NCBI GenBank assembly: GCA_963783305.1 | Contig: CAWAMW010000015.1 | Span: 288,001-352,000 of the forward strand | Reading direction: 5' to 3' | Source: an uncultured Gemmatimonadales bacterium | Lineage (GTDB): Bacteria > Gemmatimonadota > Gemmatimonadetes > Longimicrobiales > RSA9 | Length of the DNA stretch: 64,000 bases | In this document: one piece after another, positions 1 through 64,000 of the stretch | How the letters are laid out: the number at the start of each line of letters is the position of its first letter | How positions within the stretch are numbered: position 1 is the first letter of the stretch | Notes under the pieces: model-generated | The model's database searches: none | Seen by the model: the letters and a program-made list of their open reading frames with translations, nothing else | Told to the model about the DNA's origin: nothing | Program-made: the position numbers and the translations under genes

Positions 1-129
1 GCCGATGGGGTCACCGGCCGGCTGCTCCACGGGGTCCTCCTGCGCCACCACGGGCACCGCCGCGCCGAGCACAGCGAGCACGATGAGCACACACGCCCCG
101 GCCACCTTCTCGAACTTTGCTGACTTCAT
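1..129 (-). CDS. Secreted protein, N-terminal part only (runs off the window edge)
   Basis: ATG at 129 overlaps the nitrilase stop (ATGA); MKSAKFEKVAGACVLIVLAVLGAAVPVVAQE looks like a signal peptide. Confidence 0.6.
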   Translation of the reverse strand, partial: MKSAKFEKVAGACVLIVLAVLGAAVPVVAQEDPVEQPAGDPIG

Positions 130-1094
130 CCCGCCTCCTCGTTCGTGTCGCGCTCGTGGGCGCCGTACTCCACCGACCGGCGCGGCGTCTCGTCCACCGT
201 GAGCCGGAAGACGTCCGGCCTGGCGTAGTGTCCCGTCACGTCGAAATCGAACTTCCCGCGGACGATCTCGCCCATGTCCAGATCGGCCACCAGGATCCCC
301 GACTCCTCCCAGAGCGGACCGGCCAGGCAGTCGCCGAGGGGGCCGTAGATGGCGCTCCCGCCGCGGCAGAGCAGCTCCGGCCACTTCTCCAGCTCGTGGG
401 CGAGCTCCAGGTCGTCCGGGTAGTCGCTCCGACGCACGTACTGGTTGGAGCCCAGGACGAAGCAGCGGCCCTCGAGGGCGATGTGCCGGAGCGTCGCCTG
501 CCAGCCGTCGCGGGCGTCGGCCGTGGGCGCCAGGTACAGCTCCACGCCCTTTCCGTAGAGCGCCGCGCGGGCCAGCGGCATGTAGTTCTCCCAGCAGATC
601 AGCCCGCCCATGCGACCCAGCTCCGTCCCGATCACCGGCAGCGTGCTCCCGTCCCCCTCGCCCCAGATCAATCGCTCCGACGCCGTGGGCTTCAGCTTCC
701 GGTGCTTCCCCAGCAGCTCACCGTCCGGGCTGAAATACAGCAGCGTGCAGTAGAGCGTTCCCCGCGACGAGTCGGTGTCGCGCTCGATGACGCCGCCGGC
801 CAGGTAGACGCCGGCGCTGCGGGCGATGGCGCCCAGACGGTCGGTGTACGGGCCAGGCACGTCAATGGCGCCTCGCCAGTAGCGCTCCCAGCCGCGACGG
901 CCTTCCGGCAGCCGGCCGCCCACGGCCGCGCCAAAGGCGAGGCCCCAGGGGTAGCCGCCGATGAAGGCCTCCGGGAAGAGGACGAGCTGCGCCCCCTGGG
1001 CCGCGGCGTCGGCGGTCATGGTGGCGACGGTGTCGATGGCGGCGTCGGGGTCGAAGAACGCGGGCTCGGGCTGGAGCACTGCTACGCGTGTCAT
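126..1094 (-). CDS. Nitrilase (carbon-nitrogen hydrolase family)
   Basis: FPEAFIGGYP, HRKLKPT and ICWENYMP give the E-K-C triad; start taken at MTRVAVLQ. Confidence 0.92.
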   Translation of the reverse strand: MTRVAVLQPEPAFFDPDAAIDTVATMTADAAAQGAQLVLFPEAFIGGYPWGLAFGAAVGGRLPEGRRGWERYWRGAIDVPGPYTDRLGAIARSAGVYLAGGVIERDTDSSRGTLYCTLLYFSPDGELLGKHRKLKPTASERLIWGEGDGSTLPVIGTELGRMGGLICWENYMPLARAALYGKGVELYLAPTADARDGWQATLRHIALEGRCFVLGSNQYVRRSDYPDDLELAHELEKWPELLCRGGSAIYGPLGDCLAGPLWEESGILVADLDMGEIVRGKFDFDVTGHYARPDVFRLTVDETPRRSVEYGAHERDTNEEAG

Positions 1095-1133
1095 TCGGAG
1101 GCTCCGGGGGTGATCCGACCTTCTGAACAGCTT

Positions 1134-1229
1134 TGACACGAAGGGAACGAAGACAACGAAGAACTCGAAGTATTCAGGTCGAAATCTCTGTTCTTCGTGT
1201 ACTTCGACCTCTTCGTGAGCTTCGTGTCA
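1134..1229. repeat. Palindromic element made of inverted 9-bp tandem repeats (nnnACGAAG x4 / CTTCGTnnn x4)
   Basis: TGACACGAAG-GGAACGAAG-ACAACGAAG-AACTCGAAG ... CTTCGTGTA-CTTCGACCT-CTTCGTGAG-CTTCGTGTCA, intergenic. Confidence 0.8.
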
Positions 1230-1280
1230 CGAATTTGTTTTTTGTTTGCGCGTCCTCCGGCCGCTCGCGTCATCTCCGGA

Positions 1281-3299
1281 TCACCCGCCGATCCGTACTT
1301 CCCGCTCTACGCGTCCGCCGCGGGTGCTGAGGACCTCCACCGTCAGGTCGAACGGGTCGGTTTCCGCCGGCACCCGGACTCGGAACGTGGCCGTGGCCGT
1401 CTCCGCGGGGTCGAGCCAGCCGAGGTCGACGGTCTTGTCGCGGAGCGCGGGCGTGGTGATCTCGGCGGCGGGGTCGTCGCCCTCGGTGAGCTCCTCCGGC
1501 AGCTCCAGCCGGACGCGGTCGGGGCGAACGATCTTGACCAGCTGCGCCTGCCGGAGCGCCGTGGGCAGCCGGCCGGCGTTCCGGATGGTCACGTTGATCT
1601 CCCAGGTGACGCTGTCGGCCGACCCGCCGGCCATACGCACCACGCCTACGTCGGCGATCTCGACCCGCGGCAGGTGCTTGGCCATCTCGAGGTTGAAGAG
1701 CGCCTGCTTCTCGACCCAGCCGCCCATCTGGTCGGCGGGGCCGTTCTGGCTGAAGAACTTGGGGTGGAACCCGCCCATCTCCACCGCGCCCAGCGTGGGG
1801 TGCTGGAACGGCTCCCACTCCCGGAACCCGCGGCCGCCGTTGGACTCATCGTCCCAGACCAGGGCGTCGAAGGAGTCCAGGATCCCGTCGCCGTTGTAGT
1901 CCTCCATGGCGCCGCCGTTCCAGAGCTCGTCGCCGTACCAGATGGCGCCGTAGTAGAAGTAGCCGAAGTCGGGGCCGTGGCCGAAGAGGGGCGCGGGCTC
2001 GGTGGGCTCGCCGGACCAGGGGCTCACGGGGTAGCGGGTCATGTACGTCTCGTACACGTCGCCGGCCCAGGGGTAGTGCGTGATGGAGAGCCCCACGCTG
2101 TCGAAGTACTCGTAGAGCGCCAGGTCCTCCGGGTACATGCGCTCCTCCGAGCCCGACGTGGACGGCGGGCGCAGGTGCATGGGCACGCGCGTGTCCATGG
2201 AGTTGGCGACGGAGACGTGCGGCCGCTGGAGCAGCCACATGACCGTGGCCATGGTCTCCGGCTCGCTCAGCGGGTACGCCCCCGCCCCGGACTGCGTGTA
2301 GCCGCGACCCGTGCGGTCCAGCCCTGTGTCGGGACGCCAGTTCTCCGGGTAGTTCCGGTGCAGGTCCAGCCCGCCGATGCCGTCCTCGTTGTAGTCCCCA
2401 TCGCCGTCATTGTCCACGCCCTCGCCCAGCACCACCCAGTCCCCGTCCTCGTCCGGCCGCGCGCGGCGCATGAGACGCCCGGACCCGTCGCGCTCGTCGA
2501 TCAGGTACTCGGCTTCCATCTCCGCGCCCGGTGAGCCCTCCGGCATGTCGGCCGGCCGGAACCGGATGTCGTAGAGGACACCGTCGCCGTCCAGGTCCTC
2601 CGGTGGGTCCTCGTCCAGGAGGCCGTCGCGGTCGCTGTCGTACGGCCGGACGGTGCTCCGGTTCGCCTGCGCCGTGTGCAGGTAGAGGTTGCTGCCGTCC
2701 GGGTTGTTCTCCGGACGGAGGTAGATCGCGTTGTGGTCGAGCAGCGCGGTGATCTCCGGGTCGTGGTCGTAGCCCTCCAGCAGGTGTCGGATCAGCCAGA
2801 GCACGCTCTCCGACGCCGTCACCTCGCCGCTGTGACGACCGCCCTCGAAGAACGCCGCCGGCTTGTCCAGGTCCGACCCCGTGGCCTCGTTCGTCAGCGT
2901 GACCTGCAGGATCGGACGACCCTCGAAGCTGCGACCCACCTCGTACAGCTCCACCAGCCCCGGGTACCGCTCGTTCCAGCGACGCAGCCACTCGTACATG
3001 ACGTCCGCCGTGTGGTAGCGGTCGAACGTCAGCGACTCCCCCGCCTCGTACTCCACGCCCTCGTGACGCACGCGCGGGAAATAGCTGATGCCGTGGCGGG
3101 TGCCGGACACCGTATACCAGGCGCTGTCGCGCTCCGACTCGGCGACGTACGTCGGGGCCACCGCCGCCATGGATGCCGGCCGGAGCGCGGAGGAGGCCGG
3201 CGCAGGGTCGCCCATGCCGGATTGGGCCGCGCAGGCCGCCGAAATCACGGGAACGGCGAGGATGCTGGCGAGGATCGGGAGACGACGGTGTCTGGACAT
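1281..3299 (-). CDS. M14 family zinc carboxypeptidase, secreted or lipoprotein
   Basis: GGRHSGE zinc motif, NPDG, DLHRNYP, PLSEPET; signal peptide MSRHRRLPILASILAVPVISAAC. Confidence 0.88.
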   Translation of the reverse strand: MSRHRRLPILASILAVPVISAACAAQSGMGDPAPASSALRPASMAAVAPTYVAESERDSAWYTVSGTRHGISYFPRVRHEGVEYEAGESLTFDRYHTADVMYEWLRRWNERYPGLVELYEVGRSFEGRPILQVTLTNEATGSDLDKPAAFFEGGRHSGEVTASESVLWLIRHLLEGYDHDPEITALLDHNAIYLRPENNPDGSNLYLHTAQANRSTVRPYDSDRDGLLDEDPPEDLDGDGVLYDIRFRPADMPEGSPGAEMEAEYLIDERDGSGRLMRRARPDEDGDWVVLGEGVDNDGDGDYNEDGIGGLDLHRNYPENWRPDTGLDRTGRGYTQSGAGAYPLSEPETMATVMWLLQRPHVSVANSMDTRVPMHLRPPSTSGSEERMYPEDLALYEYFDSVGLSITHYPWAGDVYETYMTRYPVSPWSGEPTEPAPLFGHGPDFGYFYYGAIWYGDELWNGGAMEDYNGDGILDSFDALVWDDESNGGRGFREWEPFQHPTLGAVEMGGFHPKFFSQNGPADQMGGWVEKQALFNLEMAKHLPRVEIADVGVVRMAGGSADSVTWEINVTIRNAGRLPTALRQAQLVKIVRPDRVRLELPEELTEGDDPAAEITTPALRDKTVDLGWLDPAETATATFRVRVPAETDPFDLTVEVLSTRGGRVEREVRIGG

Positions 3300-3437
3300 G
3301 GTGTCGGTGGCTCGGGTCGCGTGGCGGGCAGGCTGTCCGGGGAGGTTGGGGCGGGCGGCGCGCCGGGGCAAGGTGCGGGCGACCGCCACCCGCTGTCCCC
3401 GTCCGCCATTCCCCTGCCCCGGCTGCCGACGTATGGA

Positions 3438-4535
3438 ATGGCCATGGCGACCATTATCCGGATACGGGAGGTCGGCGCGGAGATCGAAGTCGTTCCGGCC
3501 GTATACGACCCGGCCGTCGTCGAGCATCTCAGAACGATCCCCGGCCGGCGCTGGAGCGCACCCGGGCGCGCGTGGCTCATCCCCCGCACCGCGCAGGGGC
3601 TCGACACGATCCTCTCCCTCCCCGGCGTGAAAATCGATCTGGACCCGGCGCTCGTCCACCTCGTCCGGCGGCCGTACGATCCCGTGGCGCCTCGGGAGGA
3701 CGCCACGCTCCAGCTCCTGCGAAGGGTATCCGAGGAGCTGCGGCTGCTCCGCTACAGCCCCCGCACGCGCAAGCTCTACCTGGGCCATCTGCGGCGATTC
3801 CTCGAACGCCACCCCGCGGCCGCCCACGACCTGACAGCGGGCACGGTGCGCCGACACCTCCTGGAGCTCGAGGCCGAGAACCGCTCCACCTCCTACCTGA
3901 ACCAGGCCCTGAGCGCCATCCGGTTCGCCGCTAAGCTCCTGGGCGCCACCGTCCAGATCGAGAGCGTCGGCCGACCCAAACGCCCGCGCCACCTGCCCTC
4001 CGTCCTCTCGCCCCAGGACGTTCGCCGCATCCTCAAGGCACCCCGCCATCCCCGCCACCGCCTCGCCCTCACACTCGCGTATTCCGCCGGGCTCCGCGTG
4101 GGTGAACTCGTGCGCCTGCGCGTCGGGGACGTCGATTCCGATCGGCGGCTCATCCACGTCCACGAAGGCAAAGGCCGCAAGGATCGGTACACTCTTCTGG
4201 CCGAAACAACCGCCAGGGCACTCTACCCTTTCCTGGATGGCGCCGATGCGAACGACTATATATTCCCCGGCGCCCGCACCGGACGCCACCTCACCGTTCG
4301 CAGCATCCAGAAAGTCTTCGAGCGAGCACTGCGCGACTCCGGCGTCCAGAAGCACGCCACGATCCACACGCTGAGGCACAGCTTCGCCACGCACCTGCTT
4401 GAAAATGGCGTGAGCGTGCGGCATATTCAGGAGCTTCTCGGCCACAGCAGCCCCAAGACGACCGAGATCTACACCCACATCGCCCAGAGCGACCTGCGCC
4501 GAATCACCAACCCCCTGGACGCACCGCTCGACTGA
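3438..4535 (+). CDS. Integron-like tyrosine recombinase (365 aa): HARP-like N-terminal extension, SAM-like domain and catalytic domain; lacks the IntI-specific insertion
   Basis: YSPRTRKLY, SAGLRVGE (R), GKGRKDR (K), HTLRHSFATHLLE (HxxR), IQELLGHSS (H), TTEIYTH (Y), C-terminal ITNPLD; lies next to a cassette array. Confidence 0.93.
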   Translation: MAMATIIRIREVGAEIEVVPAVYDPAVVEHLRTIPGRRWSAPGRAWLIPRTAQGLDTILSLPGVKIDLDPALVHLVRRPYDPVAPREDATLQLLRRVSEELRLLRYSPRTRKLYLGHLRRFLERHPAAAHDLTAGTVRRHLLELEAENRSTSYLNQALSAIRFAAKLLGATVQIESVGRPKRPRHLPSVLSPQDVRRILKAPRHPRHRLALTLAYSAGLRVGELVRLRVGDVDSDRRLIHVHEGKGRKDRYTLLAETTARALYPFLDGADANDYIFPGARTGRHLTVRSIQKVFERALRDSGVQKHATIHTLRHSFATHLLENGVSVRHIQELLGHSSPKTTEIYTHIAQSDLRRITNPLDAPLD

Positions 4536-4567
4536 AGGGTGGATTTATTTCGCCTCCATCAAACATC

Positions 4568-4648
4568 TTAGCGAACACCCATTCGCCAGTCTCACCCAAA
4601 GTCACTACATCATGAACTGGGTTTCGCTAATCCTTTAGTTAAGCGCCA
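4568..4648 (+). other. Candidate attI-like primary recombination site, crossover near G|TT at 4638
   Basis: CGCTAAT-CCTTTA-GTTAAGCGCC; 4638-4647 is the exact reverse complement of the cassette 1 end (5323-5332) with no repeat body upstream; imperfect inverted repeat TTAGCGAACACCC (4568-4580) / GGGTTTCGCTAA (4619-4630). Confidence 0.75.
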
Positions 4649-5050
4649 TGCGCGCAGATGAAGTCAACTGGAGCTTGGTCAGCGCGAGCCACGGGCATGG
4701 TCGGCTGTCGGAGGTCGCTTGCAGCTGCGTCAGGCGTGCGTTGACAGGACAGAAGCGCGTGGCGGGCCTAGATGGCTTGCCAGACATGCCGGATTCGCGG
4801 CTGACGCGGCATTCGATGCCGGCGAGGTCGGCGCGGAACACGCTGGCACCTGTTCGGACTGCGGTCGCTCGAGTACCGTCGGCCGACGATGCGGACCGGG
4901 CTCGGTGAGCGTTGCGAAGTTTCGAGGACGTTGCGCCTGGAGGTCGCGGAGCGTCGGATCGCGGTCTGGACGCTCCGATGCGTGTGGCGACGCAAGTCAG
5001 CCTGAGCTCCGAACGCCGTGTAGCTGAGCTCGACACGTCGGGGGACGGAA

Positions 5051-5332
5051 GTGAATGTCTTCAGTCCGTGCGGTTCTGACGTTGAATACTGGGTCGATGC
5101 TGAGCCGCCGGTCCTCCGTGCGCTCCGCGAACGGTACACTGAGTTTGGCCTTCCGCCGTACCAGGTCGTCTTCGTAGCGGTGCGCGGGGAGATTGGGCCG
5201 GTGTTGGACTGCGGCTTCTGTACTGAGTACGACGGCAGTTTCAAGGTGGAGGAACTGGTCGAAATGGACTCGCCGGGCACCGGGGAGTGCGAGACCGAGA
5301 TCGGTGGCCACTCAGGGAGAACGGCGCTTAAC
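5051..5332 (+). CDS. Cassette 1 hypothetical protein, probably a lipoprotein with a frameshifted 5' end; the frame runs on into repeat 1
   Basis: EVNVFSPCGSDVEYWV...PYQVVFV...EYDG is protein-like; an upstream frame carries ACGDASQPE. Confidence 0.45.
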
Positions 5333-5481
5333 AAACGGTTGGCGCCTGCGCGGCCTGCGGCCGCTCCGGAGAACCCGCCGCGGCCGTACTGGGCGCTGGT
5401 GAGGGGCGTGAAGTTTCGAAGGCGGTCGCGCGCTGGAGGTTGTCGGAGCGGCGGTTCGCCAACCTGGAAACGTTATACGCC
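5323..5481 (+). repeat. attC-like repeat 1
   Basis: GGCGCTTAAC AAAC GGTTGGCG...CGCCAACC TGGAAAC GTTATACGCC. Confidence 0.92.
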
Positions 5482-5506
5482 AGGTGAACGAGTATTGGGG
5501 GGTGCG

Positions 5507-5947
5507 GTGACTGAGTACGTTCTCAATGGTTGGCGCGTGGAGCACGACGCCGGTGCCACGACAGAAGCGTTGAAGCGAGCTCAGTATCGGGGCCCTGAGA
5601 GCTGTGGGTGCCTGCCCTGCCAGAACTTCGTCGCAATGCGTTCCGAAGCGTTCCCGCGCGAGTTCATGGAACTGCTCGGTGAGCTGGGAATCCCGCCGGT
5701 TTCGGAAGTCGAGGTCTATCACAACGCACGGCTTGAAAACGGGAGGCACTCCTACGGAGGGTGGTTCCACTTCGTAGGAAGGGTTGTCGAGGGGCCGGAC
5801 GGGGTCGTAGATCTGGGCAACGGTTTCCAGTTCTACTTCCGGAACGACGCCCATCTTATCTCGAAGGAGATAACCGAGCGCCCCGTGGCACAGTTGGAAT
5901 TCTACTGTGAGCTGCGCTGGGGAATCGCAGCCCAGGAGGCGCTGTAG
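5507..5947 (+). CDS. Cassette 2 hypothetical protein (CxCxxCxNF and GWFHFVG motifs)
   Basis: GTG start just after repeat 1; ORF fills the cassette. Confidence 0.75.
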   Translation: MTEYVLNGWRVEHDAGATTEALKRAQYRGPESCGCLPCQNFVAMRSEAFPREFMELLGELGIPPVSEVEVYHNARLENGRHSYGGWFHFVGRVVEGPDGVVDLGNGFQFYFRNDAHLISKEITERPVAQLEFYCELRWGIAAQEAL

Positions 5948-5992
5948 ATCGGCCCTTCGGGGGAGGCGGGAGGGTCGGGAAGGGGTTCACCC

Positions 5993-6148
5993 GGCGTATA
6001 ACAAACGGTTGGCGCCTCCGCTCGCTACGCGCGCTCCGGAGAACCCGCCGCGGCCGTCTGGAAGCTGGTGAGGTGAGTGAAGGTTCGAAGGTGCTCGCGC
6101 GCTGGAGGTGTGGCGCGGCGGGTCGCCAACCTGGAAACGTTAAGCGGC
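5993..6148 (+). repeat. attC-like repeat 2
   Basis: GGCGTATAAC...GGAAACGTTAAGCGGC with conserved body. Confidence 0.92.
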
Positions 6149-6157
6149 ATTGGCAAC

Positions 6158-6666
6158 ATGCTCAAAGCCAACTTGAAGTTTAGTCGGGACGAACCAGAAC
6201 AGGTGGCTTTTGGAGATCACCTGCGCTGGGTCGAGTTGTCGCCCGTTGACGTTCGACCAACTAGCGCCTTGGCTAAGCCCTTTGAGGTGTTTGCTGAGTT
6301 AGTGAAGGATTCCGTCATACCGGGATTCATTCATGGCGAAGGACGGTTGGAAGAACACGCCGGCACCGATTCATGGACCGTATCGGCTCGATGCCTTGTC
6401 GGCCGACGATTTCACTTCAGTCCCTCGGACAAGGTTCGACGAAGCCCTCGAGGACTGGCTTGAAGGGGGAGACTGCGCTTCGACTCCGGAGCTCCGATGG
6501 AGGTGAGGGAGAAGGTCAGGTCGATGTTGAGCGCGATCCCCAAAGAAGCGCCGTGTTACGAGCTACAGAAATCGCTTGGACGGAAGCGATCACGAGTTTG
6601 CGTTTGTCCTTTGGGAGTTCAAGGAGTTCTGTTTTCCAGATGAGGCGAATGGTGTGCTCTGGCTAG
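6158..6666 (+). pseudogene. Cassette 3 hypothetical gene, apparently frameshifted
   Basis: ORF from ATG 6158; protein-like segments IHGPYRLDALSADDF and HEFAFVLWEFKEF continue in other frames. Confidence 0.4.
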
Positions 6667-6703
6667 TGGTTTGGGCTGCGGATTAAGGGTGTCGCGCACC
6701 AAC

Positions 6704-6862
6704 GCCGCTTAACAAACGGTTGGCGCCTGCGCGGCCTGCGGCCGCTCCGGAGAACCCGCCGCGGCCGTGCTGGGAGCTGGTGAAGGTTCGTGAAGTTTCG
6801 AAGGCGGTCGCGCGCTGGAGGTATCGGCGCGGCGGGTCGCCAACCTGGAAACGTTAGCCGTC
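6704..6862 (+). repeat. attC-like repeat 3
   Basis: GCCGCTTAAC...GGAAACGTTAGCCGTC. Confidence 0.92.
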
Positions 6863-6881
6863 ATTCCGCGATAGGAACTGC

Positions 6882-7109
6882 ATGAGTGTTCTGCAGAGGC
6901 TTGAGCACAGGCGATGGGTGGTGTGGGTCGCCTGGCCGATTTCGGCTTTAGTTCTCCCGATCGCGATTGTTCGAACAGTTGCCGCAGTCCGAGGTTGGGG
7001 TCTCTACTACGCGTTGGACTTGGGCAAGGCACTGCAGATGGGGATCATCATGTTTGGGCCTCCGGTGTTGTTTGAAGTACTGGTCAGGAAAGGGCGAAAC
7101 AACGGCTAA
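6882..7109 (+). CDS. Cassette 4 small membrane protein
   Basis: Two hydrophobic segments; the TAA stop lies in the TAAC of the next repeat. Confidence 0.7.
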   Translation: MSVLQRLEHRRWVVWVAWPISALVLPIAIVRTVAAVRGWGLYYALDLGKALQMGIIMFGPPVLFEVLVRKGRNNG

Positions 7110-7256
7110 CAAACGGCCGGCGCCTGCGCTCCCTTCGGTCGCTCCGGAGTACCCGGCCGTCAGGCGAGCGGATGGTTGGAAAGAAGTCGAGTCGGCGGTG
7201 CCCAAGAGTTCTGGAGGGGTGGAGGCCGGGTCGCCAGCCTGGAAACGTTATGTGCC
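7101..7256 (+). repeat. attC-like repeat 4 (divergent body)
   Basis: AACGGCTAAC AAAC GGCCGGCG...CGCCAGCC TGGAAAC GTTATGTGCC. Confidence 0.88.
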
Positions 7257-7274
7257 ACACGCGGTGAGGTACGG

Positions 7275-7727
7275 ATGGGCAGCCGAACAGGGATCGGTGC
7301 GGTGACCAAGAGCAGCGTCGTAGCAAATGCCCAGAGGCTTGAAGAGGCATTCGGTTCGTGGCCCTCGTTCCACGATGCCGAGGTCCTCACCATGCGTTTG
7401 GATCGGTCCGGTGCCGTTGGGCCGACCCTGGACGCTCAGGTCTATGTGTTCGAAATGACCTCCGAGGTCGATGCGGCGGGCTTCTTCGTGTTGAAGAACC
7501 AAGTCGTCGTGAGTTTGAGGTTCTCCAATGTCGCTCTGGAGAGACTCCGCTGGTTCAACGAGCAGAACGCTCTCTCAGAACTATTCATTGATGAGATCCC
7601 TGACGAGTCCAACGAGGGCCGAACTCTAGCCGTTCGTTTTGAGTCCAGTTATGGCGTAGAGGCGAGTTTCCGCTGTGGCGCAATTGAGGTTTTGGAGGTC
7701 GAGCCGTATCGACCGGAAAAGCAGTAA
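7275..7727 (+). CDS. Cassette 5 Imm50-family immunity protein
   Basis: FGSWPSFHDAEV, FNEQNAL and FESSYGVEASFRC motifs. Confidence 0.78.
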   Translation: MGSRTGIGAVTKSSVVANAQRLEEAFGSWPSFHDAEVLTMRLDRSGAVGPTLDAQVYVFEMTSEVDAAGFFVLKNQVVVSLRFSNVALERLRWFNEQNALSELFIDEIPDESNEGRTLAVRFESSYGVEASFRCGAIEVLEVEPYRPEKQ

Positions 7728-7749
7728 GGCTGGGGCTTCTGCAGCGTGC

Positions 7750-7906
7750 GGCACATAACAATCGGTTGGCGCCTGCGCGGCCTACGGCCGCTCCGGAGAA
7801 CCCGCCGCGGCCGGGTAGGTGCTGGTGAGGGAGTGGCAGTTTCGAAGGCGGTCGCGCGCTGGAGGTTTCGGCGCGGCGGCTCGCCAACCTGGAAACGTTA
7901 TCTGCC
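7750..7906 (+). repeat. attC-like repeat 5
   Basis: GGCACATAAC...GGAAACGTTATCTGCC. Confidence 0.92.
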
Positions 7907-7930
7907 AGTCAGCACAGTAAGAGAGATCAG

Positions 7931-8116
7931 ATGCTTTGGGACTTGCTTCAGCAGGTGCAGATCGGGCGAACGGAGCGGCACGCCGTAAATGTTGATGAGC
8001 GGCTTGCGGCTCTGGAGCGGCAGTTGGACAGAAACAGCAAGGTCTTGGTCGAGGTGATCAAATACCTTGAGAAGCGGGATGGCCGTGATCTCGACGGCGA
8101 CGGGAAGATCGGCTGA
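7931..8116 (+). CDS. Cassette 6 small coiled-coil protein with a C-terminal DLDGDG motif
   Basis: 61-aa ORF fills the cassette; purine-rich RBS. Confidence 0.72.
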   Translation: MLWDLLQQVQIGRTERHAVNVDERLAALERQLDRNSKVLVEVIKYLEKRDGRDLDGDGKIG

Positions 8117-8139
8117 ACTGCCGTGGTACGGGGCTGACC

Positions 8140-8298
8140 AGCAGATAACAAAGGGTTAGCGCCTCCGCTCGGCTGCGCCGAGCTGCGGAGAACCCGCCGC
8201 GGCCGTCTGGAAGCTGGTAAGCGTTGTGAAGATTCGAAGGCGGTTGCGCGCTGGAGGTTACGGCGCGGCGGGTCGCCAACCTGGAAACGTTATACGCC
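8140..8298 (+). repeat. attC-like repeat 6
   Basis: AGCAGATAAC...GGAAACGTTATACGCC. Confidence 0.92.
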
Positions 8299-8349
8299 AT
8301 TTGGCCACTTGATACCGTCGAGAGGTTCATGGGCTCCTCAGGCGGGAGG

Positions 8350-8862
8350 ATGCGAGGTGAGCTGGTGGCTTTGGGGGTGGCTGTCTTTTGCGCAGCCGGA
8401 TGTGAAGGTCAAGCCGCACCTGTGCCAGAGGTTTCGCGCGAACACCCGGTCATCCCGGTCGATAGCGGCATCGTCAGGATCGAGTCCGGCGGAAGCGTCT
8501 TCCGGATCAACGTTGAAATTGCCGAAACGCGGGAGCAACAGAGCACCGGGCTCATGGAGCGGCGGGCCCTCGCAGCGGACGAAGGCATGTTGTTCCTGTA
8601 CGCCGAGGAGCAAGCCGATTCGGATTCCTTCTACATGTTTCGAACGAGAATTCCACTAGCGATCGCCTTCGCCGATTCAACGGGTCAAATTGTGGCGACG
8701 CGGGAGATGGAGCCCTGCCCTCACCCGGTTGCCGATTGGTGCGAGCAGTACGCCCCTGGGAGTTCGTACCGCTCAGCCCTCGAAGTAAATGGTGGTTACT
8801 TTGACAGCAAAGGCATCGGTGTCGGGGACCGAATCGTTCTTGAAAAGAGGTTCGGGCAGTGA
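8350..8862 (+). CDS. Cassette 7 DUF192-family lipoprotein
   Basis: VEIAET...GLMER...EGMLF...FYMFRTRIPLAIAF...ALEVNGG; lipobox AAGC. Confidence 0.88.
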   Translation: MRGELVALGVAVFCAAGCEGQAAPVPEVSREHPVIPVDSGIVRIESGGSVFRINVEIAETREQQSTGLMERRALAADEGMLFLYAEEQADSDSFYMFRTRIPLAIAFADSTGQIVATREMEPCPHPVADWCEQYAPGSSYRSALEVNGGYFDSKGIGVGDRIVLEKRFGQ

Positions 8863-8875
8863 AAGAGGGCCAAAC

Positions 8876-9032
8876 GGCATATAACAAACGGTTGGCGCCT
8901 CCGCTCGCTGCGCGAGCTCCGGAGAACCCGCCGCGGCCGTCTGGGAGCTGGTGAGGGGCGTGCGGTTTCGAAGGTGATCGCGCGCTGGAGGTTGTGGCGC
9001 GGCGGGTCGCCAACCTGGAAACGTTAAGCGCA
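8876..9032 (+). repeat. attC-like repeat 7
   Basis: GGCATATAAC...GGAAACGTTAAGCGCA. Confidence 0.92.
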
Positions 9033-9041
9033 ATTCCGGAC

Positions 9042-9365
9042 ATGAAAACTGCTTGGGTTCTGATCGTGGGTGGCCTGCTCCTCATCGTAGGGGCTTACGC
9101 TGCCTGGAAGAACCAGATGGACTGGGGCCTTCGTGAGTGCTGTAATACAGGATCGATCGGGCCTGATCTACTCATGTTCGGAATGCCATTCCTAATCGGA
9201 GCGCTCTTGTTCTGGTCGGGTTGGGGTTGGCGGCAGTGCGTGCGTGGCGGCGAGATTCGAGGATACTGTAAGGCAGACGCCGGAACTGCGCTTAACAAAC
9301 GGTTGGCGCCTGCGCGGCCTGCGGCCGCTCCGGAGAACCCGCCGCGGCCGTCTGGGAGCTGGTGA
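9042..9365 (+). CDS. Cassette 8 small membrane protein (stop falls inside repeat 8)
   Basis: MKTAWVLIVGG..., two hydrophobic segments. Confidence 0.6.
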   Translation: MKTAWVLIVGGLLLIVGAYAAWKNQMDWGLRECCNTGSIGPDLLMFGMPFLIGALLFWSGWGWRQCVRGGEIRGYCKADAGTALNKRLAPARPAAAPENPPRPSGSW

Positions 9366-9444
9366 AGGTTCGTGAGGTTTCGAAGGCGGTCGCGCGCTGG
9401 AGGTATCGGCGCGGCGGGTCGCCAACCTGGAAACGTTAAGCGCC
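9287..9444 (+). repeat. attC-like repeat 8
   Basis: TGCGCTTAAC...GGAAACGTTAAGCGCC. Confidence 0.92.
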
Positions 9445-9491
9445 ATGCTCGACTGTCTGCCCGGGGTGCGATGGTCTCGGAGTGGAGGGCG

Positions 9492-9806
9492 ATGAGGAAG
9501 GTTTATTGGACTGCGTACGCCCGGGGCGATCACTACCTAGCTACTCAACAGGTGCTCGATCGGATCAGCGCGTGGGGTATTCTAGCCCAGGTGAATCGGT
9601 ATTCAGACCTGATGGTCAGTGCGGTGGTCGAGGTCGCGGAGGAACGTCTCGGACCCCTGCTTGCCGCGCTTGAAGAAATTGTTGCAGTCGAGCAGGTGGA
9701 AGATCAGGTAGTGGGCCCAGACCACCCCTGCATGGTCTACTTGAACGTGCGCATGCAGGACGGCAAAGGCGATCTGAGTATCGAGACACCGGCTGTGCCC
9801 GGCTAG
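9492..9806 (+). CDS. Cassette 9 hypothetical protein
   Basis: GGAGGG RBS then ATG; ends GKGDLSIETPAVPG. Confidence 0.72.
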   Translation: MRKVYWTAYARGDHYLATQQVLDRISAWGILAQVNRYSDLMVSAVVEVAEERLGPLLAALEEIVAVEQVEDQVVGPDHPCMVYLNVRMQDGKGDLSIETPAVPG

Positions 9807-9832
9807 GGAGCGTGAGCCCGAGGTGGTCGCAC

Positions 9833-9989
9833 GGCGCTTAACAAACGGTTGGCGCCTGCGCGGCCTGCGGCCGCTCCGGAGAACCCGCCGCGGCCGTCTG
9901 GAAGCTGGTGAGGGTCGTGAAGTTTCGAAGGCGGTCGCGCGCTGGAGGTTTCGGCGCGGCGGGTCGCCAACCTGGAAACGTTAACCGCC
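9833..9989 (+). repeat. attC-like repeat 9
   Basis: GGCGCTTAAC...GGAAACGTTAACCGCC. Confidence 0.92.
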
Positions 9990-10050
9990 ATGTTCCGCTC
10001 GAGGCTTCTGTAGCAGATTAGGGTAGAGAATTCTACGTAGGGGGTCGCCC

Positions 10051-10275
10051 ATGTCTAATGTGCCAATCGAAGAGCTTCTGAAGCTGTCTGTTGCGGAGCG
10101 GATTCAGTTGGTGGAGGACCTGTGGGACAGCATCGCTGCGGACGCCGACGATTTCCCGCTGACTGACGCGCAAAAGGCGGAGTTGGACCGCCGGCTGGAA
10201 GAGCACGAGGCGGACCCAGGCTCCGCAATACCCTGGGCAGAGGTTCGGGAGCGGCTTTACAAGAAGTACGGGTGA
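10051..10275 (+). CDS. Cassette 10 addiction-module antitoxin (TIGR02574-type)
   Basis: LSVAERIQLVEDLWDSI...ELDRRL...IPWAEV. Confidence 0.9.
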   Translation: MSNVPIEELLKLSVAERIQLVEDLWDSIAADADDFPLTDAQKAELDRRLEEHEADPGSAIPWAEVRERLYKKYG

Positions 10276-10568
10276 ATCGCCGGTTTGAAGTCCGACCGCA
10301 GGCGGACGCGGAGCTCGATGAGGCGGCCGCCTGGTACGCAGCTCGATCGCGGGGACTCGGAGCAGAATTCGTTCGGGTGATTGATGCAGCGTTCGCGTCG
10401 ATCGAGAGGAATCCGCGGCAGTTTCCGGTCGTGTACAAGGACTTCCGGAGGGCCGTCGTCCGGCGCTTTCCATATGCAATCCTATTTACCGTATCGGAAC
10501 CCGAGATCGTCATTTGGTCGGTCTTCCACTCCCGGCGTGATCCGAAGCGGTGGCAGAGCCGCGGTTGA
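10272..10568 (+). CDS. Cassette 10 RelE/ParE-family toxin
   Basis: AELDEAAAWY...GLGAEF...RRFPYAI...VFHSRRDP; GTGA overlap with the antitoxin. Confidence 0.9.
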   Translation: MNRRFEVRPQADAELDEAAAWYAARSRGLGAEFVRVIDAAFASIERNPRQFPVVYKDFRRAVVRRFPYAILFTVSEPEIVIWSVFHSRRDPKRWQSRG

Positions 10569-10593
10569 TAGCCTCTGGAGGCTGGCAGAACAC

Positions 10594-10750
10594 GGCGGTT
10601 AACAATCGGTTGGCGCCTGCGCGGCCTGCGGCCGCTCCGGAGAACCCGCCGCGGCCGTGTTGAAGCTGGTAAGGGGAGAGGTGTTTCGAAGGCGGTCGCC
10701 CGCTGGAGGTTTCGGCGCGGCGGGTCGCCAACCTGGAAACGTTATGCGCC
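10594..10750 (+). repeat. attC-like repeat 10
   Basis: GGCGGTTAAC...GGAAACGTTATGCGCC. Confidence 0.92.
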
Positions 10751-10812
10751 ATTGCACCGCTGGGCGTACGGCTGGTGAGGATCGTCAGGAGAGACCAAGC
10801 TCAAGGGACGTG

Positions 10813-11970
10813 ATGCCGCGAGAAAAGCAGTGCAACGTGGTTTTGGACGCGAACATCCTCGTGGCCGATGTTTGGATGGCGGGCCGGAGCTTCTCCTATC
10901 TGAGGCGTCATCGATTTCTTGAGCATCGACCGGTAGTGCCTCACGTCGCGTACTTGGAGACGCGAAACCAGCTGAAGTTGAGAGCAGAAGCGCTGATCGC
11001 TCACCGAACGGCCGAGGAAGGTGGTTCCCACGGCAACACCGTTCGGCTACGGCGGCTCTTCAATTGTGAGGATTGTCCGACTCCGGAGCATTGGGATGTC
11101 GATCGAGCTGCGTACAGAAATGGGACGATTTTGCTTCTGGGGGTCGCTGGACGAGTTCGGCGGGATGGTCCTCGACGCGCCCGACGTCGAGATCAGCGAA
11201 ATTACTAACCGTTCTATCGCCCGGAAGCGCCGCATTTTCGCGCGGTGATAAAGGTGTTTCAGGGATACCTCTCATCTGGCTCGGGACGCTCGAATTGGCT
11301 ACACCCGGATTGGTCGTGTCTCATTCGTCACTGCCAGATACCAATGACTTCTGTTGACAAGGGCGGGGTGGAACCGCATCCAGAAATAGTCAGCCGAAGT
11401 GGCGGAGCGGACTGGCGGCGAATTGGAAAATGTTGTTTCACAAGTCCTTGGACGACTTCATTGCCCACTTCGAGTTCTGATCGGTGCCGCGAGTTCGGAG
11501 GCCCTCCAGAGAGCGCTGATCTCGAAAGCACGTTCTCTGGCTTCGACGTTTGGGATTGGCTCGAATCCGAGTTCCCTCGCATTTTCGGCGGCGGAGATGA
11601 ACTTGACATGGTCCAATGGGCCGGCTTTCCGACCCCCGCCTGAAGCGCCGGTTCTCCACAGCGTAGAGCAACTCATTAGCCTGGACATCGCGCCGGGTCA
11701 AGTATCTTCATGAAGACGTGTACCGGTGTGTACTGTGATTTTTCCTTCGTTGGCAATTTCGAGGCTTCGATCGGCTGACTATGACGCGGACTCTGTAGTT
11801 CATCCGAATCAACGCACATGGAAGCGACGAAAGCGATCCTTTCTGGACTGAGGTCGGCCTTCAGGGAGTCGGCACCTGTCGCTAATAGCAATAGATCTCG
11901 ATGTGCGAACGCAAGCTGTTGAGGCCTTACTTCTACCGCAGCCGCTGGAGCACTGGAAGACCTATGAGGG
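10813..11970 (+). pseudogene. Cassette 11 PIN-like domain protein, multiply frameshifted; 3' end approximate
   Basis: VVLDANILVAD...VVPHVAYLE N-terminus; RSIARKR, GDKG and LIWLGTLE segments in successive frames. Confidence 0.55.
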
Positions 11971-12058
11971 AGCGATTCAACGCCTGGAGCAGGTGAGGAA
12001 CGAAGTGGAGGACGCGAGGACAGCATTTTCAGAGGGTTTGAATCAGGATGGGAGCAAC

Positions 12059-12217
12059 GGCGCCTAACAAACGGTTGGCGCCTGCGCGGCCTGCGGCCGC
12101 TCCGGAGAACCCGCCGCGGCCGTCTGGAAGCTGGTGAGGGTTCGTGAGGTTTCGAAGGCGGTCGCGCGCTGGAGGTTATCGGCGCGGCGGGTCGCCAACC
12201 TGGAAACGTTATCTGAA
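12059..12217 (+). repeat. attC-like repeat 11
   Basis: GGCGCCTAAC...GGAAACGTTATCTGAA. Confidence 0.92.
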
Positions 12218-12234
12218 ACCCCTTAGGAAAGCGG

Positions 12235-12657
12235 ATGGCTGAGACTGACGGTGGGGAAATCTGGTTCCTGAATCGTGGCCTCGTCGTGCTGCGGCCGAAG
12301 CAGCCGTTCGTCGACTGGGTGCGGGAAGCGGATCCGGGACCGGGACCGCCAGTGAGTGAGGAGGTCGCGGGGAAGGCGGTGGAGGCGTTCCTGATCCCGC
12401 AGTTCGATATGACCCCGGATTCGGAAGCGTGGATCCGGGACAATTTCGATCTGATGTTCGAGATCGCTCTGGACAGCTGGTATACGGAGCCGGCGTTATG
12501 GCCGAAGAACCGGGACTGGAAGGAGTTCAACCGCTGGTTCAATGTGGAACTCATTGACGTGGCCTGGGATCTCGTGAATCAGCCACTTTCGAGCGAGCCG
12601 CCGCAGGGTCCAGCAGATCGGGCGGGTGGGAACGGGGCTTCAGATAACAACCGGTGA
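12235..12657 (+). CDS. Cassette 12 conserved hypothetical protein
   Basis: NRGLVVLRPKQPFVDW...FEIALDSW...LWPKNRDWKEFNRWF; AGGA RBS. Confidence 0.8.
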   Translation: MAETDGGEIWFLNRGLVVLRPKQPFVDWVREADPGPGPPVSEEVAGKAVEAFLIPQFDMTPDSEAWIRDNFDLMFEIALDSWYTEPALWPKNRDWKEFNRWFNVELIDVAWDLVNQPLSSEPPQGPADRAGGNGASDNNR

Positions 12658-12797
12658 GCGCCTGCGCTCCCTTCGGTCGCTTCGGAGTACCCCGCTCAAG
12701 AACATGGTGCCGATCGGGGCTGCGGGTAGTTTCGGAAGGGAGCGGCGCCTGGTGAGGTGGCGGAAGCGGGGTCGCCAACCTGGAAACGTTAAGCGCA
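12639..12797 (+). repeat. attC-like repeat 12 (divergent body)
   Basis: TTCAGATAAC...CGCCAACCTGGAAACGTTAAGCGCA. Confidence 0.88.
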
Positions 12798-12849
12798 ATC
12801 ACTTCCGGATAGCGGGTGCCGAGAGCCGGAGTAAACTGGGGAGTCAGAT

Positions 12850-13203
12850 ATGGACTGGCGTTTGATGATGATGGCCGGAATGGCGCTGCTGATCATGATC
12901 TGGTTCGGCATGGATGCATATCTACGAATCAGGGCCCTTTCGCGTGGGGTAGCGCTGGAGGATCAGGGGGCGGCGAGTGTCTCCCATGTGTATGTGGTCG
13001 CGGCGTGTCGGATCACTGTAGTACTCGGAGTTCCGGCCTTCGTGATCGCGTACGGCGCCGGGGCGGACATCATGTGGGCTGTGGCGGGTCCTCCGGTCGT
13101 CCTCCTCACTTGCGGCTTCGTTGAGTGGGGGACAACGCGTTGGGTCTTCGATCATGATCGACAACAAGCTGGCAGTGTGGACCATAAGCGTCTTGGTGGG
13201 TGA
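12850..13203 (+). CDS. Cassette 13 membrane protein
   Basis: Three hydrophobic segments, GGGGAG RBS, stop just before the repeat. Confidence 0.72.
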   Translation: MDWRLMMMAGMALLIMIWFGMDAYLRIRALSRGVALEDQGAASVSHVYVVAACRITVVLGVPAFVIAYGAGADIMWAVAGPPVVLLTCGFVEWGTTRWVFDHDRQQAGSVDHKRLGG

Positions 13204-13204
13204 C

Positions 13205-13362
13205 TGCGCTTAACAACTGGCTGGCGCCTACGCGGCCTACGGCCGCTCCGGAGTAACCGCCGGCATCCGGCGAGGTGGTGGTGAGGGGCGGGAAGTTTCG
13301 AAAGTTCGCGAGTTGGTGAGGTCGTGGAGCGGCGGTTCGCCAGCCTTTGAACGTTATGAGCC
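13205..13362 (+). repeat. attC-like repeat 13 (divergent body)
   Basis: TGCGCTTAAC AACT GGCTGGCG...CGCCAGCC TTTGAAC GTTATGAGCC. Confidence 0.88.
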
Positions 13363-13390
13363 ATGCCCGACGGCAGGGGAGTGAGAGCAA

Positions 13391-13645
13391 ATGATGAGGC
13401 TTCGCCCTGACTTGCTGGTGGTCTTTGCCGTGGTAGCGGCAACAATCACGATGTTCGCGCTATTGCGGTTTTCGGACTGGGAGCGGACCACGGTGGTCGG
13501 GGTTTCGTCGTTAGTCATTGTGATCCCCCTGCTCATCAACAGCCAGCTTGTGCTAGGACGGAAACGCGCCCGTTCTGAGGAGCTCATGAGGGAGATCGTC
13601 AGCGAGGGACGCGAGGTCGAGCTAGAACGAAAGGATGGGCCGTGA
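13391..13645 (+). CDS. Cassette 14 small membrane protein
   Basis: Two hydrophobic segments; ORF fills the cassette. Confidence 0.7.
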   Translation: MMRLRPDLLVVFAVVAATITMFALLRFSDWERTTVVGVSSLVIVIPLLINSQLVLGRKRARSEELMREIVSEGREVELERKDGP

Positions 13646-13656
13646 AAGGCGGGCAC

Positions 13657-13666
13657 AGCTCATAAC
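13657..13666 (+). repeat. Terminal half-site; no repeat body after TAAC
   Basis: GCTCATAAC (13658-13666) is the reverse complement of GTTATGAGC (13353-13361). Confidence 0.75.
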
Positions 13667-14030
13667 GCAGCATGCGAGACAGGGGGCGGTGCCACCCAGC
13701 GAAGCGGCTCTGTTGATCGACCGCGTTCTCATGCACGACAACCTGCCCCAGCGGTATGGGACACAGTTCAAAATGGCGTAGGGACGCTGGGTGCTTCATC
13801 CGGTAGAGGATGAGGACGGACTGGAGGAACGGCGGAGATCAATGGGCCTTCCATCCATGGACGAGTACATGCGCATGATGGAGGAAGCGTACGGTGCGCC
13901 CGTTGTAAGGCAGCATAGCGACGGGAAATAGAGAGGGAAACGGTTGAGCCCCTGACCGTGGGCGGCATATTTTGGCGGACGACACGTGATGCAGCAGGTC
14001 CACGGGCCTCGGACCGCAAGGAGATATCGA

Positions 14031-14540
14031 ATGGGCATCGAACGTTACCGCCTCGGGTCCTTCATACGCGCGGGCGCCGTCGGCTTGCTTGTCGTGGGAC
14101 TGGTTGGATGCGGGAAAGGCCAGGGAGACCCGACACAGCCGGAGGTCCATGCGCCCGCTGAGGAGCTCGAGGGGACATGGAGCTGGGTACGGTCCGTCGA
14201 TGTGAACACCCTGGATCTCCACACTCCAGGCGCCGACGATTTCCAGGCAGAGCTTGTCTTCGTCGCCGACTCCGAGCGGGAGGGGAGTTACGTGTACCGG
14301 CGTACGGGAGCCCCGGAGGTAAACGGTCGCTTCGGTATCGGCTCGGAGGATTCCCCCGGGAATGACTTCATCGCCATCGACCACCCCATCGATTTCCTGG
14401 AGAGCCACGCGTGGGTTGTGGCAGGAACGGACAGTCTGTGGCTGGGTGGCGTGTTCGAGAATGGCTACAACTCCCTGTACGCGCGGGTTTCTGCTTCGCC
14501 ATCCCCAGATTCCTCGTTGCCGGCTCAGAAGGGATTGTAA
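14031..14540 (+). CDS. Hypothetical lipoprotein
   Basis: AAGGAG RBS; lipobox LVGC; LEGTWSWVRS. Confidence 0.7.
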   Translation: MGIERYRLGSFIRAGAVGLLVVGLVGCGKGQGDPTQPEVHAPAEELEGTWSWVRSVDVNTLDLHTPGADDFQAELVFVADSEREGSYVYRRTGAPEVNGRFGIGSEDSPGNDFIAIDHPIDFLESHAWVVAGTDSLWLGGVFENGYNSLYARVSASPSPDSSLPAQKGL

Positions 14541-14602
14541 GAGCGAGAAGTATTGGCGCAACGCTGGAACGTCAAGCGCAATTAACGTGAGGAGGCGCGG
14601 TC

Positions 14603-15190
14603 ATGGATAGGAGTCGCTGGATTGGAATCGCTGCGCTGGTGGCCGCCGTCAGTTGTGGCCCGACCTCCGAGGAAGAGCCGATCCGGGCAGAACTACCTGA
14701 GAGCGAGTCCACCGCTGAAGCTCGTGTTGCACCTGTTCAGACGGCGACCGACGCCGGCTGGGAGGTCGACTTCAGCAGCTATGGGCCCGTCCCGCTGGGC
14801 ATCGCATTCATGGAGGCGAATCAGGCGGCCGGAGGCGTGCTCGAGTCTCCAGGGTCAATGGAGGGTTGCGAGACCGTCCATGTGTCGGAGGGGCGGGAGA
14901 GGGTTGGGCTGATGGTCGTTGACGGGCGGATCACCCGTGTCGATGTCTACAACCCTGAGATCACCACGGCACAGGGCGCCAGGATCGGAGACAGCGAGGA
15001 GCAGATCAGAGCCCTATACCCCGAGAGCCTCGAGGTCCGACCTCACAAGTACACGGATGGAAGCTATCTGATCGTCACGCCTCCGGGCGCAGATCGGTTT
15101 CGGCTGGTCTTTGAAACGGCACGAGGGACGGTCCAGACGTTCAGAGCGGGTGTGCTGCCCGAAGTGGAATGGGTAGAAGGGTGCGCCTAG
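14603..15190 (+). CDS. Hypothetical lipoprotein
   Basis: GGAGG RBS; AVSC lipobox; ends HKY...VFET...VEWVEGCA. Confidence 0.8.
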   Translation: MDRSRWIGIAALVAAVSCGPTSEEEPIRAELPESESTAEARVAPVQTATDAGWEVDFSSYGPVPLGIAFMEANQAAGGVLESPGSMEGCETVHVSEGRERVGLMVVDGRITRVDVYNPEITTAQGARIGDSEEQIRALYPESLEVRPHKYTDGSYLIVTPPGADRFRLVFETARGTVQTFRAGVLPEVEWVEGCA

Positions 15191-15529
15191 ACGGCTGTTC
15201 CGGTGGTGAGGTCGCTGTAGGTCCGAAGGTGCTGGAGCCCCGAACCAGCGTTCGGCGGCGCACGGACCTCACTGGTAGTTACGGAAAGGCTTCGCTGATG
15301 GAGACGCGAGACCCGGTGGTTGAGTATCTGGACACGTCGGTTCTATGGTATGGCGAAGGCGATGGACGTGACTCGGATCATCGTGGATGGAGCCCGAGCG
15401 TGTGCCCAGACGCGCTATGAGCTCGAGCCGCCCGGTGGCCGCAGTTTCGAAAGCCACGTCGCCGAAGTGTTGGAGGTGAGCGGCGGCAGGATCACTGCGC
15501 CTGGCATCTACTTCGACAGCGCACCCCTT

Positions 15530-15569
15530 CGCTCCCTTCGGTTGTTGTGGAGTACCCGGCCGGCAGGCG
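15530..15569 (+). repeat. Degenerate remnant of a repeat-4-type body
   Basis: 35/40 identity to 7127-7166 by manual alignment. Confidence 0.75.
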
Positions 15570-15692
15570 GATCGGTGGCTGGGAGTGTGCGCATGCCCGG
15601 AAATCGGACCGTTCGAAAGGTGGCCGCTCGAGATGATCGATCCTACATTCTCACCATCGATAGGCCGATTTGAACCAGCGAGCGGAAGGCAC

Positions 15693-16247
15693 ATGAGCGC
15701 TTCACCCGCGGACCGGCTGAACACGATCCCATTCGCCATAATGGCGGGTGGGTGGCTCGGGCCCCTCCTCATGTTCTGGCTCTACGTCTGGGGGCCGCTT
15801 CGGCCATATTCGTATCCTCCCGGCCGCCTTCTTCCGGGCCCTTCTTTTGCGCTTCTCGTGGTCGGTTGCGCTGCCGTGGGGTGGGCGCTGCCGCGCCGGT
15901 ACTTCCGGATTCACCGGTTCGAACGCACCGGCCGGCTGTACGAAAGGCTCGGCGTCCGCGCGTTCCGCCACGTGGTCCCCGATGGCGACCTCATCAACCG
16001 ATGGGTGCGGCGTTCCATTCCCGGCTACCGGGTGGTCCGGGGCAGGCGTGCGGTCGCGGCTTTCGTGGCCAGGACCGAGCGAAGCGAGCGCGGCCATGCG
16101 GTTCTGCTGATGCTGGGTGTGGTGTCGGCGGCGTACGCGTGGACCCTGGACTGGCGTGTATGGGCGCTGTACCTCACCGCCGGCAACCTCCTGGTCAATC
16201 TCTACCCGATCCTGCTGCAGCGGTACACGCGGAGCCGCCTGCATTGA
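15693..16247 (+). CDS. CrtO-like (glycosyl-diaponeurosporenoate acyltransferase family) membrane protein
   Basis: LYERLGVRAF, ERGH and NLLVNLYPILLQRYTRSRL. Confidence 0.7.
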   Translation: MSASPADRLNTIPFAIMAGGWLGPLLMFWLYVWGPLRPYSYPPGRLLPGPSFALLVVGCAAVGWALPRRYFRIHRFERTGRLYERLGVRAFRHVVPDGDLINRWVRRSIPGYRVVRGRRAVAAFVARTERSERGHAVLLMLGVVSAAYAWTLDWRVWALYLTAGNLLVNLYPILLQRYTRSRLH

Positions 16248-16287
16248 GACATGGCCGTGACAAACCTCGGACGAAACGAGAAACCGG

Positions 16288-16803
16288 ATGATTAGAACAG
16301 GACTGCTTGGTATTCTGCTGGTCCTGTCGGTCGGAGCATGTGCGCACGGCTCCAGCGAGGGGGCGGAGCCAGCGGGCCTGCCGATGTGCGCAGAAGACGT
16401 GGTGGGCGTCCGACCTGAGATGCTTCAAGATCGCAGCGCCTCCGAGATCAAGGAAACGATAGCGTCCCTGGGCTGGATCGCGATCGAGAGCGGCTCCGAG
16501 GTGGTTGCTGTTGATCGCCCCCCCCGATTGGCCAACACGGGGAAAGTGCAACGTGCGCTCGTCAGCCACTTTCCGACTGATCTTCGGGATCGACGGATTG
16601 GCGGGAGCGTCACGTTCTTCGTCTGGCTCGACCCTGAGGGAAACCTGGTCCGCAAGGCGATCGCCAAGGGGTCCCGGTATCCGGCGTTCGACCGGGCGGC
16701 TGCGAATGTCGTCTCCGTCATGGAGTTCAGCCCGGCCGCCACCGAGACGTGTCGCGTGGCCTTCTGGAATGAGCTGGTCGTGAATTTCGAAGCGCACCGG
16801 TGA
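16288..16803 (+). CDS. Lipoprotein with a TonB C-terminal-like domain
   Basis: VGAC lipobox; FP..LR...IGGSV...SRYPAFDRAA...MEFSPA. Confidence 0.72.
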   Translation: MIRTGLLGILLVLSVGACAHGSSEGAEPAGLPMCAEDVVGVRPEMLQDRSASEIKETIASLGWIAIESGSEVVAVDRPPRLANTGKVQRALVSHFPTDLRDRRIGGSVTFFVWLDPEGNLVRKAIAKGSRYPAFDRAAANVVSVMEFSPAATETCRVAFWNELVVNFEAHR

Positions 16804-16835
16804 TGCTGGGGAGGTTCCGTAGGGGGAGTGAGGCC

Positions 16836-17658
16836 ATGGGCTGGAGGTTGAGGCCGTGCGTTGTCGCGGCCGGTGCGATCGTGTTGGGCGTGAGTGCGCC
16901 CGCGGCTGCGCAACCGAATCGCCGGCGAGCGTCATGGAGTTGAATCGTGGTGGGGACTGGGCCCAGGCCGCTTCCCTCGCGGAAGCATTGCTGGCCGAGG
17001 ATCACCCTGCTGGCGCCCAGGCCCGCTGTGAGTTGATGTATCACCTCGCCTACGCACGGGCGCGGCTGGGAGAGGTTGCGGCTGCCCGCTCGGCCATCGG
17101 GGCTTTTGACCAGGAATGCGGCGGAAACGGAGCCAATCACTGGGTCAACCGGGAAGTCGGGCCCCTGCGGGAGGAACTGGGTGAGAGCCCTGCGGTGAGC
17201 ACGTCCGACGGCTTCTGGACGACGGCAGATCCGAGCTCGCTGGGCCTGGATGCGACCATCGTCAGAAAGCATGCAGCACTTTGTGAGCGCACCGGCGCCG
17301 ATGCATGCCTTCTGGTCTATCGTGGCAGGATCGTGCAGGAGTGGTATTCGCGCCGTTACCGCGAGCCGATCTACGCGATGTCCACGACCTCTGGGGTGGC
17401 GAGCGGGTCCTGAGCAGGGAGTGGATCGAACGGTCGACCCGACCCTCGCAGCGGTACAACCGCGACTATGGGCTGCTCTGGTGGCTTCATGATGCGCCGA
17501 AGGGCTACGCAGGGCATGGCCATCTCGACACCAGCCTCCACATCTTCCCCGATCTCCAGCTGATCGCGGTCCGGATGCAGGCTCGACCCCTGGAGAATGA
17601 CCCTGAGGGAACGTATGAAGCTGAAGCCCTCGAGCTCTTCCGCGGGCTCGTGCCCTGA
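16836..17658 (+). pseudogene. Beta-lactamase-fold serine hydrolase, frameshifted and internally deleted
   Basis: LVYRGRIVQEWY...YAMSTT jumps to WGGERVLSREWIERST...YGLLWW in another frame. Confidence 0.6.
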
Positions 17659-17730
17659 GCGGCCGCTGGACCGCATCGTGCGGGCGATCGCGGCCCCACG
17701 ACGTGGATTCACCCCTGCGAGAGGCCCCCG

Positions 17731-18207
17731 ATGCCCGATGTCGTCTACACCGCCAGGCTGCGGATCGAGCAGGACCAGCCACCGCTGCGCCACGCCCACC
17801 TGCCCCACCGCGACGAGCCGGTCCGGTTCGGCGTGCACGGCGCGGTGGCGGAGCATTACGGCGCGAGCCCGGAGCGGCAGGACCCCACCACACTGGACTT
17901 CGTGATCGCGGCGGCGGCCGGCTGACTGACCGGCACCTTTGCCGGCGCGCTGTCAGCGCGCGAGGTCACGGTCGCGCCCCACCGTCTCACGTCGGAGGTG
18001 ACGGGCGAGGTGGAGAAGGAGGACGGGGTCCTGGTCATCAAGCGGATCCACGTGCTGTACCGGCTGCGGGCGCCGGAGTCCGCGCGGGGGACCGCGGAGC
18101 GGGTCCGGGCCATGCACCACGAGCACTGCCCCGTCTACCGCAGCATCGCGGGGTGCATCGACATCACGACCGAGCTGGAGCTCGTGGACGAGGCGGAGGC
18201 GTCATGA
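17731..18207 (+). CDS. OsmC/Ohr-like protein with an in-frame TGA (17923-17925), probable selenoprotein
   Basis: ORFs 17731-17925 and 17998-18207 share one frame: AAAAG-U-LTGTF...HCPVYRS; hairpin right after the TGA. Confidence 0.78.
17928..17973 (+). promoter_or_regulatory. Candidate bacterial SECIS hairpin
   Basis: GACCG/CGGTC, ACCT/AGGT and GCGCGCT/AGCGCGC stems; G-initiated apical loop 26 nt after the UGA. Confidence 0.55.
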
Positions 18208-18271
18208 CGGCAGCGATCATTCCAGGAAGCCGGGGGAATTGTTGGGTTCCGCCGTACGCTGGGCACGACAC

Positions 18272-18934
18272 ATGACCAGGGTGCGAGTCGACAGCTTCGC
18301 GATCTCGATCGACGGATATGGTGCGGGCCCCAACCAGTCCCTGGAGAATCCCCTTGGCGAAGGTGGAGAGGACCTCCACCGGTGGTTTCATCCCACCCGT
18401 ACGTTCCAGAGGATGGTGCTCGGGAAGGATCGCGGCACCACGGGAATCGACGATGAGTTCGCCGCGAGAGGCTTCGAGAACATGGGCGCCTGGATCCTGG
18501 GAAGGAACATGTTCGGACCGGTCCGCGGCCCGTGGCCGGACGACGAGTGGAAAGGGTGGTGGGGAGCCAGTCCACCGTATCATGTCCCGGTCTTTGTCCT
18601 GACCCATCACGCGCGCCCGCCACTGGAGATGGAGGGCGGCACGACCTTTCATTTCGTCACGGGCGGCATACACGAGGCGCTGGAGCGGGCGCGGGCGTCC
18701 GCGGATGGAAAGGACGTGCGGATCGGGGGAGGGCCGGACACGATCCGGCAGTACCTGCGGGCGGGCCTCATCGATGAACTTCACCTCGCGATTGCACCCA
18801 TTCTTCTCGGTGGCGGCGAGCGCCTCTTCGAAGGTGTGGAGATGCGGGCCGCGGGCTACGAGGTGATCGAGTCTGTGGGGACCGAGAAGGCCACGCACGT
18901 CATCATTCGACGCAAGGCGGGGCACGGCGCCTGA
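18272..18934 (+). CDS. Dihydrofolate reductase / RibD C-terminal family protein
   Basis: ISIDGYGAGP, ILGRNMF, VFVLTH, IGGG, LIDELHL, LLGGGERLF. Confidence 0.9.
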   Translation: MTRVRVDSFAISIDGYGAGPNQSLENPLGEGGEDLHRWFHPTRTFQRMVLGKDRGTTGIDDEFAARGFENMGAWILGRNMFGPVRGPWPDDEWKGWWGASPPYHVPVFVLTHHARPPLEMEGGTTFHFVTGGIHEALERARASADGKDVRIGGGPDTIRQYLRAGLIDELHLAIAPILLGGGERLFEGVEMRAAGYEVIESVGTEKATHVIIRRKAGHGA

Positions 18935-19062
18935 GCCGGCGCGCGCCGGGGACGTGATCGAGCAGGGTGCCCCCCGGCGATGGAGCAGAGGATGACTCTG
19001 TCGTCTACATGGGGGGCGGAACTCGCAGTCACAGCCGCCCCCTCCATCCGGGAGCACGGAAA

Positions 19063-19551
19063 ATGGATCCAAATGACGCAGCAGGGAGCGGAACGGCGGT
19101 TCCGTCAGGGGCCGACCTTTTCGGGCAGAGGCGGAGCGTGTTCGGACGCCTTCCGATGGACCTGAAGGTAGTGGGCGGCCAGACCAAGGGCGGCCTGCTG
19201 GTTCTCGAGCAGATCGATGACCGGAGGGGCGGCCCACCTCGCCACGTGCACTCGGCCCAGGACGAGTGGTTCTACGTGATCCAGGGCCACTACCTCATCG
19301 AGGTTGGCGAGAGCCGCTTCGAGCTCGGTGCCGGGGACTCGGTGCTGGCTCCCCGAGGCGTCCCCCACGCGTGGGCGCATGTTGGCGAAGGCACTGGGCG
19401 AATGCTGGTAGAGTTCCACCCCGCGGGACAAATGGAGGCGTTCTTCGCTGAGGCCACTCAGCTGAGCGGGGTGTCCGCGGGCCCGGAGCTGGCGCGACTG
19501 TTCTCCGAGCACGGCATGCAGCTGGTCGGCCCACCGCTCGAAGTGGAGTGA
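19063..19551 (+). CDS. Cupin domain protein
   Basis: PPRHVHSAQDEWFYV...GDSVLAPRGVPHAW. Confidence 0.85.
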   Translation: MDPNDAAGSGTAVPSGADLFGQRRSVFGRLPMDLKVVGGQTKGGLLVLEQIDDRRGGPPRHVHSAQDEWFYVIQGHYLIEVGESRFELGAGDSVLAPRGVPHAWAHVGEGTGRMLVEFHPAGQMEAFFAEATQLSGVSAGPELARLFSEHGMQLVGPPLEVE

Positions 19552-19554
19552 AGC

Positions 19555-20085
19555 ATGGCGAGGATCGTATTCGGGATGAACCAGTCGCTGGACGGCTATG
19601 TCGACCACACGGCCTTCGCGCCGGGCCCCGCGCTGTTCCGGCATTTCATCGAGGAGGCGCAGGGTCTGGCGGGGAGCGTGTACGGCCGCGGAATGTATGA
19701 GGTCATGCGGTACTGGGACGACGAGCATCCTGAATGGGATGCGGAGGAACGAGCGTTCGCGGCGGCGTGGCGGAAGCAGCCGAAGTGGGTCGTCTCGCAC
19801 TCGTTGGAGTCGGTCGGCCCGAACGCCACGGTGGTCGAGGACGATCTCGAGGGCGCGATCCGCGAGCTGAAGGCCGGGCGCGAAGGGGATATCGGGATCG
19901 CTGGCCCGGCGCTGGCGCAGAGTCTCACGGAGCTCGGCCTGATCGATGAGTATCGGATCTACCTGCACCCCGTGGTGCTCGGTCACGGCACGCCGTATTT
20001 CGCCGGACCCCGGCCGCGGCTCCGGCTGCTGTCGAGTGACCGGATGGCCGAGGATGTGATCCGGCTGGCATACGTTCCCGCATGA
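19555..20085 (+). CDS. Dihydrofolate reductase / RibD C-terminal family protein
   Basis: NQSLDGY, YGRGMYE, LIDEYRIYLHPVVLGHG. Confidence 0.9.
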   Translation: MARIVFGMNQSLDGYVDHTAFAPGPALFRHFIEEAQGLAGSVYGRGMYEVMRYWDDEHPEWDAEERAFAAAWRKQPKWVVSHSLESVGPNATVVEDDLEGAIRELKAGREGDIGIAGPALAQSLTELGLIDEYRIYLHPVVLGHGTPYFAGPRPRLRLLSSDRMAEDVIRLAYVPA

Positions 20086-20144
20086 TCTCGCGATAACCCG
20101 GGACCGGGAAACGGGGTGCTTCGATTGCGGGAACACCCCCCCGT

Positions 20145-20777
20145 TTGCAGGTTCGAAGAAGTCCCGTTGGCTCGGACCAGAAGACGGAGACCCCACTGAG
20201 AACGCTCAGAATCATCCAACACATCTCGCTGGACGGCGTCATCCAGCATTCGGACGATGACAGCGACTTCCCCTACGCCAACTGGACGGTGCCCTATCGG
20301 ACGCCCGCCGGCCGGGAGGCGATGGTCGCGGCGTACGGCGGGGGCTTCGACCTGCTGCTCGGCCGTCGCACCTACGATATCTGGGCGGGCTACTGGCCAA
20401 AGGCGCCGAGCGGTCCGCTTGCGGACGGCCTCAATGCGGCCACGAAATTCGTTGCGACCCACCGTCCGGAAACGCTGGAATGGGGCCCGTTCGAGGGGCT
20501 CGGACCGGACATCGTCGAGGGCGTTCGGCGCATCAGGTCGCAGGACGGCCCGGAGCTGGTCCTCTCGGGCAGCTCAACGCTTACATCGCTTCTGCTCGAG
20601 CACGGGCTCGCGGATGAAGTGGTGCTGGTGGTCTACCCGGTCCTGCTGGGCACGGGAAAGCGCCTCTTCGCGGAGGGAACGCCGCCACGCTCATTCGAGC
20701 TCGTCCACACGAAGCCAATGCCGTCCGGCATCATCCTCAGTACGTACGAGGCAGCCGGTCCCCTGAAGACCGGATAG
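20145..20777 (+). CDS. Dihydrofolate reductase / RibD C-terminal family protein (start uncertain, probably near 20197)
   Basis: ISLDGVIQ, LLGRRTY, GSSTL, PVLLGTGKRLF. Confidence 0.85.
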   Translation: MQVRRSPVGSDQKTETPLRTLRIIQHISLDGVIQHSDDDSDFPYANWTVPYRTPAGREAMVAAYGGGFDLLLGRRTYDIWAGYWPKAPSGPLADGLNAATKFVATHRPETLEWGPFEGLGPDIVEGVRRIRSQDGPELVLSGSSTLTSLLLEHGLADEVVLVVYPVLLGTGKRLFAEGTPPRSFELVHTKPMPSGIILSTYEAAGPLKTG

Positions 20778-20879
20778 ACGAACCCGACGACGGTGGGGTG
20801 CAGACGGGGAGAGGGGATCGGTCGGGGGGCGCAACGCCCACCGGCAGGCATCAGGATCCATCGCTTCAAGGGAGGTCCC

Positions 20880-21302
20880 ATGAAGGTTCTGCTGACAGGA
20901 GTGCTGGTCGCGGTTCTCGCCACCGGGTGCGCTTCGAATGTCGAGGTGGCCTACCCCGTTCCGGAGAGCGGTGCTCGGACCGGAGAAGTGCTGGTGCGGT
21001 TCACCGAGCCCATGAAGTCGGTGAGCATCGTGTTGGACGGAGACCTCGTGGCGGAGGACGAGTATACCGAACGGGTCCACGTCCTGGGCGTCCCCGTGGG
21101 CTCCCATGAGGTCAGGGTCGTGGCTGCCGCCGGCAGCCGGTCGCGGGCGGTGGAGCAGACCGAACGTGTACTGGTCGCGCCGAACAAGCAGGCCGTCGTG
21201 CTGGTGGCCGCGCCCCCGCAGGGGCTCGGATACTGGATCAACTCGGCGGCGATGTTCCTGGTATACGGCGCGGTGATTCTCTCCACGGAGCACGACTGGT
21301 AA
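20880..21302 (+). CDS. Hypothetical lipoprotein
   Basis: GGAGG RBS; LATGC lipobox. Confidence 0.72.
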   Translation: MKVLLTGVLVAVLATGCASNVEVAYPVPESGARTGEVLVRFTEPMKSVSIVLDGDLVAEDEYTERVHVLGVPVGSHEVRVVAAAGSRSRAVEQTERVLVAPNKQAVVLVAAPPQGLGYWINSAAMFLVYGAVILSTEHDW

Positions 21303-21337
21303 GGTCCCGAAGGCGTCTGCGCGTCCAGTCGGAGAAC

Positions 21338-21967
21338 GTGGGGGTCGCCGAGCTACCGGACGGAACGCGACTCGTTCGCGTGGGCGACGCGCTGGCCGGA
21401 GAGTGCGCGGCCTGGAGGTACGGTGGCGAGCTGAGACGGCGCCGGCGCGGCTTTCTCCCACAGACGGGGGTCGGGATCGCGCTGTCACTGGTTACGGGCT
21501 TCCCCGCCCCGCTCCCGGGACAGGTGGAGCGGAAGGACGTTCTTTACCGGCTCACCGGTGAGAGCTCGCCCACGGGCCGGGAGCTGCTGCTGCGACGAAG
21601 GGGGCTGGACCCGGTCACGTTCCGGTTCGACCCCGACCACGGGCAGTGGCGCATGCGGCTCGGTCGCTCCTGGAAATGGTTCCGGAGCGTGCCCGTGCTC
21701 GAGCTGGAAGGCGCTCCGGCTCGCACCCTGCTGGACCGCATGCTCCTCAGCGTGAACCGTCGGGTGCGTCGAAGAACCGGCCGCGGGGAGCGCTCCGTCT
21801 GCTGGACGAACGGGGCTCGGCCGCCGGATACGTTCGGAGCCTTGGCGAGGGGGTGGCGCGGGACGGGTCGTCTCCCGTGCCGGGATCGCGGACTCCCTTT
21901 GAAAGGCCCGCGATCGCGAGGGCCGCCCGAGAAGGGACTGGACAGGACGCGGCTGGCGGGCCATTGA
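21338..21967 (+). pseudogene. 5'-truncated paralogue of the 60475-61530 protein
   Basis: DGTRLVRVGDAL..E.AAWRYG..LRRRRR matches DGTDLVRIGDPL..EFAAWRYG..GRRRRR. Confidence 0.55.
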
Positions 21968-22013
21968 AATAGGGTACGGCTGATCCATTTCCCACGCAGA
22001 TCCGGAGGCATCC

Positions 22014-22439
22014 TTGACGGGCAGAACGATCGAATGGGTCGCGCGGGAGTTCATCCAGGTGTGGAGCGCCGGGAACATCGAGCTCCTCGACCGGCTGGCG
22101 AGCGAGGACCTGAGGGTGGCGTACTCGCATTTTCCGGAGCCGATCGTCGGGCGGGAGGCGTTCCGGGGCATCCTCGAGGAGACGTTCAGGCATTTCCCCG
22201 ACCTGAAGACGACGGCGCGGACGATCATCGCGGACGGCGAGCGGGCGGCGGTCGAGTGGGAGTACGAAGGGACGCACCAGCACGGTGAGCTCTTCGGCGC
22301 CCAGCCGGATGGCCGCCGGGTGCGGGTGGCGGGGATGACGTTCTACCGGGTCGTGGACGGCCGGGTGGTGGAGGAGCGCGGCGTGGCGGACGTCCTCGGC
22401 CTCATGGAGCAGTTGAAGGACCCCAACCCAGGCGAGTGA
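22014..22439 (+). CDS. SnoaL-like ester cyclase (NTF2 fold)
   Basis: FPDL...IIADGE...GTHQHGELFG...DVLGLMEQL. Confidence 0.85.
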   Translation: MTGRTIEWVAREFIQVWSAGNIELLDRLASEDLRVAYSHFPEPIVGREAFRGILEETFRHFPDLKTTARTIIADGERAAVEWEYEGTHQHGELFGAQPDGRRVRVAGMTFYRVVDGRVVEERGVADVLGLMEQLKDPNPGE

Positions 22440-22442
22440 ACC

Positions 22443-22670
22443 ATGGAGCTGCTGAAAGACACAGAGACGGACCTGCCGGTCTGGATGCGCGTGACGCTGC
22501 TGGTGTTCGGCGGGGTGTTCGCGGCCCTGGCGTGGTGGCTGGGAGTCGCGCCGGGCGCGGACTGGGAGAGGCTGCTCGGCGCCGGGCTCTCGGCGGCTCT
22601 GGCCCTGCTGCTCCTGGTCTCCGCCGCGCGAGGCCGGATCTGGCGCTGGATGTGGCTGTTCCCCGGATAG
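22443..22670 (+). CDS. Small membrane protein
   Basis: Two hydrophobic segments; directly follows the previous gene. Confidence 0.6.
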   Translation: MELLKDTETDLPVWMRVTLLVFGGVFAALAWWLGVAPGADWERLLGAGLSAALALLLLVSAARGRIWRWMWLFPG

Positions 22671-22759
22671 TCGTGGCCGACGCAGGTGTTGATTTTCGGG
22701 CGTCGGGGAGCGATCGAAGGAGCACGCTGGAACTCCACCCGAACGAGAGAGGGGGCGCA

Positions 22760-22951
22760 ATGGAGGCAAAGGGTACAGTGCGGGAAACGGAAGGCCGTCG
22801 GAGGCTCCGGATCGTCCTGGTAATGGCGGCCGCGGCCTCGGCGATCGCCGCCGGGCTGCGGTTCCTGGATGGCGAGTCGGGGATGGCGCTGCTCAGCGCC
22901 GGCGTCGGGGCGGTGTTCGTACTCGCCATCTTGCTGACGTATCGCGAATGA
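22760..22951 (+). CDS. Small membrane protein
   Basis: GAGGGG RBS, two hydrophobic segments, ATGA overlap with the next gene. Confidence 0.55.
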   Translation: MEAKGTVRETEGRRRLRIVLVMAAAASAIAAGLRFLDGESGMALLSAGVGAVFVLAILLTYRE

Positions 22952-23313
22952 GCGTGAATCGTCGGGAGGCCATCCGCGAGTACAAGGAGGCGGTGCGTCC
23001 GGCGGGGGTGTACCGGGTCCGCAATCGGCTGAGCGGCAGGTCGCTGGTGGGCGCGAGCAGCGACCTGCCGTCGATGCTGAACCGTCAGCGTGCGCAGCTG
23101 CGGTTCCACGGCCACGGGTGCAGGGAGCTGCAGCGGGACTGGGACGAGGCGGGCGAGGAGTCGTTCGAGTTCGAGGTGCTGGACGAGATCGAGTCGCGTG
23201 ACGACGGCAGCGCCGATCTGCGGGACGAGCTGAAGCAGCTGGAGGACCTCTGGCGCGACAAGCTCGCCGCGGAGGGTGAGGAGCTCTACGAGTTCCGCGG
23301 CTCGATCCGCTAG
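22948..23313 (+). CDS. GIY-YIG-like nuclease family protein
   Basis: AGVYRVRN...LVGAS...LQRDW...FEFEVL. Confidence 0.8.
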   Translation: MSVNRREAIREYKEAVRPAGVYRVRNRLSGRSLVGASSDLPSMLNRQRAQLRFHGHGCRELQRDWDEAGEESFEFEVLDEIESRDDGSADLRDELKQLEDLWRDKLAAEGEELYEFRGSIR

Positions 23314-23320
23314 CGGACCC

Positions 23321-23767
23321 GTGACTCGTTCCGAGGCGACGCCGGGCTATTCCGGGACCCCCCTGGTCCGAAAGCTCGGGCTGAAGCAGGGGATGCGGAT
23401 CCACCTGATCCACGCGCCCGAGCACTACTGGGCGCTGCTGGGGGGGAGCCCGGCCGCCATCGGTGTGGAGCCGATCTCGGAGACCGACGATCCGGAAGCC
23501 GACTTCATCCACCTCTTCGCGACGGATGCGGACACGCTGGCCGAGTCGTTCGCGCGGGCCCGGCCCTGGATGAGCCAGGACGGCATGGTGTGGGCCTCGT
23601 GGCCGAAGAAGTCGTCCGGCATGGCGAGCGCGATCGGCCGGAGCGAAGTGATGGCGGCGGGCAAGGAGGTGGGCCTGGTGGACATCAAGGTCTGCGCGGT
23701 GGACGAGGTCTGGTCCGGACTCAAGTTCGTGATCCCGACGAAGGAGCGAGTGCGTGGCAGCGGATGA
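23321..23767 (+). CDS. DUF3052-family protein
   Basis: GYSGTPLVRKLGLK...WASWPKKSS...GLVDIKVCAVDEVWSGLKF. Confidence 0.85.
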   Translation: MTRSEATPGYSGTPLVRKLGLKQGMRIHLIHAPEHYWALLGGSPAAIGVEPISETDDPEADFIHLFATDADTLAESFARARPWMSQDGMVWASWPKKSSGMASAIGRSEVMAAGKEVGLVDIKVCAVDEVWSGLKFVIPTKERVRGSG

Positions 23768-24302
23768 GCTGAGCGAGGAGCTCCTGGCGACGCTCCAGGA
23801 GCGCTTCGAGGAGAACATGCACCGCCACGAGGGCATGGACTGGGCGGAGGTGCGGTCGCGGCTGGAAGGGTCGGCCGACAAGCTGCGGTCACTGGGCGAG
23901 ATGGAGCGTACGGGCGGAGAGCCGGACGTGGTGGGTCGGGACGAGGAAACGGGCGAGTACATCTTCTGGGACTGCGCGCCGGAGAGCCCGAAGGGGCGGC
24001 GGAGCGTGTGCTACGATCGCGAGGCGCTGGAGTCACGGAAGAAGCACAAGCCGGAGACCAGCGCGATGGACATGGCGGCCGAGATGGGCGCCGTGCTGCT
24101 GACCGAGGAGCAGTACCGCAGACTGCAGGAGCTCGGCCCGGTGGACGCGAAGACGTCGAGCTGGCTGCGGACGCCGGAGCGGGTACGGGAGCTCGGGGGC
24201 GCCATCTTCGGCGATTACCGGTTCGGCCGGGTGTTCGTCTACCACAACGGGGCCGAGTCGTACTACGGGGCCCGCGGGTTCCGGTGCGAGCTCAGGGTCT
24301 GA
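23754..24302 (+). CDS. DUF4256-family protein
   Basis: MERTGGEPDVV...ESPKGRRSVCYD...YHNGAESYYGARGFR. Confidence 0.88.
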   Translation: MAADELSEELLATLQERFEENMHRHEGMDWAEVRSRLEGSADKLRSLGEMERTGGEPDVVGRDEETGEYIFWDCAPESPKGRRSVCYDREALESRKKHKPETSAMDMAAEMGAVLLTEEQYRRLQELGPVDAKTSSWLRTPERVRELGGAIFGDYRFGRVFVYHNGAESYYGARGFRCELRV

Positions 24303-24316
24303 AGGGGGTCTGAGCC

Positions 24317-24475
24317 ATGACGAGCTGGATCTTCGCGGGAGTGGGGGCGCTCTTCATGGCGCTGGCGGTGCCGATGATCACGCGGCGACTGCGTCGGAAC
24401 TGGTGGTACGGGCTCCGGACGGTGCACACCATGAGCGACGAGCGGGTGTGGGCGGGGAGTGGGTCGAGGTCATGA
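24317..24475 (+). pseudogene. Truncated SdpI-family membrane protein
   Basis: NWWYGLRT..TMSDERVW followed by an early stop. Confidence 0.6.
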
Positions 24476-24560
24476 GGATGGATTTACGGCTGCGTGGGTG
24501 TGGCCGCGGGCGCGTGGGCCTGACCGATGGGAAAGGCCGGACCCGGACCCGGACGGGGGG

Positions 24561-25961
24561 CTACCTGGGCAGCGACTGCGGCAGATCGGCGATCACGTAG
24601 GCCATGACGGCGAGGGCGGCCACGCACCGGGCGAACTCCTCGGGGTCGAGCTTGTCGAGGGTGTCGGCCTCGCTGTGGTGGTACCAGAAGTACTTCTCGC
24701 CGTCGACGTTCAGGCCCATGCCGGGGACGCCGCGCTCCATGATGGGGCCGATGTCGGCGCCGCCGCCGCCGCGGATGATGGCGCCGGCCTCGATGCGCTC
24801 GAGGAGGCTGCCGACGGCGGAGACTAGGTCGAAGGCGGCGTCGGAGCCGGTGAAGCCGAAGCCGATGGGGTCGAACACGCCGGAATCGGTCTCAATGGCG
24901 AGGACGTGATCGTCGAGGTCGTCGGAATGGGCGTCGCGATAGGCGCGGCCGCCGCGTAGCCCGTTCTCCTCGTTGGTCCAGAGGACGACGCGAACGGTGC
25001 GGCGGGGCTGGAGGCCCAGGGCCTTCATGAGTCGGACGGCCTCCCACGCGGCGACGCTCCCGCCGCCGTCATCCATGGCGCCCTGCCCCACGTCCCAGGA
25101 GTCGATGTGGCCGCCGAGCACGACCACCTCGTCCGGGCGCTCGGAGCCGCGCAGCTCCGCCACCACGTTCCGCGACAGCACCTCGCCCTCGTCGCGGGCG
25201 TCCATCTCCACCCGGATCACGATGCGCTCGCCGCGCTCCTGCATGCGGTGGAGCATGAGGGCGTCCTCGACGGTGATGGCGGCGTGGGGGATGCGGCGGA
25301 CATCGTCGTCGTAGCGCATCATGCCGGTGTGGGGCGAGTTCATGGAGAACGACGCGACGGAGCGGACCAGGCTCGCCACCGCGCCCGCACGGGCGGCCGC
25401 CACGGCGCCACTGGTGCGGTAGCGCACGGTCTCGCCGTAGCTGGTGAACGGCACGTCCCATACGACGATCTTGCCCGCTGCCCCGCCAGCGCGCGCCGCG
25501 AGCTCCTCGAAGCTGGAGACGACGAGCGCCTCCGCGGTGATCCCGCCGTCGGGCGTGCCGATGCTGCCGCCGAGCCCGAGCATGGCCAGCTCCGCCTCGC
25601 GCGGCTCGATCAGCGTGACCGACTCCTCCCCGCGGACCCAGCGCGGGACCATGGCGGGCTCGCCGCGAACGTTCGCCAGGTCGTCGGCGGACATGCCCCG
25701 CAGGATCCAGTCGATGGCCTGCTCCAGGCTCTCGGAGCCGCTCAGCCGGGGGCCGAAGCGATCCACGAGCTCGGCCAGGCGGCTCCAGCCGGTGGAATCG
25801 GCGAGAGCGGCGTCGATCAGGCGATCGGCCTCGGCGCGGTAGGCGGCCGGAACGGCCGCGGGCGCGAGGGCCCCCGCGGGCGCGGGCGTCTGCGCCAGCA
25901 GGGCCGGGGGAGCCATTAGGCCGACGAGCGCGGCCGTGAGCAGCGGGAGCAAGCGGGTCAT
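24561..25961 (-). CDS. M28 family peptidase (carboxypeptidase Q-like, PA domain)
   Basis: GPRLSGS, GGHIDSWDVGQGAMDDGGG, WTNEENG, YFWYHH; signal peptide. Confidence 0.92.
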   Translation of the reverse strand: MTRLLPLLTAALVGLMAPPALLAQTPAPAGALAPAAVPAAYRAEADRLIDAALADSTGWSRLAELVDRFGPRLSGSESLEQAIDWILRGMSADDLANVRGEPAMVPRWVRGEESVTLIEPREAELAMLGLGGSIGTPDGGITAEALVVSSFEELAARAGGAAGKIVVWDVPFTSYGETVRYRTSGAVAAARAGAVASLVRSVASFSMNSPHTGMMRYDDDVRRIPHAAITVEDALMLHRMQERGERIVIRVEMDARDEGEVLSRNVVAELRGSERPDEVVVLGGHIDSWDVGQGAMDDGGGSVAAWEAVRLMKALGLQPRRTVRVVLWTNEENGLRGGRAYRDAHSDDLDDHVLAIETDSGVFDPIGFGFTGSDAAFDLVSAVGSLLERIEAGAIIRGGGGADIGPIMERGVPGMGLNVDGEKYFWYHHSEADTLDKLDPEEFARCVAALAVMAYVIADLPQSLPR

Positions 25962-26026
25962 CGTGATCGAACGAAGCATCGGGAGCATCCTGGGCATGGG
26001 TAGCAGAGCGGAGCGGCGGACGGTCC

Positions 26027-26875
26027 TCACCGCGTGGCCGCCACGCGATCGCGGCCGTCGCCCTTGGCGCGGTAGAGAGCCGAGTCGGCGGCGGCTACCA
26101 GGTCGCGGGAAGTGTCCATCTCGTCGTTGTACTGGGCAACGCCCGCGCTGACCGTGAACGGCGGGAGATCGGCGATCTCGCTGATCGCCAGCCGGATCGA
26201 CTCGGCGAAGCGGAGCCCGGGTTCCACGGTGGCGCCCGACAGGATGGTGATGAACTCCTCGCCGCCGTAGCGAGCGGACAGGTCCATGCGGCGAGTGCGG
26301 CCCGTGAGGACACCGACAAAGGCGCGGAGCGCGTCGTCGCCGATCATGTGGCCGTGCTCGTCGTTGTAGTCCTTGAAGCGATCGATGTCGAAGAGGACGA
26401 CGGCAAGTTCCCGCCCGCGCTGGGCGGCCGCGAACTCCTTCTCGAGGAACAGTTCGGCCAGACGACGGTTCGGCACGTCCGTCAGCTCGTCCTGCAGCGC
26501 CAGCCGCTCGGCTCGCGCGCGCTCCTGGTGGAGCAGCTCGCTTACCAGCCCGACGGTCAGGCCGATGGAGATGTAGGCGGCCACGACGGCCAGGAGCATG
26601 ATCCAGTTGGTGGTGATGTCCAGCGCGATGACCAGCACCTGCACCAAGGACAGGACCACCATCCCCACGAGCATGGCGATGGCCACGCCGTTCCACCCGC
26701 GGTAGTACGCCAGGAGGAAAGCGGGGACGAGGGCGAGGAGCCAGAGCAGGAGCTCGTACTCGACCGACGGCTCGGGGAACCAGAAAGTGGCCACGGCCGG
26801 TACCAGCAGAGCGCTGAATGACAGGATCAGCCCACGCAGCGGGATCTCAGGCTTGCCGAAGTACCATACTGCCAT
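26027..26875 (-). CDS. Membrane-anchored diguanylate cyclase
   Basis: DIDRFKDYND..GH..GD and RYGGEEF; N-terminal hydrophobic helices. Confidence 0.92.
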   Translation of the reverse strand: MAVWYFGKPEIPLRGLILSFSALLVPAVATFWFPEPSVEYELLLWLLALVPAFLLAYYRGWNGVAIAMLVGMVVLSLVQVLVIALDITTNWIMLLAVVAAYISIGLTVGLVSELLHQERARAERLALQDELTDVPNRRLAELFLEKEFAAAQRGRELAVVLFDIDRFKDYNDEHGHMIGDDALRAFVGVLTGRTRRMDLSARYGGEEFITILSGATVEPGLRFAESIRLAISEIADLPPFTVSAGVAQYNDEMDTSRDLVAAADSALYRAKGDGRDRVAATR

Positions 26876-26884
26876 GGAAGCCCC

Positions 26885-28255
26885 TCAGGTGTGCGCCGCG
26901 GGAGATGCCATTTCTGAACTCGCCGACCGCTCGCGCTCGGGGCGCGGCCGCGCCACCCCGGCACCCGAACGCCACGGGCGGCGGGCGACCAGCAGAGCCA
27001 GCGCCCAGGCCCAGAGGATCCACGAGACGCGCTCCGCGGCGCTCATGCCGCCGAACATGGTCCAGGTGATGGCCGGGACCGTAGTGGCCAGGTCGACTGG
27101 GTCGTCGCCGGCCCACGGGACCCGCCGCTCCACCACCCATGAGGCGCCGCGGCGCTCCCGATGCAGCTTCTCCTCGATGGCGGCCCCGAGCTGCCGCGGC
27201 GTGTACCGCTGCCACCCTGGAAGCCGCATGAGCGTCCACGCGGCGGCCGTCCGGCCCCAGCCGTGGTTGTTGGTGGCCGCCACCAGCGCCAGATCGAGGG
27301 AGTCGGCCATCCGCAGAAGCTGCGCACGGTCCCGTCGGCTCTGCCGGAGACCGCGCGGCGATGCATCGCTCAGCTCCAGCGCCACGAACCCGATCGTGCT
27401 CGCCGTCGACGAGACCACGCCATCGAGCTCCTCGGGCAGCGTGAACACCAGCGTCGGGCGGACGCCGGCCTCCCTGGACAGCCGCGCGAGCTCCGCCGGA
27501 TCCAGGTCGTTGCCCTCCGCGGCGCTCCGGTAGCGCCAGTCCTCGCCCAGCGCGCTCGCGTACTTCCCCAGGTACTTGATCTCGAGCGCCGGCAGCAGGA
27601 CCATCCCCTCCCCCGCCCTCTCCGGGTTCCCGGGCGCCGCGTCCTCATAGCCCTGCCAGGTGCGGTGATCGGCGATGTAGGCGGCGTCGAACCCGGCGGC
27701 GGCGTGCCACTCGCGGCGGTCCTCGGCGCTGAACCCATCGCGGCTGTCATGGGAGTGCTCGGTGTGGCTGTGCACATCGAGCACGAGGACGTCCTCGTCC
27801 GCCGGGACCAGCGCCGCCATGGGGCGCGGCCCGACTATGCCGTAGCCGTAGAAGGCGGCCAGGCCGAGGAGCGACAGGAGCGCAACGCCGAGCTCTACGC
27901 CAGCGCGGCGGAGGGGGCCCCGTCGAACCCGTGACCGGAGTACCCGCCACGCCACGAACAGGAGGATGAGGGTGGCGAGGACGGCGTAGTGCTGGCCGAG
28001 CGTGAGGACGGAAAGGGTGTCCAGGACGTTGAGGACGGGGGCGATGAGGAGATATCCCGAGTCGACGTCGAGGCGAACGCCGGTGGCGGCCGCGCCGCTT
28101 GCGCCGCGGGTCAGGGCGGACGGGCCGATGATGGCGCCGGCGAGGACGAGGAGGGTAATGGAGATGGGGATCCAGTACGTGCGGAGCATGGTGCCCAGCG
28201 CGGAACCCTCGGCATCCGGTCCGGCCCGTTCCGACGGCCGAGTCTGTGTGATCAC
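26885..28255 (-). CDS. Membrane-anchored PHP-domain metallophosphoesterase-like protein
   Basis: DVHSHT..SHDS, IADH and NNHG motifs. Confidence 0.75.
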   Translation of the reverse strand: MITQTRPSERAGPDAEGSALGTMLRTYWIPISITLLVLAGAIIGPSALTRGASGAAATGVRLDVDSGYLLIAPVLNVLDTLSVLTLGQHYAVLATLILLFVAWRVLRSRVRRGPLRRAGVELGVALLSLLGLAAFYGYGIVGPRPMAALVPADEDVLVLDVHSHTEHSHDSRDGFSAEDRREWHAAAGFDAAYIADHRTWQGYEDAAPGNPERAGEGMVLLPALEIKYLGKYASALGEDWRYRSAAEGNDLDPAELARLSREAGVRPTLVFTLPEELDGVVSSTASTIGFVALELSDASPRGLRQSRRDRAQLLRMADSLDLALVAATNNHGWGRTAAAWTLMRLPGWQRYTPRQLGAAIEEKLHRERRGASWVVERRVPWAGDDPVDLATTVPAITWTMFGGMSAAERVSWILWAWALALLVARRPWRSGAGVARPRPERERSASSEMASPAAHT

Positions 28256-28438
28256 CGTGATCGCGCCTTTTGGGATTGGACGAGGATCGGGAGTGGCGGT
28301 GAACTCTAGCGAGGGTGGGGCGGTCGATCAAGATGGGGCGCGTCGGCGGGGCTTGCGGCGGGGCGCCGGAGTGCCGAGGATCGGCATTGGGGATACTCCG
28401 GACCGACCGGGGCCTTCCATCGGCGGGAGTCATGGGGC

Positions 28439-29827
28439 GTGAAGACGATTATAGAGCCGTTCAAGATCAAGGCGGTGGAGCCGATCCGGATGACCACGCG
28501 TGCGGAGCGGATCGCGCGGCTGGAGGAGGCGGGGTACAACGTCTTCCTGCTGAAGGCGGAGGACGTGCTGATCGACCTGCTGACGGACAGCGGCACGTCG
28601 GCGATGAGCGCGGAGCAGTGGGCGGCGATCATGCGCGGGGACGAGGCGTACGCCGGGTCGCGTTCATTCTACCGACTGGAAGCGCGGGTACGGGAGCTGT
28701 TCGGCTTCAAGCACCTGATCCCGACCCACCAGGGTCGTGCGGCGGAGCGGATCCTGTTCAGCACGGTGTGCGCGGAGGGCGATGTCGTGCCGAACAACAC
28801 GCATTTCGATACGACGCGAGCGAACATCGAGGCGCGAGGCGCGCGCGCGGTGGACCTGCCGACGCCACGGGCCCGGGACCGGCAGACGCCGGCGCCGTTC
28901 AAGGGCGACATGGACGTGGACGGACTGCGTCGTCTGATCGACGAAGTGGGCGCGGAGCGGATCCCCATCTGCATGCTCACGGTGACGAACAACAGCGGCG
29001 GCGGGCAGCCGGTCTCCATGGCGAACATCCGGGAGGTGAGCGAGGTCTGCGGCGAGCACGGGATCCCGTTCTACATCGACGCGTGCCGGTTCGCCGAGAA
29101 CGCGTACCTGATCAAGCTGAACGAGGAGGGTCAGGGGGAGCGGTCGGTGGAAGAGATCGCCCGTGAGATGTTCTCGTACGCGGACGGCTGCACGTTCAGC
29201 GCGAAGAAGGACGGGCTGGCGAACATTGGCGGGTTCGTGGCCACGAACGACGACCGGCTGGCGGAGCAGGAGAAGGACCTGCTCATCCTGACGGAGGGGT
29301 TCCCGACGTACGGCGGGCTGGCCGGTCGGGACCTGGAGGCGATCGCCGTGGGTCTCCACGAGGTGGTGGACGAGGACTACCTGGAGTACCGTCTGGCGAG
29401 CGTGCGCTACCTGGGCGAGCACATCAGCGAGGCGGGCGTGCCGATCATCCAGCCGCCGGGCGGTCACGCCGTCTACATCGACGCCGGGGCGTTCCTCCCG
29501 CACCTGGACGCGCTGGACCTCCCTGGTCAGGCGCTGACCGCGGAGCTCTACGTGGAGGGCGGGATCCGGGGGGTGGAGATCGGCACGGTGATGTTCGGTC
29601 GGCGCGACCCGGAGACGGGCGAGGAGGTGCCGGGTCCGATGGAGCTGGTGCGGCTGACGATCCCGCGCCGGGTCTACACCCAGAGCCACATGGACTACGT
29701 GATCGAGGTGATCCTGCAGGTGTTCGAGCGGCGGGAGGCGATCGGCGGGTTCCGGTTCACGCACCAGGCGAACGTGCTGCGACACTTCACCGCTCGTTTC
29801 GAGCCCGCGTACGCGTTCGGGAGCTGA
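28439..29827 (+). CDS. tnaA: Tryptophanase (beta-eliminating lyase)
   Basis: IDLLTDSGT, THQGRAAE, SAKKDG (PLP lysine); LRHFTA favours TnaA over tyrosine phenol-lyase. Confidence 0.85.
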   Translation: MKTIIEPFKIKAVEPIRMTTRAERIARLEEAGYNVFLLKAEDVLIDLLTDSGTSAMSAEQWAAIMRGDEAYAGSRSFYRLEARVRELFGFKHLIPTHQGRAAERILFSTVCAEGDVVPNNTHFDTTRANIEARGARAVDLPTPRARDRQTPAPFKGDMDVDGLRRLIDEVGAERIPICMLTVTNNSGGGQPVSMANIREVSEVCGEHGIPFYIDACRFAENAYLIKLNEEGQGERSVEEIAREMFSYADGCTFSAKKDGLANIGGFVATNDDRLAEQEKDLLILTEGFPTYGGLAGRDLEAIAVGLHEVVDEDYLEYRLASVRYLGEHISEAGVPIIQPPGGHAVYIDAGAFLPHLDALDLPGQALTAELYVEGGIRGVEIGTVMFGRRDPETGEEVPGPMELVRLTIPRRVYTQSHMDYVIEVILQVFERREAIGGFRFTHQANVLRHFTARFEPAYAFGS

Positions 29828-29834
29828 GGCCATC

Positions 29835-30455
29835 GTGCCCGGGCTGCCGTTCGAGTTCGACTACATCAGCCGGCGCCGGTCGTTCCGGGCGCTGGGCGAG
29901 CTCGCGCGGCGGGCGTACGGGGAATCGCCCCGGAGCACTACGCTGGATGAGACGATCTGGCGCGCGTTCCCGCGGGGCTACGTGGGCGGCTGGATCGGCG
30001 GCACACTCCGCGGCTGCATCCAGCTCTGGCCGCTGGACGCGCACCGCGCCGGCGACTTCCTCATCGGGGCGCGCAGCGAGCGCGAGCTGACGGAGGACGA
30101 CCTGGCGACGGTCTGCAACAGCGTCCGCACCGTGTGGTACTTCTCTGCGCTGCTGCTGGACCCGGAATGGCGCGGCCGCGGCCTCGGCGCCCACCTCTTC
30201 GCGGAGGCCATGGTGCGCTGGGAGCGGGACCTCACGTGGCGGGCCCCCGTCCGGTTCGCGGCGCTGACCACCACCCCGGAGGGCGCGAGCTTCGCGCGCG
30301 GGTTCGGGATGGAGCAGGTGCGACCGGGGACCGAGACCGCCGATGGGTTCCCCATGTTCGCGCGTACGTTCGGGGTCGAGGCGGACCTGGCGGTGGTGGT
30401 GCGGTCCGCCCGCGACGCCGCGGACCGGAAGGGCCGGCTGGTCCTGGCGCCGTGA
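29835..30455 (+). CDS. GNAT-like protein
   Basis: LDPEWRGRGLG acetyl-CoA motif. Confidence 0.6.
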   Translation: MPGLPFEFDYISRRRSFRALGELARRAYGESPRSTTLDETIWRAFPRGYVGGWIGGTLRGCIQLWPLDAHRAGDFLIGARSERELTEDDLATVCNSVRTVWYFSALLLDPEWRGRGLGAHLFAEAMVRWERDLTWRAPVRFAALTTTPEGASFARGFGMEQVRPGTETADGFPMFARTFGVEADLAVVVRSARDAADRKGRLVLAP

Positions 30456-31225
30456 CCGCGGACCGGGCCGGTCCGGCCGGGCTGGTGGAACGCTACCGCG
30501 CCGCGCGCCGCGATCGCACGCTGGCCGTGCTGGAGGGGCTCCACGCGCTCAAACACGCCCTCCGCTTCGGGGCGGAGATCCTGGACGCACGGAGCCGGGA
30601 CCCGGCGCTGCTCCGGGAGCTGGCCGGGGATCTGGCGCCCGACGCGGTGGACCGGATCGCGGAGCTGGCGGCGCCACTGGATCTCGCGACGTTCAATCGC
30701 CTGGCCCGCGCACCCCACCCCACCGGTGTGATCGCCCTGGCGCGGCGGCCGGTCTTCGACCTGTCCGCGGTGCTCGATGCACCGGATCCGTCGCCCGTGG
30801 TGCTGCTGGAGCGACCGACGCATCACGGCAACATCGGCGCGGTGGTGCGGGTGGCGGCGGCGGCGGGTGCGGCGAGCCTCCTGACGACGGGTGCGCACGA
30901 TCCGTGGCACCCGTCATCGATCCGCGGTGGGGCCGGGCTGCAGTTCGCTCTGCCGGTGGACCGGCTGGAGCCGGACGGGGTGGAGGCGGTGCTGGAATGC
31001 GGCCGGCCGATCATCGCGCTGGATCCCGGGGGCGAGCCGGCGGCGTTTCCGCTCGTGCTGCCGGACCGGGCTGTCGTGGCGTTCGGCTCCGAGCGGACCG
31101 GCGTGAGCCGCGCCCTGCTCGACCGTGCGGACCGGCGGATCTCCCTCCCCATGCGACCGGGCGTCTCCAGCCTGAACCTCGCCACCTCGGTGGCCGTCAC
31201 GCTGTACTTGCGGCGGGCGGGGTGA
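30452..31225 (+). CDS. TrmH/SpoU family RNA methyltransferase
   Basis: HGNIGAVVR, FGSERTGVS, SSLNLATS. Confidence 0.9.
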   Translation: MTADRAGPAGLVERYRAARRDRTLAVLEGLHALKHALRFGAEILDARSRDPALLRELAGDLAPDAVDRIAELAAPLDLATFNRLARAPHPTGVIALARRPVFDLSAVLDAPDPSPVVLLERPTHHGNIGAVVRVAAAAGAASLLTTGAHDPWHPSSIRGGAGLQFALPVDRLEPDGVEAVLECGRPIIALDPGGEPAAFPLVLPDRAVVAFGSERTGVSRALLDRADRRISLPMRPGVSSLNLATSVAVTLYLRRAG

Positions 31226-31230
31226 GGGTG

Positions 31231-31945
31231 CCACCCGGACTGCCACCCGGACGGTGCACCCATCGCCGGTTATGGCGCATGCGAACATGCCGTGCCCCCA
31301 GTGCACGGTGGGCAGGCGCTGCACCACTCCTAGATCGACCTGCGCACTACTTCTGAGACGGCGGACTCGGAGAGATCCAGGAAACGGGCGATCTCAACAT
31401 TCCGGTAGCCAACTGCGTGCAGGCGGCGGATTATCGCGTGGCGAGCGCGGCTCCGGGCCCGGCCGCCGCAACGCCCGCGGACCGATTCGAGCGAGACACC
31501 CGGCAACTCACGAGAGAGCGTGCTCAGCGCCACCGTCGCCAGATCCGGAAGCGCTACCTCTGGCGCTCTTCCCGACCCCGCACTGGGCCCCCGCGGTCTC
31601 CACCGAACGAATGCCCGGTAGTCGTCGCGGAGCTGTCTGGTCGAACGGGTCGTCCCGCTGGCGAACAGGGGGAGCGCGAGTGCAGCGTCGAGTACGGGGG
31701 CAAGTCGCGCCGCGTCCCGCGAAAGAGCTCCACTGGACGAGGATCCGTACAGTTCGTGTGACGTCCACGGGTACCGTGACGGATCGGCGCAGAGCCCGGC
31801 GCGCACGGGGTTGAGGTGCGTGTAGATAAGGTCGTCTTTGTCGTCCCGTGCGACTGACGATGCCGCGGGATTCGGGGCGGGACCATGCCTCGATGCGCCA
31901 GAACCGGCGACCGGTGCACCGTCCGGGGGTTAACGTCCGGGGGTT
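31231..31945. mobile_element. RAYT-like element bounded by 35-bp inverted repeats (31246-31280 / 31893-31927)
   Basis: 32/35 identity between the arms, internal GGTGCACC palindrome, a second CCCGGAC copy outside each arm. Confidence 0.65.
31330..31886 (-). pseudogene. Internally deleted REP-associated tyrosine transposase (RAYT-like) with C-terminal HTH
   Basis: LIYTHLNPVRAGL...YPWTSH and EIARFLDLSESAVS retained; HUH region absent. Confidence 0.7.
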
Positions 31946-33737
31946 AGCGCGAGACGCTGCCCCAGATCCGCGCCAGCCCCGCCGCCGCGACAACAGCCAC
32001 CGCCGTCAGCAGCGCGGCCAGGCTGGTCCGACCGTACAACCAGTACCCCGTGGCGAAGAGTGCCGAATACACCGCCAGCACCCCCGCCGTCATGGCCAGG
32101 ATCCCCCGCGGCACGGTCCAGTCCTCGGCGGGGTCCGTCGGCAGCGGCTCGCCGGCGGCGGCGGCCCGCTCCGCCACCACCCGCCACCCCGCCCCCCCGG
32201 GCCGCGCGGTGCGGTAGAACCGGCGCAGCGTCGCCTCGTCCGTGGGGCGCGTCACGTACGTCACCGCGAGCCACGCGACCGTGGTGATCGCCACGCCGAT
32301 GACCAGCCGGAACGACGAGTCGATGGCGAGTCCCGGGTAGAGCCGTGGCTGGATCAGCTCGAGCCAGAGCGCCACCAGGAAGCTGACCACCATGGCGGTG
32401 ATCTCGCTGTACGCGTTGATCCGCCACCAGAACCAGCGGAGGATGAACAGGAGGCCTGTCCCGGCGCCGATCTGGAGCAGGATCTGGAAGGCCTGGAGCG
32501 CGTTGCGGAGCCAGAGCGCGAGCACGGCGGCGAGGACCATGAGCAGCACGGTCGTGACGCGGCCCACGGTGACCAGCGTCCGCTCGCTCGCGTCGGGGCT
32601 CACGAACCGGTGCCAGAAGTCGTGCACCACGTAGCTGGAACCCCAGTTCAGGTGCGTGGACATCGTCGACATGTAGGCCGCGGCCAGCGAGGCCACCACC
32701 AGGCCCAGAAGGCCCGACGGCAGGAACGTGAGCATGGCGGGGTACGCCAGGTCGTGGCCCAGGATTGCGTCGCTCACGCCGGGGAACGCGACCTGGATCG
32801 ACTCCAGCGTCGGGAACACCACCAGCGACGCGAGCCCCACCAGGATCCACGGCCATGGCCGGAGCGCGTAATGGGCGATGTTGAAGAAGAGGGTCGCCGC
32901 GGTGGCGTCCGTCTCGTCGCGCGCGCTCAGCATCCGCTGCGCGATGTACCCGCCGCCCCCCGGCTCCGCGCCCGGATACCACACGCTCCACCACTGGACC
33001 GCCAGCGGGATCACCAGCACCGCGAGGAACGACGACGGGTCGGAGAAGTCCGGCAGGAGCGACAGCTTTCCGGCGACGGCCTCGCTTGCCAGCAGCCCAT
33101 CGAGACCGCCCACGGCCGGGTGCCGCACCGCCACCACCGCGGCGGCGACGGAGCCGAACATGGCGGTGATGAACAGCAGGAAGTCGGTCAGGAGCACGCC
33201 CGTCAGCCCACCCAGTGCGCTGAACGCCACCGTCACGCCGCCGGCCACCAGCAGCGTCATGACCGGCGGGACCCCGAGCAGCACGCCGGCGATCTTGATG
33301 GCGGCCAGCGAGACCGTCGCCATGATCATGACGTTGAAGAAGACGCCCAGGTAGAGCGCCCGGAACCCGCGGAGGAACGCCGCCGGCCGACCCCCGTAGC
33401 GGATCTCGTAGAACTCCAGGTCGGTCATGACGCCGGCCCGGCGCCAGAGCTTGGCGTAGACGAACACCGTCAGCATCCCCGTCAGCAGGAACGCCCACCA
33501 GACCCAGTTCCCGGAGACTCCGTCCTGGCGGACGATGTCGGTGACCAGGTTCGGCGTGTCGGTGGAGAACGTCGTCGCCACCATGGAGACGCCGAGCAGC
33601 CACCACGGCATGTTGCGGCCGGAGAGGAAGAACTGCTTCGTGTCCCGGCCGGCGCGCCGCGCGGCCCAGACACCGATCGCCAGGGCCGCCGCGAAGTAGA
33701 GGCCCAGGATCCACCAGTCGAGGGGGGATAGTCGCAT
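31944..33737 (-). CDS. Sodium:solute symporter family protein
   Basis: FFLSGRNMPWWLLGVSMVATTFSTDTP, QRML, AAYMST; many hydrophobic helices. Confidence 0.92.
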   Translation of the reverse strand: MRLSPLDWWILGLYFAAALAIGVWAARRAGRDTKQFFLSGRNMPWWLLGVSMVATTFSTDTPNLVTDIVRQDGVSGNWVWWAFLLTGMLTVFVYAKLWRRAGVMTDLEFYEIRYGGRPAAFLRGFRALYLGVFFNVMIMATVSLAAIKIAGVLLGVPPVMTLLVAGGVTVAFSALGGLTGVLLTDFLLFITAMFGSVAAAVVAVRHPAVGGLDGLLASEAVAGKLSLLPDFSDPSSFLAVLVIPLAVQWWSVWYPGAEPGGGGYIAQRMLSARDETDATAATLFFNIAHYALRPWPWILVGLASLVVFPTLESIQVAFPGVSDAILGHDLAYPAMLTFLPSGLLGLVVASLAAAYMSTMSTHLNWGSSYVVHDFWHRFVSPDASERTLVTVGRVTTVLLMVLAAVLALWLRNALQAFQILLQIGAGTGLLFILRWFWWRINAYSEITAMVVSFLVALWLELIQPRLYPGLAIDSSFRLVIGVAITTVAWLAVTYVTRPTDEATLRRFYRTARPGGAGWRVVAERAAAAGEPLPTDPAEDWTVPRGILAMTAGVLAVYSALFATGYWLYGRTSLAALLTAVAVVAAAGLARIWGSVSR

Positions 33738-33947
33738 GGGTCGGCAATGTCGCGGACGGTCGGGGGGCACGCAACGGGCTCCTGGGTCCATGCGGTCCAT
33801 GCGGTCCGGGTATGGCCGAGGCGGTCCGGGAAGGCATTACATCTGTTCCGCCGGCTGTCGCCGCGCCCGACCACGTCTTGCGGCCATCGTACCGAGGGAC
33901 GAACGTTCGTGGGCAGAGGCCTCGATCAACTTTCTGACGGGATAGAG

Positions 33948-36098
33948 ATGATGCTCGCGCTCGACCACAGCCGCCGCCTCGGCGCGGCCCTTGTCCTGGC
34001 CGCTCTGGGATCCGCCGCGCCCGCCGCCGGCCAGACGCAGATCGACACCATCCCGGGCCCGCTCGACCTCGGGAAGATGTGGACGTACGAGTACGCGCCC
34101 ACGGAGTACTTCACCGAGACGTACGGGTTCGACGCCGACCAGGCGTGGTTCGATCGCGTGCGGATGAGCGTGCTGCGGATCCCCGGCTGCTCGGCGTCGT
34201 TCGTGTCGCCGAACGGGCTGGTGGCCACAAACCACCACTGCGTCCGCGGCCGCATCCCCGCGGTGGCGCGCGAGGGCGAGAACCTGCTGGATGACGGCTT
34301 CTACGCGACGAGCGTCACGGAGGAGCGCAGGATCCCGAATTACTACGCGGACCGGCTGCTGGCGGCCCTCGATGTGACCGACGAGATCACCGAGGCCAGC
34401 GACGCGGTCGAGAGCGGGGCTGCGCGGCGCGCGGCGCGGGAAGCGGCCATTGCGCGGGTGCGCGAGCGGCTGGCGGACGAGTACGGCGCGGGCACTCATG
34501 TCGAGGTGCGGGCGCTCTACCACGGCGGCCGCTACTCGGCGTACGTCTTCCGTCGCTTCACCAATGTGCGGCTGGTCGCCGCGGCGGAGCTCCAGCTGGG
34601 GTTCTTCGGGGGCGATGCGGACAATTTCACCTATCCCCGCTACGCCCTCGACTTCGCCTTCCTGCGCGTCTATGACGACGAGGGTCGCCCGTTCGCCAGC
34701 GACCAGCACCTGGGCTGGAGCCTGGAGGGCGTCTCGGAGGGGAGCGCCGTCTTCGTCGTGGGGAACCCCGGCCCCACCAGCCGGCTCCTGACCATGGCGC
34801 AGCTGGAGGTCATGCGCGATGTCGTCACCCCGGCCACCGTCCGAGCGCTGGACGAGCGGCTGGACGCCATGCGCGCGTTCTATGAGGCCAACCCGGAGAC
34901 CGGCGAGGCCATGGACCTCCGCAACACAATGTTCGGGTTCTCCAACTCGCTGAAGGCCTACACCGGTCGGATGGAGGCGCTCCGGAACCCCGACATCTGG
35001 ACGCGGAAGCGGCTCTCCGAAGAGGCGTTCCGTGAGGCGCTCGAGCAGGACCCGGAGCTCCGGAGCGAGTTCGCGGGCGTTTTCGATGAGATGGCACGGA
35101 TCCAGGCGGCCAAAACCGATCTCGCCGACCGCTATGGCGCCTTCCGGATCGTCAGCAGCTCCATCGCCTCCCCAGCCCTGCTGCGGCGGGCGGCCCTCGC
35201 CGCGCAGATGCTGGAGACCCGCGCTGCGGGTCGCGACGGGGAGGCCGACAGCCTGGCCGCGCGGCTCGCCGACGTCCCGGACCTCCCCGTCGATCTGGAG
35301 CACGCCATGCTGGCGATCCAGCTGGGCGATTTCCTGCGCTACCTGGGCACGGAGAGCAGCGTTGTGCAGACGGGGCTGCAGGGGATGACCCCCGACGAGG
35401 CCGCGACCGCGCTCCTGTCGGCCAGCGCCCTCGCCGATCAGGCCGGCACCGGGCGGGCGCTCGAGGCGGGCGCGCTCGAGCAGGACGCCGCCGTGCGGCT
35501 GGCCCGCCAGGTGACCCCGCTGCTCGATGAGTTCGAGATGGAGTGGGCTCGGCTCTCCGCCGAGGAGCAGGAGCTGGCCGGCGAGCTGGGCCGCGCCCGG
35601 TTCGCGGTGTACGGCACCAATGTGCCGCCCGACGCCACATCGTCGCCCCGCATCACCGATGGCGTCGTCCTGCCGTACGAGTACAACGGGACCATCGCAC
35701 CCGTGTACACGACCTTCTTCGGCATGTACGACCACTACTATTCCTACGGACCGGACTCCGAGTGGGACCTCCCCGCCCGCTGGATCCCGGCCCCCGCGGG
35801 TCTCGACCTGGACACGCCACTCAACTTCATCTCCACTTCCGACACCTACGGCGGCAACTCCGGCTCGCCGGCCATCACGACGGACGTGAAGATGGTGGGG
35901 CTCAACTTCGACCGGAACATCGAGGGGCTGAGCCGCGACTTCATCTACCTTCCCGAGCAGGGCCGCAATATCATGGTGGACGTGCGGGCCATCACGGAAG
36001 CCCTCGATGACGTCTATGACGCCGATCGCATCGTGGAGGAGTTGATCACCGGGCGCCTGATCGCCCGGGAGGCCGACGCCGACGAGTCCGTCCGATGA
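33948..36098 (+). CDS. S46 family dipeptidyl peptidase
   Basis: GKMW, CSASFVSPNGLVATNHHC, FGGDADNF, GGNSGSP. Confidence 0.92.
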   Translation: MMLALDHSRRLGAALVLAALGSAAPAAGQTQIDTIPGPLDLGKMWTYEYAPTEYFTETYGFDADQAWFDRVRMSVLRIPGCSASFVSPNGLVATNHHCVRGRIPAVAREGENLLDDGFYATSVTEERRIPNYYADRLLAALDVTDEITEASDAVESGAARRAAREAAIARVRERLADEYGAGTHVEVRALYHGGRYSAYVFRRFTNVRLVAAAELQLGFFGGDADNFTYPRYALDFAFLRVYDDEGRPFASDQHLGWSLEGVSEGSAVFVVGNPGPTSRLLTMAQLEVMRDVVTPATVRALDERLDAMRAFYEANPETGEAMDLRNTMFGFSNSLKAYTGRMEALRNPDIWTRKRLSEEAFREALEQDPELRSEFAGVFDEMARIQAAKTDLADRYGAFRIVSSSIASPALLRRAALAAQMLETRAAGRDGEADSLAARLADVPDLPVDLEHAMLAIQLGDFLRYLGTESSVVQTGLQGMTPDEAATALLSASALADQAGTGRALEAGALEQDAAVRLARQVTPLLDEFEMEWARLSAEEQELAGELGRARFAVYGTNVPPDATSSPRITDGVVLPYEYNGTIAPVYTTFFGMYDHYYSYGPDSEWDLPARWIPAPAGLDLDTPLNFISTSDTYGGNSGSPAITTDVKMVGLNFDRNIEGLSRDFIYLPEQGRNIMVDVRAITEALDDVYDADRIVEELITGRLIAREADADESVR

Positions 36099-36132
36099 CA
36101 CTGGACGCATCCACGTACTTCAGGAGGACCGC

Positions 36133-36555
36133 ATGACCCGACGCCTGACTTGCCTGACGACCCTCGGCCTCGCGTTCGGACTGGCCCTCGCCGGCTGCGG
36201 GGACATGCCCGCGGACGACCGCGCGCCCGCCGAGGCGCAGGCGCCGGCCGGCTCGCAGGGATCCGCCGCCGTCGCAGAGGCGAGTCGGGAGATCCTGTAT
36301 GTGGATGTGCGGTCACCGGAGGAGTTCGCGGCCGGGCACGTGGAGGGCGCCATCAACATCCCGCACACGGAGATGCGGGAGCGGTACGCGGAGCTGGAGC
36401 CGTACGCGGACCGGCAGCTCGTTCTCTACTGCCGGAGCGGCCGCCGCTCCGGGATCGCCATGGACATCCTGGAGGAGGAGGGCTTCACCGGCCTGGTGAA
36501 CGCCGGTGGGCTGCGGGACCTGGAGGCGCAGGGCGTGCCCACGACCGGCTCCTGA
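36133..36555 (+). CDS. Rhodanese-domain lipoprotein
   Basis: LAGC lipobox; DVRSPEEF..GH; YCRSGRRS. Confidence 0.9.
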   Translation: MTRRLTCLTTLGLAFGLALAGCGDMPADDRAPAEAQAPAGSQGSAAVAEASREILYVDVRSPEEFAAGHVEGAINIPHTEMRERYAELEPYADRQLVLYCRSGRRSGIAMDILEEEGFTGLVNAGGLRDLEAQGVPTTGS

Positions 36556-36585
36556 CCGGAGCCCGTCATGGGCGCCCCGGCGGCG

Positions 36586-37059
36586 CTACAGCTCCTGGAC
36601 GATCTCGTAGCTGGCGGCAATGGTGAGGGCGTCCTCGCCCACCGCCAGCGCCGCGTCCGGGAGCATGGTGGCGCGCACCGCCTCCCGGCGCAGGAACCAG
36701 CCCGCGTAGGAGCCGACCACCGCTGCAATCGCGCCCACCACCGCGCCGAGCGCCCGATCGTCCTCGCCCGCCGCGAGTGCGCCGACCACACCGCCCAGGA
36801 CCCCGCGCCCAAAGAGCGGCGCGGGCGATACGCGGGCGGGGATCCCCGGCAGCTTGTCGGCCACCAGCTCGCCCAGCGCCATCGCGCTCAGCGTGACCGC
36901 CACCATGTCCCGGGCCAGCCACTCCTCCAGCCGACTGGCGTGCCGGGGCAGACGGGGCCGGTCCGACAGCTCCCGCGAGACCATGGCGATCGGGGTCATG
37001 CTGCGCATCCCGGTCGCCAATCCGAGCCCGGCGGCCATGGCCAGCCTGTCGCTCCTCAT
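36586..37059 (-). CDS. DUF4126-like membrane protein
   Basis: GMRSMTP, GELVADKLP..PAR, AVGED. Confidence 0.75.
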   Translation of the reverse strand: MRSDRLAMAAGLGLATGMRSMTPIAMVSRELSDRPRLPRHASRLEEWLARDMVAVTLSAMALGELVADKLPGIPARVSPAPLFGRGVLGGVVGALAAGEDDRALGAVVGAIAAVVGSYAGWFLRREAVRATMLPDAALAVGEDALTIAASYEIVQEL

Positions 37060-37748
37060 GAAGCCTCCTTTTCGTCGTTGATACGTGCCGGACCCGCATG
37101 CAGCAGCGCTCCCGGGGGCTCCGGCACCGGACGCCCGGACTGCAGCAGGTGACGCAGCCGCGCGTGCGCCCGGCGCACCCACCGGTGCTGGTAATGGACC
37201 CCGAGCAGGCCGAAGCCGATCCGGCTCCAATGGTTCGGGAAGTCGCCCGGCTTCCACTCCGCCGCGATCCGGAATCGCACGTCGCCCGTGGCGTGCGACT
37301 TCGTCAGCAGAAACCACTCCCAGCCCCGCTCGATATGACCCTGTAGCGTGTCGTAGCGGTAGCCGAACACCGTCTCCGCGTGGGTGCTCTCCTCACGCAC
37401 CGCACCTACCACCGTCCCCGCCAGGAACCGGAGGCCGAGCACCTTCATCTCCAGCAGCATCCGCCGGCCCGCAAGCGGCGCGGCGGGGTCCAGGTGCACC
37501 GTCACGATGCGGGGATCGGAAAACTCGTACCGCACCACGGCCTCCCGCGCCCGCTCGAACGCGCCACCCGGCGCCGGCGGGCCCGCTCCCTCCCGCGCCA
37601 CCGTCGTCTCCGACTCGTGGCTCCGCCACCCATGCTCCGCATCCTTCGGCTCCGCCGGATCGAAGTTCCGCTCCAGGTCGTCCAGCGCGCGCAGCCGCAG
37701 CACCAGCCCCTCCTCCTTCCAGCCCCTGCCGAACCGCCACTCCGCCAC
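37056..37748 (-). CDS. DUF1990-family protein
   Basis: FGYRYDTLQGHIERGWEWF. Confidence 0.8.
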   Translation of the reverse strand: MAEWRFGRGWKEEGLVLRLRALDDLERNFDPAEPKDAEHGWRSHESETTVAREGAGPPAPGGAFERAREAVVRYEFSDPRIVTVHLDPAAPLAGRRMLLEMKVLGLRFLAGTVVGAVREESTHAETVFGYRYDTLQGHIERGWEWFLLTKSHATGDVRFRIAAEWKPGDFPNHWSRIGFGLLGVHYQHRWVRRAHARLRHLLQSGRPVPEPPGALLHAGPARINDEKEAS

Positions 37749-37749
37749 G

Positions 37750-38334
37750 TCAGTCCCCCTCCGCCACGTACGTTGGCGCGTCCATGCCCCTGTCCCCCGG
37801 CTCCTCGTGCGTCCGCCGCTTCTCCGCGTGCACCGCCCCCACCACCCCGGCGGCCACCGAGGCGGCCAGGCGGTTCACGAACCCGCCCCACGTTCCGGTC
37901 TGCATCGCGTCGCCGGCGAACAGGAACCCCGCCAGCTGCGTCGCCGACCCGGCCTTCGCGCGGCTCCGGATGTGGAAGACCACATCGCCCCACTGGTTCC
38001 GGTACGCGCCGAAGGTGATCCGTCCCGCCTCCGGGTGCCCCTCGAGCGTTGCGAGCGTGAGGGAGTTCCGCCCCTTGTGCACAACACGCACAGCGAACGT
38101 GCCCGCCAGCCGTATGTCCACATCCAGCTCATCGCCCACCTCCAGCTCCCCCGCCCCGGTCTCGCCAGCGCGGCGCCGGAACGTCACCAGCGACGGCGGC
38201 GCCAGGTCCTCGAAATGCCGCGCCACCGCCGCAACCACACCGGCCGGCCCTGCGCGCGGCTCGTCGAGCACCGCCCAGTAGTCCCGCTCCAGCAGCTTTC
38301 CCTTCCCCCGTCGCGGCGCCTGCACGTCTTTCAT
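37750..38334 (-). CDS. DUF1990-like protein
   Basis: LATLEGHPEAGRITF. Confidence 0.7.
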   Translation of the reverse strand: MKDVQAPRRGKGKLLERDYWAVLDEPRAGPAGVVAAVARHFEDLAPPSLVTFRRRAGETGAGELEVGDELDVDIRLAGTFAVRVVHKGRNSLTLATLEGHPEAGRITFGAYRNQWGDVVFHIRSRAKAGSATQLAGFLFAGDAMQTGTWGGFVNRLAASVAAGVVGAVHAEKRRTHEEPGDRGMDAPTYVAEGD

Positions 38335-38507
38335 CGACCCCTCTCCCTTCCATCCTCCGCGCGCGGTCACTCCTTCGCTCCATTCCAGAAGCCCGTCGCA
38401 AGATCCACCCCGCCAGCCGCTGGCATTCCGCTTGCCCCCCCGGTCCTGGTGCAGAGGCTCGAGCCGACAGCCCGCGCCCAACCAGCTCCACGGCCAGGAC
38501 GATCGCC

Positions 38508-38798
38508 ATGCCCGAGACCGACACGAACCCCGCCGCCGACCGCGAGGACGCGTATCATCCCGCTCCCGTGGTGCGGGACGAGCACAGTGAGCCCACCTTC
38601 ACCCGGGTGATCGAGCAGCAGACCGCCCGCGTCCCGTCCCACTGGTTCCTGCTCGCCGCCTTTGCCGCCATGGCCGCGTCCCTGGCCAGTGAGGTCTTCG
38701 GCAAGCGTCGCTGGGGCCGCTTCATAGGTATGTGGGTCTCGCCACTGCTGATCACCGGCGTGTACAACAAGCTGGTAAAGGCATTTGGACCGAGGTAG
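38508..38798 (+). CDS. Small conserved membrane protein
   Basis: IEQQTARVPS..FL...FIGMW...G.YNKLVK; AGGA RBS. Confidence 0.75.
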   Translation: MPETDTNPAADREDAYHPAPVVRDEHSEPTFTRVIEQQTARVPSHWFLLAAFAAMAASLASEVFGKRRWGRFIGMWVSPLLITGVYNKLVKAFGPR

Positions 38799-38848
38799 CA
38801 GCACCGCTTACGTTCACAGATCCTGGTCATGGACCAACCGCAGACCTC

Positions 38849-38998
38849 CTGTGAACTGTGAACTGTGTCCTGTGAATTTCTGTGAACTGTGAACTGTCTA
38901 CTGTGAACTGTCTCCTGTGAACTGTGTCCTGTGAACTGTGTCCTGTGAACTGTGAACTGTCTCCTGTGACCTGTCTCCCGTGACCTGCCTCCTGTTCC
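38849..38998. repeat. Heptamer tandem repeat, about 21 units of CTGTGAA / CTGTGTC / CTGTCTC
   Basis: Read directly from the sequence; intergenic. Confidence 0.9.
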
Positions 38999-39015
38999 CG
39001 TTGTCCCGTTGATCC

Positions 39016-39438
39016 ATGCTCGACACCTACCCCCATCCTCCGCTCTCGCGCATGCTCGCCCGCGCGTCGCTTCGCCGCTGCCCTCTCTGCGGGTCCGGCG
39101 ATCTCTACAGCGGGTGGGTGGAGCCGCGGGGTGCCTGCCCGCGCTGCCAGCTGAAGCTGGACCGCGGCGAGGGTGATTTCTTCCTTGGGGGGTTCACACT
39201 CAACTTCATCGCGGTGGAGCTGCTGCTCGTGGGATTCCTGCTGGCGAGCGTGCTCCTGACGTGGCCGGCGGTGCCGTGGGACGCGCTGCTGTGGATCGCC
39301 GCGCCGCTGGTGGTGCTCGCGCCCATCGTCCTCTACCCGGTCACCCGCACGATCTGGCTGGCCATCGACCTCTCCATGCGACCGCCGGGCCCGGCCGACT
39401 TCCCGGAGCCCGGCAGCGATCGACCGCGGGTATCCTGA
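39016..39438 (+). CDS. DUF983-family zinc-ribbon membrane protein
   Basis: RCPLCG...CPRC followed by two hydrophobic segments. Confidence 0.8.
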   Translation: MLDTYPHPPLSRMLARASLRRCPLCGSGDLYSGWVEPRGACPRCQLKLDRGEGDFFLGGFTLNFIAVELLLVGFLLASVLLTWPAVPWDALLWIAAPLVVLAPIVLYPVTRTIWLAIDLSMRPPGPADFPEPGSDRPRVS

Positions 39439-39445
39439 AGCCCGC

Positions 39446-40069
39446 CTACTCGCCCACAATGGCGTGGGAGAGAGCGTCCTGCGACAGCTCCACGCGCTCG
39501 CCGTTCACGTGCACGGTGGCGCCCGTGTCGTGGAGCTGGCTCCACAGCCAGTTGGAGAGCACGGCGCCGGTGTTGCGGGAGCCGAACCGAAGCGCCAGGT
39601 AGTGGGCATCGCCGTCCCCGGCGCCCTCGTAGACCACGATGCCGGCGTCCGGCACCTCCCGTATGGCGCCGGGCCGCAGCGAGCTCGCACCCATGAGCAT
39701 CTCGATCGTCCCGGCGGGGATGCGGGACACCTTCATTCGCGGACCTGACGCTTCGGGGATCGACGGCTCATCCGCGGCATCCGGGGCGCCGGGCTCCATC
39801 GACCGCTCCCTCTCCGCGCCGCGTCGGGCCCGCGCGAGGGCGCCCTCCAGGTAGAAGTAGGTCAGCCCCTTGGCCCAGTAGAGGAGGTCGGGGCGGTTCG
39901 GCTGCGTCGTCTCCCGCTCCGTCTCCAGCAGATGGTCCGACGCGTCCCTGAACCGGATCCAGCCCACCCAGGTGCCGTCCGGCCGCTCGGCGCCCAGGAC
40001 GCGGGCGATCCAGCTCGATCCGTCCGCGTCCTCAATGCTGTTCTCGAACTCCAGCAGCTCCTCGGCCAT
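39446..40069 (-). CDS. Hypothetical protein
   Basis: GGAGG RBS; WVGWIRF...TERETTQPN...YWA.GL...YLEGALARA. Confidence 0.7.
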   Translation of the reverse strand: MAEELLEFENSIEDADGSSWIARVLGAERPDGTWVGWIRFRDASDHLLETERETTQPNRPDLLYWAKGLTYFYLEGALARARRGAERERSMEPGAPDAADEPSIPEASGPRMKVSRIPAGTIEMLMGASSLRPGAIREVPDAGIVVYEGAGDGDAHYLALRFGSRNTGAVLSNWLWSQLHDTGATVHVNGERVELSQDALSHAIVGE

Positions 40070-40233
40070 GACCCTTCCTCCCTCCGGGGTTTGGAGGACG
40101 GCCGCCCGGCCAGCGGGCGCGCCGCCGCCATGGCAGCAAGCGCAACGGACGTGCCCCGACGGCCCTCCCCGGATCCCGGCTGGAACAGAACCTGCCCGTG
40201 GGAGCCACCATACTCGAACAGGAGAGAGCTGTA

Positions 40234-41073
40234 ATGAGGGAGGCCGGCAGCAGCAGCATGGATCGGGCGGGGAATGCCGCGGACGCGGCCGCCCAAGAGG
40301 CGGCGCCGTGGGTGGAGAAGCTCGCACGGCTCGGCTACGCGGCGAAGGGCGTGGTGTACATCCTCGTGGGCGGCCTGGCCGTGTCCTGGGCCCTCGGGAT
40401 GGGTGGAGGGACCACGGGGTCCAGCGGGGCGCTGGCCAGTATCTCGGACTCGACGGTGGGGCGGATCGCGCTCGGCCTCATCGCGCTCGGGCTCGCGGGC
40501 TACGTGGTCTGGGGGCTCGTGCGGGCGTTCCGGAACCCCGAGAACGAGGGCACCGGCCACCGCATCTTCTTCGGCATCACCGCGCTGATCTACGCGTTCC
40601 TGGCGGTGGAGGCCGCGCGGCTGGCGGTCGGCGGGGGGGGCGGCAGCGGCGGCGGGGGCGGCAGCGCCAGCCACTGGTCGGCGCAGGCGATGCAGCAGCC
40701 GTTCGGACGCTGGCTCGTGGCGGCCGCGGGTGTGGCGATCGCCATTTACGGGATCCAGCAGCTCATCAACGCGTGGCGGGTCGACCTGGACGATCAGCTG
40801 GCGCTCGGTCGGATGTCCACCGAGGGCCGGAAATGGGCGGTCAGGAGTGGCCGGCTCGGTCTGGCGGCGCGGGGAGTGGTCTTCGTCATCATCTCCTACT
40901 ACGTGGTCAAGGCTGCGCTCGAAGCCACCCCCGGTCACGCCCGGGGCATCGACGGAGTGCTGGGCTCCATGCGGGACACGCCGTGGCTTCTGGGACTGGT
41001 GGCGCTCGGGCTGCTGGCGTACGGCGTCTACAACGTGATCCGTGCCCGCTACCGGGTGATCAAGCCCCGGTAG
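40234..41073 (+). CDS. DUF1206-family membrane protein
   Basis: ARLGYAAKGVVY and GLAARGVVF repeats. Confidence 0.85.
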   Translation: MREAGSSSMDRAGNAADAAAQEAAPWVEKLARLGYAAKGVVYILVGGLAVSWALGMGGGTTGSSGALASISDSTVGRIALGLIALGLAGYVVWGLVRAFRNPENEGTGHRIFFGITALIYAFLAVEAARLAVGGGGGSGGGGGSASHWSAQAMQQPFGRWLVAAAGVAIAIYGIQQLINAWRVDLDDQLALGRMSTEGRKWAVRSGRLGLAARGVVFVIISYYVVKAALEATPGHARGIDGVLGSMRDTPWLLGLVALGLLAYGVYNVIRARYRVIKPR

Positions 41074-41097
41074 CCGGGCGGTCGACGGTGGGTCTAC

Positions 41098-42096
41098 CTA
41101 CCAGCGGATGGCGGCGCTGGCCCAGGTAAAGCCGCTGCCGAAGGCCGTCAGGACCAGCAGGTCGCCGCGCTCGAGCAGGCCCCGGTCCGCGGCCTCGTCC
41201 ATGGCAATGGGGATGGTGGCCGCGGTGGTGTTGCCGTAGCGCTGGATGTTGTTGTAGACCTTGTCGTCGGAGAGGCCGAGCTTCTTTGCGACCATCTCGT
41301 TGATCCGCAGGTTGGCCTGGTGCGCGATCAGAAGGTCGATGTCCTCCAGGCCGAGACCGTTGTGCTCCAGCGCCGCTTCCACCGATTGAGGCATGCGGAC
41401 GACGGCGTTCTTGAACACCTCGCGCCCTTCCATGATCGGGTAGTGCCGGCCTGCCGCCAGGTCCTCGGCGGTCAGGCGCGGGCTGCGGGCCCCTCCCTCT
41501 GCCTCCACCCACAGCTTCTCGGCGCCCCGGCCGTCGGCAAAGAGGTGCGTGGAGAGCACACCGCGCCCCTCCTCCTCCGTGGCGCCCAGGATCACGGCGC
41601 CGGCGCCATCGCCGAACAGCACGCCCACGTCGCGGCCGGCGGGGCTGTAGTCGAGACCCGTGGAGTGGACCTCCGCGCCCACCAGGAGGATGCGCCGGTA
41701 CTGACCGGACCGGATCCACCCATCGGCCACCGACAACCCGTAGATGAAGCCGGTGCACTGGTTCCGCACGTCCAGGGCCGGGATCCCGCGCAGGCCCAGC
41801 TTCCGCTGGAGGAACACGCCGCCGCCCGGGAAGAAGTGGTCGGGGCTGAGCGTCGCGAAGACGATGCAGTCGATCTCCGATGCCTCCATTCCCGCCCGCT
41901 CCAGCGCGCGCTCCGTCGCCTTCAGCGCCAGGTCGGAGCCCGCCTCCACGCCGCCCTCCACCCAGTGCCTGCGCTCGATCCCCGTCCGCTCGCGGATCCA
42001 TTCGTCCGACGTGTCCCACCACTCCCGCAGATCGTCGTTCGTCACCACCCGCTCGGGGACGTGGAATCCGGTGCTGATGATCTCTGTGCGTGGCAT
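41098..42096 (-). CDS. fabH: 3-oxoacyl-ACP synthase III
   Basis: QCTGF (Cys), FGDGAGA, HQAN, GNT, FGSGFTW. Confidence 0.9.
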   Translation of the reverse strand: MPRTEIISTGFHVPERVVTNDDLREWWDTSDEWIRERTGIERRHWVEGGVEAGSDLALKATERALERAGMEASEIDCIVFATLSPDHFFPGGGVFLQRKLGLRGIPALDVRNQCTGFIYGLSVADGWIRSGQYRRILLVGAEVHSTGLDYSPAGRDVGVLFGDGAGAVILGATEEEGRGVLSTHLFADGRGAEKLWVEAEGGARSPRLTAEDLAAGRHYPIMEGREVFKNAVVRMPQSVEAALEHNGLGLEDIDLLIAHQANLRINEMVAKKLGLSDDKVYNNIQRYGNTTAATIPIAMDEAADRGLLERGDLLVLTAFGSGFTWASAAIRW

Positions 42097-42320
42097 GTAC
42101 GCCTCTCCCGGGGCTCTCGATGGACCATGCATAGGACGCACACAAATGACTGCTTTCCCCGGGTTCTGTCCAGCGCACCCGCCGCGAGCCGGGGTCCCGC
42201 CTCCGGCGGCGGGGGGCGCACTGGCACAGCAGATCCCGCGCACGACCCTTGCCCCCGCGGGCCCGCCCGCATTACATAGGCTTCCGGATCCTCCCCCCTC
42301 CAGCCCTCAGAACACCACCC

Positions 42321-44981
42321 GTGACGCCACCCCCCTCCCTGGAGCCACGTGACGCGTTCCACGCGCGCCAGGCCGCGCTCCTGCGCCTCAGCACCGCCAT
42401 CGCCGCCGCGCGCGACGAGGACGACGTATGCCGGAGCGTGGTGGAGGGACTGAACGACCCGGCGCTGGGATACGACTTCCTCGGCATGTTCCTCGTGGAG
42501 CCGGAGACGGGGGACCGCGTGCTCCGGGCGAGCCTGGGCTGGGAGGGGGCGGAGCGCGGCATGCGGGTCCCGCCCGGGACGGGGATCTCGCAGCAGGCCA
42601 TGGAGGACCGGCAGCTCCACTACACGCCGCGGGTCTCCGAGGTCGCGTCTTACGTCATGACGCTGGGCACCGGCGCGGAGATCGACGTGCCTGTCCTCCA
42701 CGGCGACGAGCTCCTGGGCGTGCTGGTGGTGGAGAGCGATGAGCCGGACGCCTTCGACCGGGGCGATTTCGACGTGCTCACCGCGGCGGCGCAGCAGGCG
42801 GGGATCGCCATCGGCCGGGCTCGCCTTCTGGAGACGGAGCGGCGCCACGCCCGGGAGCACCGTGCGCTGCTGGAGACGCTGGGCGACCTGTCGGGCGAGC
42901 TGGAGCTGGCGAAGCTGCTGCAGCGTGTGCTGGAGCGTGCGGTCTCTCTGCTGGGTGTCACTGGCGGCGAGCTGGCGATCTACGAGCCCGACTCGGAAGA
43001 CCTGGTGATCGTCGCCAGCCACAACATCGGGAAGGACTCGACGGGGACGCGGATCCGGCCGGGCGAGGGGGCGATGGGGTGGGTGGCGGAGCGTCACGAG
43101 TCGCTGATCATCCCGAACTACCAGGAGTGGGACGGGCGGTCGGAGAAGTACAGCGAGACGACGGCCCGGGGCGTGATGGTGGTGCCGCTCCTGATCGGCT
43201 CGCGGCTGGTGGGGACGCTGGCGAGCGTGCACACGGAGGCGGACCGCACGTTCGACGAGAAGGACCTGCGGCTGCTGAACATGTTCGCGCCGCAGGCGGC
43301 GATCGCCATCGAGAACGCGCGGCTGTTCACCGCGGAGCACCAGCGGGCGAACGAGCAGCGTGCGCTGCTGGACACGCTGAGCGACCTGTCGAGCGAGCTG
43401 GAGCTGTCGAAGCTGCTGCAGGCGGTGCTGGAGCGGGCGGTAGCGCTGCTGGGCGTGACCGGCGGCGAGCTGGCGATCCACGACGAGGAGGCGGGCGAGG
43501 TGGTGATCGTGGCGAGCCACCACATCGGCGCCGACTCCACGGGCACCCGCATGGCGCTCGGGGAGGGGGCCATGGGCCAGGTCGCGCAGACGCACGAGCC
43601 GCTCATCATCCCGAACTACCAGGAGTGGCTGGGGCGGTCGGAGAAGTACGCCGAGACTACGGCCCGCGGCGTGATGGTGGTCCCGCTCCTGATCGGGACC
43701 CGGCTGGTGGGGACGCTGGCGAGCGTGCATACGGAGACCGACCGGACGTTCGGCGAAGCGGACCTGCGGCTGCTGAACCTGTTCGCTCCGCAGGCGGCCG
43801 TGGCCATCGAGAATGCCCGCCTGTACACGGAGGCGCAGCGGCAGCGGCGGTACTTCGAGGCGGTGGTTCAGAACAGCCCCGTGGCCATCGTGACGCTGGA
43901 CCTGGACGGCCGCATCGTGGAGCTGAACCCGGCGTTCGAGCGGCTCTTCGGCTACGACCGGGACGCCGCGCTGGACGCGAACCTCGACGACCTCATCAAC
44001 GACCCGGAGACGCTGGCGGAGGCCACCGACTACACCGTGGCGGCCGCGGCGGGGCAGCTCGCGCACGGCATCGGGAAGCGCCGCCGCAGCGATGGCAGCT
44101 ATCTGGACGTGGAGCTGGCGGGCGTACCGGTGGAGGTGGGCGGTGAGAGCGTCGGGATCGTCGCGCTCTACCACGACGTGACGGAGCTGCTGGCGGCGCG
44201 CCGGGATGCCGAGGAGGCGAACCGTGCCAAGAGCCAGTTCCTGGCGAACATGAGCCACGAGCTCCGCACGCCGTTGAACGCCATCATCGGCTACAGCGAG
44301 ATGATCGAAGAGGAGGCCGAGGAGGCGGGGCTGCGCGAGTTCGTCCCGGACCTGGGTCGGATCCAGGGCGCGGGCCGACACCTCCTGTCGCTGATCAACG
44401 ACATCCTCGACCTCTCCAAGATCGAGGCGGGGCGCACCGAGATCGTGACCGAGCGCGTGGACCTCGGGACGCTGGTCCGGGAGGTGGAGGATACGACCCG
44501 CCCGCTGGTGGCCCGGAACGGCAACACGCTGCAGGTCGCCATCGACCCGTCCATGAGACCGGTCGTCACCGACGCCATGAAGCTGCGACAGGTCCTGCTG
44601 AACCTGCTGTCGAACGCGTCCAAGTTCACCGAGCAGGGCACCATCCGGATGGACGTCGGGCCCGATCCACTCGATGGCGCCCACTTCCTGGTCCGCGTGG
44701 CGGATGACGGGATCGGCATGACCGAGGAGCAGATGGGTCGGCTGTTCGTGGCGTTCAGCCAGGCGGAGAACACCACATCCCGACGGTATGGCGGCACGGG
44801 ACTGGGGCTGGCCATCAGTCGCCGTTTCTGCATCCTCCTCGGCGGCGACCTGACCGTGGAGAGCGACCCCGGTCACGGCTCCGCGTTCACCGTCCGGCTG
44901 CCGTGCAACGCCGCACCGGTGGGCGCGGCGGCGGGCGCTGGGCCGGCTGCGGTGGTCCCGGGCGCACGGGAGGCCCCGTGA
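42321..44981 (+). CDS. Sensor histidine kinase: 3 GAF, PAS, HisKA, HATPase
   Basis: Repeated [11 protein letters not shown] linkers, [25 protein letters not shown]. Confidence 0.9.
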
Positions 44982-47900
44982 CGGGGGATGGGATGACCGG
45001 CGGCACCGGCAGCCGACAGTCGGCGCTCCTGCGCCTGAGCACGAACATCGCCGCGGCCCGGGACGAGGAGGCCGTGTACTCGGCGATCGTGGAGGGGCTC
45101 CGCGAGCCGGCCATCGGCTACGACTTTGTTTCCGTCCTGATGGTGGAGCCGGGCACGGGCGACCGTGTGCTGCGGGCCAGCGCCGGCTGGGAGGGGGGCC
45201 CGGACTCCTCCGGCGGCTATCGCCTGCGCCCTGGCGCGGGGCTGAGCGAGCGGGCGCTGCTGGACGGCGCGCTGCACTACACCGCCGACGTGGGCGTGGA
45301 GGAGCGGTTCGTGGCCGGCCCGATCCGCGGCTCCGAGCTCGACGTCCCGCTCCTGGTGGAGGGGAAGGTGGAGGGCGTGCTGGTGGTGGAGAGCGCGGAC
45401 ACCGACGCATTCGGCGCTGAGGACTTCGAGATCCTCACGGCGGCCGCGCAGCAGACGGGGATCGCCATCGGGCGGGCGCGGCTGCTGGAGGCCGAGCGCC
45501 GTCGGGCGGACGAGCAGAAGGCGCTCCTGGACACGCTCGCCGATGTCACGGGCGAGCTGGAGCTGTCGCGGCTCCTCCAGGCCATCCTGGAGCGGGCGGT
45601 GCGCCTGCTGGGTGTGAGCGGCGGCGAGCTCGCGCTGGTAGACCACGAGTCGGGCGAGCTGGAGATCGCCGCCAGCCACCGGATGGGGACCGACGCCGTC
45701 GGCACGCGCATGGCGCGCGGCGAAGGGGCCATGGGCCGGGTCGCCGAGACGCGCGAGTCGCTGATCATCCACGATTACCAGGAGTGGGCGCAGCGGTCAT
45801 CGAAGTACACCCAGGACGTGGTCCAGTCGGTGATGGCGGTCCCGCTCCTGGCGGGCGGCGCGCTCGTGGGCGTGATCGCGGTCGTGCACCGGGCTCGCGA
45901 CTACTCCTTCGAGCCCGCGGACCAGCGCCTGCTGGACCTGTTCGCCCGCCAGGCCGCCATCGCCGTGGCGAACGCGCGGCTCTACGCCGCCGAGCACTGG
46001 CGTGCCGAAGAGCTGGCGGCCGTGCTGGACACCATGGCCGACCTGGCGGGCGAGCTGGAGCTCGAGGTGGTGCTCCAGACGCTGCTCGAACGCGCCGTCC
46101 GGCTCCTGGCGGTGACCGGTGGCGAGCTGGCCATGCTGGACGAGCGCACGGGGGAGCTCGTGATCGCCGCCAGCCATCAGATGGGTGTGGATGCGGTGGG
46201 CACGCGGATGGCGCCCGGCGAGGGGGCCATGGGCCGGGTGGCGCACGCCCGGGAGCCGCTCACGATCCCGCACTACCAGGAATGGGAGCACCGCTCCGAC
46301 AGCTACACGAGCGGCACCGTCCAGACCGTGATCGCCGCACCGCTCATGATCGGGACCCGGCTCGTTGGCGTCATCGCCGCCGTGCACTCGGACCCCGGGC
46401 GGGCGTTCGGCTCGGAGGACATGCGGCGGCTGAACCTGTTCGCACCGCAGGCCGCGGTGGCCATCGAGAACGCGCGGCTCTTCACCGCGGAGCGGACGCG
46501 GGCGGAGGAGCAGCGGGCGCTGCTCGATACGCTCCAGGACCTGTCGCGGCAGCTGGAGCTCTCGGTCGTGCTCCAGAAGGTCCTGGAGCGGGCGTCCGCG
46601 CTGCTGGACGCCACCGGCGGTGAGCTGGCCATTTACGACGAGGAGGCGAACGACCTGGAGATCGTCGCGAGCCACAACATGGGCGCGAACGCGGTGGGCA
46701 GCCGCATGGCCATGGGCGAGGGAGGGATGGGGAGGGCGGCGGAGACGGGTGAGCCGCTGGTGGTGGGGCAGTACCAGGAGTGGGAGCACCGTGCGGTGAA
46801 GTACGGTGGCGTGCATACGGCGATGGCCGCACCGCTGACGATTGGAGGGCGGCTGGTGGGCGTCATCGCCATCATCCACTCGAGCCCGGAGCGTACGTTC
46901 GAGGAGGAGGACCTTCGGCTGCTGGAGCTGTTCGCGCCGCAGGCGGCCATCGCCATCGAGAACGCCCGGCTCCTGGACGAGGCCGAGCGCGCGAATCACG
47001 CCAAGAGCCAGTTCCTGGCGAACATGAGCCATGAGCTGCGTACGCCGCTGAACGCCATCATCGGCTACAGCGAGATGCTCCAGGAGGAGGCGGCGGAGGA
47101 CGGCAACGACGGCTATGTCCCCGACCTGACGAAGATCCACTCGGCCGGCCGTCACCTGCTCGCCCTCATCAACGATATCCTGGACCTGTCGAAGATCGAG
47201 GCCGGGAAGACCGAGCTGTTCCTGGAGCGCTTCCTCATCCGGGAGCTGCTGAAGGACGTGGAGGCCACGGCCGCGCCGCTCATCGCGAAGAACGGGAACC
47301 GCCTCGAGGTGGCGGTGGGTGCAGAGCTCGGCAGCATGACAGCCGACGTGACCAAGACTCGCCAGATTCTGCTCAACCTCCTCTCCAACGCGGCGAAGTT
47401 CACGGAGAACGGGCTGATCCGCCTCAGCGCCCGCTGCGACCCCGCCGATCCGTACGCCGCGCTGATCACGGTGACCGACGAGGGGATCGGGATGACGGAG
47501 GAGCAGCTGGGGCGCCTCTTCACCGCGTTCGGACAGGCGGAGGCGTCCACCAGCAAGAAGTACGGCGGGACGGGCCTCGGCCTGGTGATCAGCCGCCATT
47601 TCGCGCGGATGATGGGTGGCGACATCCTCGTGGAGAGCGAAGCGGGTAAGGGCACCGCATTCACCGTTCGGCTCCCGCTCGTATCGCGGCAGGGGGCGCA
47701 GGTGCGCAGGTCCGATCCGGTGGTCGAAGACCCGGTGGGCTCCGGCGCCGCCGGCACGGTGCTGATCATCGACGACGATCTCACGGTGCACGACCTCCTG
47801 CGACGCAGCCTGTCCCGCGAGGGATACAAGGTGGAGAGTGCGGAGGACGGCCCCGGTGGGCTGCTGCGCGCGCGGGAGCTCCACCCCGACGTGATCCTGC

Positions 47901-48490
47901 TGGACGTCCTCATGCCGGGCGTGGACGGCTGGTCCGTGCTCGCCTCGCTCAAGGAGGACCCGGAGCTCCGGGAGATCCCCGTGGTGATGATCTCCATGCT
48001 GGACGACCGGCGTCTGGGCTTTGCCCTGGGGGCCACCGACTACATGACCAAGCCGGTGGACCCGACCCGACTCGTGGCCGTGCTCCGACGCCTCTGCCCC
48101 GAGCGGAACGGCGTGATCCTGGTGGTCGACGACGACCCGGCCGTCCGGGACCGACTCACCCGGATGATCCGGGACGGCGGCTGGGTGGCCGCGGAGGCGG
48201 AGAACGGGAGAGTCGCCCTCGACATGCTGGGCGATCTCCAACCGGACCTCATCCTCCTCGACCTGCTCATGCCGGAGCTCGATGGGTTCGGCTTCATCGA
48301 CGCGCTCCGGGAGCTCCGGCCGGCGTTGGACGTCCCCGTCGTCGTCCTGACCGCCAAGGATCTGACGGGCGAGGACCGGAAACGGCTCAACGGTGGCGTG
48401 CATCACGTCATCGCGAAGGGCAGCGCGGACGCCAAGGAGCTGGCGGGGCAGCTGCGCAGGGCCGTGGGGCGGAAAGGAGCGCGGCGCTGA
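44978..48490 (+). CDS. Hybrid histidine kinase: 4 GAF, HisKA, HATPase, 2 REC
   Basis: Same kinase motifs plus LLDVLMP and LLDLLMP receivers; GTGA overlap. Confidence 0.9.
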
Positions 48491-51438
48491 TGGCGGAGCA
48501 CCCCACCGTCGCCACCGCGTCCGCGGGAGAGCGCCGACAGTCGGCGCTGCTCCGGCTCAGCACCGGCATCGCCGTGGCCCACGACGAGGCCGAGATCTGC
48601 CACGGCGTGGTGGACGGGCTCCGGGATGACGCCCTCGGCTACAATTTCGTCGGCGTCTTCCTCCTGGATGAGGCCACGGACGAGCGCGTGCTCCGGGCGA
48701 GCGTGGGGTGGAGCGACATCCCACCCGACCTCCGGCTCCCGGCGACCTCCGGCATCTCCGGCCGCGCCCTGGCCGATGGGCGGCTCCACTTCACCCCTCG
48801 CGTAGCCGAGGACCCCGAGTACGTGCCCGGGCTCGGCACCGGCTCCGAGGTGGACGTCCCGATCCTCGACGGCGACCGGCCCATGGGCGTGCTGGTGGTG
48901 GAGAGCGCGAGCCCCGACGCGTTCGGCCCCGACGACTTCGAGATCCTCACCGCCGCCGCGCAGCACGCGGGGATCGCCCTCGGCCGGATCCGGCTCCTGG
49001 CAGCGGAGCGTCGTCGGGCGGACGAGCAGGAGGCGCTGCTGGCCACCATCGCCGACCTCTCCGCCGAGCTGGAGCTCTCCCCGCTGCTGGACGCGGTGCT
49101 GGAGCGGTCGGTGAAGATCCTGGACGCGGCCGGCGGGGAGCTCGCCACGTACGACGAGGCGACCGCGGAGCTCGAGGTGGTGTCCAACCACAACATGAGC
49201 GAGAGCTCGCTGGGCGCCCGGATCGCGCTGGGCGAGGGGGCCATGGGCCACGTGGTGAGGACCGGTGAGATGATGATCATCCCCGACTACCGGGAGTGGC
49301 CCGGTCGCTCGGAGCAGTACACGCGGATCGATGCCCGGGCCGTCGTGGTTGCACCGCTCCGGATCGGCGGTCGGCCCGTGGGCGCCATCAACGTCTGGTA
49401 CGAGGACCCGGAGCGGGGCTTCTCCGCTGCGGACCTCCGGCTCCTGGACCTCTTCGGCCAGCAGGCGGGCATCGCCATCCAGAACGCGCGGCTCTACGAC
49501 AATGCGCTGCGGGAGCGGCATTACCTGGCGTCGGTCATGAGCAACAGCCCCGTGGCCATCGTAACGCTCGACCTGGAGGAGAACATCGTCGCGGCGAACC
49601 CTGCGTTCGAGCGGCTGTTCGGCTACCGTCTCGAGGACGTGGTGGGCGGCAATCTGGACGAGCTGATCACCACCGAAGAGCAGCGGGCGGAGGCCGTGGC
49701 CTACACCCGTGAGGCCCGGCACACGCAGGCCCGCGGGATGGTGGAGCGGTGCCGGAAGGATGGCAGCATCGTCGAGGTGGAGCTGCTGGCCGTGCGCGTG
49801 GAGGCCGAGGGCGAGCCGGTGGGGATGATGGCCCTCTACCATGACGTATCGGAGCTGCTCCAGGCGCGTCGTGATGCGGAGGATGCCAACCAGGCCAAGA
49901 GCCAGTTCCTGGCCAACATGAGTCACGAGCTGAGGACGCCGCTGAACGCCATCATCGGCTACAGCGAAATGCTCCAGGAGGACGTGGTGGAGGTGGACCG
50001 GGACGAGTTCGTGCCGGACCTCCAGAAGATCCACTCCGCGGGGCACCACCTGCTCTCCCTCATCAACGATATCCTCGACCTGTCGAAGATCGAGGCCGGG
50101 AAGACCGAGCTATTCCTGGAGCGCTTCGAGCTGCCGGAGCTGCTGGACGAGGTGGCCGCCACCGCCCGGCCCCTCGTGCGGAACAACGGGAACCGACTCG
50201 ACGTGGAGGTGGCCAATGGCGTCGGCGCCATGACCGCCGACGTGACCAAGGTCCGGCAGATCCTGCTGAACCTGCTCTCCAACGCCTCCAAGTTCACCGA
50301 GGACGGTCGCATCACGCTCTCGGTACGACCCGACGCCGGCGCCGACCCGGCCGCGGTGCTCATCGGCGTCCGGGACGAGGGGATCGGGATGACCGAGGAG
50401 CAGATGGGCCGGCTGTTCACCGCGTTCGGGCAGGCGGAGGCGTCCACGAGCCGCGATTACGGCGGCACCGGTCTCGGGCTCGTGATCAGTCGGCACTTCG
50501 CCCGGATGATGGGTGGCGATCTCGGCGTCGAGAGCGAGCACGGCGTGGGCACCACCTTTACCGTGCGCCTGCCCCTCGTGACACAGCCGACCGCGGACGA
50601 GGCCGGTGCGGATCCGGTCGTGGACGCGGCATCGGACGCGGCGTCGGCGCAGGCGTCAGGCCAGGCGGCGGGCTCGGGCGCGTCGGGGACGGTGCTGGTC
50701 ATCGACGACGACCCGAACGTCCACGACCTCCTGCGGCGGTCTCTGCCCCGGGAGGGGTTCCGCGTGGAGAGTGCCACTGATGGCGCGAGCGGGATCGAGC
50801 GTGCTCGGGAGCTGATGCCGGACGTGATCCTGCTGGATGTGCTCATGCCGGGGCTGGACGGCTGGTCGGTGCTCACACTGCTGAAGGAGGACCCGGATCT
50901 GAGCGGGATCCCGGTGGTCATGATCAGCATGATCGACGACCGCCGGCTGGGCTTCGCGCTGGGCGCCACCGACTACCTCACCAAGCCGGTACAGTCGCCG
51001 CGACTCCTGGGCATCCTCCGCCGCCTGTGCCCCACATCCGATGGCACCGTCCTGATCGTTGACGACGACCGGGACGCCCGCGACCGCCTCGCCCGCACGA
51101 TCCGCGAGGCCGGCTGGAGCACGGAGGAGGCGGGGAACGGGGTGGAGGCGCTGGCGCGCCTCGACCAGGGCGACCCCGACCTCATCCTGCTCGACCTCGT
51201 GATGCCCGAGATGGACGGGTTCGCCTTCCTGGACGCGCTCCGGGCCCGGAAGGAGGGCGCGCATCCCGCCGTGGTGGTGCTGACGGCGAAGGACCTGACG
51301 CCCGGAGAGCGGCGGCGGTTGAACGGCGGCGTGCAGCAGGTCCTCCAGAAGGACGGCGCCGAGGCCCGCGACCTGGCCGGCCAGATCCGCGCGGTTCTCG
51401 AGCGACCGCGGGACGAGCCGGGGGGGGTGCGCGGATGA
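48490..51438 (+). CDS. Hybrid histidine kinase: 2 GAF, PAS, HisKA, HATPase, 2 REC
   Basis: Same motifs; TGATG overlap. Confidence 0.9.
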   Translation: MAEHPTVATASAGERRQSALLRLSTGIAVAHDEAEICHGVVDGLRDDALGYNFVGVFLLDEATDERVLRASVGWSDIPPDLRLPATSGISGRALADGRLHFTPRVAEDPEYVPGLGTGSEVDVPILDGDRPMGVLVVESASPDAFGPDDFEILTAAAQHAGIALGRIRLLAAERRRADEQEALLATIADLSAELELSPLLDAVLERSVKILDAAGGELATYDEATAELEVVSNHNMSESSLGARIALGEGAMGHVVRTGEMMIIPDYREWPGRSEQYTRIDARAVVVAPLRIGGRPVGAINVWYEDPERGFSAADLRLLDLFGQQAGIAIQNARLYDNALRERHYLASVMSNSPVAIVTLDLEENIVAANPAFERLFGYRLEDVVGGNLDELITTEEQRAEAVAYTREARHTQARGMVERCRKDGSIVEVELLAVRVEAEGEPVGMMALYHDVSELLQARRDAEDANQAKSQFLANMSHELRTPLNAIIGYSEMLQEDVVEVDRDEFVPDLQKIHSAGHHLLSLINDILDLSKIEAGKTELFLERFELPELLDEVAATARPLVRNNGNRLDVEVANGVGAMTADVTKVRQILLNLLSNASKFTEDGRITLSVRPDAGADPAAVLIGVRDEGIGMTEEQMGRLFTAFGQAEASTSRDYGGTGLGLVISRHFARMMGGDLGVESEHGVGTTFTVRLPLVTQPTADEAGADPVVDAASDAASAQASGQAAGSGASGTVLVIDDDPNVHDLLRRSLPREGFRVESATDGASGIERARELMPDVILLDVLMPGLDGWSVLTLLKEDPDLSGIPVVMISMIDDRRLGFALGATDYLTKPVQSPRLLGILRRLCPTSDGTVLIVDDDRDARDRLARTIREAGWSTEEAGNGVEALARLDQGDPDLILLDLVMPEMDGFAFLDALRARKEGAHPAVVVLTAKDLTPGERRRLNGGVQQVLQKDGAEARDLAGQIRAVLERPRDEPGGVRG

Positions 51439-54400
51439 CGGGCGTGGTGGAGCCGGGACTCCGACGGGACGCGGCCACCGAGATCGTGGCGCTGCGGTCG
51501 GCACTGCTCCGACTCAGCACGAGGATCGCCGAAGCGAAGAGCGAGGACGAGGTCTGCCGCGCCGTGGTGGAAGGTCTCCACCTGGCCACCTTCCATTTCG
51601 ACGCCGTGGGCCTCTACCTGGCCGGCACGTCGACATTCGACCCCCAGCTCCGGGCGGCGGCCGGCGAGCTGAAGGGCGACGTCGACGATCGGTCGCAGCT
51701 CCGGCTCCCGCTCCGCATGGACCACAGCACGATCGGCGAGCTCGTGGTGGAGCGGGCCAGCGCGCAGGCGTTCGACCAGGGGGACCTGGAGATCCTCGCG
51801 GCCGCGGCGAGCCAGGCAAGCATCGCCATCGGGAGGGCCCGGCTCCTGAATGCGGAGCGGCAGCGGGCCTCCGAGCAGCGGGCGCTGCTGGACACGCTGT
51901 CGGATCTGTCCGGGAAGCTCGATCTCGACCGGGTCCTTCGGGCCGTGCTGGAGCGGGCGGTGCCACTGCTCGGTGTGACGGGCGGGGAGCTGGCCGTGTT
52001 CGACGAAGCGGCCGGTGACCTCCTCGTGATGGCAAGCCTCAACCTGGGGGAGGACTCGACCGGAAAGAGGATGGCGCTGGGCGAAGGGGCCATGGGTCGT
52101 GTGGCCGAAACACATGAGCCCATCATCATCCCGAACTACCAGAAATGGATCGGGCGGTCCGGGCAGTACTCGCAGTCCGTGGTCCAGGCGGTGATGGTGG
52201 CGCCGCTCCTCATCGAGGACCGGCTGGTGGGCGCGATCGCCAGCGTTCACTCCGACCCGCAGCACGAGTTCGGCGAGTCCGACCTGCGACTGCTGAACCT
52301 GTTCGCATCGCAGGCGGCCATCGCCATCGAGAACGCTCGTCTCTACACCGGCGAGCTGAAGCGGGCGGAGGAGCAGCGGGCGCTGCTGGACACGCTCCGG
52401 GCCCTGTCCGGGGAGCTGGAGGTGGGGCGGGTGCTGCAGGCGGTGCTGGAGCGGGCCGTGCGACTCCTGGGCGTCACGGGCGGCGAGCTCGCCATCTACG
52501 ACGAGTCGGCCCACGACATGGTCATCGCCGCCAGCAAGAACATGCCGGTGGACTCCATCGATACGCGGATGAACGTCGGTGAGGGAGCCATGGGCCATGT
52601 GGCCCAGACAAGGGACCCGCTGATCATCCCCCGCTACCAGGAATGGTCGGGCCGCTCCATGAAGTACGCGGACGACCAGGTCCAGACGGTGCTGGCGGCG
52701 CCGCTCCTGATCGGCGAGCGCCTGGTGGGTGTGATCGCCATCATCGATTCGAGCCCCAGCCGTACGTTCGGTCAGGAGGAGCTCCGCCTGATCGAGCTGT
52801 TTGCGCCCCAGGCCGCGGTGGCCATTGAGAATGCCCGGCTGTTCGAGGCGGAGCACCGGCGCGCAGAGGAGCAGCGGGCGCTGCTCGAGACCATGCGCGA
52901 CATGGTCGCGGACCTGGCCCTGGAGCCGGTGCTCCAGGCCGTGCTGGAACGGGCGGTGAGCCTGCTGGGCGTTACGGGCGGAGAGCTGGCGACCTACGAC
53001 GACTCGAGGGACGACCTCCTGGTCGTGGCGAGTCACGGGATGGACCACAACGCGGTGGGGACCCGGCTCGCCCTGGACACGGGAGTGATGGGGCACGTGG
53101 CCCGGAGTGGTGAGCCGCTCATCGTCCCCGACTACCAGGAGTGGGCCAGTCGATCCGCCACCTACGAGCAGTCGAGCGTGCAGGCGGTACTGGGGATCCC
53201 GCTCCTGGTGGGGACCCGGCTGGTGGGGGTGATCGCCGCGGTGCACTCGGACCCGGCCCGCGGATTCGGCCAGGCGGACGTAGAGCTGCTCAACCTGTTC
53301 GCGCCCCAGGCCGCCATCGCCATCGAGAACGCGCGGCTCTACGAGGCCGCGCAGCGGTACTACTCGGCGCTGGTGAGCAACAACCCGGTGGCGGTTGCGA
53401 ACCTCGACCTCGAGTTCCGGATCCAGTCGTGCAACCCGGCGTTCCTGAGCCTGTTCGGGTACGCGGACGAGGAGGAGGTGATCGGGGTGCACCTGGACAC
53501 GCTCGTGGCGGCGGAGCAGACGCGGTCCGACGCGGCCGAGTACACGCTCAAGACGCTGTCGGGCGAGGTGGTCCGCGGCGAGGGGGAGAGGCGTCGCAAG
53601 GACGGAAGCATGGTGGACGTGGAGCTGTACTCGATCCCGGTGCTCGTCAGTGGCGAGGCCGTGGGGTACATCGCCATGTACCACGACGTTTCGGAGCTCC
53701 GGCAGGCACGCAGGGAGGCGGAATCGGCGAACCAGTCGAAGAGCCAGTTCCTGGCCAACATGAGCCACGAGCTCCGAACGCCGCTGAACGCCATCATCGG
53801 CTACAGCGAGATGCTGCTGGAGGAGGCGGAGGAAGAGGGCCAGGAGCACCTCGGCTCGGACCTCCGGAAGATCTCCACCGCGGGGAAACACCTGCTGGCG
53901 CTGATCAACAACATCCTCGACCTGTCCAAGATCGAGGCGGGGAAGACGGAGCTCTACCTGGAGTCCTTCGAGCTCCCCGACCTGGTCCAGGAAGTGGAAT
54001 CGACGGTGGCCCCGCTCGTGGCGAAGAGCGGGAACACGCTCGAAGTGCAGGTGGACGAGGAGCTGGGGACGATGACGGGGGACGTGACGAAGATCCGCCA
54101 GATCCTTCTGAACCTGCTCTCCAACGCGGCCAAGTTCACCGATCACGGACGGATCCTGCTGTCGGCCGGGTACGATGAAGACCAGGTCGTCCTGCGGGTG
54201 ACGGACAGCGGGATCGGCATGACCGAGGAGCAGATGAGCGGGCTGTTCCAGGCGTTCAAGCAGGCCGAGGCGTCCACCACGAAGAAGTACGGGGGCACGG
54301 GGCTGGGACTCGTGATAAGCCGTCGCTTCGCCCGGCTGATGGGGGGCGACATCACCGCGAGCAGCACCCCCGGGTCGGGGACCACGTTCACCGTGCGTCT

Positions 54401-55214
54401 CGAGCGGGAGCTGCGAGCGCCCGCCGAGGAGATCGCGGACGTCCTGGCGGAGGCCAAGGGGACCGGTGTGGCTGGATCGATCCTGATCATCGACGACGAC
54501 CCGCAGGTCCACGAGCTCCTCCAGCGCGTGCTGTCGAACAGGGGATACCGGGTGGCGTCTGCCATGGACGGACCGTCGGGGCTGGCCCGAGCCCGGGAGG
54601 TGCTGCCGGACGCGGTGCTGCTCGATGTACTCATGCCGGGGATGGACGGCTGGGAGGTGCTCGCCGCCATGAAGGGCGAGGAGGCGCTGGCGGAGGTCCC
54701 CGTGATCATGGTCACCATGGTGGATGAGCGGAACCTCGGGTTCTCGCTCGGAGCCACCGACTACCTGACGAAGCCCGTGGACGCGGCCCGGCTCACCGCG
54801 GCGCTGAAGCGACACTGCCCGGCAGCGGGCGCACGGGTTCTGATCGTGGACGACGAGGAGGCGGACCGCGCCCGCCTTGCACGGCTCGTGAGGGAGGGGG
54901 GCTGGGAGCCCGCGCTGGCGGACAGTGGCCAGGCTGCCCTCGCCCTCATGGACTCGTTCCGCCCCCAGCTCATCCTGCTGGATCTCATGATGCCCGTCAT
55001 GGATGGGTTCGAGCTATCTTCCGCACTCCGTCAGAAGCGGGAGTGGCGGGACATACCCGTATTCGTCATCACGGCGAAGGACCTGACGCGGGAGGATAGA
55101 GCCCGCCTCAACGAGACCGTAACGAGCGTGTTCAGCAAGGACGAGATCGGTGCCCGGGCCATGGTGGAGGAGCTCCGGGCTCTGTTGCACCCGAACCCAA
55201 CTATTCCGGCATGA
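51435..55214 (+). CDS. Hybrid histidine kinase: 4 GAF (first shortened), PAS, HisKA, HATPase, 2 REC
   Basis: Same motifs; ATGA overlap. Confidence 0.9.
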   Translation: MTGVVEPGLRRDAATEIVALRSALLRLSTRIAEAKSEDEVCRAVVEGLHLATFHFDAVGLYLAGTSTFDPQLRAAAGELKGDVDDRSQLRLPLRMDHSTIGELVVERASAQAFDQGDLEILAAAASQASIAIGRARLLNAERQRASEQRALLDTLSDLSGKLDLDRVLRAVLERAVPLLGVTGGELAVFDEAAGDLLVMASLNLGEDSTGKRMALGEGAMGRVAETHEPIIIPNYQKWIGRSGQYSQSVVQAVMVAPLLIEDRLVGAIASVHSDPQHEFGESDLRLLNLFASQAAIAIENARLYTGELKRAEEQRALLDTLRALSGELEVGRVLQAVLERAVRLLGVTGGELAIYDESAHDMVIAASKNMPVDSIDTRMNVGEGAMGHVAQTRDPLIIPRYQEWSGRSMKYADDQVQTVLAAPLLIGERLVGVIAIIDSSPSRTFGQEELRLIELFAPQAAVAIENARLFEAEHRRAEEQRALLETMRDMVADLALEPVLQAVLERAVSLLGVTGGELATYDDSRDDLLVVASHGMDHNAVGTRLALDTGVMGHVARSGEPLIVPDYQEWASRSATYEQSSVQAVLGIPLLVGTRLVGVIAAVHSDPARGFGQADVELLNLFAPQAAIAIENARLYEAAQRYYSALVSNNPVAVANLDLEFRIQSCNPAFLSLFGYADEEEVIGVHLDTLVAAEQTRSDAAEYTLKTLSGEVVRGEGERRRKDGSMVDVELYSIPVLVSGEAVGYIAMYHDVSELRQARREAESANQSKSQFLANMSHELRTPLNAIIGYSEMLLEEAEEEGQEHLGSDLRKISTAGKHLLALINNILDLSKIEAGKTELYLESFELPDLVQEVESTVAPLVAKSGNTLEVQVDEELGTMTGDVTKIRQILLNLLSNAAKFTDHGRILLSAGYDEDQVVLRVTDSGIGMTEEQMSGLFQAFKQAEASTTKKYGGTGLGLVISRRFARLMGGDITASSTPGSGTTFTVRLERELRAPAEEIADVLAEAKGTGVAGSILIIDDDPQVHELLQRVLSNRGYRVASAMDGPSGLARAREVLPDAVLLDVLMPGMDGWEVLAAMKGEEALAEVPVIMVTMVDERNLGFSLGATDYLTKPVDAARLTAALKRHCPAAGARVLIVDDEEADRARLARLVREGGWEPALADSGQAALALMDSFRPQLILLDLMMPVMDGFELSSALRQKREWRDIPVFVITAKDLTREDRARLNETVTSVFSKDEIGARAMVEELRALLHPNPTIPA

Positions 55215-55597
55215 GAAAGGACGTACACCAGGTGCTGAAGATTCTGCTGGTCGAGGACGATGAGATGAACCGGGACATGCTGTCCCGTCGTTTGATCAAG
55301 CGTGGCTACGAGGTGGAGATCGCCACGGACGGAGAGCAGGGCGTCGCGATGGCCCGGAACGGCGATCCGGACATCATCCTGATGGACATGAGCCTGCCCG
55401 TGATGGACGGCTGGACGGCGACGCGCACGCTGAAGGAGGACGCCGCCACCGCCGGGATCCCCATCATTGCCCTCACCGCCCACGCCATGTCGGGGGACGA
55501 GGACAAGGCGCGGCAGGCCGGCTGCGACGATTTCGACACGAAGCCCGTGGAGCTCCAGCGGCTGCTGGGCAAGATCGAGGGGCTGGTGAGCGCCTAG
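55211..55597 (+). CDS. Single-domain response regulator (DivK-like)
   Basis: ILLVEDD, LMDMSLP, ALTAHAM, TKP. Confidence 0.92.
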   Translation: MRKDVHQVLKILLVEDDEMNRDMLSRRLIKRGYEVEIATDGEQGVAMARNGDPDIILMDMSLPVMDGWTATRTLKEDAATAGIPIIALTAHAMSGDEDKARQAGCDDFDTKPVELQRLLGKIEGLVSA

Positions 55598-55622
55598 CGC
55601 TCGCTCCGCTCTCGCGCCGCGG

Positions 55623-57644
55623 TCAGCCCGCGCCGACCCCCAGCTCGGCCGTGCCGGTACCGGCGCCGGTGCCGGCGCCGGCGCCGGTCAGTGAGTAGAC
55701 GCGCATCTGCCCCTGGCCGCGGATCTCCTTCACGCCCCGCGGCTCCGCCTCGTACCCGGGGCCGAGGGCACCGTGGACTACCGGCGTCACCAGGATCCCG
55801 CCCGCGGCCGACGCGGCCAGCGCTTCGGCGCCCTCCAGCGCCTCACCCCAGACCTCGAACCGCGGGCACGCATCGCCCACCACGCCCGCCACCAGCGCGC
55901 CGGCGTGCATCCCCAGCCCGATACCGTCCAGCCCGTCCCGCGCCGCCAGCGCAAAGTTCGCCGCGGCCTCCACAGACTGCTCCGGCTCGCCCGGGAACAC
56001 GACCAGGAATCCATCCGCGCGCCAGATCAGGCCCCCGGTCTCGTGCTCGGCGGCGGTCTCCTCGGCGAGACGCGCCAGGCGCTGGACCGCCTCGACCCGG
56101 TCCAGCCCATGGGCGCCGGAGGACGGTCGGGTTTCGGCGGTGTAGACCGCCCGGACCACGGTGACCGCGGCGTAGGCCTCGCGGATCCCCAGCGCGCCAT
56201 CCCGCACGCGATCCCGGACGAAGGGAGGGAACGAGCCGGCGATGAGCCGGTCGATGAGCGTCGCGTCGGAGTCCACCCGCCGGCGGTAGGCGCGCTCACG
56301 GCTGCGCAGGTCCCGCAGCTCCAGCGCCGCGGCGATCCGCGCTTCCAGGAGCGTGGGCTGGGCCGGCTTCGCGATGTAGTCGGTGGCGCCCATGTCGATG
56401 CAGCGCACGGCGCTGTCCAGCTCGTCCAGCGACGAAAGCATGATCACCGGCACATCCGCCAGCCGCTCGTCCGCCTGGAGCCGCGCGAGGGTCGCGACGC
56501 CGTCGAGAACGGGCATGATCACGTCCAGCAGGATGAGGTCGAACTCCTGCTCCTCCAGGCGCTCCAGCGCGCTCTGCCCATCCGGCGCCGTGGCGACGGT
56601 ATAGCCGAATCGCGCCAGCTGCCGGGAGATCAGGTCGCGATTGGTCTCGTTGTCGTCCACCACCAGGAGACGTCCCTGCCCCTCCGGGCCCGCCTCACCC
56701 GCTCCGACCGGCCGGATCTTCGCCAGCACCTCCTGCGTCATCGCGGAGCTCGCCATGTTGAGCCCCGTCCCCGCCCCCGTCCGGGTGGCCAGCCGTACGA
56801 TGTCGTCGCTCAGCTCCAGGAGCCGGCGGGCGGACGTGAGGATCCGCCCCAGGTCCTCCAGGAGGTCAACGCGGCCCGCCTCCTCGAACGACTCCTCCAG
56901 CATTTCCGCGTAGCCCACCACCGCGCTCACGGGCGTTCGCAGATCCAGCCGGACGCGGGCGGCGAACGCCTCCAGGTCGTCCAGCACGTCATCGCCCGGC
57001 CCCTCGGGTGACAGCACGGCGTCCACGCGCTCCAGCAGCTGCCGCCCGGCCCGGCGGATCCGCTCCAGGTCCGCCGCCAGCGCCGGGTCGTCCACGTCCT
57101 CCAGCAGCATCTCGGAGTATCCGATGATCCCGTTGATGGGCGTACGGAGCTCGTGGCGCATGTGGCCGAGTGTGGCCGCGCGGACCCGGTCGGGATCCGG
57201 CGCCGCGGCGTCCGCCTCCGCTACCGGCGCCGACCGGCGGCGGCGCCGCACCGGGGCGTCCGGGACCGGCGCCCCACGGGACCGTCCCAGCGCCGCCGCC
57301 AGACCGCCCGCTTCGTCCGTCCGCTCTTTCCGCGCCGTGCGCTCGAGTCCGCCGGTGGATAGGTCGAAGAACCAGGACAGTACCGCCACCACCGGAAACC
57401 CCAGGATGAGGAGTGTGGTGACCAGTCGCGGCGTCCAGTCGGGAAACAGCAGCGCCTCGAAGATGGCGCCCGACAGCTCGATGAGGAGCGCAGCCAGGAG
57501 CACGTAGGCGGCGACCGCCCCGAAAACCCGCCGGCGCTTCAGCTCGGCGAACGCGCGGATGATGGCCGGTCGACGCTGCGCGCCCACGGGTGCCTTTCTC
57601 TGGAGGGGGAGGAGGGTGCGTGGGAAAGATGAGGACGGGGCCAC
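55623..57644 (-). CDS. Membrane protein with two HisKA-like segments, a receiver domain and a degenerate class III nucleotide cyclase domain (start uncertain)
   Basis: ELKRRRVF plus hydrophobic N-terminus, HELRTPIN, DLRTPVS, LLDVIMP, GMHAG.LVAGVVG...FEVWG. Confidence 0.8.
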   Translation of the reverse strand: MAPSSSFPRTLLPLQRKAPVGAQRRPAIIRAFAELKRRRVFGAVAAYVLLAALLIELSGAIFEALLFPDWTPRLVTTLLILGFPVVAVLSWFFDLSTGGLERTARKERTDEAGGLAAALGRSRGAPVPDAPVRRRRRSAPVAEADAAAPDPDRVRAATLGHMRHELRTPINGIIGYSEMLLEDVDDPALAADLERIRRAGRQLLERVDAVLSPEGPGDDVLDDLEAFAARVRLDLRTPVSAVVGYAEMLEESFEEAGRVDLLEDLGRILTSARRLLELSDDIVRLATRTGAGTGLNMASSAMTQEVLAKIRPVGAGEAGPEGQGRLLVVDDNETNRDLISRQLARFGYTVATAPDGQSALERLEEQEFDLILLDVIMPVLDGVATLARLQADERLADVPVIMLSSLDELDSAVRCIDMGATDYIAKPAQPTLLEARIAAALELRDLRSRERAYRRRVDSDATLIDRLIAGSFPPFVRDRVRDGALGIREAYAAVTVVRAVYTAETRPSSGAHGLDRVEAVQRLARLAEETAAEHETGGLIWRADGFLVVFPGEPEQSVEAAANFALAARDGLDGIGLGMHAGALVAGVVGDACPRFEVWGEALEGAEALAASAAGGILVTPVVHGALGPGYEAEPRGVKEIRGQGQMRVYSLTGAGAGTGAGTGTAELGVGAG

Positions 57645-57751
57645 CGGATAAGCAAGGCTGACGGGCGGGGGCGTCTGGGGCGTTCAGGCTGCCCCTCACG
57701 GTTGGGACGCTCGGGCTGCGCCCCCACTGAGCGGCCGCCGGGGCCGGCCGC

Positions 57752-58816
57752 TCAGTCCCGGTATTTCGGGTGGTACTTCACCGTCTTGAGCGCCGTCTTG
57801 TGCTTCGCCACAGCCGCGGCCTGCGCCAGGGGGTCGGAGCGCCGCTCCATGTAGTCGGCCTCCGCCCGCAGCTTGCGGAAGCTCGCCAGCCGGTCTTCTG
57901 CGAGCGCGCCCGACGCCGCCGCCGCGAGCACCGCGCACCCCGGCTCGGTCTCGTGACGGCAGTCGCCGAACCGGCATGCCGCGGCCAGCTCTTCGATCTC
58001 CGGGAAGGTGCGAGAGAGGCCGTCATCCAGCGCCCAGATCCGGAGCTCCCGCAGACCCGGCGTGTCCATGAGCAGAGCGCCGCCGGGGATCCGGAAGAGC
58101 TCCCGGCGTGTGGTCGTGTGCCGACCCCTCAGGTCCGACTCCCGCACCGCCGCCGTGGCCGCCAGCGCCTCGTCCGCCAGTGCGTTGATCAGCGTGGACT
58201 TCCCCGCCCCGGACATCCCCAGCAGCGCCACCGTGCGGCCCGGCCGGAGCCGGTCCCGGAGCGCGCGCACGCTCTCCGGCTGCTCGACGCTCACCACGTG
58301 CACCGTCACGCCCATGGCCACCGCCTCCACCTCCGACACCGCCTCGGCCACGCTCTCCGCCAGGTCGGCCTTCGTCAGCACGACCTCCGGCACCGCGCCG
58401 CTGTCCCACGCCTGCGCCAGGTACCGCTCCAGCCGGCGCGCGTTCGGGGGCGAGTCCAGGCCGTGAACGATCCAGACGACGTCCACGTTCGACGCCAGCA
58501 CCTGCTCCCCCGCACCCCCGCCTCTCGACCCTCGCGACACCGCCGACCGCCGCGGCAGCACGCCCATGATGGAGAGCGGGTCCGAGGGTGATGGCCCCGG
58601 CCGGACCGTGACCCAGTCGCCCGTCACCGGGTACGGCCCGGCGAACGAGGTGGTCGTGATTCGACCGATAGCGGCACCCTCCGCGACCTGCAGCGTCCAC
58701 CGGTCCCGGTCCTGGCCGGTCACCCGCGCCACCGCGCCAGGGAGCGACGACGCGACGGCGCCGAACGCCGCCTCCAGCTCAACCGCCCACCGCTCGTCCC
58801 AGCCCCATGCCTCCAT
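57752..58816 (-). CDS. rsgA: Ribosome small subunit-dependent GTPase A
   Basis: TKAD, GMSGAGKSTLIN, GRHTTT, DTPG, CRFGDCRHETEPGC. Confidence 0.92.
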   Translation of the reverse strand: MEAWGWDERWAVELEAAFGAVASSLPGAVARVTGQDRDRWTLQVAEGAAIGRITTTSFAGPYPVTGDWVTVRPGPSPSDPLSIMGVLPRRSAVSRGSRGGGAGEQVLASNVDVVWIVHGLDSPPNARRLERYLAQAWDSGAVPEVVLTKADLAESVAEAVSEVEAVAMGVTVHVVSVEQPESVRALRDRLRPGRTVALLGMSGAGKSTLINALADEALAATAAVRESDLRGRHTTTRRELFRIPGGALLMDTPGLRELRIWALDDGLSRTFPEIEELAAACRFGDCRHETEPGCAVLAAAASGALAEDRLASFRKLRAEADYMERRSDPLAQAAAVAKHKTALKTVKYHPKYRD

Positions 58817-58820
58817 GACC

Positions 58821-59567
58821 TCATCCGTAGAGAAGGACGATCCCGATGACCGCCACGGTGTTCCAGGCCGCGTGCGCCACCATGGGCGCCACCAGCCGGC
58901 CGGTTCCCAGGAACAGCCCCACGTACGCGGCGCTCGGCACCAGGATGTCCGCCCAGGCCACCCACCCCACCGGCAGGTGGCCGAGAGCGAAGAATACGGT
59001 GGAGAACAGCCCGGCCACCAGCAGCGCGCCCCTGGAGCCGCCGATGATCCCGGCCAGGACCGTGATGATGAACCCGCGATTGTAGAGCTCCTCCGCGACG
59101 CCGCCGCCGAGCACGCCCAGCGGGAGGTACCACGCAACGTCGGCCCAGCTCCCGTCCACCATTGCGAGAATCGCCGCGATGTCCGGACGCGCGGCGCCAC
59201 CGGTGGCCGGGAAGAGCAGCCCGAACTGGACGATGGCCCAGGCGGCCGCCACGGCGAGCCCCAGCGCCGCGTCGCCGCGCCAACCCGCCGAGGTCACGCC
59301 AATGTCGCGGGGACGCATGCCGAGCATCCGGACGCCACCCAGCACCACCGCGCCCACGAGGATCAGCTGCACGACCCCCAGCACCGCCAGGTTCGCCCCG
59401 CCGTAGCCGCCGCCGTACCCCATCTGGAAGAAGATCGCGGGCGCCGCGAACATGGCGAAGCCAAGGATCGTGACCAGCAGGAAAGCCGCGACCCACCTCC
59501 CCCGGGAGACCGCCGGGCTGGGAAGGTGCGTGCGCGGCGTGGAGGGCGGAGTGGTCGTCGTCGTCAT
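58821..59567 (-). CDS. CPBP (CAAX/Abi) intramembrane metalloprotease
   Basis: AEELYNRG, FALGH, AHAAWN. Confidence 0.88.
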   Translation of the reverse strand: MTTTTTPPSTPRTHLPSPAVSRGRWVAAFLLVTILGFAMFAAPAIFFQMGYGGGYGGANLAVLGVVQLILVGAVVLGGVRMLGMRPRDIGVTSAGWRGDAALGLAVAAAWAIVQFGLLFPATGGAARPDIAAILAMVDGSWADVAWYLPLGVLGGGVAEELYNRGFIITVLAGIIGGSRGALLVAGLFSTVFFALGHLPVGWVAWADILVPSAAYVGLFLGTGRLVAPMVAHAAWNTVAVIGIVLLYG

Positions 59568-59879
59568 GGGCCTCGATGGGGGCTGGCGGGGGTCCGGCTG
59601 GCGACTGCCGCCGGCTCGTCTACCCCGCCTACGGGCCCCGCGCCCGCCCAGATTCAGTCCGAGGTCCCGGACCGGGCCTCCCGCACCGGGAACCAGATCT
59701 CGAACCCGCCCTCACCCGTCGACCCCACAAGGGAATTCCGATCAGGAGCGTGCTGAACAGTGCATCCCCCACCTTCCCCTGCCGCACTTCACGCCTGGCG
59801 GAGCGCCGGCGCGCCGAGAACTCCCGGCCGTACGCACACCCATTCGCCGCACTGCTCCTCGTCTCTGCGCTGTCCGTGG

Positions 59880-60013
59880 GCTTTCCCCCGTGGACCGAGG
59901 ACGGCGCGGAGACGAGCACCATCGCCCGGTTCGTCCACCTCTGGCACGAGGAGGACGGACGCTGGCGGATCTCACGCGCGCTGAGCTTCGAGCACAGGTC
60001 GGTGCCGCGGTGA
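59880..60013 (+). pseudogene. C-terminal fragment of an NTF2-like (DUF4440-type) protein
   Basis: ARFVHLWHEEDGRWRISRALSFEH with no matching N-terminus. Confidence 0.45.
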
Positions 60014-60205
60014 CCCCCGGCCCCGGTTCCCGTTTTCCTTCGCATAGCGGGGTGAAATCCCCGGTGGCGAGTCCGAGCGCGCACGACCGTGGGATTCCCG
60101 CCGGATAACGCTGCAAAATCGCCGAGCGCGCTCCAGGGCGCCGACGCTGCTCGCGAGCAGCGCGCGAGCAGCGCGCGAGCGTGGAAGGAAACCGACGCCA
60201 GGAGC

Positions 60206-60290
60206 CTACCTGTCCGACCAGACCGCGAGCTCGTTCCCGCTCGGGTCCCGGAAGTAGAACCTCCGACCGCCAGGGAACGCGTACGGCTCC
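60206..60290 (-). pseudogene. 3' fragment of a VOC/glyoxalase gene, near-copy of 61923-62007
   Basis: EPYAFPGGRRFYFRDPSGNELAVWSD. Confidence 0.7.
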
Positions 60291-60474
60291 GCACGGCGCG
60301 GTCGGTGGCGGCGTCCTGGTCGATGTCGGCGTGCTGGCGGACGTGTCGAACTGTGCGTGCAGCGCGCCGAAATCGAACGTGGGCTCCGGCGGGGATCCAG
60401 TCGAAGCCGTCCCCAGAGTCGGCGTGAGCACCAGCCGCGTCTCGCTGCCGCAGTCCCCGGGTCCTTCCTGACGC

Positions 60475-61530
60475 TCATTCCGCTCCCCCTCCCCGGAGCC
60501 GACCCAGCGCCCGGCCGATCGAGGGCGGCAGGAGGAGGTCGTCGGCGATGGCGGCGATGCCCTCGGCATCGCGCCACGCGGCCTCCAGCTCTGCCAGCTC
60601 GCCCCGCACCGCCCGCAGCTCCGCCTCTTCGTGGAGCGCCATTTCCAGTGCGATCCGGTCGGGCTCGCTCAAGCGGAAGAGACCGCTGTCGTAGCGGCCG
60701 CTCCAGCTCGTCTTCGGCTTCGGTTTGCCGATCGATTGCAGGCGGACGGCCGTTGCGTCGGGGGCGTACACCCCCAGCTGCTCCAGGAACCCTTCGGCGC
60801 CCACCGCGTCCAGGAACCCCACGGCGGAACGGACGGCCGGCGACCGACCTCCGTAGCGGTTCACGTGAGGCATCAGGGCGCCCGCCACGCGCAGCGCCTC
60901 ACGGCCGTCCAGCCGGGCCGTGCCGCCGTGAAACGCGAGGTCCACGGCGAGCGGTCCGTCGGCGCCCGCCACCAGCCGCGTCTCGGCGAGGTTACGCCGC
61001 CGTACCGCCACGTCGCCGGCGCTCTCCGTGCGGAGCCGCGCCACCACGCGCTCCGCCCGTCCGTTCACGATCGTCTCCATCGCGCCCGCTGCCATCCCAC
61101 CGAACATCCCGACCGCCAGGCCGGCCATGGCGCCACCGGCGATCCCCAGGCCCAGGGCACCGATCCCGCCCCCGGCCAGCACCAGCCGCCGACGCCGGCG
61201 CCGGCCGAACTGGTCGCCATACCGCCACGCCGCGAACTCGGGGCGCAACGGGTCGCCGATCCGGACCAGGTCGGTGCCGTCCGCCGTGCGCGTAAGACCG
61301 ATGTGCTCCGTCGAGACCCGCTGCCTCGTGCCACGGAACAGCCGCTCCGCCTCCTCGACCGCCTCCCACCGCTCCTCCAGAGGCGTCAGGTTCCAGCGCT
61401 CGCACCGGCGGCACACGACCCAGAGGCGGCCCTTCCGCCCGTCGAACGCCAGGCGCCGCCCGACGGGGAAGTGCTCCAGCGCCTCGTTCCGGCCGAGGTC
61501 GGCATTGCAGAAGATGCAGGTCGAGTACAC
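60475..61530 (-). CDS. Conserved hypothetical protein with N-terminal CxxC...CxxC and a central hydrophobic segment
   Basis: CIFC, CRRC, WNLTPLEERWE, ALEMALHEE. Confidence 0.8.
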   Translation of the reverse strand: MYSTCIFCNADLGRNEALEHFPVGRRLAFDGRKGRLWVVCRRCERWNLTPLEERWEAVEEAERLFRGTRQRVSTEHIGLTRTADGTDLVRIGDPLRPEFAAWRYGDQFGRRRRRRLVLAGGGIGALGLGIAGGAMAGLAVGMFGGMAAGAMETIVNGRAERVVARLRTESAGDVAVRRRNLAETRLVAGADGPLAVDLAFHGGTARLDGREALRVAGALMPHVNRYGGRSPAVRSAVGFLDAVGAEGFLEQLGVYAPDATAVRLQSIGKPKPKTSWSGRYDSGLFRLSEPDRIALEMALHEEAELRAVRGELAELEAAWRDAEGIAAIADDLLLPPSIGRALGRLRGGGAE

Positions 61531-61533
61531 GGT

Positions 61534-61868
61534 CTAAGTGCCCTCTCCGCTCACACTTCGGACCGCCCGGGGGATCCCGAACTGGACGATGGTGCCCGCG
61601 CACATCATGCACGGGCTGAGCGTCGTGTACATGGTCACACCGGCGTAGCGACCGCGGCGCCCGGCCGCCGGAGACAGTCCATCTCGCCGTGCGCGGTCGG
61701 ATCGCCGTCCTGGACCCGCCGATTGTGGCCGCGCGCGATCACCGCCCCGCCCTCCACCATCACGGCGCCGATGGGCAGACCGCCCTCCTCGTACGACTTC
61801 ACGGCCTGGTCGACGGCCATCCGCAGATACGCGGCGTCCGGACGGTCCCCGGCGACGATCTCGGTCAT
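61534..61868 (-). pseudogene. Nucleoside/cytosine deaminase, frameshifted and 3'-truncated
   Basis: PIGAV...HGE in one frame and SPCMMC in another. Confidence 0.75.
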
Positions 61869-61922
61869 CAGTTTCCTTTCCTCGAAGCGTCGCGCCGGTA
61901 CGGCACCGGCTCACGACTCCGC

Positions 61923-62285
61923 CTACCCGTCCGACCACACCGCGAGCTCGTTGCCGCCCGGGTCCCTGAAGTGGAACCTCCGCCCGCCAGGGAACGCGTA
62001 TGGCTCCCGCACGACCTCGCCGCCCGCCTCCCGGACCGCCGCGACGGTGCGCTCCAGGTCATCGGAGTACAGGATGACCAGCGGCCCGCCCGCCGCACCC
62101 TCCGCGCTCAGCCGCAGGCCACCGGCCTCGCCGCCGTCCTGCTTCCGGATCCCGGCGTACTCCGGCCCGTAGTCGTTGAACTGCCAGTCGAACGCGGCGG
62201 CATAGAAGCGCTTTGCCTCCTCGATGTCGCCGACTTCGAACTCGATGTAGTTGATCTCGTGGTGGTTGGGCTGATCGGCTGCCAC
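61923..62285 (-). CDS. VOC/glyoxalase family protein
   Basis: INYIEF...AKRFY...FPGGRRFHFRDPGGNELAVWS. Confidence 0.9.
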   Translation of the reverse strand: MAADQPNHHEINYIEFEVGDIEEAKRFYAAAFDWQFNDYGPEYAGIRKQDGGEAGGLRLSAEGAAGGPLVILYSDDLERTVAAVREAGGEVVREPYAFPGGRRFHFRDPGGNELAVWSDG

Positions 62286-62547
62286 GGGCTCCCCCCCTCT
62301 GGAATGGGTAATCGACGCTGATATCGAAGTGCAGGACGTCCTCTGGCCGCTACTCGCGGAACTCCGCGATCTCTCGCAGATACCTCTGGGACTCTGTAAC
62401 GCCCATCCCGGCGCGTTCAGGGCCTCCGGACGGGTCACTTATTTCCGCGATCCGCTGTGCTGCTCGCCAGGTCCTACATTCCTCCTGGTTGGGCGAAGTC
62501 CGGGGGGCGCGTCGTACCGCTCGATCGCCTTGTGGCAGTCCATGGCA

Positions 62548-63999
62548 CTAGTCACAGACCCGCGGCGCCTCGAACCGCTGCGGCCCAAGCGAACCTCTGA
62601 GCCCCACGACGTTCCCGGCCGCGTCCCGCTGGAATCGGATGTGGACGCCGGGGACCACCCGGACGGTGAACGCATCTCGCCCTGTGGCGAACAGCTCCGC
62701 CTCGCCCTCGCCCGGCATGAAGACGAACGGACGGCCCGCCCACTCGAAGATGCGGATCACCGCCCCCGGCGCCAGCGCGTACTCGCCATAGTAGTCGGCC
62801 AGGACGGTGTCGGAGAGCTCGATCACGGCCGGCCAGTCGTAGGGCGGTGCCTGGCTCTCGAACGCCACGGGCGACAGGGGCGACAGCTCGGGGTCCGGCT
62901 CCGGCGGCCCGCGCATCGCCCCGGCGATCCCGGCGGCGATGGTCCAGGCGTCGCGCCCGCTGATGGGGCGGCTGTTGTCGGTGTCGCCCCGGTGCACGAC
63001 GACCAGGTCGAGCTCCGGCACGACGGCCACGAGCTGCCCGCCCGTCCCGCTGCCCGCGTAGATGCGGTAGGGGGCGAGGGGTGCGTAGCGGTCGGCGGTG
63101 AGGGAGCCGGGATCGTAGGTCCACCACATGAGGGCGTAGCCGCGGCCGTCGCCGAAGTCGGAGACGGGCCGGGTGCTGCCGGCCACCCAGTCGGCGGGGA
63201 CCACCTGCTCGCCGGCCCAGCGGCCCTCCTGGAGGTAGAGCTGGCCGAAACGGGCGAGGTCGCGGGCGGACATGCGGATGGTGTGGGCGGGATGGTCCGA
63301 GAGGGACGGCTCCCAGACGCGCGTGCCGTCCTCCGGCCTCCAGTCCTCCATGCCCAGCGGCCGAGCGATCCGCGCGGCGAACGAGTCGTAGAGGTCCTCC
63401 CCCGTCTCCCGCTCGTAGATGACCCCGGCCACGTTGAAGTCCCAGTTGTTGTAGAACCAGTGGCTGCCAGGGTCGTGGGCGCCCCGGTCCGGCCGCACCT
63501 CGTCCTGGTCGGACGGCGCGTACGCCGCGCCCAGGTAGACACCCGACCGGGCGGCCAGGAGGTCCCGTACCCGGGCACCCTTCTCCGAGCTGGTGAGGGG
63601 AGTGGCGTCGTCGATGCCGAGCTCCGCCAGCGTCGCGTCCAGATCCACCGCGCCCCGCGCAACGGCCGTTCCGTACAGCCCGCTCACCAGGCTCTTCCGC
63701 ACCGAATGCAGCTCCAGCTCCCGGGCCACGTCACCCCAGGCGGCGATGACGTGGCCGCGGTAGACGGCGACCACGGCGCCGGACTGCACGCTGTCGGCGT
63801 AGCCACGGACGCTGTCCAGCGCCGCTGCCGAGAACCCCGCCTCCCCGGGCGACGCGTACTGGAGCCACCGGCCCTCCTCCGCGGACGACGTGTACGTGGG
63901 TCCGGCCCCTCGCGGGGCGTCGGGCGTCGGAGCCGCCATCCCGCCGCAGCCGGCAAGGAGAGCGGAGACGAGACAGAGCTCGAGCACGCGTGTGTTCAT
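62548..63999 (-). CDS. Beta-lactamase-fold serine hydrolase lipoprotein
   Basis: LAGC lipobox, SVRK (SxxK), YNN, SARDLARFGQLYL. Confidence 0.9.
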   Translation of the reverse strand: MNTRVLELCLVSALLAGCGGMAAPTPDAPRGAGPTYTSSAEEGRWLQYASPGEAGFSAAALDSVRGYADSVQSGAVVAVYRGHVIAAWGDVARELELHSVRKSLVSGLYGTAVARGAVDLDATLAELGIDDATPLTSSEKGARVRDLLAARSGVYLGAAYAPSDQDEVRPDRGAHDPGSHWFYNNWDFNVAGVIYERETGEDLYDSFAARIARPLGMEDWRPEDGTRVWEPSLSDHPAHTIRMSARDLARFGQLYLQEGRWAGEQVVPADWVAGSTRPVSDFGDGRGYALMWWTYDPGSLTADRYAPLAPYRIYAGSGTGGQLVAVVPELDLVVVHRGDTDNSRPISGRDAWTIAAGIAGAMRGPPEPDPELSPLSPVAFESQAPPYDWPAVIELSDTVLADYYGEYALAPGAVIRIFEWAGRPFVFMPGEGEAELFATGRDAFTVRVVPGVHIRFQRDAAGNVVGLRGSLGPQRFEAPRVCD

Positions 64000-64000
64000 G

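Follow-up and report, generated by a model that had tools for sequence, protein, structure and literature searches.

The 64-kb window, by which we mean the whole stretch of DNA that was analysed, carries a chromosomal cassette array that, judged from its sequence, works like an integron yet falls outside the IntI integrons, with recombination itself a prediction. The initial annotation had proposed a distinct cassette platform, which is supported by an enzyme that is not an IntI and by sites that lack canonical attC geometry. The preferred reading, to which we assign a probability of roughly three in four, is that the insertion-less recombinase beside the array would capture and reshuffle cassettes via a folded single strand, at G|TTA within a site unlike attC. 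Because such a recombinase heads the array and the cassettes bear an end signature of their own, the locus likely represents a second, overlooked route for the capture of genes on folded DNA.

The recombinase was described at the outset as intact, and R220, K245, H310, R313, H336 and Y345 are indeed all present (Table 1). The first GTTA lies where it had been placed, its G (4638) being base 103 downstream of the stop codon. Of the 14 cassettes and 13 repeats originally counted, the 14 units and 13 intact sites (TAAC...AACGTTA, 150–153 nt each, counted from R'' to R') stand, but unit 1 is composite and includes an extra, decayed 14th site. This unit consists of a decayed unit (4638–4839), the decayed site (nhmmer E 8.5e-6), and then a cassette that has decayed in its 5′ part, as comparison with an intact copy on contig C16 of the same genome shows. 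The last 33 bp of the entry site also recur on C16, as a 91% copy ahead of a cassette in a second array. A decayed unit adjoining the entry site counts against the preferred reading, since this position is expected to be the newest. The inverted repeat of the entry site is significant in only 7 of 23 sites and is thus not class-wide. The sigma-70-like match (1 seen versus 0.2±0.5 in shuffles) is sited in conserved coding sequence and may be a chance match. Beyond 13666 there are only fragments of sites, at 14571 and 15526–15589. PADLOC matched 0 of 16 cassette proteins.

Table 1. Features of the cassette locus (positions in the window).
Feature	Coordinates	Strand	Basis
Tyrosine recombinase, 365 aa; HARP-like + Phage_int_SAM_4 + Phage_integrase, without IntI (I2) insertion	3438..4535	+	
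HARP-like N-terminal domain, about residues 5–75	3438..3677	+	
Weak sigma-70-like match in recombinase 3′ end, directed at array; candidate cassette promoter	4399..4427	+	
Entry (attI-like) site: 8-bp inverted repeat 4568–4575/4623–4630, 7-nt spacer, G|TTA at 4638	4568..4648	+	
Decayed first unit, decayed site (about 4829–4980) and decayed 5′ part of cassette 1	4638..5035	+	nhmmer, pairwise alignments
Cassette 1, intact 3′ part	5035..5332	+	
Site 1	5326..5478	+	
Cassette 2, protein of no assigned family	5472..6002	+	
Site 2	5996..6145	+	
Cassette 3, protein of no assigned family; reading frame apparently broken	6139..6713	+	
Site 3	6707..6859	+	
Cassette 4, small hydrophobic protein	6853..7110	+	
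Site 4, divergent type	7104..7253	+	
Cassette 5, Imm50 immunity protein	7247..7759	+	PF15594
Site 5	7753..7903	+	
Cassette 6, 61-aa protein of no assigned family	7897..8149	+	
Site 6	8143..8295	+	
Cassette 7, DUF192 protein	8289..8885	+	PF02643
Site 7	8879..9029	+	
Cassette 8, small hydrophobic protein	9023..9296	+	
Site 8	9290..9441	+	
Cassette 9, protein of no assigned family	9435..9842	+	
Site 9	9836..9986	+	
Cassette 10, type II toxin-antitoxin pair (PF09720 antitoxin + ParE)	9980..10603	+	
Site 10	10597..10747	+	
Cassette 11, fragmented reading frames	10741..12068	+	
Site 11	12062..12214	+	
Cassette 12, 441-bp unit	12208..12648	+	
Site 12, divergent type	12642..12794	+	
Cassette 13, small hydrophobic protein	12788..13214	+	
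Site 13	13208..13359	+	
Cassette 14, terminates in TAAC, no intact site behind	13353..13666	+	

The window-type site has spacers of 4 and 7 nt and a perfect 8-bp inner stem without an L-box bulge. A detector for this geometry recovered 10 of the 13 sites in 4536–13700 and none elsewhere in the 64 kb, both strands included; across 200 shuffles it gave 1 at most. A reading in which genes move by RecA recombination between terminator-like or REP-like repeats, without a site-specific enzyme, is very improbable. Many sites are 85–97% identical across 150 bp, which would suffice for homologous recombination, and the sites are GC-rich hairpins placed after genes; against this, Rfam gives no match in window positions 3000–17000 at E up to 1, and the cassette-specific paired ends, the G|TTA boundaries, the entry site and the link to one recombinase clade are left unexplained.

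The claim that cassette ends are complementary is confirmed for all 14 units, with a mean of 8.4 matches at nine variable positions in true pairs versus 3.8 in 182 wrong pairings. In 107 of 111 unique cassette end pairs, selected by positions 5–10 only, the 15-bp paired ends carry A/G at position 11 as a constant mismatch, a signature found in 0 of 20 IntI cassettes. Positions 12–15 are paired in 94–106 of the 111 despite variable sequence, and other wobble-type mismatches are strongly skewed, with G-T on the bottom strand in 32 cases and on the top strand in 3. In 40 aligned sites, measured against a structure drawn from one of them, 85.9% of cells are paired and 19 of 30 pairs have changed on both sides, a result reached by 0 of 500 shuffles. 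End pairing with variable sequence, the mismatch bias and the covariation together support structure-based recognition. Folding energy does not favour the bottom strand, the top strand giving the more stable fold for 9 of the 13 window sites in linear form and for 6 of the 13 in circular form, and this counts against a bottom-strand reading.

The same enzyme could instead recombine double-stranded sites in the ordinary Xer manner, through two strand exchanges; paired ends and hairpins would then be binding arms or relics of cassette making. The lack of a strand favoured by folding energy fits this, as does the ancestral activity of this kind that IntI retains (Escudero 2016), and the fixed G8 and A11 look like an arm that might be read as sequence. 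Yet positions 5–7, 9–10 and 12–15 vary freely between cassettes while pairing within each, the wobbles are biased 32 to 3, adjacent sites differ around the core, and stems covary, so that this alternative is rather unlikely.

The enzyme itself bears on the same question. The absence of the IntI insertion, already remarked in the initial annotation, is seen as a 41-residue gap on alignment to an IntI and as a K..R-to-HxxRH distance of 59 aa, compared with 96–102 in 29 IntI loci. The IntI model TIGR02249 scores 201.5 bits, below its cut-off of 265 and split into two pieces. The protein's score is better for archaeal XerA than for IntI (PDB 4a8e first), which also favours the double-stranded alternative, although no curated Xer cut-off is reached (XerC 174 of 335, XerD 168 of 330, XerA-type NF040815 213.8 of 220 bits). 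In a 53-row tree with the insertion columns removed, which leaves out one Xer row of the host genome (wrong frame), the IntI clade (12 rows) has a UFBoot of 100 with the window protein outside it; a 200-row tree likewise excludes the protein from the IntI clade (SH-like 0.998), the deeper nodes being weak. The ESM Atlas returned nothing but unnamed clusters, all under 0.9.

The canonical geometry of attC, with 5-nt spacers and a single extrahelical base in the L box, has 0 matches in 12 of 12 HARP arrays, the window included, and the same detector does find sites upstream of IntI loci. The class signature is therefore the site geometry (short and long spacer, no L-box bulge) together with the 15-bp ends and their position-11 A/G mismatch. 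The paired ends with this mismatch, the strongest marker, are absent from the initial annotation. Site length, gene orientation and HARP were rejected as class-defining features, since each varies among relatives. Three differences first proposed for the class are accordingly dropped. Longer sites are not general, as detected sites of relatives are mostly about 80 to 200 nt; co-orientation of integrase and array also occurs with some IntI (Cury 2016; Ghaly 2022), and one HARP relative (L215) has its sites upstream and divergent; and six relatives without a detected HARP domain (L032, L031, L217, L123, L043, L124) head the same kind of array.

The HARP-like identity of the extra domain held up, in that its family profile matches the SMARCAL1 HARP domain 4o66 (E 9e-5). 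Pfam HARP (PF07443) is matched in 9 of 29 homologous domains, best 2e-6, the window copy itself being unmatched. Fold scores are modest, with the T4 UvsW N-terminus as top match (Z 6.0, rmsd 3.6, 65 aligned), and Foldseek gave nothing for the domain at E 0.001 or better. HARP is a module that binds DNA junctions (PMC4666394), and here it may help to hold the branched site, although the class does not require it.

Co-occurrence of the recombinase clade with arrays, a check suggested with the initial annotation, is seen among relatives. Of 13 HARP-scoring loci followed by 4 kb or more of sequence, 11 carry at least two co-oriented sites (7 of 9 at a stricter score), compared with 0 of 25 IntI loci and 0 of 14 on the IntI upstream side, all loci in these counts being kin chosen by search rank. 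Within 500 bp of the stop, a cassette left-end signature is present in 22 of the 41 clade loci, in none of 38 IS91-type loci and in a single one of 28 IntI loci. By plain DNA search the site occurs in 8 of 60 relatives (6 among 14 with a strong recombinase match, 2 among the other 46; kin, not independent). In one related genome (G014), 37 pattern matches extend across 44 kb behind a window-type enzyme; the gap range of this genome-wide pattern search misses the window's own sites (0 in the host genome, G000), so that it serves here to describe the G014 and G019 arrays only and not as evidence on co-occurrence. A search of genome contigs with the single window protein gave 11 loci, mostly distant, and Rfam on related loci found a group II intron in 8 and nothing else. 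Relatives without the insertion are also partners of IS91-type elements that lack arrays, and among 60 "short" relatives with sufficient sequence downstream just 8 have at least two sites; both observations count against the preferred reading. So do two published views, namely that cassette capture requires I2 (Escudero 2020) and that a recombinase without the insertion found near attC is no IntI (Cury 2016).

The host genome (G000, 96% complete) has a second array, on C16, without a recombinase, and two Xer-like genes of its own; no second enzyme of the window type and no IntI were found in it. This arrangement would suit a cluster of atypical attC on which a canonical IntI or the host's XerC/D acts in trans, with the neighbouring recombinase as a passenger, and IntI does exceed the cut-off in 12 of 61 related genomes, four of which (G032, G019, G005, G015) have both enzymes. 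Such service in trans is nevertheless quite improbable: IntI was not found in G006, G014 or G017 either, canonical geometry is missing from the HARP arrays and present upstream of IntI loci, site model R1 matches none of 26 IntI loci, and the entry signature occupies a fixed place behind the window-type enzyme. Eleven IntI regions from relatives, many on short contigs, contained no array of either type.

Three window cassettes (1, 10 and 12) have counterparts elsewhere that share their ends but not their neighbours, which supports cassette mobility. Cassette order in related genomes had been put forward as a check, and cassette 12 has moved, being 91% identical end to end (441 bp) in the G032 array at position 2 rather than 12. 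The toxin-antitoxin cassette 10 is also a cassette in G032 (74%) and G006 (70%), and the intact 3′ part of cassette 1 is 94.7% identical over 300 bp to a C16 cassette with other neighbours and another site. Contigs of four public sequencing runs showed no informative circle junction, the joints lying inside repeats.

In the preferred reading of single-strand capture by the neighbouring recombinase, the folded bottom strand of a site would consist of an R stem, a loop with unequal sides (6 versus 3 nt), the 8-bp inner stem, which lacks the bulge of attC, and a three-way junction. Two folded sites would recombine, and the cassette would leave as a circle bearing its downstream site. In the circle the two cassette ends would join, so that the R stem would grow to about 15 bp and include an invariant T-G wobble at position 11, whereas in the linear array a match would be guaranteed at positions 1–4, 8 and 11 only, so that integration would be favoured over excision. 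The circle would then recombine as a single strand with the entry site at 4638, the junction being resolved by replication. Strand choice and the block on a second exchange would be set by the offset inner stem and the wobble, not by I2 and extrahelical bases.

The tigecycline-resistance gene tet(X2) on a Myroides clinical plasmid is a cassette between two intact sites with the class end signature, and by this signature tet(X3) on other plasmids is likely a first cassette; both bear on the origin of these resistance genes. A broader view, for which the odds appear even, is that a widespread second integron class in Gemmatimonadota-like bacteria, Bacteroidota and some phages might act on folded single-stranded DNA without I2, reading the 15-bp wobble stem, perhaps as a sister or ancestral state of IntI and the native vehicle of tet(X). 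A targeted literature search found no published description of the class. Integron searches define the enzyme by its I2 insertion and would thus skip it; judging from our canonical-geometry detector and TIGR02249, standard IntI and attC models would probably miss it, as first suspected. The cassette-end signature provides a simple and specific search handle. The chicken-and-egg problem of I2 and attC has been posed (Escudero 2016) and the want of intermediates noted (Escudero 2020); a sister enzyme that lacks the insertion and has folded sites of its own opens this question to direct testing.

The closest known systems are sedentary chromosomal integrons, especially the Treponema inverted-integrase type, which share a tyrosine recombinase, one entry site, tandem GTT...AAC cassettes, hairpin-forming sites, toxin-antitoxin cassettes and enzyme-less satellite arrays; VchIntIA (2a3v) is the closest solved structure to the whole recombinase by Foldseek. 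Unlike IntI integrons, the window has an enzyme without I2, outside the IntI clade and with a HARP-like extra domain, and, in its lineage, an entry site with an inverted repeat. attC spacers are 5 and 5–6 nt with a bulge, in contrast to the geometry given above, and end pairing in the 20 IntI cassettes spans about 8 bp, unmarked, rather than about 15. The "integron-like" tyrosine recombinases, including the IS91-type (Smyshlyaev 2019 preprint, 2021), are close kin of IntI and likewise combine SAM_4 with a catalytic domain without the insertion, although the portions of those reports available to us attach no cassette arrays to them. The IS91-linked enzymes form a separate clade in our trees, and a downstream transposase motif accompanies 31 of 34 of their loci and 0 of 35 window-clade loci, with no Y2/HUH transposase directly downstream of the recombinase in the window. 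XerC, XerD and XerA share the insertion-less catalytic domain, and Xer-exploiting elements such as CTX phage give a precedent for Xer-type enzymes acting on folded single strands (Escudero 2020); the window differs from these in having an array of unrelated genes as its substrate instead of a single dif target, in a genome that has Xer-like genes besides.

The window holds the locus claimed by the initial annotation: a tyrosine recombinase with Phage_int_SAM_4 and Phage_integrase domains and a full set of catalytic residues, an attI-like entry GTTA, and 13 attC-like sites (TAAC...AACGTTA). A detector built on site geometry (TAAC, then a short spacer, a perfect stem of at least 7 bp, a longer spacer and GTT) recovers 10 of the 13 sites (at most 1 in 200 shuffles) and has no match in the window's other 50 kb. 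The 14 cassette units have a GC of 0.55-0.65, compared with ~0.69 for large contigs. Among 16 cassette ORFs, Pfam assigns Imm50, DUF192 and a toxin-antitoxin pair; the remainder have no family match. The count of 14 stands, but unit 1 is not a simple cassette: it comprises a decayed unit, a decayed site and a cassette degraded in its 5′ part when set against the intact copy that contig C16 carries; the damage may reflect true decay or an assembly error. Site fragments and a GC of 0.63-0.65 past the last cassette suggest that a decayed tail of the array reaches ~16-17 kb. The left neighbours are divergent housekeeping genes (an M14 carboxypeptidase and a nitrilase-family hydrolase), with no mobile-element traces seen at this border. 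Names of some top homologues point to a Gemmatimonadota bacterium as the probable host.

Coordinates of the features discussed (window positions unless a locus, L, or genome, G, is named)
Feature	Location	Strand	Remark
Tyrosine recombinase ORF	3438-4535	+	365 aa
Entry GTTA	begins 4638	+	behind recombinase
Decayed site in unit 1	~4829-4980		
Site fragments	14559-14586, 15204-15238, 15526-15589		
Left neighbours	126-3299	-	
Regions with external copies	12188-12792, 8373-8864		cassettes 12 and 7
Second array	G000:C16:793780-801031 (L020:7780-15031)		9 model matches; no recombinase found
Entry-site copy in second array	794912-794944		
Very long arrays	G014:C35:1011-44243; G019:C2:383306-442988		37 and >30 pattern matches
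Divergent HARP recombinase	L215 (G278):1188-2678		two upstream sites
tet(X2) unit	L239:7001-8208 (NZ_CP013691.1)		perfect cassette of the class, flanked by two intact sites
tet(X3) unit	L234/L237:5880-7089		position-11 mark; directly behind truncated recombinase relative
Group II intron and IS110 insertions	L123:14136-14395, L235:12233-16015, L238:14929-15987		in or beside class arrays
IS91-family Y2 pairing	L037:7563-9637		

The recombinase scores below the curated cut-offs for IntI, XerC, XerD and a XerA-type model. The IntI-specific insertion (I2) is absent, as first proposed: alignment to an IntI leaves a single 41-residue gap in its place, and the K..R to HxxRH spacing, measurable in all but one of 38 HARP-scoring proteins, is 58-66 residues in those 37 versus 96-102 in 29 IntI loci. 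In an IQ-TREE phylogeny of 53 rows with insertion columns removed, IntI forms a clade (UFBoot 100) that excludes the window protein; nodes uniting the insertion-less groups are weakly supported (42-66). The structure is confidently predicted (pLDDT 92.8); Foldseek ranks VchIntIA nearest, and VIA-align gives XerA and VchIntIA. The extra N-terminal domain noted at the outset is HARP-like: its family profile matches SMARCAL1 HARP (E 9e-5), Pfam HARP is matched in 9 of 29 homologous domains (the window copy alone is unmatched), and by fold the UvsW N-terminus comes closest, with a modest Z of 6.0 (HARP/UvsW link from passages of PMC4666394).

The two ends of each cassette are complementary, as the initial annotation had it. 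From 30 loci, 120 cassettes were collected, 111 with unique ends, which were paired by positions 5-10 alone. Positions 12-15, outside this selection, vary in letter yet pair in 106, 100, 102 and 94 of the 111; 104 left ends have G at position 8, and in 107 cassettes (14/14 in the window) position 11 is a fixed mismatch of left-end A with G in the reverse-complemented right end. Other wobble-type mismatches at positions 5-15 give a bottom-strand G-T in 32 cases and a top-strand G-T in three; folding energies prefer no strand. Within the site, two-sided changes occur at 19 of 30 pairs across 40 aligned sites, a level reached by 0/500 shuffles; this overstates the covariation, since a single member supplied the structure and the rows are kin; RNAalifold recovers the inner stem independently. 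Site length was claimed as a distinction and is 150-153 nt in the window, but this is not general, as detected sites of relatives' arrays are mostly ~80-200 nt. Entry sites of the window lineage carry an inverted repeat of 8-9 bp that stops 7 nt ahead of GTTA and has other letters in G006 and G005 (related genomes); it reaches significance in just 7 of 23 sites.

Only excision as a circle brings a cassette's two ends together, so a folded single-stranded circle junction as substrate would best account for their pairing. On these sequence patterns, we put at roughly three in four the probability that the platform captures cassettes by recombining a folded single strand at the GTTA core. The bottom strand would be cleaved at this core, one strand would be exchanged between the cleaved site and the entry site, and replication would resolve the product; the offset inner stem and fixed wobble may take over the role of extrahelical bases and I2 in IntI systems. 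Xer-type chemistry on double strands appears unlikely, an enzyme acting in trans improbable, and movement by RecA only very improbable.

The recombinase and such arrays occur together in other genomes too. Their link was assessed at 211 loci with a recombinase match from relatives' genomes and metagenome and viral contigs, which are kin and were picked by rank. With the window excluded and at least 4 kb available downstream, 11 of 13 HARP-scoring loci have at least two co-oriented sites, compared with 0/25 IntI loci (0/14 upstream). Of the other two HARP-scoring loci, L215 has two sites upstream in a divergent layout and L038 has none. A canonical-attC detector gives the reverse pattern: it scores at IntI loci but in none of 12 HARP arrays. 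The array's position 3′ of a co-oriented integrase thus describes the window and the 11 loci, but does not distinguish the class, given L215 and the co-oriented IntI noted in Cury 2016. Insertion-less loci without HARP have at least two sites downstream in 8/60 and upstream in 5/62, and many of those lacking arrays are partners of IS91-type transposases; a missing insertion alone is therefore no predictor of an array, and HARP is not required for one. The cassette left-end signature lies within 500 bp past the stop codon in 22/41 clade loci, 0/38 IS91-type loci and 1/28 IntI loci. No IntI was found in G014, where the pattern matches span 44 kb behind the enzyme; IntI is present in 12 of 61 genomes, four of which have both enzymes.

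Several neighbouring observations were made. Recombinases with neither insertion nor HARP at L135, L153 and L167 (viral contigs), L069 and L048 have arrays upstream on the opposite strand. Relatives' canonical IntI genes (L223-L233) have neither array type in the DNA examined, many contigs being short. A sister clade of insertion-less recombinases (L037, also L236 and L239) is paired with IS91-family Y2 transposases; the L037 element has a terminal hairpin followed by a cassette-type left end, and on two Bacteroidota plasmids such elements adjoin cassette-type units or lie immediately past the first gene downstream of the recombinase. Such elements may target these arrays.

Comparison of cassette order in relatives places cassette 12 in G032 as cassette 2, over its full 441 bp at 91%, and the toxin-antitoxin cassette end to end in both G032 and G006. 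The 3′ 300 bp of cassette 1 has a 94.7% copy on C16, followed by a different site. Judging from this recurrence, the cassettes are mobile. Near-identical copies of cassettes 12 and 7 also occur on another study's run contigs. The site model has 25 matches over four contigs of the genome, including C12 and C14. In the genome, tblastn finds only the recombinase gene and two Xer-like genes, while a TIGR02249 (IntI model) search finds nothing.

Plasmids of Chryseobacterium and Rufibacter carry full-length relatives at the head of arrays whose cassette ends are the same. A Myroides odoratimimus plasmid has tet(X2) within a unit of 1208 bp, and the unit's ends match 10/10 and carry the position-11 mark; by its ends, mark and flanking sites, tet(X2) is a cassette of the window class. 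The tet(X3) gene of pHH1107 and of an Acinetobacter plasmid begins 190 bp past a truncated relative of the recombinase, in a unit that bears the mark and matches at only 7/10. Homology shared by the two tet(X) loci starts exactly at the G of GTTA.

Targeted literature searches on the class, largely among open-access papers, listed no prior description. Passages of Cury 2016 (PMC4889954) define IntI by the insertion and judge insertion-less recombinases near attC not to be IntI; its Figure S1 could bear on the window class. Sections of Escudero 2016 (PMC4792948) and 2020 (PMC7790495) regard I2 as necessary and raise the question of origin. Smyshlyaev 2021 (PMC8138268; preprint 10.1101/542381) describes an 'integron-like' protein subgroup including insertion-less IS91 and IS3 members, with no mention of arrays in the portions concerned, and excerpts of Wu 2013 (PMC3607928), Nemergut 2008 (PMC2426708) and Ghaly 2022 (PMC9668308) treat true IntI. 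IS91-type partners are insertion-less like the window enzyme, but lack the cassette left-end signature. In IntI integrons, which have I2, cassette ends pair less and less past position 8 and lack the position-11 mark (n=20), whereas the window class has the mark and no insertion. The locus is a real cassette platform that probably works like an integron, but falls outside both IntI and canonical attC geometry.

Follow-up and report, generated by a model that had tools for sequence, protein, structure and literature searches.

A cassette array with private, A/C-marked ends that is probably shuffled on folded bottom strands by an adjoining recombinase without the IntI insertion

Introduction

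According to published work, only integron integrases have the I2 insertion and recombine single strands, and no intermediates are known; deletion of I2 inactivates IntI1, and hairpin substrates are held to require it (PMC7790495). The window analysed here, 64,000 nucleotides from an uncultured Gemmatimonadales bacterium (contig CAWAMW010000015.1), holds an array of 14 units downstream of an IntI-related tyrosine recombinase without this insertion. The array and the insertion-less recombinase are classed here as a non-standard integron. A recombinase that naturally lacks I2 and has hairpin-like sites of its own, marked by a single invariant base pair, makes the question of I2 exclusivity directly testable.

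The array and its cargo

The recombinase gene (3438..4535, + strand; 365 residues) and the array share one orientation. Unit 1 (4638..5332, + strand) contains a decayed repeat copy (about 4829..4962, + strand). Its right-hand portion is paralogous to a cassette of contig C16, and the unit probably represents two decayed cassettes. It is followed, all on the + strand, by cassettes 2 (5472..6002), 3 (6139..6713), 4 (6853..7110), 5 (7247..7759; Imm50 immunity-protein family), 6 (7897..8149; a small ORF, a decayed relative of which opens the C16 array), 7 (8289..8885; a DUF192 protein), 8 (9023..9296), 9 (9435..9842), 10 (9980..10603; an antitoxin and ParE-family toxin pair), 11 (10741..12068), 12 (12208..12648), 13 (12788..13214) and 14 (13353..13666), the last with no recognisable repeat after its right end. 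The array sequence is GC-rich. A Pfam scan of 16 array and flanking ORFs returned a single Imm50, and 12 of the ORFs matched no family.

Between the units lie 13 attC-like repeats of 144–147 nt, measured from TAAC to GTTA (5329..13356, + strand), at 5329–5475, 5999–6142, 6710–6856, 7107–7250, 7756–7900, 8146–8292, 8882–9026, 9293–9438, 9839–9983, 10600–10744, 12065–12211, 12645–12791 and 13211–13356.

Pairing of the cassette ends

The sequence-only reading of this DNA held that the ends of each cassette are complementary to each other, at 10/10 bases in nine units and 9/10 in five, that every right end reads C-N6-TAAC and every left end GTTA-N6-A, and that position 11 is invariably mismatched. 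A recount gave the same figures, with A in the left end facing C in the right end at position 11 in 14/14 units and cassettes 4 and 11 among those at 9/10; both end pairs quoted as examples lie where they had been placed, and four of the five internal mismatches are indeed C/A on the top strand. Positions 5–10 pair in 79/84 cases within units, compared with 41/78 between the two ends of one repeat as assembled, which had been said to match less well. Within-unit pairing, which could have proved no better than in shuffled combinations, exceeds every shuffle (mean 48.9, s.d. 4.1, maximum 73; 0 of 100,000 reach 79).

Absent from that reading is the return of pairing beyond the mismatch: positions 12–17 pair in 69/84 cases (shuffle mean 30.7, maximum 57), and positions 18–26 are at chance level (35/126 paired, compared with 33.3 in shuffles). 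The overall match between the two ends of one unit spans 10 to 17 bases with a single fixed mismatch at the eleventh; the ends of cassette 2 pair at 1–10 and 12–18 and those of cassette 3 at 1–10 and 12–15. Unit 1 has a 10/10 match of a common end type with poor pairing at 12–17 and, because it is probably two decayed units, this match is likely to be a coincidence. The core GTTRRRY occurs in only 5/14 left ends, which upholds the statement that the core here is a different one. Private ends as such are not new: they are also found in classical IntI arrays, where they are nine or more bases long and positions 5–9 pair in 72–77 of 80 units.

Comparison of homologous cassettes supports the view that end pairing is maintained through compensatory change. 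Among 13 copies of one cassette, eight have G:C, four A:T and one A/C, the wobble intermediate; the ends of cassette 10 and of its homologue in G167 differ by a compensatory change at position 9.

The position-11 mark and the enzyme type

At 33 loci with insertion-less integrases, A/C is present at position 11 in 126 of 152 unique cassette-end pairs and is displaced by one base in a further 15; the left-end A is found in 149 of the 152. At 12 IntI loci the mark occurs in 0/59 end pairs. Site type tracks enzyme type over 45 loci in at least two phyla, although the loci include kin and their counts are not independent of one another. On these sequence comparisons, the mark at position 11 goes with recombinases without the IntI insertion, which is the main point that the sequence-only reading did not contain; a literature search found no paper describing the mark. 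It likely tells the enzyme which folded strand to cut. Arm mismatches at other positions favour G:T on the bottom strand (34 versus 17).

The insertion-less enzyme family is matched in 70 of 201 Bacteroidota genomes searched, in which IntI-based tools would call no integron, and the position-11 rule offers a simple means to find and orient such cassettes. Of 40 Bacteroidota regions examined, only 17 yielded linked cassettes. A related recombinase beside tet(X3) gave no linked ends in its surroundings, and for several members of the family the first 9 kb downstream contain no array.

The recombinase matches PF00589 and PF13495, and its catalytic residues R220, K245, H310, R313, H336 and Y345 are invariant across 91 aligned proteins. 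Against TIGR02249 it scores 201.5 bits (cut-off 265), aligning to model positions 1–178 and 235–314 only; at the place of the IntI insertion (I2 domain), where 2a3v has 62 residues, it has 16. The structure used was an alignment-based model (a single-sequence fold had a pLDDT of 52), for which the top Foldseek match was the VchIntIA structure 2a3v. Against the XerC and XerD profiles the recombinase stays below the cut-offs (174 versus 335 and 168 versus 330 bits, respectively); it scores close to archaeal XerA, and its sequence and fold scores with Xer recombinases are high. In a preliminary tree, the recombinase appears to group with IntI, apart from the proteins of two other Xer-like genes in the genome.

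An extra N-terminal domain of about 75 residues resembles the N-terminal domain of T4 UvsW (Z 6.9, r.m.s.d. 2.1 over 60 residues), which is a lead only; its Atlas matches score under 0.9 and are all unnamed. The segment just before the HL motif, which we take to have a role in the pocket for the extrahelical T in IntI, is about 10 residues shorter in the recombinase, and the idea that T11 is flipped into such a pocket was set aside for this reason.

Repeat anatomy and folding

The inner stem of the repeats consists of 8 bp without an extra base, and gaps of 4 nt and 7 nt separate it from the cores, the commonest geometry in the window (8 links). Among 28 repeats of the phylum group the stem is ungapped, with each position paired in 26–28 of 28; the right arm exceeds the left by 2–3 nt in 26/28, and no wobble in the inner stem is fixed across the 28. 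Relatives outside the phylum group show a recurrent inner-stem A/C (33/69 at one position). The extra L-box base is missing, whereas IntI arrays mostly need an extra base in the left arm. Folding of whole repeats is weak (bottom-strand z of −2.6, +1.0, −0.9 and −1.9 for four repeats), and an Rfam scan of 3000–16000 gave no match. The proposal that the bottom strand is the folded substrate is favoured by the lean of the mismatches towards bottom-strand G:T, but the top strand has the lower folding energy in 4/4 repeats.

Insertion site, crossover and promoter

A putative attI-like site ending in A followed by GTT (4608..4640, + strand) lies about 100 nt past the recombinase stop, and an 89% identical copy opens the second array, on contig C16. 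Similar sites occur at 19 loci, where the first site lies 29–230 nt beyond the recombinase stop. The base preceding GTT is C at 86/86 internal sites and A at 14/19 first sites. Position 4 pairs with the end of its own cassette in 86/86 cases and with that of the neighbour in 63/86, in a test that was partly pre-selected, and duplicated cassettes share 0–1 base upstream of GTT (three pairs, three loci). By such comparison the crossover is placed within GTT, as in integrons. Mobile cassettes with a crossover at or next to GTTA had been predicted, and the comparisons support both the mobility and the boundary; the circles are inferred. In assembled contigs from four runs, 0 circle junctions were found among the 15 joints listed of 32. 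A weak promoter-like site (4399..4427, + strand) within the 3′ part of the recombinase gene faces the array (9/12 consensus matches; one found compared with 0.1 in shuffles) and is possibly the cassette promoter Pc.

Proposed mechanism and alternatives

Several features are directly observed: paired cassette ends, the anatomy of the repeats, the lack of the insertion, the association of the mark with enzyme type across genomes and the sequence boundary within GTT. Beyond these, we consider it probable that these private-ended, A/C-marked cassettes are shuffled by the adjoining insertion-less recombinase on folded bottom strands. A cassette, comprising a gene and its downstream repeat, would be excised as a circle, uniting its own two ends in an outer arm of about 15 bp. 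On the bottom strand a T:G wobble would close this arm at the place of the top-strand A/C mismatch; together with the lopsided 4/7-nt inner loop, this wobble would replace the flipped-out bases of attC as a mark of strand and orientation. The well-paired circle should enter the attI-like site readily, whereas sites within the array, paired with the end of a neighbour, would be poorer substrates; capture would therefore be favoured over loss.

The enzyme might instead recombine double-stranded sites as Xer does, with the matching ends a trace of cassette making or repair by fold-back copying and with A11 and C11 as separate protein contacts. The constancy of both bases whichever ends adjoin (83/86 as assembled) suits this account, as do the lack of I2, the scores near archaeal XerA and the weak folding. 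Arm-to-arm copying should, however, remove the mismatch at position 11; copies of a single cassette moreover continue to show compensatory change, including a wobble intermediate, and repeats of unrelated sequence retain one stem geometry. We regard this account as unlikely, and slightly more so a hairpin mechanism that acts on the top strand, with the enzyme reading the A/C mismatch as an unpaired feature. The lower top-strand folding energy is consistent with the latter, as is G/T on the top strand at inner-stem position 16 in 13 of the 28 phylum-group repeats; the other arm mismatches point to the bottom strand, both in the window and across loci, and the GTT/AAC core and cassette polarity are those of integrons, which use the bottom strand (PMC5027507).

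In a third alternative, the adjoining recombinase is incidental, and a true IntI that was lost or failed to assemble acts in trans on what is an ordinary attC cluster; a view of this kind has been published (PMC4889954). Of 301 genomes in the phylum, 124 have a true IntI above the cut-off, and none was found in this genome, which is 96% complete. This explanation appears improbable against the correspondence of site type with enzyme type, the first sites close behind the recombinase stop and the absence of the extra L-box base that IntI reads. It is harder still to credit that A11 stems only from the start codons or ribosome-binding sequences with which cassettes begin, with no part in recombination: ATG stands at positions 11–13 in 4/14 left ends, but the other 10 have none there, the far-end C11 is equally fixed and bases 12–15 pair on both sides.

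Beyond recombination of folded bottom strands at this locus, a broader and more doubtful proposal is that such arrays represent a second integron class, one that is widespread and may be the older of the two. Its enzymes would recombine folded single strands without I2 or flipped-out bases, guided by the T:G wobble and lopsided loop; this radiation would have given rise to classical IntI from within and would supply the intermediate that is missing between Xer and IntI, one that escapes searches based on IntI or attC.

Comparison with known systems

Classical integrons (IntI, attI and attC; class 1 and Vibrio cholerae VchIntIA, PDB entry 2a3v) likewise have a tyrosine recombinase beside the insertion site, and share tandem co-oriented one-gene cassettes, imperfect inverted repeats, AAC...GTT cores, a boundary in GTT, private ends of nine or more bases and toxin–antitoxin cargo. 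The G:T bias of attC bottom strands has also been published (PMC5027507). In classical integrons recombination of the folded bottom strand proceeds by exchange of a single strand, and replication resolves the product. Co-orientation of integrase and array was rejected as a distinguishing trait, as the IntI arrays of the phylum are co-oriented too. The differences are the I2 insertion of IntI, lacking here; the consensus GTTRRRY/RYYYAAC, poorly kept in the left ends here; the extrahelical base in the L″ box of attC in place of an ungapped 8-bp stem; unpaired central spacers of 5–6 nt in each arm rather than a lopsided 4/7-nt loop; and the outer arm of about 15 bp with its fixed A/C, seen in none of the 59 IntI end pairs.

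The closest published system is rAID-1 of gut Bacteroidales (Ross et al., bioRxiv 10.1101/471110), here compared through its outline description. There, a 5′ XerD-like recombinase over 44% identical to BF9343_RS08045 precedes two or more co-directional genes, between which lie repetitive motifs that recall integrons; co-directional genes likewise follow the recombinase in the window. In the same outline, which contains no site structure, crossover or end pairing, rAID-1 is known from Bacteroidales only and its cargo has at most 41% GC, whereas the present contigs have 65–69% GC. The rAID-1 cargo is rich in orphan immunity genes; here the 16 ORFs scanned include one Imm50.

Some members of the 'integron-like' subgroup of tyrosine recombinases (Smyshlyaev et al., PMC8138268) have, as here, an insertion that is not fully conserved; the available part of that work regards the insertion as essential for integron function and assigns no cassette arrays to members without it. 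Finally, the Xer recombinases (XerC/D and archaeal XerA) share the short catalytic domain without the insertion and score highly in sequence and fold, but the recombinase described here falls below the XerC and XerD cut-offs and its apparent position in the tree is with IntI.

Cassette ends in the window

The array is delimited by 14 GTTA openings and 14 TAAC closings (4638-13666), and its cassettes are separated by 13 repeats of 144-147 nt each. The sequence-only reading had described the two ends of each cassette as complementary, with an invariant mismatch at position 11, and its counts are exact: nine cassettes match at 10/10 and five at 9/10, position 11 sets A (left end) against C (right end) in 14/14, and four of the five internal mismatches are C/A. 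Pairing within cassettes at positions 5-10 (79/84) exceeds that of shuffled pairings (mean 48.9, maximum 73; 100,000 shuffles) and that of neighbouring ends as assembled (only 41/78). Past the mismatch, positions 12-17 are paired in 69/84 (shuffle mean 30.7, maximum 57), and pairing drops to chance from position 18 onward in the 14 cassettes. With pairing on both sides of position 11, each end amounts to an arm of some 15-17 bases that encloses one fixed mismatch. Cassette 1, which has a decayed repeat inside it, probably represents two cassettes. A decayed repeat end and an opening with A at position 11 (14559-14583) precede an ORF (14603-15190); this sequence suggests older cassettes past 13666.

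Classical integron arrays of the same phylum, with the integrase IntI, served as the control (80 units, 14 of the 22 loci examined). Each of positions 5-9 is paired in 72-77 of these units, position 10 is paired in 36, and wobble-type mismatches at position 11 number one at most. As IntI arrays pair at positions 5-9 too, private ends of at least nine bases are general. PMC5027507 already describes R'-R'' pairing and a G:T excess in attC bottom strands (1.24 versus 0.39 per site). In nine IntI arrays (L085, L089, L095, L097, L101, L102, L103, L109 and L111) position 10 is mismatched in 29/61 units; right base 10 pairs with left base 11 in 29/29, amounting to one extra left-end base, which is A in 23. 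This base is likely an unpaired T on the outer arm's bottom strand in ordinary cassettes. In another subset of these units (9/61) the first mismatch is A/C at position 12.

The mark across loci and enzyme types

Cassettes were chosen on positions 1-9 only, with strand assigned by ORF content and locus class by the nearest integrase. The 33 loci with an insertion-less recombinase (one without the IntI-specific insertion, the I2 domain) comprise the window, five loci from relatives, Bacteroidota genomes and a plasmid, and metagenome contigs. A/C stands at position 11 in 126 of their 152 unique end pairs, counts that include kin and are not independent. In 15 more pairs the A/C is shifted by one extra right-hand base, the left A is present in 149 and pairing is normal in 2; positions 12, 13, 14 and 15 are paired in 132, 129, 120 and 105 of 152. 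At the 12 IntI loci the mark occurs in 0/59. Two duplicates (L073, L084), a locus with an unclassed enzyme (L187), one with a strand conflict (L203) and the other arrays of the window's genome were excluded, and L093 was reassigned to the IntI class.

The insertion-less family matched 19/301 genomes of this phylum, array-less relatives counted in, and 70/201 Bacteroidota genomes; of the genome tallies, only that of IntI matches across the phylum includes the unpublished genome G157. Linked cassettes were found in only 17 of 40 Bacteroidota regions, which mostly covered sequence downstream of the recombinase, and a downstream array is absent for several family members. Both orientations exist, since the array lies on the strand opposite the enzyme at L120, L139, L212, L232 and L046. 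In genome G224 a more distant insertion-less recombinase, possibly an insertion sequence, is present six times (L030, L034-L038, L052); one copy sits directly behind a true IntI match, and the array there has no A/C at position 11 among the pairs detected. Many Acinetobacter plasmids carry, immediately before tet(X3), a shortened relative of the window recombinase (L059, 12043-14064; 43% identity across residues 132-361); no linked cassette ends were detected around it. IS110 elements and a group II intron occur inside insertion-less-type arrays on Bacteroidota plasmids (L060, 19233-23015; L061, 21929-22987).

The recombinase

The 365-residue tyrosine recombinase (3438-4535) is encoded upstream of the array on the same strand. 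Its score on the integron integrase model is 201.5 bits against a cut-off of 265, and the alignment covers model positions 1-178 and 235-314 only; 62 residues of VchIntIA are replaced by 16. The catalytic residues are without variation across 91 aligned proteins. The best Foldseek match of the predicted structure (pLDDT 91.9) is VchIntIA (2a3v), and VIA-align gives Z scores of 22.5 for XerA and 21.1 for 2a3v. The window's genome (96% complete) holds only two further recombinase matches, both Xer-like, and no IntI.

A quick tree (95 rows) resolves IntI as a separate clade (SH-aLRT 100) that excludes the window recombinase; the insertion-less relatives, the window recombinase included, join IntI to the exclusion of ten Xer-like rows (support 100). 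Three rows labelled 'other' (L018, L020, L021) come from array-bearing loci. The deep forks are weakly supported (80-91), and the tree says nothing on the order of events. The N-terminal domain of about 75 residues (3438-3660) resembles that of T4 UvsW (Z 6.9); as several Bacteroidota relatives match the recombinase profile from about position 80 only, this domain may be optional.

Putative insertion site and crossover

The first GTT of the array lies about 100 nt downstream of the recombinase stop. The base preceding GTT is C in 86/86 internal sites and A in 14/19 candidate first sites; position 4 matches the cassette's own far end in 86/86 and the neighbour's in 63/86, in a set partly pre-selected. 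Duplicated cassettes (L001, L225, L045) have 0-1 base in common upstream of GTT, and the copies at L040 are identical through the repeat as far as the next GTTA. The base before GTT, position 4 and the duplicated cassettes together place the recombination boundary, by sequence comparison, within GTT, in agreement with the crossover first proposed at or next to GTTA. Upstream of GTT, the consensus of the candidate first sites (19 loci) reads CG at -13/-12 and is TATA-like from -9 to -6, a pattern that may resemble the XerC half of dif.

Both ends of cassette 10 (9980-10603, + strand) differ at position 9 from those of a 71% identical homologue in genome G167 (C:G versus G:C), and the 13 copies of one G270 cassette have 8 G:C, 4 A:T and 1 A/C at position 6; these changes are compensatory. 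The 13 copies, each of about 200 bp, are interleaved in a single array at L040 of G270 (7838-18872).

Further arrays with the window's repeat lie on other contigs of the window's genome (C16:793900-801000, L054; C12:269-1249; C14:7783-8296). An 89% identical copy of the window's attI-like site heads the C16 array, which holds paralogues of two window cassettes and has no recombinase match nearby. Cargo assigned by Pfam comprises Imm50, DUF192, an antitoxin and a ParE toxin; 12/16 ORFs scanned have no Pfam family.

Site anatomy and proposed mechanism

The 28 repeats of the window's phylum group have an ungapped inner stem of 8 bp, whose right arm lies 2-3 nt farther from its core than the left. 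The 69 repeats from other loci have a longer stem with a recurrent A/C of its own, at one position in 33. IntI sites mostly require an extra left-arm base, and PMC2727003 reports that IntI reads extrahelical bases of attC. Window-type repeats have no extra base and their enzyme no insertion; the absence of the extrahelical bases thus coincides with that of the domain.

An excised circle would unite the cassette's own two ends, and a hairpin of the bottom strand would be the recombination substrate, with the wobble and the lopsided loop as strand marks. We lean modestly towards this mechanism. The 17-base arms of a cassette's own ends pair at -12 to -20 kcal/mol and those of neighbours at -3 to -13; bottom-strand arms are more stable by 0.8-3.8 in 12/12, a consequence of the wobble itself and not independent of it. 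Against a bottom-strand hairpin, whole repeats fold weakly, with the top strand lower in energy in 4/4; deletion of I2 abolishes IntI1 activity, according to PMC7790495; and no circle junction was found among the 15 joints listed from assembled contigs of four runs.

Comparison with known systems

Within the full-text literature, where subscription papers mostly fall outside coverage, we found no paper that deals with the position-11 mark or the site structure of this enzyme type. rAID-1 of Bacteroidales, compared here by its text description, has an XerD-like recombinase, co-oriented genes and integron-like motifs (10.1101/471110); its motif figure and supplements may bear on the novelty of the window system. 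The position-11 observation is real, and the array lies outside the classical integrons, from which three tested features exclude it, although its anatomy suggests that it is integron-like in its working.
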